A DNA stretch of 64,000 nucleotides from Epithemia pelagica (taxonomy: Eukaryota > Protista > Bacillariophyta): positions 2,418,001 through 2,482,000 of the forward strand of contig OX337242.1 of NCBI GenBank assembly GCA_946965045.2, written 5' to 3'. Below the pieces are notes generated by a model, which did no database searches, was not told the DNA's origin, and saw only the letters and a list, made by a program, of their open reading frames with translations. The position numbers and the translations under genes are program-made. Positions 1 to 64,000 of this stretch are shown one piece after another (the first letter of the stretch is position 1; every line of letters starts with the position of its first letter).

Positions 1-2
1 GT

Positions 3-836
3 AAAGTAAAAAAGAAGTCACGAAAGAGATGCTCAAATACAAGCCAACAAGAGGAGTCCTTCATATCCTTTCAAGTGTGTCGTTTCTGTCAATCACGTTT
101 CGATGCAAGAGGAATCAGCCGTCACGAAACAGTTTGTGAATTGAAAATGAACACACAAAGGAAATGGCCAAATGTTGGCGATGACAACAATGATTGTGCC
201 AGTAACATGAATGCTGATCCAATGAATATTGATATCATGGACGACGAAACCACTATTCCGCATGCTGACCCACCAAAAGCATACTATGTACCTGGTGATA
301 CAGATAATATTATTCTGCGCAACAGCAAGGAGTGCCCGGTTGATTTTCCTGCGTTCCTTGATAGAGATGGGAAGCAATTGAAACTTCATAAACACGATGC
401 AGCCTTGGTCTCACTTATGATGTTACTTCGGAAAGCTGGTTGCCCCAAATATTTGTACAATTCGATCCTGGCATGGTCGAGTGACACATACTCAAGATGC
501 GGTCCTGGGTTCTTCCTGGACAACCATTCAAAGAGGAAAACGTTCATCGAAAAGTTTTCTACCAAAGGTTTCAATTATCCCAAGGCAAAATTTTTCCTTG
601 TACCGTATTTGATTACTCGAAAAACAATTGGATATCGTCATACTCTTGTCTATCTGACCTTCTTTCCGACCCGGGTTTGGTCGACTACTCATTATGTTTC
701 CAAGCATTCTGATCACAATAGCTTGTGGCATTGGCTTTGGAGTATCCTTTTTAGGTTCTGGCATTTTCACAATGCGATATCGCCACTTGTTACATTCCTT
801 GTTTGTATCATGTGTTGTTTCATCTTCTTCCACTAA
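3..836 (+). pseudogene. N-terminal part of a probable Plavaka-like (CMC-related) transposase with a C2HC zinc finger; open at the window edge, 3' part lost
   Basis: The frame is open from base 3. It has CRFC-x11-H-x3-C, followed by a LMMLLRKAGCPKYLYNSILAW segment resembling stramenopile Plavaka-type N-termini as I recall them. No catalytic core follows, and the tail overlaps a convergent gene. Confidence 0.35.
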
Positions 837-2832
837 TGATGGGTCATAACATAGACTGACAGGCGGGGCACCTTTTGACGTATTGACCAGGTCCCATTTT
901 CGTAGTACATGACGCGTCGTTCCTTCCCAGTATTGGTCTGATCGATTATTTATTGGTTCGTAGATATGAAGTATCTTTTTGTCGATTTCGAAAGCCAATA
1001 AAGCTGGGTCGCTGACATCAGTTGCTGTTGTCAAGGCAATGATCGCCAATATCAGTGTCTTTGGATCCTGTTGTCTCCATGATGACATAGGAATTTTCTT
1101 AGGAAATGGGTTCCTGTTTGCTTCATCAAATGTTACCTTGTCAACATATACTAGGTTCTGATGGTTGTGATGGACCATCAACTTCAAACAAGTATAGAAA
1201 GACTCAATCGGCATGCCCGTCCTTGAAGTGTTGTAGCAAAGATCTCTCCGACGATGTCTATGTGGGATATGCAAAACACGCGTTGTAGGGTCCTGGTCAT
1301 TCATCAACCCACTGTAAGACATGCATAGTGTGCACCTAAATAATGTCTTGATTTCGACATGCGTGTTGTCTTTCCCCATACTCTTAGCATACTGGGTTGC
1401 TAGCTTCATGGCCGACTTGATGTTCTCGTTGTTTCTGTTAGCTTGTTTTTCCGCGAACTTGTCTAAGTAACCGTCACCAATGTTGTCGATGGATTCATTC
1501 GAGTCCCATGAGTCTTTTCTTCTCTTCTGGTTTACTATAGGATCAGGAAGGTGTGGAATTTCAATGAAAGGCGGTGGTACCACACCATCACCTGTCTCCT
1601 CATTTCCCTTGTTTATGGAAGCACAACGTCTCTAAGACAAAGAGATCAATCATTTTTGAGATTGTCTAATCCTTCTCGGTTCTTGGCAAGTCGCTCGAAC
1701 ATCTTACCTCGTTGTCTGCGGTTTTTTCATTGTCGTCGCTTATAATCTTCCTGACCTCTTCTACATGGTCTGATTTGAGGGCGACTTGGTTCAACGTTGT
1801 AATGGAAGTTGGTAGTACTTGTTCCTTTCTCTCGTCAGTAGGATCATTACCAGCGACGATCTTCTGTCTCTTTTTTGCTGGCGAGTCTGTACTCCGACGT
1901 TGCACGGCAATTTCTTTCGATTTCCTGGCAGACAGTACCTCTTGTTTTTCTATATAATGCAGTAGATCGTAGAACATACCGCCATCGTCTCCGTTTCTTC
2001 CATATTGTACCAAAGAATCTCTTTCTTCAAGGTACATCTTGAACCATGTGTCAGGCATCGTATACAACAGTGCTTTCTCCATTTGGATATTGGAAATCAC
2101 GTCCATGTTCTCGTCCGATGTCGATTCTGAGATGAAACGGTGTATGGCCACCATATGTTCGATAACCCATGCGATTTTACCAACAGGTACGAGACGCGGT
2201 TTCCTGTAAAGGGAGGAATCATCTAGAAGGTATCGTTTCAATGCTTCTCCAATCCCACCGATCCCCTTGCGTGTCTTCTTAGAGACTAAGCCATGAGAGG
2301 AAAGAAATCTGATAATGGTTTGTCTCAGATTCTCGGCACTGTCTATCACTGTCGTCCCAAATGCCTGATTCCAAATATTGGAAACAGGACTGTAGAGAGT
2401 CTTTTTGAACAACAGTCGAGCAACCATTGGAGTCAACTTGTCATCATCATCCATCTCGTTCTTAATTCTTGTGAAACAGAAAACGGAGTGACAGATGATA
2501 TCTTGGAATGCAGGCGAATAACAGATTGGTAGGAATATCTTCACATAATGGCCGTCATGTGGTACCTCCACTGTTGTCCATTTTCCTGATTTGTCTTGGA
2601 AAACACTTTCATACCAATTGAGGACACTTTCGTATGTAATGGGCATAATACCGGTGTAGTGGGATTCCTCGCTTGTGTGTGTTCGAAGTGTATGATTGGT
2701 ACCAGAAACAGTCATAGTCGACACGTCCTTTCTTTTGTTCCGCACTTCATCATTCATTGAGGAAGGGTCACCAGGATTCTTGGCGGTCGGTGGCTTTTTG
2801 TAGCGAGGGCCCTTGATGCGGTTGCCCGCCAT
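528..2832 (-). CDS. Two-exon hypothetical protein of about 742 aa (exons 2832-1708 and 1631-528); the C-terminal part is weakly Ulp1/C48-like and lacks obvious catalytic His/Cys
   Basis: A phase-0 intron at 1707-1632 (GTAAGA...CTCTTTGTCTTAG, 76 bp) joins the 388-aa and 351-aa ORFs in frame (DNE|RRCASINK). A diverged paralog lies at 13527-14208. Confidence 0.6.
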
Positions 2833-2846
2833 TTTGTACTTGTCAC

Positions 2847-3075
2847 GATGCGCTTTTTGTGTAGCGTCTTTGTTTCAACAACAACAACAACAAGGGTAGT
2901 CGAGGAAGCGCTTTAATTGTAGCGTCTTTGAGACAACCTTGTGTACTTGTCTAAACAGTAAAAAGTGTGCGCTGAATTGTGTAGCGTCTTTGGTTTGGTC
3001 CTGAACTCTGGTGGTAACAAAACAACAACCAAATCGAAGGAATACACTACGATGCGCTTTATGTGTAGCGTCTTG
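2847..3075. repeat. Four copies of a ~25-bp GCGCTTT..TGTAGCGTCTT motif
   Basis: Copies at about 2847, 2908, 2968 and 3052. They share the TTGTAGCGT core of the adjacent modular repeat. Confidence 0.7.
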
Positions 3076-3178
3076 TTCGTTGTGATCCAACAATCGGTGC
3101 CAGAATTTGCTACTCCAAAACCAGGGGTTGGTTGGTTGTCCAAGCAATCTCGCGACAAGAATAGAACAGAAGCAACTG

Positions 3179-4266
3179 GCTACCACCGTGTCACACTGCT
3201 TGCTTTGGGTCTGTTCTATTCAAGTCGGAGTATCACGAGGACAGGAGGGTTCTTGATAAACAATCTAACAGCAGATAGCCCGAAACCGCTTTAATTGTAA
3301 TAGCGTGATTGGAATGAAGGACAGAGCTGAGTGAAACAAGCAACAATCAGACAGATGCCCCAAGCCGCTTTAATTGTAGCGTGGTGATTGGAATGGCAGA
3401 GCTGCAAGATAGTGCAAGTGTCAAAGATAGGACAAATGTCGACAATATTTCGAATGCTCTGGTGGTCGTTCTTCTTCTTGGGTTCCTCTTCTTCTTGTTT
3501 TCCTGTTGTAGCGGTTTTGGAGTGAAGGTCGTGGTTGAAAGGAAGCAAGCAACAATCAGACAGATGCCCCAAGCCGCTTTAGTTGTAGCGTGATTGGAAT
3601 GGCAGAGCTGCAAGATAGTGCAAGTGTCAATGTCTCGAATGCTCTGGCCGTGCTTGAGTTCCTCTTCCTCTTCTTCTGGTGCAGCGGTTTTGGAGTGAAG
3701 TGTTGTAGCGGTTTTGGAGTGAAGGTCGTGGTTGAAAGGAAGCAAGCAACAATCAGACAGATGCCCCAAGCCGCTTTAGTTGTAGCGTGATTGGAATGGC
3801 AGAGCTGCAAGATAGTGTAAGTGTCAATGTCTCGAATGCTCTGGCCGTGCTTGAGTTCCTCTTCCTCTTCTTCTGGTGCAGCGGTTTGGAGTGAAGGTGG
3901 CTGAAGAGGAAGCAAGCAACAAAAAGGTGGCTGAAAAGGAACCAAGCAACAATCAGACAGATGCCCCAAGCCGCTTTAATTGTAGCGTGATTGGAATGGC
4001 AGAGCTGTTAGGTTGGTGAAAGAAGTTGGATAGGTGAAAGGATTGAAAAGGGAATCTCGGCAGAGAGAAAGCAAGCAACAAAAAGGTGGCTGAAAAGGAA
4101 CCAAGAAACAATCAGACAGATGCCCCAAGCCGCTTTAATTGTAGCGTGATTGGAATGGCAGAGCTGTTAGGTTGATGAAAGAAGCTGGATAGATAATGGG
4201 ATTGAACAGGGGAATCTCGATAGCGTTGGGTGATCGATTGCTGTTGTTGCTGCTGCTGCTGTTGTT
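3179..4266 (+). repeat. Left arm of a long inverted repeat built from modular ~160-210 bp units
   Basis: The core GATGCCCCAAGCCGCTTT(A)ATTGTAGCGTGATTGGAATGGCAGAGCTG recurs at about 3354, 3563, 3760, 3960 and 4119, with a degenerate copy near 3275. Confidence 0.85.
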
Positions 4267-4832
4267 GTTTGTTGTGGTGTGTTGGGTGGAGGTGGAGGGA
4301 GATGAATGAGCATCGATTCTGGTGGTCGTTGATTGTTGAATGACTAGTATTCTAAGTTGTTCGGTTTTGTTAGATGGATCAGAGTGTCGAGTTGGTAATC
4401 CCCGCGGTTTGGGTGATTGGGAAGGAGGATCCATCTGAGACATTCTTTGGGACATCCATGTGCGTCAGTCTTTCTGGCAGCTGCTGTGTGATGTGGTGGG
4501 AGTGGAAATTCGTGATTCAAAGGTGAGGGGACAGACGCTTGCGCATGAGGGTTGCGTCATGCGCGTCTCGGGGGGGTCGAGCGCGCCAGATAGTTGTAGT
4601 GCGCATTATCGGAGTGTGGCGCGCGTTATTCGTGGTTTGATCGCGGGCTTGTGCGCATTAAAATTGTTGCATGCGCGTGATAGTCAGCTCGATCTCTAGA
4701 ACTAGCTAGAGAAATGTGCATTGTTCGACCTAGATTTGCAGATTTAGTTGGGAAAGCAGGATTATAGTTAAAAACTGCGCATATAAAAATAAACTGCGCA
4801 TAAAAAATTTTAATTCGGTGAATTTTTTCTAG

Positions 4833-5512
4833 AAATTCGCTTTTGGGGGTGGAAATCAAGCGCCAGGGCCCATTTCCCTCCTTAGATGATAAAGACGGCA
4901 TTCCAGTGTTCTTCCTCAGCAGAGAGCACGTCAAACATGCTGGCCTGTCCGATATCGCCGCAGAGCTTCTTGCAACGGAAACTTGCGGCAAAGAAGGTAA
5001 GTTTGATTGTTGTTCATTGCTGATTGTTACTCCCCCTTTCTCACGACATGCACTCTGCTGCCAGGCAATGAGCCTGGCAACAACCCTGGCAACAAGCCCA
5101 AGATTGGGATCAAGAAGGAGGAGGAAGTCGAGAACATGGCTCTGGAGTCCTATGTTACCCCGAAGAAAGCAGCTTCTTCCCTGAAGCTGGCGTCTGAAGA
5201 AGCTTCTTCCCCAAAGGTGGAGTCTCGAGCTTTTGCTTTGACCCCCTCCCAGAAGCATGCCTTCCAACATCAGAACAGGTGAAGGAAAGAGGAGCGACAG
5301 ACCCTCGCAAGATTTTGAATGAATCGCTGGCAGTTGGAGAAAACATCCCCTCCTCACCTCCGTTGTTCTTTAACAATCCATCCCGTGCTTACCGGACATC
5401 CATCGATTCGTATGCCGATGATGGATTTCTTGAAACCCAAGAAGACTTCATCGGTACGCAGCACAACAGTTTTGGCCCCGAGTACTTGGATCATGAGGAC
5501 GAGGCGTACTAG
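4833..5512 (+). pseudogene. Small spliced ORF of unknown function inside the inverted-repeat spacer, with a frameshift near 5279
   Basis: An intron at 4997-5064 (GTAAGT...CTGCCAG) joins CGKE-G|NEPGNNPG in frame. A low-complexity acidic tail continues in another frame. The start was not located. Confidence 0.3.
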
Positions 5513-5584
5513 ATATCTACTGATGGACGTTTTAGATATCCTTAATCACTAAATATGAATCTATTTGTCATCATGGTAGTACTA

Positions 5585-6459
5585 CAACAGCAGCAACAAC
5601 AACAACAATCGATCACCCAACGCAATCGAGATTCCCCTTTTCAATCCTTTTACCTCTCCAGCTTCTTTCACAAACCTAACAGCTCTGCCATTCCAATCAC
5701 GATACAATTAAAGCGGCTTGGGGCATCTGATTGATTGTTGCTTGCTTCCTTTCAGCCACCTTCACTCCAAAACCGCTGCAACAGAAGAACAAGAAGAAGA
5801 GCAACTCAAGAATGGCCAGAGCATTCGAGACATTGACACTTGACCTATCTTACAGCTCTGCCATTCCAATCACGATACAATTAAAGCGGCTTGGGGCATC
5901 TGATTGATTGTTGCTTGCTTCCTGTCAGCCTCCTTCATTTCCAAACTGCTACAACAGAAGAACTGCAAGAAGAAGAGGAAGAACTCAATCAAGAACGACC
6001 AGAGCATTCGAAACATTGATTCTTGGTGTCCTTTCTTTCAGCTCCTCTGTCATTCCAATCACGCTATAATTAAAGCGGCTTGGGGCATCTGTCTGATTGT
6101 TGCTTGCTTCCTGTCAGCCTCCTCCACTTCCTCCAAACCGATACAACAGAAGAACTGCAAGAAGAAGCGGAAGAACTCAATCAAGAACAACCAGAGCATT
6201 TGAAAACACTTGTCCCATCTTTCAGCTCTGCCATTCCAATCACGCTATAATTAAAGTGGCTTGGGGCATCTGTCTGATTGTTGCTTGCTTCCTGTCAGTT
6301 CTCCTCTCGATTCCAACCACGCTACTACAATTAAAGCGGTTTCGGTGGCACCTGTTTGAGTATTACAAGGAAGACTTCTCCTCAAGAACCCTCCTGCCCT
6401 CGTGATACTCCGGCTTGAATAGAACAGACCCAAAGCAAGCAGTGTGACACGGTGGTAGC
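5585..6459 (-). repeat. Right arm of the long inverted repeat (reverse complement of 3179-4266, one unit fewer)
   Basis: GCGGCTTGGGGCATC cores at about 5713, 5886, 6075 and 6256. The outer end (6385-6459) is the reverse complement of 3179-3255, and the inner end matches 4200-4266. Confidence 0.85.
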
Positions 6460-7212
6460 TAGCAGAACTCTCATTGAGAATTCAAAAGGGTAATAGGTAG
6501 TTGGGTAAAAGGCTCGCTGAGCCAACAATCGATCACCAACCGATACAACAATCCTCCACGGGTCAGAGAAGAGTTGCAAGTCGAAGTCTGCCGTGGCTGG
6601 AGGCAGTTGGTCCACTAATAAGAGGTTAGTCTTAAGATGTGATGAAAGGTGATATTATTGATTGTGAGATGATTACTAACTAAGGTGTTTGATGAAGGTC
6701 GAGGTCCTGGCTCTTGTATACGGCCATGGATCTGGTGTGATAGGTCCTCAAATGGTTGGAGTAGACCTGCATTGTTGTATTGAAAGTATATGCAGTTGTA
6801 TATCATATACCAATGCCAACAGATCTTGCTTTGTTGTGATATAGGTAGTTTTCTTGGCGCGTTGTTGATTGCATTCTTGGAATTGTGGGAATGGAAATAT
6901 GGTCTCGCGTGATCGTGATTCGTGCTTTGATTACTTAGGTCGTTGAGGTAAGTCGTGGAGGTGCTCACTAGGATCGTGATTGCGCGCGCTTGAGAATATT
7001 GGGCGCGCACGTGATGGGCCATAGTCAATATCCGAGCGGTCGCCGATAGCGCGTACATTGCGAGCATGCCTTGGCCAAAATTATAGGTCCGCGAGCATGC
7101 CGTCATTCTTTTCTCACTTTTACACAAATGTCATTGGATGCCATAAAATACTAGCATCAGTCGATGTGTTGTAGATTCCACCACCACCTAGTTAAAGGTG
7201 AGAATCCTAACA
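6460..7212 (-). repeat. 3' LTR of element A (753 bp, TG...TA)
   Basis: Starts TGTTAGGATTCTCACC directly after the PPT and is nearly identical to 12794-13526. Confidence 0.92.
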
Positions 7213-10200
7213 CTCCCCACAATTCGTCGAGTGAGGATTGTTATTTTCCTTGTCATGCTTCTGAACGTTTCCTCCCCAGAAGAATATGATCTTGAACATG
7301 GTCCATACTTTCGAGAATTTCCAATGCTTGTTGAGAATGTCTCCTGGATGTTCTCATAGTCATCATTCTTGAGTTGGTAGGTCTTGTCGATGCCCTTTGA
7401 GCTATGCTCTCCAGGTGCCTTCTTCATCCAAACATTGGGATCTGCTTTGGTTGGTGACAAATCCATATCAATTGGGATGTCAAAGAAACAGTCACGCCGA
7501 CACGCTCCTGAAGATTTTAATCCCTTTGAGGCCTTGTGCGTAATCAAGATGTGACCTGATTCCTTGAGTTCTTGTCTTGCAACTATCAAGATCTTCTCTC
7601 CAGATAAAGCTTCCGGGTCGTGTGCAATTCCAACTTTTGCTCCCCATATATACATATCATTGAGAATCCCAAGACAGGTGGTTGTATGGAAGTTGTGAAT
7701 GGAAGTAGTACACAAAAAGATTGCCTCAACCGGTTCTTTGGTAAAAGCCTTGTCTGTGATGAGAAGTGCTGGGCGACTATCATCATGTTTTACAAGATGG
7801 ATTCGAATCTTGTTCTTGTGATACTCTTCTGGTGATGCATTTATCATTTCCCTTCTCTTGAACTGAGCTTGAACGCAATCCTTGATTTTTGTGAGGGATT
7901 GGATCTGTGAAGCCTGAAAGAGCTCAACTTCAGTAGTGTCGTACCACTTTCTTTTACCATGTTGCTTGTCTAACAAAACAACTAATTCTTCATTTGTCAT
8001 TGAAACTTGAAAACCAAACTTGTACTTGATGGAACGACAGACTTGCTTGATTCTTGACTGCTGTTTGGCAGCTTGAACAAGACATTTACTGGTCTTGACA
8101 AAACGCTTGAGATGTTTCCATCCAAGTTCATTTAATAGATCATGTTTCTTGGCATAGGGATCATTTACCATGAGTGACAGAGGCTCATAGATCTCTCCAG
8201 TCTCCCAAACAACAAGTATCTTGAAGCGACTTCCTTTGTAGCCAGGACTGTTGCTACTACTTCTTGACGGTTCTTGATGTGTGACAACATTTCTGAATTG
8301 GGAAATGTCATCTTCAGTTGCCAGTGCTTGGATGTCCTGTTTAATGTATTCCATATGTTGACGGTATGAGATTATTTCGCCAATGCTGGAAATGGATTTG
8401 CAGAAAGTGTACTTGATACATTCTTCTTGCTTGAGAGCATCTTGTTCTAAATCAACGACGCGTCTGATAAGACATGGTTGTCGTTGCTCCCCATTATGTG
8501 GTTGTCGTTGCTCCCCATTTTCCTCTGGATCATAAACAAGGAAAGTTTGTCCAATAGTTTCATCATGTTTGATTGTTGGAATTTGCGTGGATAGATCTTC
8601 ACCTTTGCTACAAATGAAAACAATGTCAACTTGTTTGCCCTTGGGTTTACTTGGAAGCGACTCCTCCCCTGAAGAGGTATCCACACAAACGTGGCTGGGT
8701 AGCGGGGGTGCATCATGGAGAATGGCAGAGTAACAAAGGGTTTGAGTGTCCAGAGACAAAGTATCACCAATAGGAGGGGCAAAAACAAGCCAGTAGCCAA
8801 GTGTCGTGACAAAAGAGGGAGGGTAGGGACGGTGGGAGAGGGCATATGATTCGGTAAAGTAGGGGGCCTTGTCCCAGATAAGGAAGAAAAGTGGGTGGGT
8901 AATGCCGGGTGGGCGACCATTGAGGATCTCAAGAGGGATATGGCCCGAAACGGTCACGACGTATGTTGTCCTCTTAACGGTCTGATAACGGTTCTCAGCC
9001 ATGTTCTGATCTTGGAGGTATGGTTTGGAACAGTATTCTCCAAGGAGGGATGTGAAGAAGGAAGGCGTATCAGGTCCATGATCATAAGGTAAATCCAAGA
9101 GAAGGTTGAGGTTACAGACAACACGATTGGTATACTTCCCAAAAGCATCATTCGGATTGCCATCATTTTCAACAGTCCTCGAAGAAGGTGCTGTATCTTG
9201 CATGGGATCAAGATGCCAATGATTAAAGCCAGTCACTTGATTGTTGCCGGAGAAAGTAGACATGCGAGAAAGCAGATGTCGAGATATCTGAACTTTCTGT
9301 TTACAGTTGTTGTTCTCGAGACAATCATTGAGGGTGGATGTTGCCTTGGTATTGGACATCAAATGAGTAAGATCAGATAGATTATCTTGATGGTTTTGGG
9401 AATCATCTTGAATCATGTTGTCAATCCGTGTACCACCAGGGTCAGGATCAGGTTCCGGATCAATGTCAAGAGTATGTGTCTGTTCCTTCCATGCAGTTGT
9501 TGTTGATGCATTCTGGGTAGACTTGTTGTACGCAATGATTACTTGACGACTATTGTCAGTGAATTTATTCCACAGATCTCTTGGAAGACTGATCTTTGGA
9601 AGCGAAGATGAATCCTTGGTCTTCATATTAGTTCTCTTAATCCTGTGGTGCATTTCTTTGGGTGATGGATCGTTGATATCAAAATCTTGATCATACTGGA
9701 AGTCATGTTGCTTGGTATGCTTACGTCGGTTAGACTTTGGTGATCGAGTTGCTTGGTCATGATTATATGCGGCATCGAGGAGAAGACGGAAATATGATCG
9801 ATAACAAAGTGTCTTTGCACCAGACAAGATGTTGACTTGTCGTAAATCAGGTACCTTTTCAACAGCTTTCATCAGGAAGGCCATCCTAGTGGAGTGGCAA
9901 GGAATGTGATCAAACATTGATACCAGATTGTCGAGGAGATAGAACTGGTGTTGAAAGTGTAGAAGAAACTGGTAGGTTGTGCCGTGCCATGAATCATCGA
10001 GACAAAGATTGGAGATGTAGTTGTTAAGACGTAGCACCTCTCTTTTTGCTAAACGAAATGACGAAATCCAACCGCCTTGGTTCAGGCAAAGCTTGGTGAA
10101 GTCTGCATTGATTCTCCAATGATCGTAATTGGCCTTGGTGAGGTTCAACCAGGTAGAACGGGATATATCACACTGCTGCAGGGTTGAGGTTTGTTCTCGT

Positions 10201-10505
10201 GACCAATATGCTAGGATCTTCAGTTGATGCCTTGTATATGTCTTCAGGTCCATCGTCTTGTTCCCATACTTGTATTGTCCAAGGTCCTTGATATTCTTTT
10301 CTGGATTGACTGCAAGATAGTCGATGACATTCAGAACGTGTTCGAAACCACTATGTTTTATCCATTGATGAAGGGCTTGAGCTCGTTCTTCATCACATTC
10401 AAATAGATGCTGGGTGATATGATTGAACACTTGTGTATCTGATATGTCAGGCGGTACTGAGTCGTCAGAAGGAAGAGAAGGTGTCTTGGGGTATGTTGGA
10501 TCCAT
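7188..10505 (-). pseudogene. Internally deleted gag-pol of element A (1105-codon open frame lacking the PR, INT, RT and RNase H catalytic motifs)
   Basis: Colinear with the element C polyprotein, but DRGANGG, both integrase Asp motifs, YVDD and RNase H are absent. Confidence 0.85.
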
Positions 10506-10661
10506 GGTAGTATATGGTTGGTCCGTGTTTATCTAATGTGTGGTGTGATAAGAACCCGGATGTACCACGTGTGTGCCACGTATGTAAGTACCCGGATGTG
10601 TGTTGTGCTGGGAACCCGGATGTGCGGAACTCGGTTTGTTGTGGAAACTACTCAAAGTTAC

Positions 10662-12640
10662 TTATCCTTGGTCACTTCCGGACTCGTTGCGGTGATCGAG
10701 TTGAACCGGGGAGTCAGGAATAATGGTAGCTTCCTTGTCTTGCTCGTAGTCCTCAGCAAAGTACTGGTCAGGTGAGTATTGGGAAGGTAGTTGCACGAAG
10801 TCCTGGTCCAGCTTGAGGTCCTGGAATAGGAGAGGGTCGGTTACCCCCAAGCGCCGGGTGAGTTTTGAATCCCGCCTGAGTCGGAGAAAATATGCATTCG
10901 TGTTCTCACCCCCATGGCGCGTCCTCCAAATTTGGCGATTTCTCGAGGTTGATACAAATCCATTTTCACCTCCACAGTTCCACCGTGGACCCAACCGAGT
11001 GAGGTCCAGTGCATCGGCAATTGGAGCTGCTACAGCGCACCTGCTTGCAGGCCTGTTTTATAGCCACTACTGAAGGGCCTCGGCTATTGAACTCCCACCG
11101 AAACATTGCTGTTGTGTCTGCCAGACTGCCACACTCAAGCACCATTTCCACCATCATGACTGGAAGCAACGACGTGTCTATAAACCCACAAGACAACCAC
11201 ATTTCCCTCCACCAACCCTCTTCGCATTCGCCCACCACTCCCTCTTTCCAATTGCCGCTATGGGAACGGGCCATCCTCCTTTCATACCACTACAAGGTTG
11301 GAATACACTCATTTCAACTCTGCCACAACAAATTTATCACAACAATCCACCAGATGTGGTCGTTACCTATCTGTTGGGTGCGACTGTATTAATCCTGATG
11401 GATCTGCATTTGTTTTTAACTTGGACCGTCCCCTGTTGCAATTGGCCTTGATCTCAGGCCTCGTGTTGCATCCCTGTTCGGCTTGGCGAAAGTTGCAACT
11501 CTTGATCAATACCCCGAAATCACGTGCCAATTAGTTATTCTTGCCTCTGAAGGAACAACAACTTGTATTAACCTTTTTGGGAGAAGACTACAAGGAGGAA
11601 GAGGAAGCTACCAACAAAGCAATGAAGAGCTCCAAATTGGTTTCAAGTACGTTGTGTCGGATTTCCACCATGGCCGTCGCATTTTCCGATCGATTAAAGA
11701 GTTTGAGTCGCAATGAAGAGGAAAAGAATTTCTAGTAAGCGATCACCACCAATGGAGGACAAGTACCGGCACTGGAAACGACCAATCATGGTTCCTCAAC
11801 CATATCCCAAATTGTGGCTGATTATTGTGTACTCTTTGTCTTCGTTTTGCATCCACTTTCATACCAAGCCAAGATAGAAAAACAACAATAAGACAAATAA
11901 TGAACCATTTGCTTGGTTTTTGCCCAGCCACTACCGGTAGCTCCTCTTGGAATTGGCAATTGTAATAAGTTGTTTTGCTGTCTGATTGTTGCATGATCAC
12001 AGATGCTGATTATTATGTTGTTTCATTCGCTGATTGTTGCGTATCCTTCGCTGTTGTCTTTGCTAGGATCATGGCCATGTTTCTGCCATGAAGCAGACTG
12101 TGGTTGATTGTCATCAAGTCATTGTCTTTATCTCTGACTTCTCCTGACTCACCATCTGTCGATGCAGCCACATATGGTTGATTGTTGTGCTATTTTCGTC
12201 TTAGTCGTCTTCCTTCTTATGATTTATGTTGTACTCCTCTCGTACGGTTACACCCGCAACGGAAGAAGAGAAAGGAAACAGGGAAACACCGGGTTTGGGC
12301 GATGAATTGTTCTGTGAGACAGGAGTGAAAGTTTTGGCGATTTACCTCTCCCTTGAACCCTCTCCTGTGGATACCATCGATGCTCCAGAGTATCATCGCG
12401 CCCCGTAAGGTTCTCTTGGTGTGGTATGAGCGACACAGTGTCATTTGTGGGAAGACATGGACATGATGGAGATCGATTTGGGACCCCTACACCTTCACCA
12501 CCGTGATGACAGTGGGGAGATGCTTGGCATTTTGTATCAACACCGAGAGCTCAGGATCGCGCCATGGGGGTGAGTATACGAAAGCCCTTTTTAAGTGCGA
12601 CTCAATACTCGCCCGGCGCTTGGGGGTAGAGGGTCGGTGA
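10662..12640 (-). pseudogene. Degenerate, rearranged ORF0 homolog in the leader of element A
   Basis: PSTPKRR...DPE near 12640-12540 and LP..DQY..QDKEATIIP..SDQG-stop at about 10800-10662 match ORF0 of B and C. The stop context AGTGACCAAG(G/A)ATAAGTAACTTT is shared with B. Confidence 0.5.
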
Positions 12641-12779
12641 CCCTAGCCTCAGCCAGGCTGGCCCCGTTGTTGGGTTGGGTAGTTTTGTCCTCTAACTCTT
12701 GTTTTTTGGGGTAGCTCAATCTGTAATGGGTGTAGATGGGTAAGTAAGGTATCCAATGCAACTGCAGGGCAATGAGCGA

Positions 12780-12793
12780 TGAGATTGTTAATC
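12780..12793 (-). promoter_or_regulatory. Primer-binding site of element A (GATTAACAATCTCA)
   Basis: Lies immediately after the 5' LTR end and differs by one base from the PBS of B and C. Confidence 0.75.
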
Positions 12794-13526
12794 TAGCAGA
12801 ACTCTCATTGAGAATTCAGAAGGGTAATAGGTAGTTGGGTAAAAGGCTCGCTGAGCCAACAATCGATCACCAACCGATACAACAATCCTCCACGGGTCAG
12901 AGAAGAGTTGCAAGTCGAAGTCTGCCGTGGCTGGAGGCAGTTGGTCCACTAATAAGAGGTTAGTCTTAAGATGTGATGAAAGGTGATATTATTGATTGTG
13001 AGATGATTACTAACTAAGGTGTTTGATGAAGGTCGAGGTCCTGGCTCTTGTATACGGCCATGGATCTGGTGTGATAGGTCCTCAAATGGTTGGAGTAGAC
13101 CTGCATTGTTGTATTGAAAGTATATGCAGTTGTATATCATATACCAATGCCAACAGATCTTGCTTTGTTGTGATATAGGTAGTTTTCTTGGCGCGTTGTT
13201 GATTGCATTCTTGGAATTGTGGGAATGGAAATATGGTCTCGCGTGATCGTGATTCGTGCTTTGATTACTTAGGTCGTTGAGGTAAGTCGTGGAGGTGCTC
13301 ACTAGGATCGTGATTGCGCGCGCTTGAGAATATTGGGCGCGCACGTGATGGGCCATAGTCAATATCCGAGCGGTCGCCGATAGCGCGTACATTGCGAGCA
13401 TGCCTTGGCCAAAATTATAGGTCCGCGAGCATGCCGTCATTCTTTTCTCACTTTTACACAAATGTCATTGGATGCCATAAAATACTAGCATCAGTTGATG
13501 TGTTGTAGATTCCACCACCACCTAGT
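12794..13526 (-). repeat. 5' LTR of element A, missing its first 20 bp
   Basis: Matches 6460-7192 with two substitutions seen by eye. Confidence 0.92.
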
Positions 13527-14208
13527 CGTTACAAAAAGCCGCCGGCCGCAAATCCTGGTGAATCTTCTTCAACGAATAGTGAAGTCTGAAACAAAGGAAA
13601 AGATGAATTGACTACGACTGCTCCCGAGACGAATTGGGTGGTGGTTGTTCCTGTGAGTAATCTTCAAACACACACAGGCGAGAAACCTCCCTACCCTTGT
13701 ACTATGCCCATTACCTGCGAAAGTGTCCTCAATTGGTATGATAGTGTTTTCCAAGACAAATCAGGAAAATGGACAAAAGTGGCTGTAACACATGGTGGCC
13801 ATTCTGTGAAGATATTCCTACCGATCTGTTATTCGCCTGCATTCCAAGACATCCTCTGTCATTCAGTTTTCTGTTTCACAAGAATTACCAGCGAGATGGA
13901 TGATCATGATGACAAATTGACTCCTCTGACCGCTCGATTGTTGATATATAAGTAAATTCTATTTTTAAGACTATGACCGCTCGATTGTTGTTTAAGAAGA
14001 CCCTCTACGGTCCTATTTCCAATATTTCGAACCAGGTATTTGGGACGACAATGTCAGACGGTGGTGACGATTTGAGGCATACCTTTGTCAAATTCCTTTC
14101 CTCCCATGGATTGATCTCTAAGAAAACAGAGAGAGGAATTGTTGGGATTGGAGAAGCGTTGAAGCAATACCTCCTACAGGATTCATCTCTTTACAGGAAA
14201 CCACGTCC
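13527..14208 (+). pseudogene. Truncated inverted paralog of the 528-2832 gene
   Basis: The translation MPITCESVLNWYDSVFQDKSGKWT...LYRKPR matches the 388-aa ORF. It has an early stop, a short internal duplication near 13925-13990, and is cut off by the satellite. Confidence 0.85.
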
Positions 14209-14212
14209 ATTC

Positions 14213-14775
14213 GAGTTCTAGAAGCGTGTTTTTGCTCCATGTCCATGGATTTTTGGGACGACGACAACGCCGCACCCGTAGGGTCTATTACAAGACTTTC
14301 GGTTGATGATAGACAAGTTCAGAGCCTTTGCCATCCGTGCCTATGATAACTCAAGGGTCTCTACAAAAATTTGGAGTCATTTGAGTTCTAGAAGCATGTC
14401 TTTGCTCCATGTCCATGGAAGTTTGGGACGACGACAACGCCGCACCGGTAGGGTCTATTGCAAGGCTTTCAGTTGATGATACACAAGTTCAGAGCCTTTG
14501 CCATCCATGCCTTTGATACCGCAAGGGTCTCTACGAAACTTTGGAGTCATTTGAGTTCTAGAAGTATGTCTTTGCTCCATGTCCATGGAATTTTGGGACA
14601 ACGACAACGCCGCACCAGAGGGGTCTATAACAAGACTTTCGGTTGATGATAGACAAGTTCAGAGCCTTTGCCATCCATGCCTATGATACCGCAAGGGTCT
14701 CTACGAAACTTTGGAGTCATTTGAGTTCTAGAAGCATGTCTTTGCTCCATGTCCATGGAATTTTGGGACGACGAC
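14213..14775. repeat. 170-bp tandem satellite (3.3 units here; the fourth unit resumes at 31342-31366 after element B)
   Basis: GAGTTCTAGAAG recurs at 14213, 14383, 14553 and 14723. Confidence 0.92.
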
Positions 14776-15533
14776 TGTTAGGATTCTCACCGAAAACTAG
14801 GTGGCGAAACCTACAACTCATCGAATGATGCTAGTATTTTATGGCATCCGATGACATTTTCCTAAAAGTGAGAAAAGAATGTCGGCATGCTCGCGAAACT
14901 ATAAATTTGGCCACGGCATGCTCGCATTGCACGCGTTATCGGCGACCGCTTGGATATTAACTATGGCCCAACAAGTGCGCGCCCAAAACTATCAAGTGCG
15001 CGCCTCTACTATCCGAGTACGCGCATCCACGATTCGACCTAACGGTCTATGTAATCAAAGCACGAATCACGATCACGCGAGACCATATCTCTGTTCCCAC
15101 AAATCCAAGAATGCAAACAGCAACGCGCCCAGGACAAGACTTATACCACGACAAAGCAAGAGCTGTTGCATCCCATACATGTTATCCATCACCCTATACA
15201 TTCAATATACACCAATGCCGGTCTACTCCAACCAGTGAGGACCTATCACACCAGATCCATGGCCGTATACAAGAGCCAGGACTTCGGCACCATCAACCAC
15301 CTTAGTTAGTAATCGTCTCACAATCATTAATATCACCATTTTAACACTCATCTTAAGACTAACCTCTTATCAGTGGACCGACTGCCCCCACCCACGGCGG
15401 ACTTCGACTTGCAACTCTTCTCTGACCCGTGGAGGATTGTTGTATCGGTTGGTGATTCGATTGTCGGCTCAGCGAGCCTTTTACCTATCCTACCTATCTG
15501 TCTAACCCCCGTTGAATCGAGAGAAGTTTATCA
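14776..15533 (+). repeat. 5' LTR of element B (758 bp)
   Basis: Matches 22195-22242 plus 30632-31341, with about six substitutions seen by eye. Confidence 0.95.
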
Positions 15534-15547
15534 GATTAACAGTCTCA
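15534..15547 (+). promoter_or_regulatory. Primer-binding site of element B (GATTAACAGTCTCA)
   Basis: Lies directly after the LTR-terminal CA and is identical to the PBS of C. Confidence 0.8.
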
Positions 15548-15571
15548 TCGTTTATTTCCGAAAAGCTTTCG

Positions 15572-16327
15572 ATGTCTCACGACGATTCCAACCTCTCTAT
15601 TCGACACATCTTTCATTCCTTCCAACAAAGCGGGGAGGAACTCCATCCACCCGTGTCCCATCCGGGCGAGCCTTTGATTGAAACTCCGAAACAGACCCCG
15701 ACTCAGGCCAGTGCTCCGAATCCCTTCCAGACACCGGACCAAGTGGTCCAGCCTCCTTCGATTCCGACTCACCCTTCGACTCCGCCTCGCCGTTTGAACC
15801 CTACTCGCACCCGACGTACGAGCCGTCTTCTTACTGCGCATATCCGACACTTCCGCGAGCCGACTGAGTCGACTACCGACCCCGACGTGATCCGTTCCAC
15901 AACCGAACGCGAGATCGATTTCCAGTCCGTCCAACCCGTGACTGACATTGAGGACATCCAACGACTTCTCGACCTCTTGTACCAGTGCTCGAGACGCCGT
16001 TTCATTGTCCAAGCCCTGTTGGGCAACCCTGTGGAACCCATCCGTATTCGATTCATCTCCTTTGAACGTCCAACCAACTACTTCCACACCATCTGGATCG
16101 TCAACTCGACGACGAATCCGCTACCTACCCCGACTACTCGTCTCGACGAGTACGTCTCCTTTGTTCACGAGATCCATCTCTGCCAGGATTTCCGTGCGAC
16201 TATCTACCCTCTCTTCACTCAACACGTGAACCACTTGTTGGAAGACGACGACGTTGAAGAACTAGCCACTACAGTGACCGATTCCGCATCTCGTCTTCAG
16301 TACCGAGCCGAAAGTGACCAAGAATAA
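15572..16327 (+). CDS. Extra ORF (ORF0, 251 aa) between the PBS and gag of element B; function unknown
   Basis: ATG at 15572. It aligns without gaps to ORF0 of C at 86/156 identities by hand count. Confidence 0.8.
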   Translation: MSHDDSNLSIRHIFHSFQQSGEELHPPVSHPGEPLIETPKQTPTQASAPNPFQTPDQVVQPPSIPTHPSTPPRRLNPTRTRRTSRLLTAHIRHFREPTESTTDPDVIRSTTEREIDFQSVQPVTDIEDIQRLLDLLYQCSRRRFIVQALLGNPVEPIRIRFISFERPTNYFHTIWIVNSTTNPLPTPTTRLDEYVSFVHEIHLCQDFRATIYPLFTQHVNHLLEDDDVEELATTVTDSASRLQYRAESDQE

Positions 16328-16519
16328 GTAACTTTACGTAGTTTCTACACCAAACCAGACACAAAACCGAGTTCCGCACATCCGGGTTCCAAGCACATCA
16401 CACAACCGGGTACCTACATACGTGTCACATCCGGGTTCTTTTCACACCGGTTAAATAAAATTTTCGCAAGGATATCACGCTACACACTGTGATAACAGCT
16501 GAACCATACAAGTACTATC

Positions 16520-19500
16520 ATGGAAGCGACACCTCCCAAGACACCGTTTACTCCTCCTGAGGACAAGTCAAGTCATATAACCAACCAAGATCTCTTCGAC
16601 CATATAACTAAAGGCATCTTTGGTTGTAATGATGAACGAGCCCAATCACTTCAAAAGTGGATGCGACATCATGGTTTTGAACATATCCTTCATGTCCTCG
16701 ACCATGTTGCAACTGATCCCGAGGAGACACTCAAGGATCTCATGCAATACAAGGTTGGAAAACAAGTCAACGACCTACAGACAAGTACAAGATTACAACT
16801 CAAACTAATGGCATATTGGTTACTACAACAACGGCAACTCCAACATGGAAAACTACCCCGTGCTACATGGATGAACCTCACGAGGGACCAATATGACGAT
16901 TGGAGGATCAACACCGACTTTACCAAGTCTGGTATGAACCAAGACCCAGTTTCTCCTCTGAAATCACCTGCACACTCCGTATCATCCCGATCTCCCACTA
17001 CATCCTCTACAACATCTCAATCCATGTTAGATCTCTCTGCTTTCAAGAAAGGAACCAAAAGAGATGCAACAGCATTTGAATCATTCAAAGACGAACGATA
17101 CTTTGATTCGTTTTGGCGTGTATTCAAATCAACTGCGAAAGCACAAGGATTGTCGAATGTTCTTGATTTCAATTATAAGGTACCCAAGGATGACGGATGC
17201 GCAGAGTTACTTTTCCGAGAACAACAAGTCTTTGTCTATTCTGTACTTGTACGTATTATCCAAACCGACCAAGGAAGAGCATATGTTCGAGAACATGAAC
17301 ATGATGAAGATGCAAGAGCCGTCTTGGAGAAACTCCATGTTCTACACACTGAATCTGATCTAGCTAAGCGAGAAGTGTTACGCCTAACAAGCTACATTTC
17401 GAATCTTCGACTGGATGACTCTTGGCGTGGTACAACTCGTCAGTTTCTCCTACATTTTCAAGAACAGCTACGACTTCTGGATAACCTTGTACCACTGTCG
17501 GATCGTATCCATGACCATACAAGGATGACCTTCCTTATGCAAGCTGTTGAAAAGGTACCTGATTTAAGACGAGTCAAGATCTTGGATAACGTTGTCAACA
17601 CAAAATCTGGAGCCAAGTCTCTCTGTTATCAATCATATTTCCGCCTGCTTCTTGATGCTGCTTTTGACCATGACCAAGCTACCCGAACTTCTGCGTCTAA
17701 CCGCCGTCGTCATGTAAAGCAACATGAATTTCAGTTGGATGAACCTTTTGAACCAGTGGAGCCCCCTGACTACCAGATCAACAACACGAATATCCAATCC
17801 GAAAAGTCCCCAACTTCGTCGAAAATCAGCCTTCCAAGAGATGTATGGTTTAAACTCTCTGAAGAGGATCGGCAAATCATTGTCGACTTCAATAAATCCG
17901 TCCAAGATTCCCCGACAACTCCACGCAAGGTCCAAACACATCCTCTTGACATTGATCCTGAACCGGACCCTGATCCTGATGCCAACAACATTGGTGATAC
18001 CCATCAAGATGCACCAGAACAAGATCCATTTGATACATCCTCTGATCTGGTTACCCAGTTCGTATACCAGGCTATTGCATCAACAGATATCAATCATCCA
18101 GCATCTGACCTCAGCAACATCTTGTCAACTTCTACGACAAAGTCAAGTCCTAAAGTCAAGTTCAAGTCTTCTGCCGATCACAAGCAAAAGGTTCATATGT
18201 CACGATATCTATTCTCCCGCAAATCCACCTTTTCTGGTAATCAACTCATCGATCGAGGTGCCAATGGAGGCCTTGCAGGATCTGACATGCGTATCCTTGC
18301 CAAAACCGGACGTCATATTACCATCGTAGGTATTGACAATCATGAATTGACTGGCCTTCCAGTTGTTACCTGTGCTGCCAAGTTTGATACAAGTGATGGA
18401 CCCATTATTGGTATCTTCAATGAGTATGCCCACTATGGAAAGGGTTTATCTATCCATGCCCCAGCGCAATTTGAACATTTCGGCCTATCTGTCGACGAAC
18501 GATCCGTCAAGGTTGATGGCAAACAACGCATTACTACCCTTGATGGACGTGCATTGCCCTTATGAATCAAGGATGGCCTTGCATACATTCAATCTCTGGG
18601 AATCCCTTCTGATGACGATATGGATAAATGTCCGCATATTGTGTTCACTTCACCCCATATCTGGGATCCTTCTGTACTTGACCATACCCATCCAGACCCC
18701 CATCAAGACCCTGCACCGAACTGGACATCTGTGGAGACTGATGGTAGTATGGAAACGTACCCCTATGACCAATATGGGGAGTATACCGATCGCGTTGTAT
18801 GCACTTTGAATCTCCTCCTTGATCTCCCATATGATCATGGCCCCGATACACCTTCCTTCTTTTCCATCTATGCTGATCAAGATGGCAACGACCCCACACT
18901 TCATGCGTCTGTCCACAAACTCTACAAGGAACAATACGACTGGAAGAAATTTCGCCCTTTCTTTGGGTGGCAATCGGAAGACGTAATCGCCGATACGTTC
19001 AAGCATACAACTCGTCATGGACACATTTCCTTTGACCAGGATACCTTGAAGAAACACTTTAAGGCCCGGAATCCTATCCTTAACCTACCACGACGGCATG
19101 AACCCGTTGCCACTGACTCCATCTTCTCCGACACCCCGGCTGTTAACCATGGTGGCAAGATTGCTCAGATTTTTGTTGGTCGTGATACTTTGGTTACTGA
19201 CATTTATGGTATCAAGTCTACCAAGCAATTCGTCAATACCCTCCAGGATAACATTCGTACACGTGGTGTCATGGAGACTTTGATCAGTGATGGTGGTTCG
19301 TCACTTATTTCCCACAAGGTCAAGGATATTCTTCGCACCCTTCTGATTGGTGAATACCGTTCCGAGCCCTATCATCAACACCAGAACAAAGCTGAGAACC
19401 GCTACCAGACCGTTAAGCGTATGACCAATGCTATCATGAATGCCTCTGGTTGCCCTGCTTCTGCATGGTTACTTTGTTTAGAATATGTGTGTGACCTCCT

Positions 19501-22200
19501 CAATCACACTTCCTCTCCCACCCACTCTGGCCGCACCCCTCTTGAGGCTCTTACCGGTACCCCACCCGACATTACCCATCTCCTTTTCTTTCCTTTCTGG
19601 GATGAGGTCTACTATCGTGTCGACCCTTCTGAACCTACCTCCGGTTCTTACCCTTCGTCTCCCGACGAGAAGATTGGCCACTGGGTTGGTTTTGCCCACA
19701 ATGTTGGTGATGCCTTTACTTGGAAGATCCTCACTGCCGACAACGTCATCATCTACCGTTCCGCTGTCCGTCGCGTTGCCTCCACTACCCCCAACCTTCG
19801 TGTGGATATCTCTTCAGGGGAGGAGTCGCCGCATAAACCCACTGACAAGCAAGGTGACACTGTCTTTATTCGCAGCAGAAGTGAAGACCCATCCACACCT
19901 ATGCCAACAATTGACTACGACGATTTAGTTGGACGCACATTCCTTTGTGACACTGAAGAGAATGGGGAGCGCCACCGAGCACGAGTAATCAAACGAGTTG
20001 TCGACCTGGAACAAGATGCAACCAAACAAGAAGATCGACTCAAATATATCTTTCGCAAGTCTAACTCCAATGTTGATGAGATGATCTCCTACAACCAGCT
20101 CATGGAATACATTGAAAGGGATAATCAAGCCCAAATGACAGGGGATAGTCTCTTCCGATTCAGAGACGTTATTGCACACCAAGGACCTTTGAACTCAAGC
20201 GACCCAGACTATAAAGGGAGTAAATATAATGTCCTTGTTGATTGGGAGACTGGGGAGACGACATACCAACCTCTATCTCTTATTGCAAATGATGACCCCA
20301 TCACAGTCGCCATCTATGCCAAGAAAAATGGTTTGCTGGATCTACCTGGATGGAAACATCTCAAGCGATACGTCAAGACAAGCAAAAGACTCATTCGAGC
20401 AGCTAAACAATCCAGGATCAAACAAGTTCGTCGCTCTATCAAGTACAAGTTTGGTTTCCAAGTACCTCGCACCTATGAAGAAGCAGTGGAACTAGACAAG
20501 CAATTTGGGAACACGAAATGGCAAGACGCAACAGAATTGGAACTCTCACAGATCCAATCGTATAACACTTTCAAGGACCATGAAAAGCCAAGTTCATTAA
20601 TGGGAAATTGGCTAATGCACCAGAAGGATATCATAAGATAAGAGTACATCTGGTCTTTGATGTCAAGCATGACGGAAGGCACAAGGCACGACTTGTCGCA
20701 GATGGACATCTCACCAAGGAACCCGTTGAGACCATCTATTCAGGGGTTGTCTCCATTCGCAACCTTCGCATTGCCATATTTCTTGGAACCATGAACAACA
20801 TGGAAATATGGGGAGCAGATATTGGGAACGCATACCTAGAAGCATTGACAGGAGAGAAGATTTTCATCATTGCAGGACCAGAGTTCAAGGAGTTAGAAGG
20901 ACATATCTTGATCATCTACAAGGCATTATATGGTCTCAAATCCTCAGGTGCTCGCTGGCATGACAAACTGTTTGATGTTCTCATTGATATGGGATTTTCT
21001 CCAAGCAAGGCTGACCCTGATATTTGGATGAAGAAGGCTCCTGGAGAAGACTGTTATGAATATATCGCTGTCTATGTTGATGACTTAGCTATCGTTGCCA
21101 TGGACCCTGAAGCTGTCTGCAAGATCTTTACAGAAAAATACAACTTCAAACTCAAAGGAGTCGGACCTATTGAGTATCATTTGGGGTGTCGTTATACCAA
21201 AGATCCAGACGGTACACTTGTGTCTGACCCACGAAGGTACATCGAGAAGATGATGGATACCTATGAACGATTGTTCAATGAGAAACCCAAGAAAGCAAAG
21301 CCGCCAGTCATTGCTAACGATCATCCTGAACTCGATGACTCTGAGCTCTTAGATGAAGAAGGGACCCAGCATTTCCAGACTCTTATTGGACAACTGCAAT
21401 GGCTAATTACCATTGGCCGTTTTGATGTCTTTCCTGCTACCATGACTCTATCAAGGTTCAGAGCTGCTCCAAGGATTGGTCATTTGAAGCGAGCTAAACG
21501 CATCTATGGATACCTCATGTCATTTCCTGATGGGTCTATCAGATTCCGCACTGGGGAGCCAGATTTATCAGCTTTACCTATCCAAGAATACGATTGGAGT
21601 CGTACCGTATACATGGACGCCAAGGAACGTATCCCTGAGGACTGTCCAACCCCACTTGGGCGTTTTGTGACAACTATACATTATGTCGACGCAAATCTCA
21701 TGCATGATATGGTTACTGGGAAAGCAGTTACAGCCATCCTGCATTTTGTAAATGGTACACCCGTGGACTGGTACAGTAAGCGACAAGCCACAGTGGAAAC
21801 AGCCACGTATGGATCTGAATTTGTTGCCGCAAGGACTGCAGTTGATCAGATCACGGAGCTACGCCTTACACTCCGATACTTGGGAGTCCCTCTGCGAGAG
21901 AAGAGTTACATGTTTGGAGATAACCGCTCTGTCGTTATCAATAGCACCACACCACACTCAATCATCTCCAAGAGGCACCATCTCCTATCCTATCACCGAG
22001 TCCGTGAAGCTATCGCTGCAAAGTACGTCGAATTCTACTGGAAAGATGGAAAGACAAACCCAGCTGATATCCTCAGTAAACATTGGGAATTCGCCGCAGT
22101 TTGGCCCATGCTCAGATCTTTGTTATTCTGGAGAGGAAAAATCCAGGAAAGTGATGAGGGAATTGACAATCCTCATTCGACGAATTGTGGGGAGTGTTAG
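16520..22200 (+). pseudogene. gag-pol of element B, with an in-frame TGA (18563-18565) and a 1-bp deletion near 20583
   Basis: Motifs LIDRGANGG (PR), TDSIF/ISDGG/AENRY (INT), YVDDL (RT) and YVDAN/SEF/GDN (RNase H). The ORF pieces are colinear with C. Confidence 0.93.
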
Positions 22201-22242
22201 GATTCTCACCGAAAACTAGGTGGCGAAACCTACAACTCATCG
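22195..22242 (+). repeat. First 48 bp of the 3' LTR of B (interrupted by C)
   Basis: Identical to 14776-14823. Confidence 0.93.
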
Positions 22243-23025
22243 TGTTAGAATTCTCACCGTCTATGGTGGTTAGATTCTACATCTCATCGATTCCCCATGT
22301 CACATAGCCTCGTGCTATCGCATCATGCCCTCTAGCTTCGAGCTATGTTTCCTAGCTTCGCGCTATATCGACCTATATTTCTTCGCAAATCATGAAAAGT
22401 GAGAATAGATTGACGAACTCACTCTCAAGACTAAACTGGGTCGTGCGGTATTACAACGGACGTAAATTTGGCCGTTGCTCGGACATTATACTAACGCCCT
22501 AAGCGTACGCGCCCGAAATCATCGAGCGCGCCCAAGCGACATCCGAGCGCTATCGGCATCTATCCGACCCAACGGTCTAAGTATCCCAAGCACGACACAC
22601 GATCACGCGAGACCATATTTCCATTCCCACAATCTCCAAATTGTCAACAAGCTGCGCGCCATGAAAACAACTATGCCAACCCAAAGCAAGAGCTGTTGAC
22701 CCTGTATATGTTATCCGCCCACATATACATGTCATATACATCACATGAATCAACTCCAACTATTCCAAACCTGTTGCCGCCAAGAACCTATGACACATGA
22801 CCCTTGGCAGGACCGAACATTTCACGTAGACCTATTGTAGTAATCAACACACAATCTAACAATATCACCATTTATCACATCCTCTTTTGTGTCCCGACTA
22901 TCCTTCTGATAGACTTCGACTTGCTTGCTTCTCTGACCCTGAGAAGCTTGTATCGGTTGGTGACCTACCTGATTGTCTGCTCTACCGAGCATCAATGTCC
23001 CTACGATTCAGAAAGAATTGTAACA
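22243..23025 (+). repeat. 5' LTR of element C
   Basis: Runs TGTTAGAATTCTC...TTGTAACA and repeats at 29844-30626. Confidence 0.97.
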
Positions 23026-23039
23026 GATTAACAGTCTCA
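23026..23039 (+). promoter_or_regulatory. Primer-binding site of element C (GATTAACAGTCTCA)
   Basis: Lies directly after the LTR, and B and C diverge immediately after these 14 nt. Confidence 0.8.
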
Positions 23040-23061
23040 AAGCTTATTTCCTTGTGGTTTC

Positions 23062-23841
23062 ATGGATACTAACAAGATTATCACTCCTGTACGACAGATC
23101 TATCGAGCCAACCTGCATCCCGGGCAGCCCGATACCCTGGTGCAGCAGGAACTGGTGCCGACGCCGAAGGCAGCCAACACATCGGTCAACATCTCCGTCG
23201 ACAGTTCCAACAGCAACCCATTCGAGACTCCAACCCAGCCTCACGCTCCAATCCCTGCGCCGTTGCTTCGGCCCCCGAGTCCGCCTCGTCGGCTCGTCCC
23301 TTCTCGATCCCGTCGTACCACCCGGTTGATTGCTGATCATATCAAGTACTTCCGCCAACCAACTTGTTCGACCTTCGATCCCGAGATCATCCGTGGGGAG
23401 ACCCAGATCGAACGCCAGTTCCAATCGGTGACCCACATCGTCGACCAAGAAGACATTGACCGTCTGAACGACCAACTTCATCGTTCTCCGAGGCGTCGCC
23501 TCATCTTTGCCGCCCTCTCGGGCAACCCCATCCGTACTGTCCACCTCCGCTTCCTAACCTTCGAGCGCCCAACTGGATACTACAATACCATCCACGTCGT
23601 GAACGCGACGACTTGCCCTCTGCCTCCTAACGTTGTACGCCTAGATAACTACGTTGCCTACATCCACGAGGTCCATACCATCGAGGACCATCGTGCAACT
23701 ATCTACCCTTTGCGTACCGAGGTCGAGAACCACCTGGCTGAAGGTGATACCCCTTCTTCTGTTGCTTGTGCTGCCCCATCTGAGCCTGGAAGCGACTCTG
23801 ATCATTCGGAAGAGGGTGAGGATTCGGAGACCGAAGCTTAA
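23062..23841 (+). CDS. Extra ORF (ORF0, 259 aa) upstream of gag in element C; function unknown
   Basis: Homologous to ORF0 of B, with a Pro-rich N-terminus, a conserved core and an acidic tail. Confidence 0.82.
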   Translation: MDTNKIITPVRQIYRANLHPGQPDTLVQQELVPTPKAANTSVNISVDSSNSNPFETPTQPHAPIPAPLLRPPSPPRRLVPSRSRRTTRLIADHIKYFRQPTCSTFDPEIIRGETQIERQFQSVTHIVDQEDIDRLNDQLHRSPRRRLIFAALSGNPIRTVHLRFLTFERPTGYYNTIHVVNATTCPLPPNVVRLDNYVAYIHEVHTIEDHRATIYPLRTEVENHLAEGDTPSSVACAAPSEPGSDSDHSEEGEDSETEA

Positions 23842-24161
23842 TTACTCATAGTTAACTCCCGTCCTCTCAAAACCTTTCCAAGACTTAAACTCAACGCACA
23901 TCCGGGTACCCTTGGTCGCACAACACGTCACACATTCCCGTCAAATCGCGAAAATTCGGCGAAAATTTGTTGAAACTCGGCGAAAATTTGTCGAAATCAA
24001 CGGAAATTTCCAGGAGTCGCACATCACAACACACATCCGGGTATCACATACGTGGTACATACGTGGCACACGTGGTACATCCGGGTTCACATCACATCAC
24101 ACATTAAATAAACCACATCACACCGCACATTAAATAAACATCGAACCAACCAAATAACACC

Positions 24162-27100
24162 ATGGATCCTCAATCACCCAAGACACCTACGACTCCTAAG
24201 GGAGAAGATAACCAAGACAATGTCTCGGACACAGACCTATTCGACCACATCATATTTACTGTCTGCCAATTCTTCACCAAAGAAAGGGCCGACTACTTAA
24301 TGAAGTGGATGAAATACCATGGTTTTGAGAACATTACCCATGTTATCTCGTATATGCAAACTAATACCGAGGAATCCATGAAGGAACTGACACAATACAA
24401 GGTCAACAAACAGACACATGATCTACAAGGCCCCACAAGACAGCAGATCAAGCTCTTGGCTTATTGGGCCACATACAAGACCAATGAAATTCAAGACGAG
24501 CTATCCAATAGCGACTGGATGAACCTAACGAGGAAAGAGTTCAACACTTGGAGGATCAACACAGATTTCTCTAAGGGACCACCTAGCCAAGTCCCAGTCT
24601 CGCCAATGAAGTCACCGTCATCTGTGAAATCTGTCAGCACAGTTACTGCCGCATCCCAATCTCAACAAGACCTTACAGCATTCAGAAAGGGAACTAAGCG
24701 CGACGCAACTGCATATGAGGTATTCAAGGATGAACGATACTACGATTCATTCTGGCGCGTATTCAAGACTACAGCTAAGGCTCAAGGCCTATCCAACGTT
24801 CTGAATTTCAAATACACACCACCCCATGATGATGAGTATGCCGAAGAACTTTTTCAGGAGCAACAAGTATTTCTTTACTCCGTTCTTGTCCGTATCATTC
24901 AGACTGACCAAGGTCGAGCCTATGTACGTGAACATGAACATGATGAAGATGCGCGTGCCGTATTGCAGAAGTTACACTCTTTGCATACCGAATCTGACCT
25001 AGCAAAGCGAGAAGTCCTCCGCTTAACCAACTACATTTCCAATCTACGTCTTGACGACACATGGCGCGGAACAACACGTCAATTTCTTCTACACTTTCAA
25101 GAGCAGCTACGTTTGCTAGACAATTTAGTGACATTGTCTGATCGCATCCCTGATCATACCAGGATGACCTTCCTCATGCAAGCTGTAGAAAAGGTACCTG
25201 ATCTCCGCCGAGTCAAGATCTTGGATAATGTGGTGAACACCAAATCCGGTGCAAAATCCCTTTGCTATCAATCATACTTCCGTCTCCTTCTAGACGCAGC
25301 TTATGACCATGATCAAGCAACCCAGTCATCTGTTCATAGTCGCCGTCGACATGTCAAACAACATGAATCACTATATGGCCAAGATACAGATGCTGACATA
25401 ACCTCACAAGATGATATGGAGTATCATGTCCATAACACCACAGCGACATCTGAATCTCCATCCTCTTCGTCCAAGGTTAGTCTACCGCGTGACCTATGGT
25501 TCAAACTTTCTGAAGAAGATCGCAAGTTGATCATTGAGTATAACAAGATGATTCAAGCACCTTCATCAACAACACCGAGGAAAGTGCAAACACATGCCCT
25601 CGACATTGATCCGGAACCTGATCCTGACCCCAACCAAGTTGCATCTGATGACGACTCACCTGGCGTTGTCCCTGAGCATCCAGATGATTCAGATCCGGTT
25701 ACACAATTTATCAACCAAGCCATGACAACTGATATCAATCACCCGGCAACTGACCTGACTAGTGTTCTTTCTAACGCCAAGTCCAAGACGAGCAAGAAGG
25801 TTACTTTCAAAGCCAACATGCATAAACAAGCAGGACATGTTCCACGCTATCTGTTTTCCAGGAAATCTACTTTACCAGGGAATCAATTGATTGACCGTGG
25901 TGCTAATGGAGGACTTGCTGGTTCTGACATGCGCATCCTTTCTAAGACTGGCCGCCATATCACTATTGTGGGTATTGATAACCATGAACTTACTGGACTT
26001 CCTGTCGTCACATGTGCCGCAAAGTTTGAGACCAATGATGGACCTATTGTCGGCATCTTCAATGAATATGCTTATTATGGGAAGGGCTTATCTATCCATG
26101 CTCCTGGTCAATTCGAGCATTTCGGACTTGCTGTTGATGAACGATCTGTTAAAGTTGATGGTAAACAACGCATCACTACACTTGATGGTCGTGCCATACC
26201 CCTTCACATCAAGGATGGGTTAGCCTACATCCACTCCTTGGGTATCCCCAGCGACAATGACATGGATACCTTACCTCAGATCATCTTCACGTCACCCGAC
26301 ACATGGGATCCTGGTGTTCTGGACCATTCGTATTCTCCCACACCCTCTGACAATGATCCTGATTGGAAACACGTCAAGACTGATGGTAGTATGTCGAACC
26401 ATCCATATGACAACTATGGGGAGTACAATGATCGTGTTGTTTGTAACCTCAATCTCCTTTTGGATCTCCCATACGATCATGGACCTGACGATGCACCCTT
26501 CTTTTCTATCTATGCTGACGCAGAAGGTCATGATCCTACACTTCATGCCTCTGTCCACCGTCGTTACCAGGAAGCGTATGACTGGAAGAAGTTCCGTCCA
26601 TTCTTTGGTTGGCAATCTGAAGATGTTATTGCCGATACGTTCAAGCACACTACGCGTAATGGTAGCATTACTTTTGACCACGACACCCTCAAGAAACATT
26701 TCAAGGCTCGCAATCCGGTCCTTAATATACCTCGACGTCATGAACCCGTTGCTACTGACTCGGTTTTCTCCGACACCCCTGCTGTTGACCATGGCGGTAA
26801 AGTCGCACAAATCTTTGTTGGTCGAGATACTCTGGTTACTGATATCTATGGGATCAAGTCAACCAAACAGTTTGTCAATACTCTTCAGGATAACATCCGG
26901 TTTCGTGGTGCCATGGAGACTCTTATCAGTGATGGTGGTTCATCTCTCATCTCTCAAAAGGTCAAAGACATTCTTCGCACTTTGCTTATTGGGGAGTATC
27001 GATCTGAACCTTATCATCAACACCAGAATAAGGCTGAAAACCGTTACCAGACCGTTAAACGTATGACCAACGCTCTCATGAATGCCACTGGTTGCCCTGC

Positions 27101-29849
27101 CAACACCTGGCTTCTTTGCCTTGAGTATGTCTGTGACTTATTGAACCATACGTCATCACCCACCCATTCCGGTCGCACTCCTCTTGAGGCTCTCTCCGGA
27201 CGCCCACCCGACATTACTCATCTCTTGTTCTTTCCTTTCTGGGATGAGGTTTACTACCGTGTCGACCCCGCTGAACCCAATTCTGGTTCATATCCATCTT
27301 CTTCTGATGAGAAACTTGGCCACTGGGTTGGTTTTGCTCACAACGTTGGTGATTCTTTTACTTGGAAGATTCTCACCCAGGATAACCAGATAATCTACCG
27401 TTCTGCCGTTCGCCGTGTTGCATCCACTACACCTAACCTACGTGTGGATCGACCTTCAGGGGAGGATTCGTCTGAGAAGGATGACAATGATAAGCAAGCT
27501 GACACTGTCTTCATTCGCAGTGATAGTGAAGATCCATCCAAACCAATGCCCACGATCGATTTTGACGACATGATAGGACGCACATTCCTATGCGACACAG
27601 AAGAAAATGGGGAGCGACATCGTGCACGTGTCATCAAACGAGTCATTGATCTTAATGAAGAAGCAACGAAACAGGAAGAACGTGTCAAGTACATCTACCG
27701 AAAGACAAATTCTGATGTTGATGAGATGATATCCTATAATCAACTCATGGAGTATATCGAACGAGATAACCAAGCTCAAACCTCTGGAGATAATCTTTTC
27801 AGGTTCAGGGACGTCATTGCCCATCAAGGCCCACTGAACACAACTGATCCAGATTACAAGGGGAGCAAATATAATTTGCTTGTTGATTGGGAAACTGGGG
27901 AGACTACCTATGAACCTTTATCACTCATCGCCAATGATGATCCGATCACTGTAGCAATTTATGGAAAGAAACATGATTTACTCAACGAACCTGGATGGAA
28001 GCATTTGAAACGTTATGTCAAAACAAGCAAACGTCTCATTCGAGCAGCCAAACAGTCAAGGATTAAACAAGTTCACCATTCCGTCAAGTATAAGTTTGGA
28101 TTCCAAGTACCACGCAATTATGAGGAAGCTGTCGCTCTTGATAAACAACATGGCAACACAAAGTGGCAAGATGCAACAGAATTAGAATTGTCACAGATCC
28201 AGTCCTACAAGACATTCAAGGATTTTGGGAAAGCCATCTTCATTAAAGGGAAAGTATCCAATGCACCTGAAGGATATCATAAGATACGTGTACATCTTGT
28301 CTTTGACGTAAAACATGATGGACGACATAAAGCAAGACTTGTCGCAGATGGACATCTCACAAAAGAACCTGTTGAGACAATCTATTCAGGTGTTGTTTCC
28401 ATTCGCAACCTCCGCATTGCCTTATTCCTGGGTACTTTGAATGACTTGGAAATATGGGGAGCAGATATTGGAAACGCATATCTGGAAGCCTTGACAGGGG
28501 AGAAAATTTTCATTGTCGCAGGACCTGAATTCAAGGAATTAGAAGGTCACATCCTGATTATATACAAGGCACTTTATGGATTGAAGTCATCAGGCGCACG
28601 CTGGCATGATGTCTTATTCGATGTTTTGACAGACATGGGATTTTCACCAAGCAAAGCAGATCCGGATATCTGGATGAGGAAGGCACCTGGAGAAGACTGT
28701 TACGAATACATTGCCGTATACGTTGATGACTTAGCCATTATTTCTACTGATCCTGGGAATATCTGCAAGATCCTGAAGGAGAAATACAACTTCAAACTCA
28801 AAGGAGATGGACCTATTGATTTTCACTTGGGATGTTGTTACACCAAGGATTCTGATGGAACATTAGTAGCAGATCCAAGACGCTACATTGGTAAGATGAT
28901 GGACACTTTCGAACGAATCTTCAAGGAGAAACCCAAGAAAGCCAAAACACCTCTTATTGGTGGAGACCATCCTGAATTGGATGATTCTGAGCTCCTTGAT
29001 GAAGAAGGTACTAACCATTTCCAAACTCTGATTGGACAACTCCAATGGGTGATCACTATTGGTCGTTTCGACGTCTTCACCGCTACAATGACGCTATCAC
29101 GCTTTCGTGCTGCTCCGAGGAAAGGACATCTTGATAGAGCCAAGCGTATCTATGGATACCTTGCACATCTCCCAGAAGGCGCAATCAGATTTAGGATTGG
29201 AGAGCCTGATTATTCAAGTCTTCCTACCCAAGAATTTGATTGGACTCGCACTGTCTATTCGAATGCAAGTGAACGTATTCCTGAAGACTGCCCAACACCT
29301 CTTGGCCGCTATGTTACCACAACTCATTATGTTGATGCCAATCTCATGCATGACATAGTCACTGGTAAATCCGTCACTGCTGTTCTACATTTGTTGAACG
29401 GAACACCTATTGACTGGTACAGCAAGAGACAGAGCACGGTGGAAACTGCTACCTATGGATCCGAGTTTGTGGCTGCAAGGACAGCAATAGATCAGATTAC
29501 AGAATTACAACATTCTCTCCGCTACCTTGGAGTACCTATCCGAGAGCGAAGTTACATGTACGGAGATAACAGATCTGTTGTGCTCAATGCAACCGTTCCT
29601 CATTCCATACTATCCAAGAGACACCATCTTCTGTCATACCACCGAGTTCGTGAAGCCATCGCAGCAAAGTATGTTGCATTCTACTGGAAAGATGGAAAGA
29701 CCAACCCTGCCGATATCCTTAGCAAACATTGGGATTTCGTATCTATTTGGCCCATGCTCAAGCCATTGTTGTTTTGGAAAGGAGAAGTTCAAGACCTCAA
29801 CAAATCCAATGATGACAAGGCTGAAACGACGAGTTGTGGGGAGTGTTAG
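24162..29849 (+). CDS. Copia Gag-PR-INT-RT-RNase H polyprotein (1895 aa) with a chromodomain-like segment after the integrase
   Basis: Motifs LIDRGANGG, TDSVF/ISDGG/AENRY, YIAVYVDDL, YVDANL, SEFVAA and GDNRSV, in copia order (INT before RT). Confidence 0.97.
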   Translation: MDPQSPKTPTTPKGEDNQDNVSDTDLFDHIIFTVCQFFTKERADYLMKWMKYHGFENITHVISYMQTNTEESMKELTQYKVNKQTHDLQGPTRQQIKLLAYWATYKTNEIQDELSNSDWMNLTRKEFNTWRINTDFSKGPPSQVPVSPMKSPSSVKSVSTVTAASQSQQDLTAFRKGTKRDATAYEVFKDERYYDSFWRVFKTTAKAQGLSNVLNFKYTPPHDDEYAEELFQEQQVFLYSVLVRIIQTDQGRAYVREHEHDEDARAVLQKLHSLHTESDLAKREVLRLTNYISNLRLDDTWRGTTRQFLLHFQEQLRLLDNLVTLSDRIPDHTRMTFLMQAVEKVPDLRRVKILDNVVNTKSGAKSLCYQSYFRLLLDAAYDHDQATQSSVHSRRRHVKQHESLYGQDTDADITSQDDMEYHVHNTTATSESPSSSSKVSLPRDLWFKLSEEDRKLIIEYNKMIQAPSSTTPRKVQTHALDIDPEPDPDPNQVASDDDSPGVVPEHPDDSDPVTQFINQAMTTDINHPATDLTSVLSNAKSKTSKKVTFKANMHKQAGHVPRYLFSRKSTLPGNQLIDRGANGGLAGSDMRILSKTGRHITIVGIDNHELTGLPVVTCAAKFETNDGPIVGIFNEYAYYGKGLSIHAPGQFEHFGLAVDERSVKVDGKQRITTLDGRAIPLHIKDGLAYIHSLGIPSDNDMDTLPQIIFTSPDTWDPGVLDHSYSPTPSDNDPDWKHVKTDGSMSNHPYDNYGEYNDRVVCNLNLLLDLPYDHGPDDAPFFSIYADAEGHDPTLHASVHRRYQEAYDWKKFRPFFGWQSEDVIADTFKHTTRNGSITFDHDTLKKHFKARNPVLNIPRRHEPVATDSVFSDTPAVDHGGKVAQIFVGRDTLVTDIYGIKSTKQFVNTLQDNIRFRGAMETLISDGGSSLISQKVKDILRTLLIGEYRSEPYHQHQNKAENRYQTVKRMTNALMNATGCPANTWLLCLEYVCDLLNHTSSPTHSGRTPLEALSGRPPDITHLLFFPFWDEVYYRVDPAEPNSGSYPSSSDEKLGHWVGFAHNVGDSFTWKILTQDNQIIYRSAVRRVASTTPNLRVDRPSGEDSSEKDDNDKQADTVFIRSDSEDPSKPMPTIDFDDMIGRTFLCDTEENGERHRARVIKRVIDLNEEATKQEERVKYIYRKTNSDVDEMISYNQLMEYIERDNQAQTSGDNLFRFRDVIAHQGPLNTTDPDYKGSKYNLLVDWETGETTYEPLSLIANDDPITVAIYGKKHDLLNEPGWKHLKRYVKTSKRLIRAAKQSRIKQVHHSVKYKFGFQVPRNYEEAVALDKQHGNTKWQDATELELSQIQSYKTFKDFGKAIFIKGKVSNAPEGYHKIRVHLVFDVKHDGRHKARLVADGHLTKEPVETIYSGVVSIRNLRIALFLGTLNDLEIWGADIGNAYLEALTGEKIFIVAGPEFKELEGHILIIYKALYGLKSSGARWHDVLFDVLTDMGFSPSKADPDIWMRKAPGEDCYEYIAVYVDDLAIISTDPGNICKILKEKYNFKLKGDGPIDFHLGCCYTKDSDGTLVADPRRYIGKMMDTFERIFKEKPKKAKTPLIGGDHPELDDSELLDEEGTNHFQTLIGQLQWVITIGRFDVFTATMTLSRFRAAPRKGHLDRAKRIYGYLAHLPEGAIRFRIGEPDYSSLPTQEFDWTRTVYSNASERIPEDCPTPLGRYVTTTHYVDANLMHDIVTGKSVTAVLHLLNGTPIDWYSKRQSTVETATYGSEFVAARTAIDQITELQHSLRYLGVPIRERSYMYGDNRSVVLNATVPHSILSKRHHLLSYHRVREAIAAKYVAFYWKDGKTNPADILSKHWDFVSIWPMLKPLLFWKGEVQDLNKSNDDKAETTSCGEC

Positions 29850-30626
29850 AATTCTCACCGTCTATGGTGGTTAGATTCTACATCTCATCGATTCCCCATG
29901 TCACATAGCCTCGTGCTATTGCATCATGCCCTCTAGCTTCGAGCTATGTTTCCTAGCTTCGCGCTATATCGACCTATATTTCTTCGCAAATCATGAAAAG
30001 TGAGAATAGATTGACGAACTCACTCTCAAGACTAAACTGGGTCGTGCGGTATTACAACGGACGTAAATTTGGCCGTTGCTCGGACATTATACTAACGCCC
30101 TAAGCGTACGCGCCCGAAATCATCGAGCGCGCCCAAGCGACATCCGAGCGCTATCGGCATCTATCCGACCCAACGGTCTAAGTATCCCAAGCACGACACA
30201 CGATCACGCGAGACCATATTTCCATTCCCACAATCTCCAAATTGTCAACAAGCTGCGCGCCATGAAAACAACTATGCCAACCCAAAGCAAGAGCTGTTGA
30301 CCCTGTATATGTTATCCGCCCACATATACATGTCATATACATCACATGAATCAACTCCAACTATTCCAAACCTGTTGCCGCCAAGAACCTATGACACATG
30401 ACCCTTGGCAGGACCGAACATTTCACGTAGACCTATTGTAGTAATCAACACACAATCTAACAATATCACCATTTATCACATCCTCTTTTGTGTCCCGACT
30501 ATCCTTCTGATAGACTTCGACTTGCTTGCTTCTCTGACCCTGAGAAGCTTGTATCGGTTGGTGACCTACCTGATTGTCTGCTCTACCGAGCATCAATGTC
30601 CCTACGATTCAGAAAGAATTGTAACA
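29844..30626 (+). repeat. 3' LTR of element C
   Basis: Follows the GTGGGGAG PPT and matches 22243-23025. Confidence 0.97.
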
Positions 30627-30631
30627 CATCG

Positions 30632-31341
30632 AATGATGCTAGTATTTTATGGCATCCGATGACATTTTCCTAAAAGTGAGAAAAGAATGTCGGCATGCTC
30701 GCGAAACTATAAATTTGGCCACGGCATGCTCGCATTGCACGCGTTATCGGCGACCGCTCGGATATTAACTATGGCCCAACACGTGCGCGCCCAAAACTAT
30801 CAAGTGCGCGCCTCTACTATCCGAGTACGCGCATCCACGATTCGACCTAACGGTCTATGTAATCAAAGCACGAATCACGATCACGCGAGACCATATCTCT
30901 GTTCCCACAAATCCAAGAATGCAAACAGCAACGCGCCCAGGACAAGACTTATACCACGACAAAGCAAGAGCTGTTGCATCCCATACATGTTATCCATCAC
31001 CCTATACATTCAATATACACCAATGCCGGTCTACTCCAACCAGTGAGGACCTATCACACCAGATCCATGGCCGTATACAAGAGCCAGGACTTCGGCACCA
31101 TCAACCACCTTAGTTAGTAATCGTCTCACAATCATTAATATCACCATTTTAACACTCATCTTAAGACTAACCTCTTATCAGTGGACCGACTGCCCCCACC
31201 CACGGCGGACTTTGACTTGCAACTCTTCTCTGACCCGTGGAGGATTGTTGTATCGGCTGGTGATTCGATTGTTGGCTCAGCGAGCCTTTTACCTATCCTA
31301 CCTATCTGTCTAACCCCTGTTGAATCGAGAGAAGTTTATCA
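30632..31341 (+). repeat. Remainder of the 3' LTR of element B
   Basis: Matches 14824-15533. Confidence 0.95.
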
Positions 31342-31363
31342 ACGACAACGCCGCACCGGTAGG

Positions 31364-31856
31364 GTCAACGACAACGGGTGGCGACCATCATAACAACACC
31401 ATACTCAACAATTCACTCCTCGTTCCGGCCGAACGGCGAAATAATCCGGGGCTGAGACAACAACTACGACAGGTAACACAACAATCAACTGCTCCCTTCG
31501 TTCGCGAACGAAACACTTGGCGCAACAACAACAACAACCCAAAGGCAGCCATCAGCTACCAGCGTCGACAACGAAAACAACAACAACCCAAACGCGACAA
31601 TCAACTACTCGTTGCCTCGGATCGGCGACAACGACAACACTCCGACAACAACCCCAATGCAACAATCAACAACAGCAACGACAACGGCAACACCACCACC
31701 ATACTCAATTATCGACAACTCGCATTGATTAGCACAACAATCAACTACAAGAAACAATCAATAGGGATTCATGAACGCATCGATTGGATGAAGCATTCAC
31801 GCATGAATTACAAGAGATGTAAAATACGAGTAGAGATATCATGAGGAGTTAGAGGC
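31364..31856. repeat. CAA-rich ~490-bp dispersed repeat (copy 1; further copies at 38865-39358 and 40971-41464)
   Basis: Near-identical text from GTCAACGACAACG to GAGGAGTTAGAGGC in three places. Confidence 0.9.
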
Positions 31857-32249
31857 GGTTTGTACAGCTTGATCTACTCGTAGTCCTAGTACTTTTACTT
31901 CTCGTACAGAAAGGGGAAGCGCCTACTCGTCATGGTGAAAGGGTTCATCGGTACGAGTACGAGGTACGACAACATCTGATGAATGAGGGGCAGTTGATTT
32001 TACTCTAGGAAAATGTATGGTGAAGTGAATCTCGTAGGGCCGGAAGTTTCACCGAGAATCGAGAATTTAAAGCACGGGCTACTGCGCGAAGAACTTTCGC
32101 TCGGTGGAGCTCGTAGAGTGAGATCCTTTTACGATCTCAGCATATGATGGTTTGGCCCATGCGGTACGCTTGGCGGGAGAACTGTCTCATTGGGAATTTC
32201 ATCGTCATCGTTGGTTGATGGCAAGACCCTTCCCACGGATTGCCCTCTA

Positions 32250-32694
32250 GTGCGGGTCCAAGCAACACATTATGGAACTTTCGGAAGAGACTTCCTTGAA
32301 GGGGCTTTGTATAGAATGCGCCAACATTTGTTTGGTAGGACAATAGAAGATCTGGATGTTATCCTGTTCTACCCGATCCTTGATGAAGAAGAACGAATGT
32401 CAATGTGTCGGGATTGCTTCCCGGCTGAGCGCAATCCATTTTTCTCCAGGCAAATTGCACTTTGATTGTCCTGGGCAAATTTGGTCTCGACGTCATAACC
32501 TTGTTCTTCAACAAGGAAACGCTTGGCCCAGATGGTGTTCGGAAGATAATCACTTGCGCCCACTACTTCGGCTTCTGCTGTGGAGCTCTTCATGTTGAGT
32601 TTTTGCTTTCGGGATTTGCTGATCAGTGCACCCCCACCGAGCGCTATTGCACCACCGGGGTGGCTCTTCATATCGTCGTGTACGGCAATGATGC
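32250..32694 (-). pseudogene. RNase H remnant of an unrelated copia family
   Basis: AVHDDMKSH...KQKLN.KSSTAEAEVVG...QDNQSAI.LEKNG...RHIDIR...YTKPLQGSLFRKF, with frameshifts. Confidence 0.85.
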
Positions 32695-33975
32695 GTTTTC
32701 CCACTTTTGCGAATGAGGATAGTAGCCACGACGAGATAGAAGATTCGGCCGTATTTTGTTATGAAAATACAAATTTGTTGCTGTAGCCATACGGGCAATC
32801 ATTGATTTGGATAAGCCCCCGACGAACTGAAAGCATTCCCATGGGTTAGAAAAGTTGTCGGCAACTCCTGGTTTGAGACCTTCTGGTCCTTTATACATCG
32901 ACTTATGGTTGTTGTCTTTGCCAATCCATTTTGACGGCTGATGAGACAGGGTAATCTCTTGTAAGGAAAAAGAAAAGTCATCCATCAAGTTTCTGATAGA
33001 TGTTTGATTGCCGCATCCTGTTGCGTTGGTGTTTCCTGTGGCGTTGGTGTTTCCTGTTGCGTTGGTGTCGTCGTTATCTTGTTGAGGCCCCTCATTTTCC
33101 GAATCGCCAGCTTCTTCATCCAGTGGATTGTCTGTTCGTTGTAGTTGTGTGTCTTGTAACATGTCGTCCTCCTCAGCTCCATCTTCGTCAGATTCGGAGG
33201 AATCCGATTCACTTGATTCACCAGCTGCATGGCAACGTCGAAGTCTCGGACGACGTGCATTAGTTTCTTCTGCAGGTGCCGGTGCAGCAGAGGTACTGCC
33301 ACTTCCGAAGAGATGAATTGGCCGCGAGTCTTGATTGTTCGGCGTATTGTCAGTATTCTCCTGTTGTTGAGTATCGGTAAGGTTGGAAATTGCAGGAGAG
33401 TGTTCCTCTTCAGTCGTGGCAGTGTTCAATGCTGCGCGTCGTCTGGCTCTTTCAATAGTGTTAGGGACTGTGTTGGGAGGCGACGAGTCATTTTCAACTT
33501 GTTCATTTGGGTCTCGAGCGAGCGCATTCGACGGATTGCTGACATTGGTCGTTTGGGTTTGTTGCCGATTGGGAACAGACACAGTAGGGCCTGTCTGTGT
33601 TACTGTTGCGGGAATTGCAGCGTTGCTTAGCCGGACAGCTTCATGCTTTTTAGCTAGCGTCGCTTCATCGTAGTCGATTACGAATTCCTGGAGCTTATCC
33701 TTGATATATATATATGGAGAAGAGGGAAACTGACGACGAACCCAGATTGAGGATATCACGTACATGTGACCATTCTTGGTGGTTGGACACGCAATGATCT
33801 GGCCTTCCAGTACCAAGGGTGTTGTCATGTTACCACGGCTTGGAAATGACTCTCGAAAGCGGTCAGCGTAGATTCGGTCCAACCAGAAAGTAGGCGGTGC
33901 GTAGAGCTTTCTCTTGGAATATGAAAATCGAATACGTGGTGGCTGTTGTGTACGTTGTGCAGGCCGGGGAGCCAT
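32695..33975 (-). pseudogene. N-terminal half of a piggyBac-like (PGBD) transposase, truncated before the DDD core
   Basis: A long acidic linker is followed by YKGPEGLKPGVADNFSNPWECF...ARMATATNLY...W, which resembles the region preceding the DDE_Tnp_1_7 core in stramenopiles as I recall it. Confidence 0.55.
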
Positions 33976-34289
33976 AACAGAAGGACACTTGGCTTGATTC
34001 GTTGCCTTGGGTGGGAATCGAGCACTGATTGAGAGAACAAGCGCTTTCAGACGTTTGGGTGCCTGTGGCCGATTCAGATGGATCGGACGACATGACCTTT
34101 TTTGCACACAGGATGTTGACTATGTTTGAAAGCAGAATGGAGACTGTCGGCAATCAATTATGCTTGAGAGGAAAGCAATCAACAACCAAACATTGGACCA
34201 CTAGGGTCGGAATACAAAAATGAGGAAAATCGTTGAAATTTCAAAGGGAGAAACGACGGTGATGACTATGGAATTAGTGTACGATGTCT

Positions 34290-35302
34290 TATCCTTAATC
34301 GGCCAAGGCCGCCATATCGGCCTTCACTTTGGAATTTTTGCCAAACAAAAACAGGGTAAAAAATCAATATTTAGCCTTTTGGGACATCAGAAATGAATTC
34401 TACGGGTCAAAATTACCCTAGACAATGTTTCTTGGTATCATGGTAGTTGCAGCTGCAGTCGTAATGGGCATTTTGGTGACCATCATTTTTTCAAAAAACA
34501 CAGCATCGGCCTTCGTTGTCCAATCGAGAATGCCCAATGAAAACAAGAATGATGGGGCCACCAGTGCTTCTGGTGTTCCCCATTCCATTATGATATCATC
34601 AGACAGCCCTAGTGCTATTTCTGATTCATTTGGACGGTCCGAAGCAACTCCAGGTACGAAAAACCAAGAGAAGATTTTTGTTCGTGAAGTGGCTTCTATC
34701 ATTATCAACGTGTAACTCTTTTCTTTCCTCCAGGGCATTCTCAAGATAATAGTCAAGCTGTATGCACAGCAACAGAGACAACAATCAACCAGTCAACAAG
34801 AACAAGCAACCTTCCGGAGTCACATTCAGGTTAGTCGCACTTACCCACCACGATAGAAGCACGAGAAACGAAAATGAGGTTTTTGGGCCAAAAATGGGGG
34901 TCAGAAGCATCATTGATAGCAGTACGGCACAATGCACGGTAAATCAAAAAGTGCGACCAAAAACCTCATGAGTCGAGGTGAATATCACCTCCTGCAATGG
35001 CATGTTTGTCCTGGATCCTTGCCCATCCAACAAAAGACATACACAAGAACATACTGACGAAGTTTGAAACAAAAAAGTTGTAGACTTCATGAGATATTTC
35101 AGTTTTAGTAAGATTTTTTGCAATACTGTAGTTTGTGCACGTCCAAAAGCAGACATGTAATGGTCATATGGAAACCAGACCTTCTCCATCAAAACAACCA
35201 TGCTTTGAAGATGTTGTTTGCATAGTTACAGCCATGGAGCCTTCATTTTGGAGTGTATTGAAGGCCGGAATATCGGCCTTCCCCCACTCCGATTAAGGGA
35301 TA
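34290..35302. mobile_element. Putative ~1-kb non-autonomous TIR element
   Basis: Imperfect inverted ends TATCC(C)TTAATCGG, each followed by an AAGGCCG-N6-CGGCCTT hairpin (34305-34324 and 35261-35280). Confidence 0.4.
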
Positions 35303-38300
35303 TGGAAATGTTCCAAATGGAAAGATCTATGAGAACCAAGGGTCCAAAATGAAATGACGTGGATGCTGAGAACAATAGGGTGTCATGAAGTTATCGGAGT
35401 AGTGTATTTACTACTCAATTTTATCGGAGCAGTGTATTCACTACTCGATTACGATTGGTGTTGAGCACAAACTTCAATCCTCCGCACAACATTGAACTTC
35501 AAAATGTCCCTGTTTTCTGTTGTCAATAAAAAAACCCTATGCAGCCAGCAATATGCTGTGGGTACTTGAAAACTTAATAAGTATTGCAATCTGGAATGGT
35601 GTCTAAAACACACGCCAGTGCTTCTGTCAAAATGTGCTTTCTTCCGCATAATTTCCATAGGCAGATTTTGGTGAATCCACCCCAGTGTACGAGTTGAAAG
35701 GTATTTTTGTCGAAAAACCAATAATAGCCGCAAAGTGGCGCGACATGTCTGCCACTTGTATTCATGTCCATTTCAGGACCACCAAACATTGGCCACCTCC
35801 AGTTCATTTGGATTAAAGACACACTTAACTCAATATGTATCATGGTACTCCTATTTGTTTAGACTTCCTGGCCCTCCAAATATAAATATACTGTACTCTT
35901 CAATCGTGTCATCACATTTACTGTTGATCCAGGTGGAAGATTTTGACACTAACATTGATGCGCAATGGTACTTCGTTTGACTGGATTATTCGTTTTTGTT
36001 GCGGCCCCATTGTAGTCTGCTGTGGTGTCTCGAAGAGTGGGACAATTCTTGACACAGGGTGTTCCCACTTCGTTTTGGTTAGATCGACCGGGAAACCCTC
36101 AGCAGCTTCACTACGAACAGAACGGCACGCGTACCCGCGCACGTGATAGGTAAATGAGCCATTAAGTGAGAAGGTTCGTCTCACTACGCAAGTGCCCAGC
36201 ACTAACGTCACATGAGGGAAGCCGCTTCTCGGAAAAACGTCTGTCGATCGAGGACAAACAAAGCAAAAAACATTCAAATGAGGAGCTAAGAAAGCCTTGG
36301 ATTCGATGTAAGTCAATGACCGACCTTCCAACGAGGCTTTCCCGGTAACTGGGTCGACGCAGCCAGATCTGAAATTTCTTCCACAATGAAACATCGCCCG
36401 ACTTTTCATGGATAAGCAGCACGGAATAAATATGGAATTCCAAACGACAGACACCATGCCATTTAACATTACTGGGGTGTCAGTACTACAGAAACGAACA
36501 TTAACAAAACTCAGGTTCCAAACGACGCCATTATTCTAACCCGGTTCAGACCAATGTTAAAGCCGCCTTTGTCGCATGACAATAGTGTCATGGGCAAATA
36601 TGGAAGGCCTCGGAACATTTCAGCAGTTATCTGTACTCGAGGGTAAGGGTTAGGTTAACAATTAGCGTTTTGATTAAAGCCAACCACCTCTAGTTCCATG
36701 CAAGGCGCACGGACGCCAAAGTATAACGTCGAACGTCTGAAGAAATCCCGAAAATCCATTCACTCAAAGCATATCTTAGATCTTCCATCCCTTCTTCAGA
36801 TACGACTGTTGCCGAGTGCGAAAGAGGAGTCTGGGGACAAGGAAGCCGGTGGAAAGCGGAATTTCTCTGCTTGGAATCTATAGAGATCGCGACAACGGTT
36901 TTCTACGACAAATCGGAAAAAACACGGAGAGAGACCATGGAACCAAAAACAATCTCGTGAAACCTATCTGGAGTTGCCCTGTCAACGGCCAGTCGTATCC
37001 TGCGCCTACAGATGGGAGCCGCCCGTCTCTGCGAGTAGATTCATATTCTTCCAGAAGAAAGAACCACATGGACATCAAGATTCTCTTCAGTTGGTCCTCC
37101 CTCCTATCCCCCATCGTCGTGGATAGATCTTTTTGTTTTGTCCATTGAAACTAAAATTTGCTGTTTATCAGGACTCCATCTCAAAAGAAACATCTCAAAA
37201 GCACTTACATGAAAGAAGAATGGTTTGGATGGTGCATTGCAGTTCGGCGAATTCGTTCTGGAGGACGCCTACCAACGTTCTTCTAGAATGTGAACTAACC
37301 TTTTGTTCTTCTCCTGCTTTTGAAGGAGAGGCAGACGGCAGATGAACGATGGGGGAAATGCTAAACAATGATTGATGGTGCTGATTGCAGATTGAAGGGC
37401 GAATAAGGATGGGTGACAAATGTATGAACAGCTTCTCTGTTAACATTTTGATGGATTGGCACGTCTGTGAGTTTCTGAATGGGTAAAGGCACCTCTCTAT
37501 TGTTTCTTATTAGCTATCACTAGATCTATTCATTCCTTTCTGTAATGAACGGACGCCTACTCCTGCAAAGAACGACACTTATCACATGAAGCGACTTCCT
37601 CGATCTGAAAAACTGGAGAGGAGGGATTAATCTATGCAACAATATGTATATGATTAGTTTTTGGCCCAGACACGTACTAGGTGTTAGAGGCAGCGGAAAG
37701 ACAGAGGGAAAACGGTAACAAAACTACGTGGCAGCTGGTCATGAGAGAGAGAAATATCGATCTTTGTTGCTTGTTCGACACATGTATGATAGATGTTCGG
37801 ATTCCTGAACATTGGTGGTGAACATGAACCGTGCTTTTGCATTTTAGACCAGATCCTCGAAGCACCACCACAACCATACTACGATCAAGAAAAGATACAC
37901 ATTTTACTACGCATTGTGTGCAGGGGCTAGTGTCGTTTTCTTCAATAGGAGAGCCAGTATAGAGAAAAGCGAGAGGAGCTTTCTTCCACTTTATAATAAG
38001 TGACATTTTGACTGATCTCACACTTTTCTCAGTTCGTATTTTATGGACGAGGTTTTGATTGAGAAGAATACCATGTCGTAGGAATTTGTTCAATGGACTG
38101 GGACTTGGTATCTGGAATTGCTCTTATGTAATGTCATCGACAATATAATCTTGGCCCACGGTGGTCAAGGACAAACCAATATGAAGAGCCATTTGGAGCC
38201 TCGCGATGGGAGTTTTCTTGTGCCCTATGAATGTTTATCTTCTCAGTACGAGCCTGGCAACACGTTCTTGTCGCATACCCTGCACGGACTTAGTATTCTT

Positions 38301-39380
38301 ATCCCGCGCGCCTATGTCTCGTTAAATTTCATTGCGATCAACACGTCAACGTCACTGGAATCCCACCGCCAAGCACTATGGAGGTACCAACATTGAGAAC
38401 GAGGTCATTGAAAGAAGAGGCCACCATGTCGACCTACAAGAAGACTGTCTCTCCCAACCAGGACCCTCATTATGACCTATACCTAAAGGACTCGCGTCCT
38501 TTGTGTGGCCCGTGTTGAATGAATGTCGTCAAATGGACTTGTAGTCTTGCAACTCTCTTAGAAAACACAAAGCCTCAACTTTTTTACGCTCACTTTTTTC
38601 TCCTGTTCGCGCCGGCACCACTGAAGAGTATAAATTATATATATTACTGTATAAAATAAAAAACGTCATTTTTTCTCGTCTGTTCTGTCTGTCTGTCTGG
38701 TTGGCTGTCTGGTTGTCGGTCTGTTTGTCGTTCCACTGGATGTGGTACAACTGCTTCATGGGAACATCTCGTTTCTTAAGACGAATGGTTGCCTGGTTCC
38801 ACAGTTCTACAGCCCAAACGAGGCAAAGCGGAAACAACAAGTAGCGACAGCAACAACGAGCGGTGTCAACGACAACGAGTGGCGACCATCACAACAACAC
38901 CAGACTCAACAATTCACTCCTCGTTCCGGCCGAACGGCGAAATAATCCGGGGCTGAGACAACAACTACGACAGGTAACACAACAATCAACTGCTCCCTTC
39001 GTTCGCGAACGAAAACACTTGGCGCAACAACAACAACAACCCAAACGCAGCCATCAGCTACCAGTGTCGACAACGGAAACAACAACAACCCAAACGCGAC
39101 AATCAACTACTCGTTGCCTCGGATCGGCGACAACGACAACACTCCGACAACAACCCCAATGCAACAATCAACAACAGCAACGACAACGGCAACACCACCA
39201 CCATACTCAATTATCGACAATTCGCATTGATTAGCGCAACAATCAACTACAAGAAACAATCAATAGGGATTCATGAACGCATCGATTGGATGAAGCATTC
39301 ACGCATGGACTACAAGAGATGTAAAATACGAGTAGAGATATCATGAGGAGTTAGAGGCTATGGGTTCTTACACGGTGTTT

Positions 39381-39466
39381 GCCCGATATGATCGGGCTAG
39401 CCCGATATGTGCATTCCAGCCCGATATGATCGGGCTAGCCCGATATGTGCATTCCAGCCCGATATG
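39381..39466. repeat. Subterminal palindromic array (38-bp unit x2, GCCCGATATG cores); duplicated at 41487-41572
   Basis: GCCCGATATGATCGGGCTAGCCCGATATGTGCATTCCA twice, plus a further core. Confidence 0.85.
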
Positions 39467-39802
39467 AGCATTTAATCTGGCTTGCGTGACACATTATACA
39501 AGCCCCAAGAAAGGGCTATTGACAGAATGGTACTCAATTGTACTTTACTACTAAGAATTGGTTCTACTTTCACATGATCAATTCACGATACTCCCCTTTC
39601 AGTTTGCATGTGTTTGTATTGGCTTGCTTTCTTCTACCGAGTCCACCTCCCTATCCTGTAGTGTACTCTTCTAATAATACTTGGACTTGGTGATCGGCGG
39701 GGAGTAGAAACTCTGAACCATGATTCCAAACCACTTTTGCAAACGGTTCCGAATGGACTCCTCCTCTTTGTTTGTGACAGAAAACACACATTGTGGTCAA
39801 CC

Positions 39803-40598
39803 ATGACGGACGACGGAGTTGATGCTCCTCCTCTGAAGCGCTCTCGCCTTCATGAGCTCTCCACCGACGACATAATGTACAAGGCTTGCATCATCTTTGG
39901 ATGCGACCCGTACAAGAAGAAAGCTCCAAAAACAGAGGAGAGGAAGTTTCGTGCACTCTAGAGGAAGTTTCGTGCACTCTTTGGGTGCTTGCCCATTGTT
40001 GTGCTTGCGTTGTGGAGCCTTCTGCTAGAGTGTAGTTTTGTGCCTGAAGGAGGCAAGCTCATCCATTTGTTTTGGGCCTTGCTGTTCGTGAAAGTGTATC
40101 CCACAGAGGATACTCTTACAGTACTTTGCTCGGATCCAACTGGGATCCATGATCGTAAAACAGTTCGAAAATGGATTCGGATGTTCATGACAGCCGTCTC
40201 CTACCTAACAGATATAGTGGTAAGTTGACTGCAATGTTGAACTGACTGTTTCCTATTATTGTCTAACCCTTTGGATTGCTTTTCTTTGGCAGATTGATTT
40301 TGATAATGGCCTTAGTGATGACATTGGCAATGATTGCCTTGTCAATGTCAATGGCACAGATTTTCTTATTCGCCATAATGGGCGCAAGTTTTATTCCTAC
40401 AAGTTTAACCACTCCGGTCTCCGCTATGAGGTTGCAACGTGCATTCGCACAGGAGATCTGGTTTGGATTTCTGGTCCAGGGGAGCCAGGCATGTATAATG
40501 ATATTGCTTTGTTCCGCAACAGCGGAATCATGTATCTACTCGACGAGGGCAAACGAGTGGAAGCCGATGATGGCTACCGTGGCGAGGCACCGGTGCAT
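39803..40598 (+). pseudogene. Harbinger/ISL2EU-type transposase, copy 1, truncated at the duplication junction
   Basis: Same sequence as 41909-42704, with the intron at 40220-40292. Confidence 0.8.
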
Positions 40599-41908
40599 CG
40601 CGTCCTTTGTGTGGCCCGTGTTGAATGAATGTCGTCAAATGGACTTGTAGTCTTGCAACTCTCTTAGAAAACACAAAGCCTCAACTTTTTTACGCTCACT
40701 TTTTTCTCCTGTTCGCGCCGGCACCACTGAAGAGTATAAATTATATATATTACTGTATAAAATAAAAAACGTCATTTTTTCTCGTCTGTTCTGTCTGTCT
40801 GTCTGGTTGGCTGTCTGGTTGTCGGTCTGTTTGTCGTTCCACTGGATGTGGTACAACTGCTTCATGGGAACATCTCGTTTCTTAAGACGAATGGTTGCCT
40901 GGTTCCACAGTTCTACAGCCCAAACGAGGCAAAGCGGAAACAACAAGTAGCGACAGCAACAACGAGCGGTGTCAACGACAACGAGTGGCGACCATCACAA
41001 CAACACCAGACTCAACAATTCACTCCTCGTTCCGGCCGAACGGCGAAATAATCCGGGGCTGAGACAACAACTACGACAGGTAACACAACAATCAACTGCT
41101 CCCTTCGTTCGCGAACGAAAACACTTGGCGCAACAACAACAACAACCCAAACGCAGCCATCAGCTACCAGTGTCGACAACGGAAACAACAACAACCCAAA
41201 CGCGACAATCAACTACTCGTTGCCTCGGATCGGCGACAACGACAACACTCCGACAACAACCCCAATGCAACAATCAACAACAGCAACGACAACGGCAACA
41301 CCACCACCATACTCAATTATCGACAATTCGCATTGATTAGCGCAACAATCAACTACAAGAAACAATCAATAGGGATTCATGAACGCATCGATTGGATGAA
41401 GCATTCACGCATGGACTACAAGAGATGTAAAATACGAGTAGAGATATCATGAGGAGTTAGAGGCTATGGGTTCTTACACGGTGTTTGCCCGATATGATCG
41501 GGCTAGCCCGATATGTGCATTCCAGCCCGATATGATCGGGCTAGCCCGATATGTGCATTCCAGCCCGATATGAGCATTTAATCTGGCTTGCGTGACACAT
41601 TATACAAGCCCCAAGAAAGGGCTATTGACAGAATGGTACTCAATTGTACTTTACTACTAAGAATTGGTTCTACTTTCACATGATCAATTCACGATACTCC
41701 CCTTTCAGTTTGCATGTGTTTGTATTGGCTTGCTTTCTTCTACCGAGTCCACCTCCCTATCCTGTAGTGTACTCTTCTAATAATACTTGGACTTGGTGAT
41801 CGGCGGGGAGTAGAAACTCTGAACCATGATTCCAAACCACTTTTGCAAACGGTTCCGAATGGACTCCTCCTCTTTGTTTGTGACAGAAAACACACATTGT
41901 GGTCAACC

Positions 41909-43004
41909 ATGACGGACGACGGAGTTGATGCTCCTCCTCTGAAGCGCTCTCGCCTTCATGAGCTCTCCACCGACGACATAATGTACAAGGCTTGCATCAT
42001 CTTTGGATGCGACCCGTACAAGAAGAAAGCTCCAAAAACAGAGGAGAGGAAGTTTCGTGCACTCTAGAGGAAGTTTCGTGCACTCTTTGGGTGCTTGCCC
42101 ATTGTTGTGCTTGCGTTGTGGAGCCTTCTGCTAGAGTGTAGTTTTGTGCCTGAAGGAGGCAAGCTCATCCATTTGTTTTGGGCCTTGCTGTTCGTGAAAG
42201 TGTATCCCACAGAGGATACTCTTACAGTACTTTGCTCGGATCCAACTGGGATCCATGATCGTAAAACAGTTCGAAAATGGATTCGGATGTTCATGACAGC
42301 CGTCTCCTACCTAACAGATATAGTGGTAAGTTGACTGCAATGTTGAACTGACTGTTTCCTATTATTGTCTAACCCTTTGGATTGCTTTTCTTTGGCAGAT
42401 TGATTTTGATAATGGCCTTAGTGATGACATTGGCAATGATTGCCTTGTCAATGTCAATGGCACAGATTTTCTTATTCGCCATAATGGGCGCAAGTTTTAT
42501 TCCTACAAGTTTAACCACTCCGGTCTCCGCTATGAGGTTGCAACGTGCATTCGCACAGGAGATCTGGTTTGGATTTCTGGTCCAGGGGAGCCAGGCATGT
42601 ATAATGATATTGCTTTGTTCCGCAACAGCGGAATCATGTATCTACTCGACGAGGGCAAACGAGTGGAAGCCGATGATGGCTACCGTGGCGAGGCACCGGT
42701 GCATGTCCGTTGCCCATGTGTCTGTGGGACGGCAATCGAAGAATTCGAATGGATGGAAGCAATCTGCCGACGACGCCACAAAACAATCAACAATCGATTT
42801 AAACAATTTGGTGTGCTCAAACAAGTGTGGTGCCACCGGCTCATCAACCATGGAAAGGCATTTTGTCTGGCTGCCGTTGTGACGCAGCTTTCCATCAAAC
42901 ACGGTGAGCCTCTATTTGATGTAGACTACGTCGATCCCAATTGGGACGACGACTACATTGCTAAGATTGAATATGGGCCAGATCTGGCAGCCGTGGAGCT
43001 CTAG
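41909..43004 (+). pseudogene. Harbinger/ISL2EU-type (DDE_Tnp_4-like) transposase, copy 2, inactivated
   Basis: HLFWALLFVKVYPTE, an intron at 42326-42398, then (D>N)GTDF, EADDGYRG and RH(E>K)TINNRFK. A 21-bp duplication creates an in-frame TAG at 42065-42067. Confidence 0.85.
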
Positions 43005-44035
43005 GAGTTAGCATCATCTTTAATCTAGTAATTACTCATTGTGTCCTACAATTCCATTGGTGTTACAATTCCATTAGTGGTCCTATGTCCGTCCTCCCCT
43101 TTGCAAAAGCTAGGCCTATACTCGTAAAAGTGTCCCATGGCGCCCTACTTTTTGCCTAGAACCCTGATTGTGCATAGGAGGGTCGATTTCCCCCATTTCC
43201 GGCCAGACTGGCAGGAGACCTTGGTTTCATCAACGACGTACTTGCTGCAGGAAACAGATGTCGAATGGACAGGATGGATGGGGAGGGTGCTTTATCTTTT
43301 CTTTATGAGAATTACCCTTTGTGGGTTGGAAAACCTCTGATCTTTGTGTCACATGACTTTGCTTTCCTCTCAGGAGAGGGATGTGATGTGAGGGCCAACC
43401 GGGCAATTCTTCAACGCTCTCTTGACAAAACAGTGCAAATTTAGTTCTGACATGACAATGGCAAGAATAATTTCAACAAATGCATGTTCCGATGGGCTGA
43501 CCCACCGACTTGCCTGCCAATTTACCCCTGGTCTTTTGCCACAAGAACCTAAACCATTCATACTCTGTTAATCTGACATTATTGCCAATTGTGACAGATC
43601 TTCCTGCGTCACAAGTGCAAAATCACCTACCCATACTAGAGCAGAACTCCCAGTCCTTGAGTCAATCATTTCTCTTGATCGATACAGAGATTAGAATAGC
43701 AGTGTACCGTGATCGGGAACCTAATCTGAACTCAACCAAGACTTAAGAAAATGAAAGCCAAATCCAGAATGGATATATTAAACTTCACGATAGCTAAGGC
43801 AGAGATATGATTGGTCTAAAACACCCAAACCCTATGTCTTTCCTATGATATTACTTGGACAAGCCTTTGGAAACCTCCAATGTTTTTGAAATGTTTCCTA
43901 TACTTTAGACAACAATGGCGAGGTAAGACAAGGTTTCCTACCATACAAATGAACAGAGTATCAGACTTCGGAATGGAGGGAATTTGGAGGCAATTGATTG
44001 GCACCCGGAATGGATCAACAATGAGGGTGAAGCTA

Positions 44036-44589
44036 CCGTAATTTGCGGAGTCCTGTACCCCGGAATGTACATGGATTTTGTAAAAGGGGTACAGGACTCT
44101 GAAAAAATATGCTTTCGTTGATGAGAGATTCCATTTGAGCATACAATAATGATGATAGTAACTCTTCCTTCATTTTTCTGCCTCCAACACCTCTTTTCCC
44201 CCTGGGCACAACAATAGCAATAGAGGATCACGAGGTGGATTCGTCAGGCTTAGCTAATGATTGATAAGTAAGACATGACAAGACAAAAATTTTATCATGT
44301 GTGTGACCGTTTGATTCATGAGGCTTAATACGGTGAGCACCGTTTTTATTACCCCAGTTTTTTGAACAAGAGACAATCGCCAAAACGACAACAATATCGA
44401 CCGTAACTCCAGTTGGGTGTACGGGCATGGTGCGTGCGGGGGCTCTATCGAAAGCTTAAAATATAAGGAATGCATTGGAAGTACTAATTTGTTCTTAGTC
44501 TTATCCTACGAAACATTAGAAGACCATGTACATGGAAAATGCCAGGGGGGTACAGGACTCCGGGGGATACAGGACACCGCAAATTACGG
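44036..44589. mobile_element. 554-bp MITE with TA target duplication (Tc1/mariner-pogo, Tc2-like ends)
   Basis: TA|CCGTAATTTGCGGAGTCCTGTACCCC ... GGGGATACAGGACACCGCAAATTACGG|TA, with internal GGGGTACAGGACTC repeats. Confidence 0.8.
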
Positions 44590-45432
44590 TAGAGTGCCAA
44601 AAAACTTCCTTTCACTAGGGCTAATGAAAAACAACAACCATACAAATTTTGCAACGGTCATAAAAAAGGGGATTATTATTCAATACATGGAAAAGAGTTA
44701 GTGCTTAAAAAAAACCATGGCAAGTGAAGGCCTTAATGACAGCAGCAGCAGCAGTGTGGCCGAGAGGATGAGCAACCTATACGTGGGATGGACACTGAAG
44801 CCAATACCACCAGCAGTCACGCATGTTCCCACAGCGTTCCCTGTAGTATCAGACTTGTTGGAGAGAGAGAGGAGGGAGAAAAATGGGAGGAGTGCAGAGT
44901 CAGAAACAAGTCACCAACAGTAAAGCAATCCAAAGGAGACCGGATCATCAGTACAAGTCCTCCAACGCTCACACTCAAAAGAAGCCTGAAGAAGAAGAAG
45001 AAGACCATCCCTTTGACCCGGCTCGTGATTGCCCTGTTTGAAAGAGAGAGGCTGCGGGCAAGTCTCAAGAACCCCATGGTAAACATGTCGATCGTTGCCC
45101 TCGTAGTCAAAGCATTCGGAAAAACCATACCGTATGCACAAAGTGCATGCCGAAACTCACGGAGGGAACAAGTCTATGAAAATGCGAGCGGAACCACCTG
45201 CGCATAGCTAGGTAGGTGGGTATAGAGTCCGACGTCCGTGTGTCGTGCGCCCCTTTTGGAAAATCTCCAGCGGGGTTGTAGGGTGTAAGTTTGATAGGGA
45301 TCAATCGTCAGTATGAAATCATAAATCGAGACGCTACGGCGTAATGAAAGAGGTATCTTCTCGAGTTTGGGAAATCTTTTTCGTTCGGCATATAGTGTGT
45401 GAAAGTGAAACGGTGGAGTGGATAGGCCAACC

Positions 45433-48400
45433 ATGATGCAGCGAGCCGTCGTTTGCGCCGTTCGGAGGCGGAATACACAACCGCCGCCAACCACAAACAG
45501 GAGGGGCATGTTGTCCTTGTGGCGAGAAAAGAACCATGGCCGTTGGTATCCTGGTCCCACCGCCCGTCTATTGTCTTCGTCGTCGTCGTGTGGTGGTGGT
45601 TCCGTCGTGTCGTCGTACCGCAGCAGCAGAGTGTTGTTGTCGTCTTGTACGAACCATCCGTTGGGCCAGGGTCCTGTGGCTGTGGCGGGTGCTGCTGCTT
45701 CTCGTTGGTTCAGCACGAGCCAACCACCGACGATGCCAACCTCCCAGCCACACCAAGAATCCTCGTCGTCGTGGAAGCATGCGGTGGACCAATGGTTGAG
45801 CTTGCCCTTGGGATCGTCCCTGGGCCCGTCGTCGTCGTCATTGTCGTCCAATCATGATTCGTATCACTATTCGCACCACTGGTGGCAGCAAGCCCATGGC
45901 TTGGTGCAAACCTTGACCGAACAAGTCTTGTGGGACACGAATGACGACAATCCCTACCTGGCTGGCCCAAACGACGACAATGACGACGAGAACTACCACC
46001 AACTCCAAGCCCTGGTGCGTGTCTTGGATCGCTTGTGCGACCATGTCGAATATACCAAACAACAACCACAACAACAATTGCCGCAACAACAACAACAACA
46101 AGACCCACAACGACAAGAAACAACCGCAGCACCCATCCAGCACCCGTATTTGCCCCGGTGGAATCCCCTGGAATTGAATCTCGTCTTGGTGGCGTGGTTG
46201 CAACACTTTTCGCCCCGTTATGCCGTTGCGGCCCATAGCAATAGTACCACCAATTCTTGCGATCAACCATTGGACTTGACGGTTCCCTCCATGCTGGCCC
46301 GTGTCGAACGCTATGGTCCCCACTTGTTTGGTCCGTTGGTACACAAGAAGGACGACAATAAGAACGACAAGGACAATAAGGACCAGGAACAAGAAGACCA
46401 GGACCAACGCCTTCGTCCCTTGGTCTTGTTGTTGCAAGGCTGGCAACGACAAGCCCTGGAATTTGACTTGCCCTGGAGAAAGACTAGCAGCAGCAACAGC
46501 AATACCATTTCTCGTCAATCCACCGTGGGAGAGCAAGCCACGGCCCTCTATGAGTACTGGTACACCCAGCACCAACACAATGCCACACTCTGGACCAATC
46601 CGCGACATTCCGTCGTCGTCTTGGAGCAATTGATTCAAATCTGGTCCGCCTCGTTGGCCAACAAGCACCACAAACCCAAGAATCCCCAAGTCGCGTTGGA
46701 TCGCATGGACGAGTATTGGAAGCAAATTCAATATCGGCAACAACAAGACTTTCAAGCCGTGGTGGAAACCGTCAATTCCAACCACACCAGCCAATCGTTT
46801 GTGCCACGATTGGCACCGCCCAATGCCGCCCTCTATGCCACGCTGATTCAAGCCTATGGACGAGCGGCCGCACTGGCCGCCATGGACGGGTCGTCGTCGT
46901 CATCGTCCGTGGACCAGCAGCAGCAGCAGTACTGGACGCGCCTGGTGGACTTGTACGAGGAAATGACGTGGACGTGTCCCTCCAAAGATTGGACGCAAGA
47001 GTCGTGTTTGATTCCAGTTTGTCGGGCCTTGCAAGCTCTGGCCGCATTGCCATCGACGGCTCCTCAACAGTCGACCGCATCGGCGGCACGAGACAAGTTG
47101 GTATCCTTGGTCCGCGACGAATGGGGTCCCCATTTGGTGCCGTCGTTGCCCAACCAAGAAACCACGACCGATACTACGACGACGACGACCACCACCACCA
47201 CCACCACCACCACCACAGATCACCAAGCCGTGCCCAAACCCACTGCCACGCTGTGTCACATTGTCTTGTCGGCGCTGTGCCATCCAGTCCCCACGACTCC
47301 TACTAGTAGTAGTTCCAAGGACCACCCGAACAACAACCACAACAACGACACATCATCATCACACATGACACCTCTGGAATGGCTCCAACAAATGCAAACA
47401 TGGGCCGAGGTGACGGGAGACGATTCGTTTCGGCCGGATTTGGCCTGTTATACGACCGTGTTGTGGTCCTTGGTTCGTGCGGGACAGTACGAGCAGGCCG
47501 AGTCGTTGGTTCAAGACATGATGGAAAGCAATCTCGTGGCCCGGAAATCGACGGCCGTGGTGCCCCAACGAAACAAGAACAACAAGAAGTACTTTTCATG
47601 GCAAGAGGATCCACCATTTTCCTTGTGGAAGGAAATGGTGGACGAATGGTCCGACAAGTCGTCGACAAATCATCGTTCGGCCCTCTTGTACATGACCGAG
47701 TTGTTGCAACGATTGGTGCAACCACAAGACACTGTCCCAAACAAGACCAAAAAGAAGAAGAAACAGTCATCGTCCGTGTCATCCCTCCTGTCCACCACCC
47801 AAACGTGGAATCCACTCTTGGCGGCTCATGTGCGACACCAACAACAACACACGTTGCATCGGGGTCCAGCCGCCGCCGCCGCCAAGAGATTGGATCACAC
47901 CACTGCCAACCATGCCCAAGCCTTGTACGATTGGATGCAACATCAAACCAACGAACAACACCAACCGGACAGTACCAGTCTCTTGTTGTTACTCCAAGCA
48001 TGGGCTCATGCTGGAAAGCCATCCCAGGCCGACCATGTATTGCGTGAGGCAGCCACGTCCTTGTCCAACACTGTCACTTTGAATGCCCAACACTTTCAAG
48101 TCGTTTGGCAAGCCTATGCGCAAGAATCCAAGCATGATCCCGAAGCGAGTATCCAGGCCATGGCCCTCCTGGAATTCATGGAAGAGCAACAACAAGACGA
48201 ATCCCTGAAACCGACCCTGGAGAATTATACCAGTTTGTTTTGGACCTTGGCCCGATCGTCGTCGAAACACGATCCGGCACCGGCCATGGAATTGTTGTGG
48301 GACAAACTCATGCATCAATGGCGACCCATTGATGACGACGACAATTCTATGGACGACGACGAAGAAGAAGAAGAAGAAGAAGAAGAAGAAGCCAATGAGC

Positions 48401-49746
48401 TGGATGATTCAACTACTACGTCCATCCGTGATGTGGAACCAGAACAAGAAGAACCAGTCGATGAATCGGTCCATCCGACCGCCGAAACCTTTCATGCCGT
48501 TCTTTCTGGGTGGACCAAATCTCGTGAGTGGAGCTCCATGTTGTTGGCCGTGGAGTTGTTTGAAGCAATGGAACAGGCACCGTACAATGTCCGTCGCAAC
48601 TCACAGTTGTACCATACCCTCATGACGGCCTGGATACGACGCCAGCATCCCCAAAAGGTACAAGACCTTTTTGACGAATGGCAGACCCGACGGTCCAATG
48701 GAGAACTTGCCGACCAAGAGTACAACAAGCAGAGCCTTCAACCACCACCCGTTCGTCCCTCCTGGATGTGGTCGACTCGATTGCAAGCTTGGGCCAAAGC
48801 GGGCTATCCGGAAGAAACCTTTCAAGTACTCAAGGAATGGCTCCATCTCGCCAACGAAAGCACCAAACAAGACAGAAACAAGATCGCAGATGAGCATGAG
48901 GATTCTTCCTCATCTTCCTTGTCGGTAGCAACAGCAAAAGCACCCACGGTGGATCGCATGCCTCGAACCAGGGAATTCAATGCCGTATTGTTGGCATGGT
49001 TGCGATCGGATCGTCCCGAAGCAGCCGAAAAGGCGGAACTACTGTTGCAAACCATGACGGAATGGTCTCAGGCTGGAACCTATCGCTGTACGCCGGATTG
49101 GCAATCCTATTCGACCGTCATTGCGACACATGCCAAATCCAATGTACCCGAATCCGGGCGACAAGCCCTGTCATGGCTGTTCAAACTTCAAGGTATGACG
49201 CAACACCAAGAAACGGTAAAATCACAGAACCAGCATCCGCACAATGACAAGGATACTAATAGCACTGGATCGACTCGCCGGCAATTGTCCCGAAAGAAGA
49301 GAGCTGCCGCTAGTACTATCCCAGCACCCGATTTTGTCATGTATGCGCAAGTGCTGGCGGCGCTGATTCGTTCCCGAAACAAACGCACTTCGGCAAACGG
49401 AGACGCCATGAGCAATCTGGATGATGAGACTGAAGGAGGAGACGAGGAATGGTACATTCATCATTTGCTCAAAGAGATGCAAATGCAACAACAGCAAAAC
49501 GGAGATTCTTCCTCTTACGACTACAGTACCACACACGACGACTCGCCGAGCGGATCAGAGTTTGTGCGTCGTGATGGTGGTGGTGGCGGTCGTCGTCCGG
49601 TCAGCTTGAGTCAGACCAAAAACCTGTTGCTCCGTGTGCGACAAGAATTGCTAGCCAGCTCGTTTGTCACCCGAGACCATTTGTTGGCCGAATTGGACCT
49701 AGTCGAACACAGGACCATGATGGTACGCAACAACGGACGATCGTGA
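45433..49746 (+). CDS. Pentatricopeptide-repeat (PPR-like) protein of about 1437 aa, probably organelle-targeted
   Basis: Motifs PDLACYTTVLWSLVRAG, PTAETFHAVLSGW, PRTREFNAVLLAW and PDWQSYSTVIATHAKS, with an Arg/Ser-rich N-terminus. ATG at 45433. Confidence 0.85.
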   Translation: MMQRAVVCAVRRRNTQPPPTTNRRGMLSLWREKNHGRWYPGPTARLLSSSSSCGGGSVVSSYRSSRVLLSSCTNHPLGQGPVAVAGAAASRWFSTSQPPTMPTSQPHQESSSSWKHAVDQWLSLPLGSSLGPSSSSLSSNHDSYHYSHHWWQQAHGLVQTLTEQVLWDTNDDNPYLAGPNDDNDDENYHQLQALVRVLDRLCDHVEYTKQQPQQQLPQQQQQQDPQRQETTAAPIQHPYLPRWNPLELNLVLVAWLQHFSPRYAVAAHSNSTTNSCDQPLDLTVPSMLARVERYGPHLFGPLVHKKDDNKNDKDNKDQEQEDQDQRLRPLVLLLQGWQRQALEFDLPWRKTSSSNSNTISRQSTVGEQATALYEYWYTQHQHNATLWTNPRHSVVVLEQLIQIWSASLANKHHKPKNPQVALDRMDEYWKQIQYRQQQDFQAVVETVNSNHTSQSFVPRLAPPNAALYATLIQAYGRAAALAAMDGSSSSSSVDQQQQQYWTRLVDLYEEMTWTCPSKDWTQESCLIPVCRALQALAALPSTAPQQSTASAARDKLVSLVRDEWGPHLVPSLPNQETTTDTTTTTTTTTTTTTTTDHQAVPKPTATLCHIVLSALCHPVPTTPTSSSSKDHPNNNHNNDTSSSHMTPLEWLQQMQTWAEVTGDDSFRPDLACYTTVLWSLVRAGQYEQAESLVQDMMESNLVARKSTAVVPQRNKNNKKYFSWQEDPPFSLWKEMVDEWSDKSSTNHRSALLYMTELLQRLVQPQDTVPNKTKKKKKQSSSVSSLLSTTQTWNPLLAAHVRHQQQHTLHRGPAAAAAKRLDHTTANHAQALYDWMQHQTNEQHQPDSTSLLLLLQAWAHAGKPSQADHVLREAATSLSNTVTLNAQHFQVVWQAYAQESKHDPEASIQAMALLEFMEEQQQDESLKPTLENYTSLFWTLARSSSKHDPAPAMELLWDKLMHQWRPIDDDDNSMDDDEEEEEEEEEEANELDDSTTTSIRDVEPEQEEPVDESVHPTAETFHAVLSGWTKSREWSSMLLAVELFEAMEQAPYNVRRNSQLYHTLMTAWIRRQHPQKVQDLFDEWQTRRSNGELADQEYNKQSLQPPPVRPSWMWSTRLQAWAKAGYPEETFQVLKEWLHLANESTKQDRNKIADEHEDSSSSSLSVATAKAPTVDRMPRTREFNAVLLAWLRSDRPEAAEKAELLLQTMTEWSQAGTYRCTPDWQSYSTVIATHAKSNVPESGRQALSWLFKLQGMTQHQETVKSQNQHPHNDKDTNSTGSTRRQLSRKKRAAASTIPAPDFVMYAQVLAALIRSRNKRTSANGDAMSNLDDETEGGDEEWYIHHLLKEMQMQQQQNGDSSSYDYSTTHDDSPSGSEFVRRDGGGGGRRPVSLSQTKNLLLRVRQELLASSFVTRDHLLAELDLVEHRTMMVRNNGRS

Positions 49747-49866
49747 GAAGGAAACCACCCATGATATGCCGACCTATAAGAATACACCATCGCACTTGTC
49801 AATAATTAGCAAAAGATTTCTAGAATTAAGTTGCGTTTTTGCTGTAGGACTCCAGTGAATCCTTGG

Positions 49867-51006
49867 TTACAACTTTCCAACGAGATTAAGGTAGTAGGGA
49901 AGATGCAAGGCAAGGCCGGCATCCAACATGATAAAGGCAATGAAATGGTCCCATTGATTGAAGGTGGTTTCAGCCACTAGGCCTTCATAAATTCCACCCA
50001 GTGCCACGAGGAAAAAGGGAAAGGCTGCCATGAATCCCGTTGGTAAAATATCCAAGAGACTTCCCAAGACACCCAAATGACCGGACCATTCCAACGAGTG
50101 GAACATGTGTCCATAGGCATTCCATGCCACAATGGAATTGACCAAAAAGACGAGGAACAAGTAAATGGACAAGGGAAAGACGGGTCGATCTTGGGTGAGC
50201 CAGGTCCAGACCTTGCCCAATTTGACTGCATTCATGAGTTTGGGCAGTACCGTTGTACAATGAGGAAGTTGAGGGAAAAGTGTCATGACGACAAAGGTGG
50301 CTCCGACCAAGAATTGCATTCCAAAACTGTCCGTTCCAAAACTTGCCACGGCCGTCAAGAGGACTCCCAGTGTTTGAAAGGAAAAGAGCATTTGATAGGC
50401 CACAGCGCGCAGCCAGGCGTCATTGTAGGCTGGTTCTTGTTCGACCACACCGGTCGTGGTATTGGTGTAGGGATCCAAGGGATTTCGGAAGACGGCTACT
50501 TGCCATCCTTCGTATTGATGCATCATATTGCCACTAATGCCACCCCCAAACACTTGGCACAAATGCGCTAGCATCATGGCAGCAATGGCTTCCATACCTC
50601 GCGTTGTGCCTCCAATCGCCTGACCCAAGGCGATATTATTTTGAAACATGGTCCATACCAAATAAAAGCCAATCGGAAAACTAATCCAGTGGACCAATTC
50701 AATGAGATTGAGAATGGGTGCCTTGGCCGAATCGGCAGTTCCCACATCGTACAAGGAAGCCTTGGGTTCGGGTTTGGACAAGCCCCATCCCGTACCAGGA
50801 TAAATAATCTCATTGGGATTGCCGGGAGGTCCAGAATCACATCCCACGAACGAATCCCCTTCTTGATTGGCTGTCACATCGGCGTAGCGTTGTGTCGTTC
50901 GTGCAGTTTGGGGCTGTCTGGCATGGGACCGGCCACCAAGATGAAACGACAAGGCTTCATGAGGAAGAAGTAGTAGTATTAACAGAACCAAAGAAAAGGT
51001 CTTCAT
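49867..51006 (-). CDS. Predicted plastid-targeted polytopic membrane protein (379 aa), function unknown
   Basis: A signal peptide ending ALS-F, then an R/T/S-rich transit-like stretch. It has about 6-8 hydrophobic segments and several His-containing motifs. Confidence 0.75.
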   Translation of the reverse strand: MKTFSLVLLILLLLPHEALSFHLGGRSHARQPQTARTTQRYADVTANQEGDSFVGCDSGPPGNPNEIIYPGTGWGLSKPEPKASLYDVGTADSAKAPILNLIELVHWISFPIGFYLVWTMFQNNIALGQAIGGTTRGMEAIAAMMLAHLCQVFGGGISGNMMHQYEGWQVAVFRNPLDPYTNTTTGVVEQEPAYNDAWLRAVAYQMLFSFQTLGVLLTAVASFGTDSFGMQFLVGATFVVMTLFPQLPHCTTVLPKLMNAVKLGKVWTWLTQDRPVFPLSIYLFLVFLVNSIVAWNAYGHMFHSLEWSGHLGVLGSLLDILPTGFMAAFPFFLVALGGIYEGLVAETTFNQWDHFIAFIMLDAGLALHLPYYLNLVGKL

Positions 51007-51669
51007 GCTGTGTTGTTTGAGTTTGCGTTTTTGGTGACTTTTTGCTTGGTGTTGTGCTGAAGTTTTCGTGAGTCGGTTTGATTTATGGAGAGATGAAACG
51101 AATCACTGGGAATGCTCATTGTCAACTGAACGTCTAATCACGATTTGGCTTTCTCACGTCTTGTATTCTGGTATGAATGAATGTCTCCTCTCTCGTTTTG
51201 GACATGCACGTCATTCTGGCTTTTCATGGACGGCTGTGTGGCCGTTCCGCTTATCACGACTTTTTGGCATGCCACCGGGCGCGAATGGATAGTCGCGCTT
51301 CGTCATGGGTCGTGGTCTTGTTTCGTTTTGGTCGGTCGCGAGTGAGACCCACATCCGTCTCGAACACTGCAGAGGTCACGGCACTCTCCATGCGACATGA
51401 AAGTTTGTCACAGTAATCGACCCATGACTGACGTGTGAAGATTGGATTGGCTTATTGCAGTCGTCGTACTGTCCAATTGAAGTCGCTCCAAGATATGCGC
51501 GCGAGAAGATCAAAATCGTGACTAGACTACTCGAATCCAGCATACAGAAAAAAAGGACCCCACCCGTCGGCAATAACAGAGATGATCTCACAAAACAAAA
51601 AACCAAGATACTTCGAACAAACAATCTCACAAAACAAAACCAATCTTTTTCTAAAACAAACAAAAAACC

Positions 51670-54600
51670 ATGGTGAACGTCTACCTCTATGATTATCTCA
51701 AGGGTTTTACGGAACAACGTTTCCCCCCTACGACTACGACACAAACCTCGGCAAGCATTGTTGGCTCTCTCTTGTCCATTGCCAGTTTGATGGTCATGAG
51801 TGCCACTGGCATCTACATGGCCCAGCACTTGAACCAACCCTCCGTTGCCTTTCACTTGACCAAGAACCATGACATGTCCACTTGTCATGCTCATGATCCT
51901 GTCTTTGCCTCCCTCGTCTGCTATGTCGAAAATACCGTGTGTTTCTTTCCCAATGTCTTGTACACGGAAAATACCACGGCCCGATTCTTTGATGACTGTA
52001 ACAAGCATGTGTTGGAGAATCCACCGTCTTCAGAAGATGAACAAGTTGGCGGAGCTCTCTGGACCTTGCTTCCCTATTATTTTACCATTTATGGTGCCAC
52101 GTTGGGTTGGGTCTTTGAACTTGGCTTGCTGTTGACCGGTCATGCCTTTGATCAGTCGCTCAATCGCTTTACTTCCTACATCAGTCGCTTGCGAGTCCTC
52201 AACCTTGGCCCCGTTGTGGCGTCCCTCTTCTTTTATGCCACGGCACTCATGATCCCTGCAAGTGATGTACCCTTTCTCAAGTTCTTGATGTACACTGCCA
52301 TTTTCATGGTCACAGCCCTGTCGATTGGCTTGTATTGGGGTGGATACCGTGTCTTGGGCGGCATGGACATGCTTCCTCTCGTGATGTTGGGCATTCAAGT
52401 GGGCGAATTTGTCTTTGTGGTACGTCTGTAAGAGTGTGTCGAAACACAGACCCGAAACTGCCAGTAAACGTCTCACATTTGTGACCTTTATTTTCTGTTT
52501 CCTAGATGACTCGTGATCCTGTGGCTGGTGGAAATGCTGTCAAGTATACCTTGGCCTTGGCGCCTGTCTTTCAATTCATGGCATTCTTGCAAGGAACGGC
52601 CACTCCCATTAAGAGTTTTTATTTTCACACTTTGAGCACCATCGGAGCCGTTTGCCTATACTTGGCCCTCATGTTGGCTGGAAACAGTGACGACACGGTG
52701 GCCATGGCAGTGCAAGACGCCATTCTCTCCAAGGAACCCTACCAACGCCAATGGCCCTATGTCTTGGCCACCATTGCCGTCGCTGTATTTACAGTGTTCA
52801 AGACCTTTCCACTCTTGTACCAATCGTTTCGCTCTGAAATCAGTTATGTCGTCTGGTCTCTCATGTACTTTGTCTTGGTTGGCAATCCGACTCCACCAGC
52901 ACCACCTCAACCATTGAGTCAAGTCTACAAAGTTGGAGCGCCCAAGCAGGTTACCATGCAGCCATATTCCGAATCTCACCCGTACCAAGTGGCAGCAAAC
53001 ATGGCCGTTCCAGCCATTGCGGGCGGTCTTCCAGAGACTGCCGCAGTAAATGCGGGAAGTCTTGTGCAACTCGTCACAAAACTATTTGGTGTGATTGCCA
53101 AACTCGACCGTTTCTTTCCTCAAGCCAACGTTGACACACCCCTGGAATACAAAGTCCGTTTGGGCGTCACAGAAGATGGTCAAGAACGGTACCCATCCAA
53201 CTTGTTCTCCCTTCCCATCCTCGACTTTCCAGCAATGGGCAAGACGTTGCAATATGCTCCCCAGCCAGCCGTGGATAGTTTCAAGGACGGCCAATACCTG
53301 GCCTACCTCGCCCAGTATGGTATTGGTAATACGTTTTTGAAACGCGCCAAGGAAACGACCACTTATCCCTTCTTTGAACTCGTGACCTCGGACAGCAATC
53401 ATCATGGCAAACATGGACATGAGAATGATACTCCCGGATTGGTGATTGACTTTCGTCACCTAGAAGAATACGAAGAAAAGGAGGATTATGAACCATATGG
53501 AGGAATTGCCTACTTTGTCGTCAATAAGAACAAGACCTTGGAACTCAAATGGGTTGTGGCTCCTCGTACCGAATACTGCGGTCCAAAAGAAGGCTGCCGT
53601 CTTTCGCCGGGCTGAGGCCATGATTGTGTCTTCTCTTTACTTTTCCGTTGTTGCGGGAAAGCACTTGGCGGAAATTCACATGACGTAAGTCGCATCTTGT
53701 ATTTACACATAGGGACGACACCATCCGAGGGATCCTGATACTCACGTTTGATTTGCCGTTTCCAGCTACAACTTGTTGGAAGTTGCCAATATCAACATGT
53801 TTGATTACGCTCTAAACGTGGGCATGGGCACCAATGCAACGGGTGGATTGAACGATTTCAATGGTCACCCGCTTCGGGTCATGCTGTACATTCACTTGTT
53901 TTCTCACGGCTTGGCCGAGGAACTCACAACAGAACATTTGGTACAGGAAAATGCGGTCTTCTCCCAAGTGTTTGCCCTGAAATACGACGCCCTCACGGAC
54001 TACTTGACCGGAGTGTACAACCGCTTCACGTATGCTTCGGACGAAGATTTTGAGGAGCGCCAAAAGGTCAATGAATTGATCAAGGGGACTCCGGACTATA
54101 CCTCAAAGAAAGCGGCACCACCAGTACACAATCAATTGGAATGGGAATTGGAATATTATGACATTTTCAAATCCTATTCTCAGGAAATCTTGACGGCCGT
54201 CTATCAAGGCAGTGATGAGAATGTGAAGAACGACCAGGCACTGCAAAAATACTATCAAGCGTTGGTGGGCATCTTTCACGAGTTGCCCGCTCGTTACGAA
54301 AAGTTCCAAACCCTCAAGGGCCTCATTACGTTTGCGGCCGATTCCATCAATCATTTGGTGATTCGGCATCAGTTTTACGGGACAACCGCCATTGCCTCTG
54401 CTATGGACCCTCGATTGGGAAGCACACAGACTTGCAAAGACGGCGGTCCTCCCGCCGTCGACGAATGGCGTTCGTTGGCCTATGTGGCCTTGGCCACAGC
54501 CTATGCCAATTTTGTTCATTTGTTGTACGAGCCAACGGATTACCCAAACGCAGATCCCAATGCACCACCTCCTCTCCTCAATGTCTTTGATGATGCGACT

Positions 54601-54843
54601 CCTGTGCCACTCGTCTCTGCCGGTGGTGACAAGGCCCTGTCCCAACCGAAATTGGTCAATACCATGAAAGAGGCGTGGGAATCCATGCAAACCAAATTGT
54701 CCAATCTTCAAACCAAGTGGACCGATGGGGGATCGTTGAACGATACAGATATGGAACCCGACCAGTACAACTACCGACAAGATGTCAATTACATGTACTT
54801 CTGTCCCTTGCCTCGCGACATTCATACCGGTCCAGGATATTAA
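51670..54843 (+). CDS. LOX: Lipoxygenase with a fused N-terminal multi-pass membrane domain (about 1000 aa); introns at 52420-52505 and 53685-53765; apparent frameshift near 53570
   Basis: KHLAEIH, HPLRVMLYIH, NHLVIRHQ, DENVKNDQALQ and C-terminal IHTGPGY. Both introns are GT-AG and keep the frame. Confidence 0.8.
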
Positions 54844-55426
54844 AAGGGATACCCGCGGACGCCGCAGTATCATGGTCTGCGCTTCGAAATGAGCTACCTC
54901 GCTATTTGTACTGATAACCTCGAGTAGTCATACTTGTTGCCAACATATCTCATTTGTTAGGAGTACAAGGAGTTGGTTCCGGCTGTTGTCGGGGATAAGT
55001 TGAAGCGAATGAGAAAAAGATATGAAGAATGCCCTCATCATTGAGGATCCATTGATATCAACAGGAACGAAGACAATAATGGTATAGGACGAGTGGAACG
55101 GTCCATTCTGTCGTGACTCACCTTAGCTGGGGGGTAAATGCTGTCGTAGTGTTGAATAGTCCATTGGATTTACCTCTCCCAATATAAGTAACCAGACTAC
55201 GGTAGGCAGATGGGTCATGGTTTCGTTTCGAATCATAAAGACGACTGAGATGCGACGTATCACGAATAACATGCGCTCACTGTGCGACACGTGGAGCTTC
55301 TGGCAAGAAGGTCTTGCCGCGGTCGTGCCGCCATACGCGCAGAAAACGCGCGGGACTCACGGCCATCTCTCTATTCCATGTTCCCCGGTAAACTTGAAAG
55401 ACAAACGATAGAGAAGTTGGACCACC

Positions 55427-56968
55427 ATGGCGGCCTCGTTCCGCCCACTGGACCTGGAAACCATATCAAACACGGCTGAGGAGATCATATCGGTGGCGCC
55501 TTTGTTTGATGGAGAACAAGCATTGTCCAAAGATCGGGATCAACTCTTGGACTTGAGTGGTTGTTGCGGCCCCGTGCACTTTGTTCCAGACCGTGTCTAC
55601 GTGCGGGATGAAATGCAACATGTGCTGAACACAGTGATATCCAAGGAACCTCCAACGACACTTGTCGTGATTGGAAGTCCCGGAGTTGGAACGTCGGTCG
55701 TGTTCTTCCTGGCAGCTCTCAACCTTGCGGCGATACAACAGAAGCGCGTGATTTATCTGCGTTGGGTCGAACACAGCGACAAAGAGAAACCCACACTCTT
55801 TGTGATGGAACCAGCAATGAACAAACCTGGTCACTGCACTCTTGGGCAATTGTCATTTTTTAAATTTCAACATTCGGTGGAGGATGTCGCGAGAGCGGCC
55901 GTAGAGTATGGCTACCCAACCAATGGCACTTGGAGGTTTCTGTTGGATGGACCCAAGGAATCCACCGTCAAGTCCCTCAGTGGTATGTGTTTCGACTTGT
56001 GTGCATCCGGGGGGTACAAAACCCCTTCGGACGCAGCTCGAATGACAACAAACATCAAAATCATGGGTAGATGGACAGAAGACAGTCTCGTTCAGGCCAT
56101 GATCCATCTCAAGAAGCTCACGGCACAACGAGCAAAGCAGGTGTATGCTCACTGTGGCGGTCGCATACGTTTGGCTCTCAACTATGTAGAGGACGAAACT
56201 GCGGTCCAAAACTGGGCGGACACTGTTGTCGCGGATCTTGGGGGCGCCCCTGGCATTCTGGCAAGGAATGAAACCAACGCCAGGACCTTGGTGGAACGCC
56301 AGGATCAACTGCGAACCATGTTTGAGGGCACCACTGGACGCCCCATACAGCTTGTGGATTCACACCATCTCTTGACGACGACCAGACTTTGGGATCGCGT
56401 GACCACGGACGACCTGCGGCAGGCCTACAACGTCGCCGTTGATCTGGATTCGCGGACCATGATGGAGGTATTGTTGGCCGAACTGATGCACAAGTGGTTC
56501 CAGCGGGCCCAACCGTCGCCGATGATTGGACTTGTCCGCTCCAAACGAGGGACAACGAACTGTGAACATGGAGTTGGTGATTTGACGGAACCTTTGATCT
56601 ACTGGGTTCCCAGTACTCCAAAGTTCGCGAACATTGACGCTGCCTTTCTTGACGCCAACGATGAATTGCACTGTATTCAGTACACGATCCGGGACTCTCC
56701 TCGCTTTCACAAGGAAACGTTTGAAAACGACCTTGTGGCGGAGTTGAAACCCCAATTTCCCAATGGTTTCCAATGTGCAACCATCTACTTTGCCGTCCCA
56801 ACCGGAGTCCACTTGGATCTACAAGATCTTGGTGCCTTTCAAAGTGACGGAGAAAGGACACGTTGCCAGTTCCAAGTTGTCCATTTGAACATTGACACGG
56901 ACGACGAGATACAATCGTCGGCCACGACATTCTTCCCCTTCTTATTGGATAGCCCTCAATCAAGTTAG
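55427..56968 (+). CDS. Crinkler/RHS-like protein: degenerate P-loop NTPase plus a C-terminal restriction-endonuclease-like domain
   Basis: VVIGSPGVGTS (Walker A with K>T), FLLDG (Walker B-like), CGGRIRLAL, and WVP..PKFANIDA...IQYT. Confidence 0.65.
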   Translation: MAASFRPLDLETISNTAEEIISVAPLFDGEQALSKDRDQLLDLSGCCGPVHFVPDRVYVRDEMQHVLNTVISKEPPTTLVVIGSPGVGTSVVFFLAALNLAAIQQKRVIYLRWVEHSDKEKPTLFVMEPAMNKPGHCTLGQLSFFKFQHSVEDVARAAVEYGYPTNGTWRFLLDGPKESTVKSLSGMCFDLCASGGYKTPSDAARMTTNIKIMGRWTEDSLVQAMIHLKKLTAQRAKQVYAHCGGRIRLALNYVEDETAVQNWADTVVADLGGAPGILARNETNARTLVERQDQLRTMFEGTTGRPIQLVDSHHLLTTTRLWDRVTTDDLRQAYNVAVDLDSRTMMEVLLAELMHKWFQRAQPSPMIGLVRSKRGTTNCEHGVGDLTEPLIYWVPSTPKFANIDAAFLDANDELHCIQYTIRDSPRFHKETFENDLVAELKPQFPNGFQCATIYFAVPTGVHLDLQDLGAFQSDGERTRCQFQVVHLNIDTDDEIQSSATTFFPFLLDSPQSS

Positions 56969-57754
56969 CACGTAGCATGGCTGGGCATTGAGATTCCTGT
57001 ACCAATGCCGGTCGAACCAGTACCAATGTGCACGGTGTGTCGGAGATCCCAGAGGATTCTCTTCTCAATCCCAAGGTTGGCAAACTAGGTAGAAACTCTG
57101 CTCTCGTATGTGGTAGACGTTTGACCCAAGGGCCCGGAATGGCCAAGCTGTCAAGAAAGCCGCACTGCCTGTAGGATTCGACGGGGTGATAATGGCCAGC
57201 CGCAAATGGGGTTCTTCCGTCATGCAGAGATCTAGAGAACCCTCCAAACCAAAAGAACCAATAAAGGAGGTAGGTCCACAGCTCGCCTGGGTCAATGCTC
57301 GATGGGAAACCAACGAAACCATGGTAGAGAGACACGACGTAAGTATCGCCTATACCATTGACTGTTCCATCCATACAACACTACCGGCCGCCACCAAACG
57401 AACATGGCATCCTCCTGGTGGGCGTGTGTGTGTTGCAAAATCTGACAAAACGTCCGTCCTGTAAATAATATGTAACAGAAACAGGGAATTGTCGATTCCG
57501 CAGGCACCCCCACGGGGTGACGGCGACCCACCATGATGACACTACTCGGAATCATCCTGGCGCGGGGGACAGTCCCCTTGTTGTGACCAGCAGATACGAC
57601 TGTTGTGGAACGTAGAAGAATATAGACGCAGGCAGTAGAAACAGACAGAACGATGAAACAGAGGACTGTGCAAAAGGGAAAAAAGACGGGGAAACCGTAA
57701 ATGATAAAGCAACAGAGGCCAAACGTACGTACGAGGCGGCATCCTGATGGTCGC

Positions 57755-58784
57755 TCTGAATTGTGCAACAACGGACCCAACCAAAGTGAGGACCGTATTC
57801 GCGTTGGATCCGTGCCAGCACAGGGAGGGAACTGTCCCCTCCAAAAGGACGGTCGGACGAATGGGTGGTACTACTCGTATCCGCCGCAATGGCATGGCGG
57901 TGAGAAACGTGTTACGCAACCTGGCCACCACCAAGAGGAGAGATTGCATTCCATCCAACGGGGGAGATAATGGTAGTTGGGTGGTTCTGTTGGTGGTTGT
58001 GGGTCTATTGCCGGTGCTCCAGAATTTGTTCTTGTTGTTTTGTAGGTTCGACAGGGTCGCACACAAGAGATCCTCCAAGACGTGCACCAGTCAGTGCTTG
58101 CCAATGCTGGTAGTTGGCGTTCTGGTCATTGTCGGTTTGGTTGGTCGGCCAGGTAGGTACGGATGGTCCATTCGGTGTCGTCTTTTTCAAAACACGTTTG
58201 TTCCGTCGTCCAGGTTTTTGCTCCAAGCCATGGGGTGGATGCCACCCGTGTTGCGAATACTACGGATACACAAATGATTGGACGACCCTGACGACTGGCC
58301 CATGGTGGACGATCATCCCAAGGGCCAGCGCCACCATTGTTCCACCGCAGGCTTCTTCCAGGACGACGACGACGACGATTCGTCGTGTGGCGGCTGGAAT
58401 GGGTGGCAGGCTCGTCTGGATCAAACAGGTTGTTTGTCTGTGGAGCAACAACAACAACGACAGCGACAACGAAAAGGTTCCATTATTTCTTGGTTCCAGT
58501 ACACACTAGTTGCCGAATGACACTGGCCCGACGGGTGCTGGTGGTTCTGGTCACACAACGACAACGACGACACTCGGCTGGAAGAACCAATCAACCAAAG
58601 AAGAAACCAACCAGACGACGGGCTCGTCTTGTGTTGGACCAGGAGAGGATGCTACCAAATGACCCAAACTGCCACGACTCTTCTTCTTCTTCTCCCGCAA
58701 GAAGAAGAAGAAGAAGGATAGCCTCCTTGTTGGGTGTGTACCACCGTGCCGTCTTGGAACGGTCCCAGCGACGGCTCGTTGCAT
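57755..58784 (-). pseudogene. Decayed inverted copy of the first ~930 bp of the PPR gene
   Basis: Starts ATGCAACGAGCCGTCG (MQRAV). Colinear DNA blocks match 45436-46360, with multiple frameshifts. Confidence 0.8.
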
Positions 58785-59227
58785 CCTCCTCCTCTTGCTG
58801 GTGGCGGTGTTGTGGGGTTACCGTCGTCGTTGCCCACCGTTGCACCCGCGCTCTCTTTCTATATCCGTACAGAAACGACACCTCACAATTGTACTAATTT
58901 TTACTCTGTCGACAAGGATGTCTCCAAAGATACCTCTTTGATTACTTCCTAGCGTGTTTAGTCAGGGGGTTGAAGAGTGGGTTATTGAAAACGATCCTTT
59001 CACATACAAAACCGCTGGGATGCATCTCAAGCCCCTTTCCGAGCGTCACCGCCCGCCGGGCGACGCGTGACCATGGCGGACACGGGCGGATGGTAGAGAA
59101 AGATTTTATTTGGAAAGCAAGATTTTTTGAAGTGAAGCAGAACTTGTTCTTCTTCTTGTTGTTGTTGTCTGAATCTCTCTAGAGGACACCAACACCAACA
59201 CGACGTGGATCAAGTCTCTCTAATACC

Positions 59228-60559
59228 ATGGTGCTGCGAACGGTGCAACCCGTGTGGCATGCAGGGATTCAACAAACCTTGTTGTTGGTGGTAGAGGAAG
59301 AACACGACGACGACCACCATTCGAATGGCCCGAGCCAATCCTCGAATACCACAACAACCACGACCGCGACAACCACACCATTACAACAACAACAACAACA
59401 ACAACAAGACAAGGATGACCACCACAACACAAACAACGATAACAACGACAACGACCACCACAACCACCACCACAAGATTTTGGTCTTGGCGTCCACCCAT
59501 AGACTCTTGACGCGCATGAAACTCTCGTCCTGGTTGTTGTGGTCGTCGTCCACGACGACGTGTCATTATTCCACCACACCAACCACTTTTACAACTACAA
59601 GTGAAACCGATCCAACCGAATTGGAACGACGACCGGAACGGCCCAAGGACGACGACAACAAGAAGGACTCGTGGTCGGTGGCGAATCATTCCAGTGCTAC
59701 GACGACGACGACAAGACAATCCAAAGATGGTGCGGACAACACGAACCACCACACCACAAACGACCCGAACGACGACGACGACCCCACGGAACCAACCGAG
59801 GATGGCACTCGTACGACTCCTCCCAAGCTGCAGCAACAGCCACCCCCGAAACCACCTGGGGACGACCACCCCAACAACAACCACAACCACCACAAGCCGC
59901 AACACACGGAGACGTGGGGAAGCAAACCCACACGTCGTCCAACGACGGCCACTTTGGAACTCTCCGTGGGACTGGAACGCTTGTCCAATAGCATGGATTT
60001 GATTCGATCGGCCCTGCAGGACATTCAATTGTGGAAGGATCGAGACTTGACACCAACATCCAAAGACAACCACCACAAAAAGAAATCGTCACGGGATGGC
60101 GCTCGATGGCAAGCCTTGGAACATCAACAACATCGACTGGCCCTACAACAACAAGAACAGCAACAACAACAACAACAGCACCCGTCTAAAGAGGACGACG
60201 ACCAACAAACAAAGGAGGAGGAGGAACCGAGTGCCGACACGGAGCACCATCCCTTGCAGTCGACCATTCTCATGACGGTCGACCAAGGATGGATGCGCAT
60301 GATTCAAACCCTCAATTCCCTGGCCTTTGTCACGGCCATTGCATCCACCTTTTTGTGTCATGAACACTGGAGGACGCCCACCTTGGTACTCCGTGTGGCC
60401 ACCCACCCCAACCACTCTGTGACAACCATAACCACAACAACTCCATTACTCGCCGCAACGGCCACCCCAACAACACCACAGTCCGAGGAATCCGTAGAGC
60501 ACGAGATGGATTCCATCCAGCAGAAAGACAAGGAGAAGAATCTCGCCGAAACAGTCGCC

Positions 60560-60601
<42 letters not shown>

Positions 60602-63406
60602 CAGTCAGAGGAAATGGTACAGCAGCACACCCAAAATACCAACCAACAAGAAGAGGAGGAGAATCACCCAAACGAACAACAAGCTTCTAGCAACAAGGAC
60701 CTCCTGTCCTCCTCGTCCTCGTCCATCCCACCACCGACACAATCCACCACCACCATCACCACTACCACTCGGACCATTCACTTGCAACACAAGACCACAA
60801 CGAAGAACAAGAAGAACAAGAACAAGAATGGCCAAAAAACGGGTACCGAACAAGAACAAGAACCACCCGTCGTGGTGCAACACAAGTGTTGGTTGATTGG
60901 AAGCCATGTGTACGATACCTGCTTTGTCACGGAACGCAATTACGTCTTGCAACAAGTGCGACACTTGCATGATACAATGGCACCGAACGACAAGGAGGCC
61001 CATGAGAATACCAAGAGCAGCAGTAGCGACCAAACCAAGGAGGAGGATGTGGAACAAGCCATGGATGGCAAGTCCAACCTGCAACGTCTCATGGACCAAG
61101 TGCATTGGCAATGGACCGCTTCCAACCATGCGTTTCTGGAAAACGGCGACAAGAACCACCAGACGACACAACTGTCTCCACGACATCCGTGGTACTCCTT
61201 GTGCCAAAAAAGGATGGAGGATACGAATGGTCCTGTTCGAACCGCCAGCGACACTGGCAACCACAACAACAACTCGCAGGATTCCACACCGAAACGCCCT
61301 GTTGGTGCTCGTCGGAACAATAACCTACAACAACTCGATGAATGGGCGACGAAATACCATTTGGATGCTCAATTGTTGGGGGTCACAGCCCTGCCTGTCC
61401 AAACAAAAAACAACAACAACAACAAGCACCAAAACAACCCACAAGAACGACAAAGTGCACAAGAACGGGACGACAAACGCCACCAAGCCGAATTTCGTCG
61501 TTCCATTAAAGATTTGCGTCGACGAGTCTTGTACTTGGTCAAACAACGCTTTTCCGATTGCGAACTGTCCGTCTATGGGAGTTGCTTGACGCAATTGACG
61601 AGTAGCAGTACGACGAATACGAATAACAGTACGACAATGAGTTCGGATGTGGACCTGAGTTTGCACTTGCCGCAACTCCAAGCCTTGCAACAAGCCTTTG
61701 AACGAGGGGACTGTGCGGCCAGTCGCTATGACAAGGAACGGAAATCCATGGTCTATCAAGTCTGTCGCAAATTGGAACGGTACGGAGACTTTGTCAATCT
61801 CGTACCCGTCCCACATGCTCGTGTCCCCGTCATTAAAGGAACCTGGACCGATGCCAGGAATCCCTATACCATGATAACCACTACCAACAACAAGGACAGC
61901 AAAAACCAACAACAGAGAAACAGACACAACCAAAAGGGAACCAAGAATGGCGGCACGAATGGTACGACGGGTCCAGCCGATGCGGCTCCTGCCTTTCCGG
62001 GATCGATTGATTTTGACATTTGTTTGTGCAACGACATTGCCGTGGTCAATTCCTCCTTGATTCGGGAATATTGTGCCATGGACCCCCGGATTCCAGTCTT
62101 GTGCAAATGTGTCAAACAGTGGGCCAAAGCCTGCGGCATTGCCTCCGCGGCAAACAATACATGGTCGTCGTACACGTGGACCAATTTGGTCTTGATTTAT
62201 TTGCAACACGTACAATTCGTACCGAACTTGCAAACTCCATGGTTGATTCGACAAGTCATTCCGAACCAAGAAGGCGACAAGGACGACCAAGCAAACGGCA
62301 CCAACGAGGACAAGCAAACAAACGACACAATGCCCAGCGTAGGAAAGGAAAAGAATCGATGGCATTCCATCAATAATTTGAATACCTTTTTCTTGACGGC
62401 CGATCAAGCTGAAACTGTATGGGAACGACCCAGTCCGTGGACGGACCAGGTCACTGTCGCGGCCTTGTTGTTTGGATTTTTTGAGTTTTATGCCCTGGGA
62501 TTGTTTCAAACTCCCCACGACAGTGAGCATGACAAAGACGGCACCATGAAGGTTCCTCAAAAACAAGAAACCACCAAACGTTCCACTCGATCATTCCCTC
62601 TCTTTGTGATTGGTTTGCGAAGAACTCCTACGACGACGGGACGAGGCATGGACAAGGATCCAACAATGTCGTCGTCATCATTGGAAGGTCCGATGATGAT
62701 TCCCAAGACAGTCTTTCGCCACTGCAAATGGTCCGGCTGGGCCATTGAAGATCCCTTTGAAACATATGATTCGCACTGTCCGCACAATTTGGGCGACCAT
62801 GCCGATGCCAAGGGAATGGACCGTATTCAGTACTGCCTGGAGCAGCAATATCTGTATTTGCAAAGTCTACTGGAATCGTGGTTTCAAAGGCTGGCGACCG
62901 AAAAGCCGTCTCGCAATCCGAAACAGAACACTGTGAATAACGATACGACATGGATGTGGACCGAGAGCAGTGCACAAAGCAAAAGCAACAACACAAAGAC
63001 AAGGGAGAAGGACAGAGGGGAAAGGAGTCGCAAATCCAAAGGTGCCTCCCAGGAACCGAACCAACACAAAGATCCACCCGGTACGACAAGCAAACGTACG
63101 GACCAAGTACAAGATCCTTTGCCGGCGGGGCATTCCAACCAACAACACAACAAACAGGACAGTCGTACAAGTACGGACCAACCAAGCAAGCACCCGCAAC
63201 CGTCCGAACCTGCATCATCACAGGGGCGTCCGGGAAGAGGACGTGGTGGAGACAAGAGAGGTCGTGGAGCAAGCGGTCGATTCAGAGGTGATTGGGGCCG
63301 TGGTCGTGGCGGAGGTGGCGGTCGACGCCTCCCGCACAAGAACAAGAAGAAACCAAAAGAAGATCCCGGACGCAACACCGTGGACCCAGAATCCTCTACA
63401 ACCTAA
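59228..63406 (+). CDS. Cid1/TENT-family terminal nucleotidyltransferase (likely TUTase), 1392 aa, with an RGG-rich tail
   Basis: YGS...SDVDL, FDICL, NSSLIREY, VKQWAK...SSYTWTNLV, FFEFY and WAIEDPFE...HNLG. Confidence 0.88.
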
Positions 63407-64000
63407 GTGCATCTGATGGACATTCAACTCGTCATGGCATCGCTGCCGTCACGCGAATTGGTCTGGGACACATGACTTGCTATTGTACTCTGGGAATGGT
63501 GAAATATCTTCATCTGACTGATTATAGACCAAGTGTTTGAGGATTTAGCACCCTCATAGCCTTCCAAACGAAGATAGATCTTGAGAGAATCCTAAAAAAA
63601 TAGATCTTGTGGCAATGCGCAGAGAAACGGCGCGTCGCCCGACGGGTACTCGCTTTTCAAAAGCTTGTTGGTGGCAGGTTGGTCGCTCTGGAAGATCCAC
63701 GTGTCGTAGTACGTAGTATTGCAGGAATCTCTCCAAACTCAACATCCATCCATCAGATATACCAAAGACCTCTCTCGACATCTTGTGGATGCAAGAGAAA
63801 GACAAAAGAAGAGGAAGACGAGAAGGAGGACGTCCAACTAAAATACGGCAAGCCTCTCGCCTTGGTGGTCCCAAGATACAAAAGATTCACACACACGTCC
63901 CACGTCCCATTGTTCGTCTAGAAGCATTGAACCACACCATGACACGTGCTTTTTCTTCCTCCGTTTTGCCCCTGATGCAGTATTGGCGTGGGATGCTGGT

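Follow-up and report, generated by a model that had tools for sequence, protein, structure and literature searches.

An additional ORF upstream of gag in Copia elements of Epithemia pelagica and a candidate leaky-scanning route to gag-pol

Organization of the elements

The window, the whole 64,000-nucleotide stretch that was analysed, contains two LTR retrotransposons on the plus strand, elements B and C, one nested within the other, and a non-autonomous element, A, on the minus strand. In B and C an ORF in the sense orientation, termed ORF0, lies between the primer binding site (PBS) and gag. The features of the elements are listed below.

10668-10817, minus strand: residual C-terminal part of ORF0 in the non-autonomous element A, 40% identical to residues 207-258 of the family D protein
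14776-15533, plus strand: 5′ LTR of element B, with TG..CA ends and the target site duplication (TSD) ACGAC
15534-15547, plus strand: PBS of element B, GATTAACAGTCTCA, complementary to a tRNA-Asn(GUU)-type anticodon arm
15572-16327, plus strand: ORF0 of element B, 251 aa, with an ATG start
16328-16519, plus strand: spacer between ORF0 and gag of element B, 192 nt, non-coding and ATG-free
16520-22200, plus strand: gag-pol of element B, start context actatcATGg (A at -3, G at +4)
22195-22243 and about 30632-31341, plus strand: 3′ LTR of element B, split by the nested element C
22244-23025, plus strand: 5′ LTR of element C, 100% identical to its 3′ LTR at 29845-30626
23062-23841, plus strand: ORF0 of element C, 259 aa, start context ggtttcATGg
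23842-24161, plus strand: spacer between ORF0 and gag of element C, 320 nt, ATG-free
24162-29849, plus strand: gag-pol of element C, intact, 1895 aa, start context aacaccATGg

The elements have the make-up of Ty1/Copia retrotransposons, with a pair of TG..CA LTRs, a 5-bp TSD, the order gag-PR-IN-RT and a reverse transcriptase of the RVT_2 type. Element C is inserted into the 3′ LTR of B, where it is flanked by the TSD CATCG. The LTRs of B differ at six of the 715 bases compared. The PBS GATTAACAGTCTCA follows directly upon the 5′ LTR in both elements (at 23026 in C), and ORF0 begins 36-38 nt from the LTR end. In B the ORF0 frame is already open from a TTG at 15512. An ORF of 250-260 aa had been read in this position in both elements, and ORFs of 251 and 259 aa are indeed present. 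The gag-pol region of the window's B copy is divided into three ORFs (16520-18565, 18620-20641 and 20608-22200). The C polyprotein has a DRGA protease motif at 578, followed by rve (899-952) and RVT_2 (1365-1584).

The spacers contain a repeated motif, ACATCCGGGT, located at 16378 and 16427 in B, together with degenerate copies, and at 23898, 24033 and 24077 in C. The spacer of elements A, B, C and D has three ACATCCGGGT repeats and G-box-like ACGTG motifs, and TTAAATAAA lies 40-60 nt ahead of the ATG of gag. At 192 nt the spacer of the window's B copy is shorter than that of most B copies, where it is 314-334 nt in length. Some B copies have a gag that starts MDPQSPKT; an origin as B/C recombinants was rejected, as these copies are B-like throughout (98%) and carry a spacer indel.

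The genome from which the window is taken (60.5 Mb, 23 contigs) was searched in six frames, and 150 of the 238 candidates were scored. All 150 are significant, giving at least 150 copies of ORF0. They fall into classes of 96-100% (family B), about 62% (family D) and about 50% (family C) identity relative to B. The sequence-only reading had placed the ORF in two families. Both stand, but the count was too low: B, C and D make at least three intact families, and a remnant occurs in A. An intact family D element (L032) has ORF0 at 982-1761, a polyprotein of 1888 aa at 1969-7635 and LTRs lying 7456 bp apart, and comparisons of the D polyprotein are based upon this copy. Element A keeps only about 50 ORF0 codons, and three copies of ACATCCGGGT (10554-10623) closely precede the ATG of its polyprotein (10505). 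Another family D copy (L031) has an ORF for a piggyBac-type transposase (PF13843) downstream of ORF0, derived from a nested insertion.

Conservation, selection and make-up of the ORF0 protein

The ORF0 proteins of elements B and C are 48% identical over 220 aa (BLASTP, E = 5e-58). The gapless core of 156 positions with 86 identities that had been described for the pair was reproduced exactly as the best ungapped block, aligning residues 71-226 of B with 74-229 of C. In an alignment of five sequences drawn from families B, C and D there are 75 invariant columns. The N-terminus is rich in P, S, T and Q, and includes an invariant NPF and a PxxPxR-like motif. It is followed by an Arg-rich patch, RRLxPxRxRRTxRL, with a net charge of +6 to +8 (+8 in B, residues 71-95), a conserved core of ~130 aa with a mixture of predicted helices and strands, and then an acidic tail. 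There is no internal methionine, and the B protein has a single lysine. Lysine makes up 0.4-1.7% of ORF0 compared with 6.1-6.5% of the polyprotein, a difference that is partly due to the 35% C composition of ORF0, for which 2.2% lysine is expected.

Between families the non-synonymous differences in ORF0 (pN = 0.26-0.41) lie far below the saturated synonymous differences (pS = 0.68-0.69), and the protein is therefore under selection. The NG86 omega values are 0.30 (B-C), 0.17 (B-D) and 0.31 (C-D), with Fisher P of 1e-10 to 1e-24, and are rough because dS is saturated. By codon position the differences number 113, 78 and 139 for B-C, and 72, 58 and 139 for B-D, so that the third position varies most. 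The likeness of the two ORFs goes well past what chance would give, and it is specific to the reading frame. Within family B the pooled pN/pS is 0.42 for ORF0 against 0.23 for the first 380 codons of gag (29 copies, same loci). The selection on the protein that had been deduced from the two window copies is thus supported both across three families and within one. ORF0 evolves about 1.5-2 times faster than gag-PR, with amino-acid identities of 42-60% compared with 68-72%. The sequence-only reading had also given weight to the fact that ORF0 is intact in B despite its dead pol. This is uninformative. Internal stops are present in 5 of the 150 ORF0 matches and in 8 of 150 for a gag segment of equal length. 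Moreover, a figure of about 90% intact ORF0 is just what its length alone leads one to expect, given that ~50% of the 1901-codon polyproteins are intact, and the intactness of ORF0 therefore carries no weight.

No known family was recognized for the protein, in agreement with the earlier impression. A Pfam search at E <= 10 returned noise alone (Prd1-P2, Gemini_AC4_5 and RAB3GAP2_N, all far below the cut-offs), a profile search of the PDB gave no match at E <= 10, and a feature search of the ESM Atlas gave no usable look-alike. An exhaustive hmmsearch of 1.84 billion protein representatives found nothing outside this genome type; each of the six proteins that it gave is a fragment or variant of type B, C or D. 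Of the ORF0 matches, the one that was traced lies in an ENA assembly, and a word-based search gave matches sourced from ENA only. An AF2 model of ORF0, calculated from the five-sequence alignment, is unusable as a fold (pLDDT 38, pTM 0.22). Prediction of a complex between the ORF0 core (C residues 70-235) and residues 1-400 of Gag gave a score of 0.00 with an uncertain partner fold, which speaks neither for nor against an interaction.

ORF0 is thus a sense ORF outside gag-pol that is under purifying selection between diverged families, as for an additional ORF (aORF). It is very probably a genuine accessory gene of a Copia clade, under selection and restricted to this lineage.

ATG-free leaders of the ORF0 elements and their relatives

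In B, C and D the ORF0 start is the sole ATG, in any frame, between the LTR end and the ATG of gag. Following the ORF0 ATG all three frames are free of ATG for 945 nt in B, 1097 nt in C and 984 nt in D. A first-order Markov expectation for the ORF0-spacer stretches is 5-12 ATGs; there are none, and CAT occurs 18-32 times. By comparison, 950 nt of the elements' gag-pol contain 15-38 ATGs, and nowhere on the plus strand of the window is there a longer gap between ATGs than in the two ORF0 stretches. All 30 B copies that were fetched likewise have no ATG in the stretch. Among four further copies of C and D (L031-L034), two (L033 and L031) have one ATG each, presumably arising by mutation after insertion. 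The 3′ ends of the LTRs are also ATG-free, for the last 195-310 nt (274 nt in B, after a final ATG at 15259), the one exception being a short uORF in U5 of element C that starts at 22995.

The start contexts of the two ORFs differ. Those of ORF0 are ctttcgATGt (B), ggtttcATGg (C) and gttttcATGt (D), with U at -3 in every case, and those of gag are actatcATGg (B), aacaccATGg (C) and gcaatcATGg (D), all with A at -3 and G at +4. A weak AUG followed by a strong one, with none between the two, is the signature of leaky scanning. No RNA run containing the sequence was found in a search of sequencing runs. The three runs that do contain it, all from one study, are DNA-like Logan contigs, and over 22244-28243 these exhibit only repeat-type fragmentation, no joint resembling a splice being seen near ORF0 or the spacer.

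Relatives of the polyprotein are found in a second assembly, ERZ25042306, from another organism. They are 33-40% identical in the gag region, and their LTR end and PBS are the same as in B, C and D. This sister lineage has an ORF of 178-186 aa, ORF-X, beginning 73 nt after the LTR end, and in the second organism ORF-X forms 656 protein clusters at 90% identity. Two intact copies (L036 and L040), with an ORF-X of 178-179 aa, have no ATG up to that of the polyprotein. The ORF-X start is again weak, with U at -3 (cttttgATGc), and the polyprotein start has A at -3 (caaaccATGt). The spacer is only 62 nt and lacks the ACATCCGGGT motif. ORF-X cannot be aligned with ORF0 (best BLASTP E = 0.11, hhalign probability 0.1), and used as a query it had no match in the window's genome. 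It has in common with ORF0 a T/S/P-rich N-terminus, an RTRR patch, an acidic tail and a paucity of lysine. When codons were shuffled synonymously within the ORF, the fraction of sequences with no out-of-frame ATG was 1.2% for B, 4.9% for C, 5.7% for D and 6.8% for ORF-X; the per-family P is therefore modest (0.012-0.068), and the families are related to one another.

More distant elements lack an ORF in this position. In L039, an element from a third assembly, the same PBS is followed by an ATG-free leader of ~820 nt with no ORF. A scan of metagenomes for the PBS gave mostly chance bacterial matches, with Copia relatives in 8 of the 79 loci analysed; a contig labelled as human gut metagenome (L098) was left out of all analyses. 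Three of the metagenome elements (L100, L076 and L102) have the same PBS, with gag beginning about 50 nt after it, and two further metagenome contigs (L104 and L093) have no ORF of the size of ORF0 ahead of the capsid region. The Asn-type PBS, whose co-occurrence with ORF0 had been proposed as a point to check, is present in B, C, D and the ORF-X lineage, and also in relatives that have no ORF. In a tree of the capsid region the carriers of ORF0 (A-D) and of ORF-X form one clade (UFboot/SH-aLRT 93/92), with the ORF-less elements outside it. The simplest reading of a single ORF-bearing clade is one gain followed by fast divergence, although ORF0 and ORF-X may have been born independently within an ATG-free leader.

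Translation, possible role and known systems

The arrangement of start codons suggests that the genomic RNA is likely to be bicistronic, with ORF0 as a first cistron of weak initiation, and that gag-pol would be reached by leaky scanning. The 40S subunits would scan from the cap and mostly bypass the weak AUG of ORF0, traverse ~1 kb of RNA that is free of AUG, rich in C and poor in G, and then start at gag. The same unspliced RNA would yield little ORF0 protein and much Gag-Pol, because most of the scanning subunits would pass the first AUG. On balance we favour the combined reading, that ORF0 is a lineage-restricted accessory gene of a diatom-type Ty1/Copia clade and also the first cistron of such an RNA. 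No LTR retrotransposon with a leaky-scanning design of this kind was described in the literature searched, and if the reading is correct it would to our knowledge be the first with this translation strategy.

The gag-pol ORF might be expressed in some other way, with ORF0 still a real protein: from a subgenomic or spliced RNA, by reinitiation, or from an IRES in the spacer. Drosophila copia expresses gag through splicing, which provides a precedent, and the ACATCCGGGT repeats, ACGTG motifs and TTAAATAAA of the spacer could form an internal promoter or entry element. Yet none of these routes needs the absence of AUG from three frames of ORF0, nor a weak start followed by a strong one, and the sister lineage keeps the AUG-free layout with a 62-nt spacer that has no motif. 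There is also no evident conserved GT..AG pair, and the relative frames of ORF0 and gag vary between families. Such a route is consequently considered unlikely. It is more improbable still that ORF0 is mainly a long regulatory uORF that throttles gag-pol and encodes a peptide without function. An upstream ORF with a weak start must affect the number of ribosomes arriving at gag, neither a fold nor a homologue was found for ORF0, and the ORF at this position in the sister lineage cannot be aligned with it. Against this, conservation lies in the amino acids (omega 0.17-0.31, 75 invariant columns), with synonymous sites at saturation. Regulatory uORFs are as a rule short, and throttling has no need of 250 open codons maintained in at least 150 copies.

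ORF0 could alternatively be a part of gag, either as a split N-terminal domain or through fusion by splicing or readthrough, or it could be conserved as an RNA signal. Its position is that in which matrix-like or leader and packaging sequences lie in retroviruses, and in B it shares a reading frame with gag. In C and D the frames differ, however, and the spacer has further in-frame stops. The structure predicted for the polyprotein also argues against it. An AF2 model of the polyprotein N-termini, calculated from an alignment of 16 sequences from the window's genome and from relatives, has two confident parts: an N-terminal domain (residues 20-135) and an all-helical region at about 180-390. 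The best Foldseek match of the gag model is the capsid of Drosophila Copia. Residues 283-387 superimpose with the Copia CA-CTD (8vvw_A) over 92 residues with an rmsd of 2.4 Å (VIA-align, Z = 11.3), and the next capsid matches are PEG10 (Z = 8.9) and the CA-CTD of Ty1 Gag (Z = 7.9). In the model, then, the capsid fold is located in the polyprotein, separate from ORF0. The ORF0 profile gives a probability of only 0.17 against the N-terminal region of gag (hhalign), and no Pfam gag family was found in ORF0 at E <= 10. All this agrees with the earlier expectation that ORF0 would not prove to be a subdomain of Gag. Constraint at the level of RNA cannot explain the conservation, given the third-position variation and the saturated pS. 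Both forms of this explanation are therefore very improbable.

What the ORF0 protein does is a matter for tentative proposals. The favoured one, although as a specific role more doubtful than probable, is that of a helper which binds nucleic acid or associates with the particle, and may in this way act on the RNA or particle of its own element. Such a protein would comprise a disordered N-terminus, the Arg-rich patch, a folded α/β core and an acidic tail. A CCHC knuckle is absent from the polyproteins, whose basic patch between CA and the DRGA motif is tiny, and an ORF0 helper could fill this gap. The main alternative to a helper acting on RNA or particle is a role in counter-defence or host interaction, as a silencing suppressor or a trafficking or targeting adaptor; this too is unlikely. 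The invariant NPF (of the EH-domain ligand type) and the PxxPxR-like motif (of the SH3 class II type) in the disordered N-terminus would suit it, as would a protein that is very poor in lysine and evolves faster than gag-PR. A precedent is provided by the P1 silencing suppressor of sobemoviruses, which is among the first cistrons that are reached or bypassed by leaky scanning (PMC3791421). However, neither homology nor fold supports a host factor, the short motifs could occur by chance, and the paucity of lysine is in part compositional.

It is rare for an LTR retrotransposon to move toward virus-like complexity by gaining an extra gene, and most of the described cases are from plants and animals. 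One known 5′ additional ORF is ORF1 of Ogre, a sense ORF between the 5′ LTR and gag that is likewise conserved within a lineage. Ogre is a Ty3/gypsy element with a plant host, however, whereas the ORF0 elements are Copia in a non-plant host, and there is no sequence similarity. Extra ORFs of LTR retrotransposons and AUG-free polycistrons translated by leaky scanning are each already known, and ORF0 elements do not constitute a new category.

The aORFs of other LTR retrotransposons are likewise extra ORFs of the sense strand (reviewed in PMC7264820). Among diatom Copia elements, some CoDi elements are listed with an 'ORF1' upstream of a polyprotein 'ORF2' (Maumus et al. 2009; PMC2806351), and thus resemble the ORF0 elements in having a separate ORF ahead of the polyprotein. 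Compared with that listing, the gag capsid fold here lies inside the polyprotein and ORF0 is additional to it; ORF0 may nevertheless overlap with the listed CoDi 'ORF1'. The CERV protein of Cer1 in Caenorhabditis elegans is neither Gag nor Pol and acts on the element's own genomic RNA (PMC10309623). It is a possible functional analogue of the Arg-rich ORF0 protein, but Cer1 is a Ty3/gypsy element, and neither sequence nor structural evidence links CERV to ORF0.

The closest parallel for the translation strategy is found in rice tungro bacilliform virus (RTBV), where ribosomes scan about 900 nt through the AUG-free ORFs I and II (PMC5902531, reviewing Futterer et al. 1997). In RTBV and the badnaviruses, as here, an accessory ORF precedes the capsid-polymerase ORF on one reverse-transcribed RNA, and the upstream ORFs are AUG-free in all frames with a weak or moderate upstream start (PMC5902531). 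The ORF0 elements have the corresponding sequence features, an AUG-free upstream region with a weak upstream and a better downstream start context. They differ from RTBV in being Ty1/Copia elements of a protist, with one upstream ORF rather than two and with an AUG start where RTBV uses AUU; there is no evident shunt leader, and no similarity in sequence. A broader proposal would be that a protist Copia clade has evolved a virus-like bicistronic RNA, with a fast-evolving and possibly de novo accessory cistron, scanning of the RTBV type, and a product that complements Gag or counters silencing. This is conceivable, but as a whole it is less probable than its opposite.

The ORF0 elements are abundant, at more than 150 copies, and look recently active, having identical LTRs and polyproteins that are in many cases intact. 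Given this abundance, the selection and the sequence signature, both the mechanism of translation and the function of ORF0 should be directly testable in a transformable algal group. In genome annotation ORF0 would be taken for an orphan gene of the host, hundreds of times over in each genome. The ORF-less relatives, the AUG-free leader and the ORF-bearing elements offer a system in which to follow the gain of a gene by a mobile element. Points that have been raised for a possible de novo birth are the ORF-less, AUG-free leader of ~820 nt in a relative, together with the C-rich composition, disordered N-terminus and orphan status of ORF0.

The ORF0-gag spacer

The ORF0-gag spacer, the non-coding, ATG-free stretch before the gag ATG, contains a recurrent 10-mer, ACATCCGGGT. 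There are eight occurrences in the window (0.12 expected), every one of them in the spacer of element A, B or C:

16378-16436, plus strand: ACATCCGGGT sites of element B
23898-24086, plus strand: ACATCCGGGT sites of element C
10554-10623, minus strand: ACATCCGGGT sites of element A

The spacer of the intact D element (L032:1762-1968) likewise has the 10-mer, with three per spacer. ACGTG(G/T) often precedes ACATCCGGGT. Because UCCGGG is self-complementary once G-U pairs are permitted, ACATCCGGGT could serve in dimerisation or packaging, or be a protein-binding or promoter element. The 62-nt spacer of the sister Copia lineage is without ACATCCGGGT.

Spacer length varies within family B. The spacer of the window copy (16328-16519) is 192 nt, a length found in 7 of 30 fetched B copies; among these fetched copies, which include L007 and L013, it is 314 nt in 16 and 334 nt in 5. 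Since most B copies have one of the two longer forms, the window copy is a member of a shorter-spacer variant. ATG is absent from the spacer in every length variant.

The 5′ end of element C and the N terminus of Gag

Element C has a 26-codon uORF (22995-23072) that is absent from B and D. It starts within U5 in a weak context, crosses the PBS and stops just past the ORF0 ATG. In B and D the LTR is free of ATG over its final 195-274 nt. In DNA contigs of sequencing runs X1 and X3 the end of the C LTR (23025) is joined to the start of an LTR (22244) with one extra T, at a depth of ~75-90; the depth of element-internal words exceeds 10,000. The join may represent a genomic tandem or solo-LTR junction, or a junction of the 2-LTR-circle type.

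Residues 20-135 of the C polyprotein (24219-24566) are confidently predicted (pLDDT ~80) to form an additional N-terminal domain preceding the capsid, made up of helices and a beta hairpin. The domain is conserved throughout the clade. This Gag has no CCHC zinc knuckle.

Insertion, probable duplication and amplification

Three C-type copies, ~42 kb apart, have lengthened open frames of 313-366 aa and are probably the result of a single segmental duplication:

G000:C9:2948749-2949393
G000:C9:2990616-2991260
G000:C9:3032738-3033376 (L034)

Loss of the ORF0 stop codon in L034 gives a 303-aa product that extends into the spacer.

The D copy L031 has a 4.7-kb insertion (L031:1799-6530) immediately 3′ of the ORF0 stop, encoding a 1150-aa piggyBac-type transposase (PF13843, E=6e-44). 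By-eye comparison suggests that a short N-terminal motif of this transposase recurs in a 479-aa window ORF (32668-34107, minus strand), which has no Pfam match and lies inside a 7.5-kb unit (31364-39312) bounded by direct repeats of ~450 bp.

ORF-X, the 178-186-aa ORF at the position of ORF0 in the sister lineage (L036-L041, assembly ERZ25042306), is divided among 656 protein clusters (90% identity); some of these contain hundreds of members, up to about a thousand. In that organism the element family has undergone massive amplification, and annotation of its ORF-X as an orphan host gene is to be expected.
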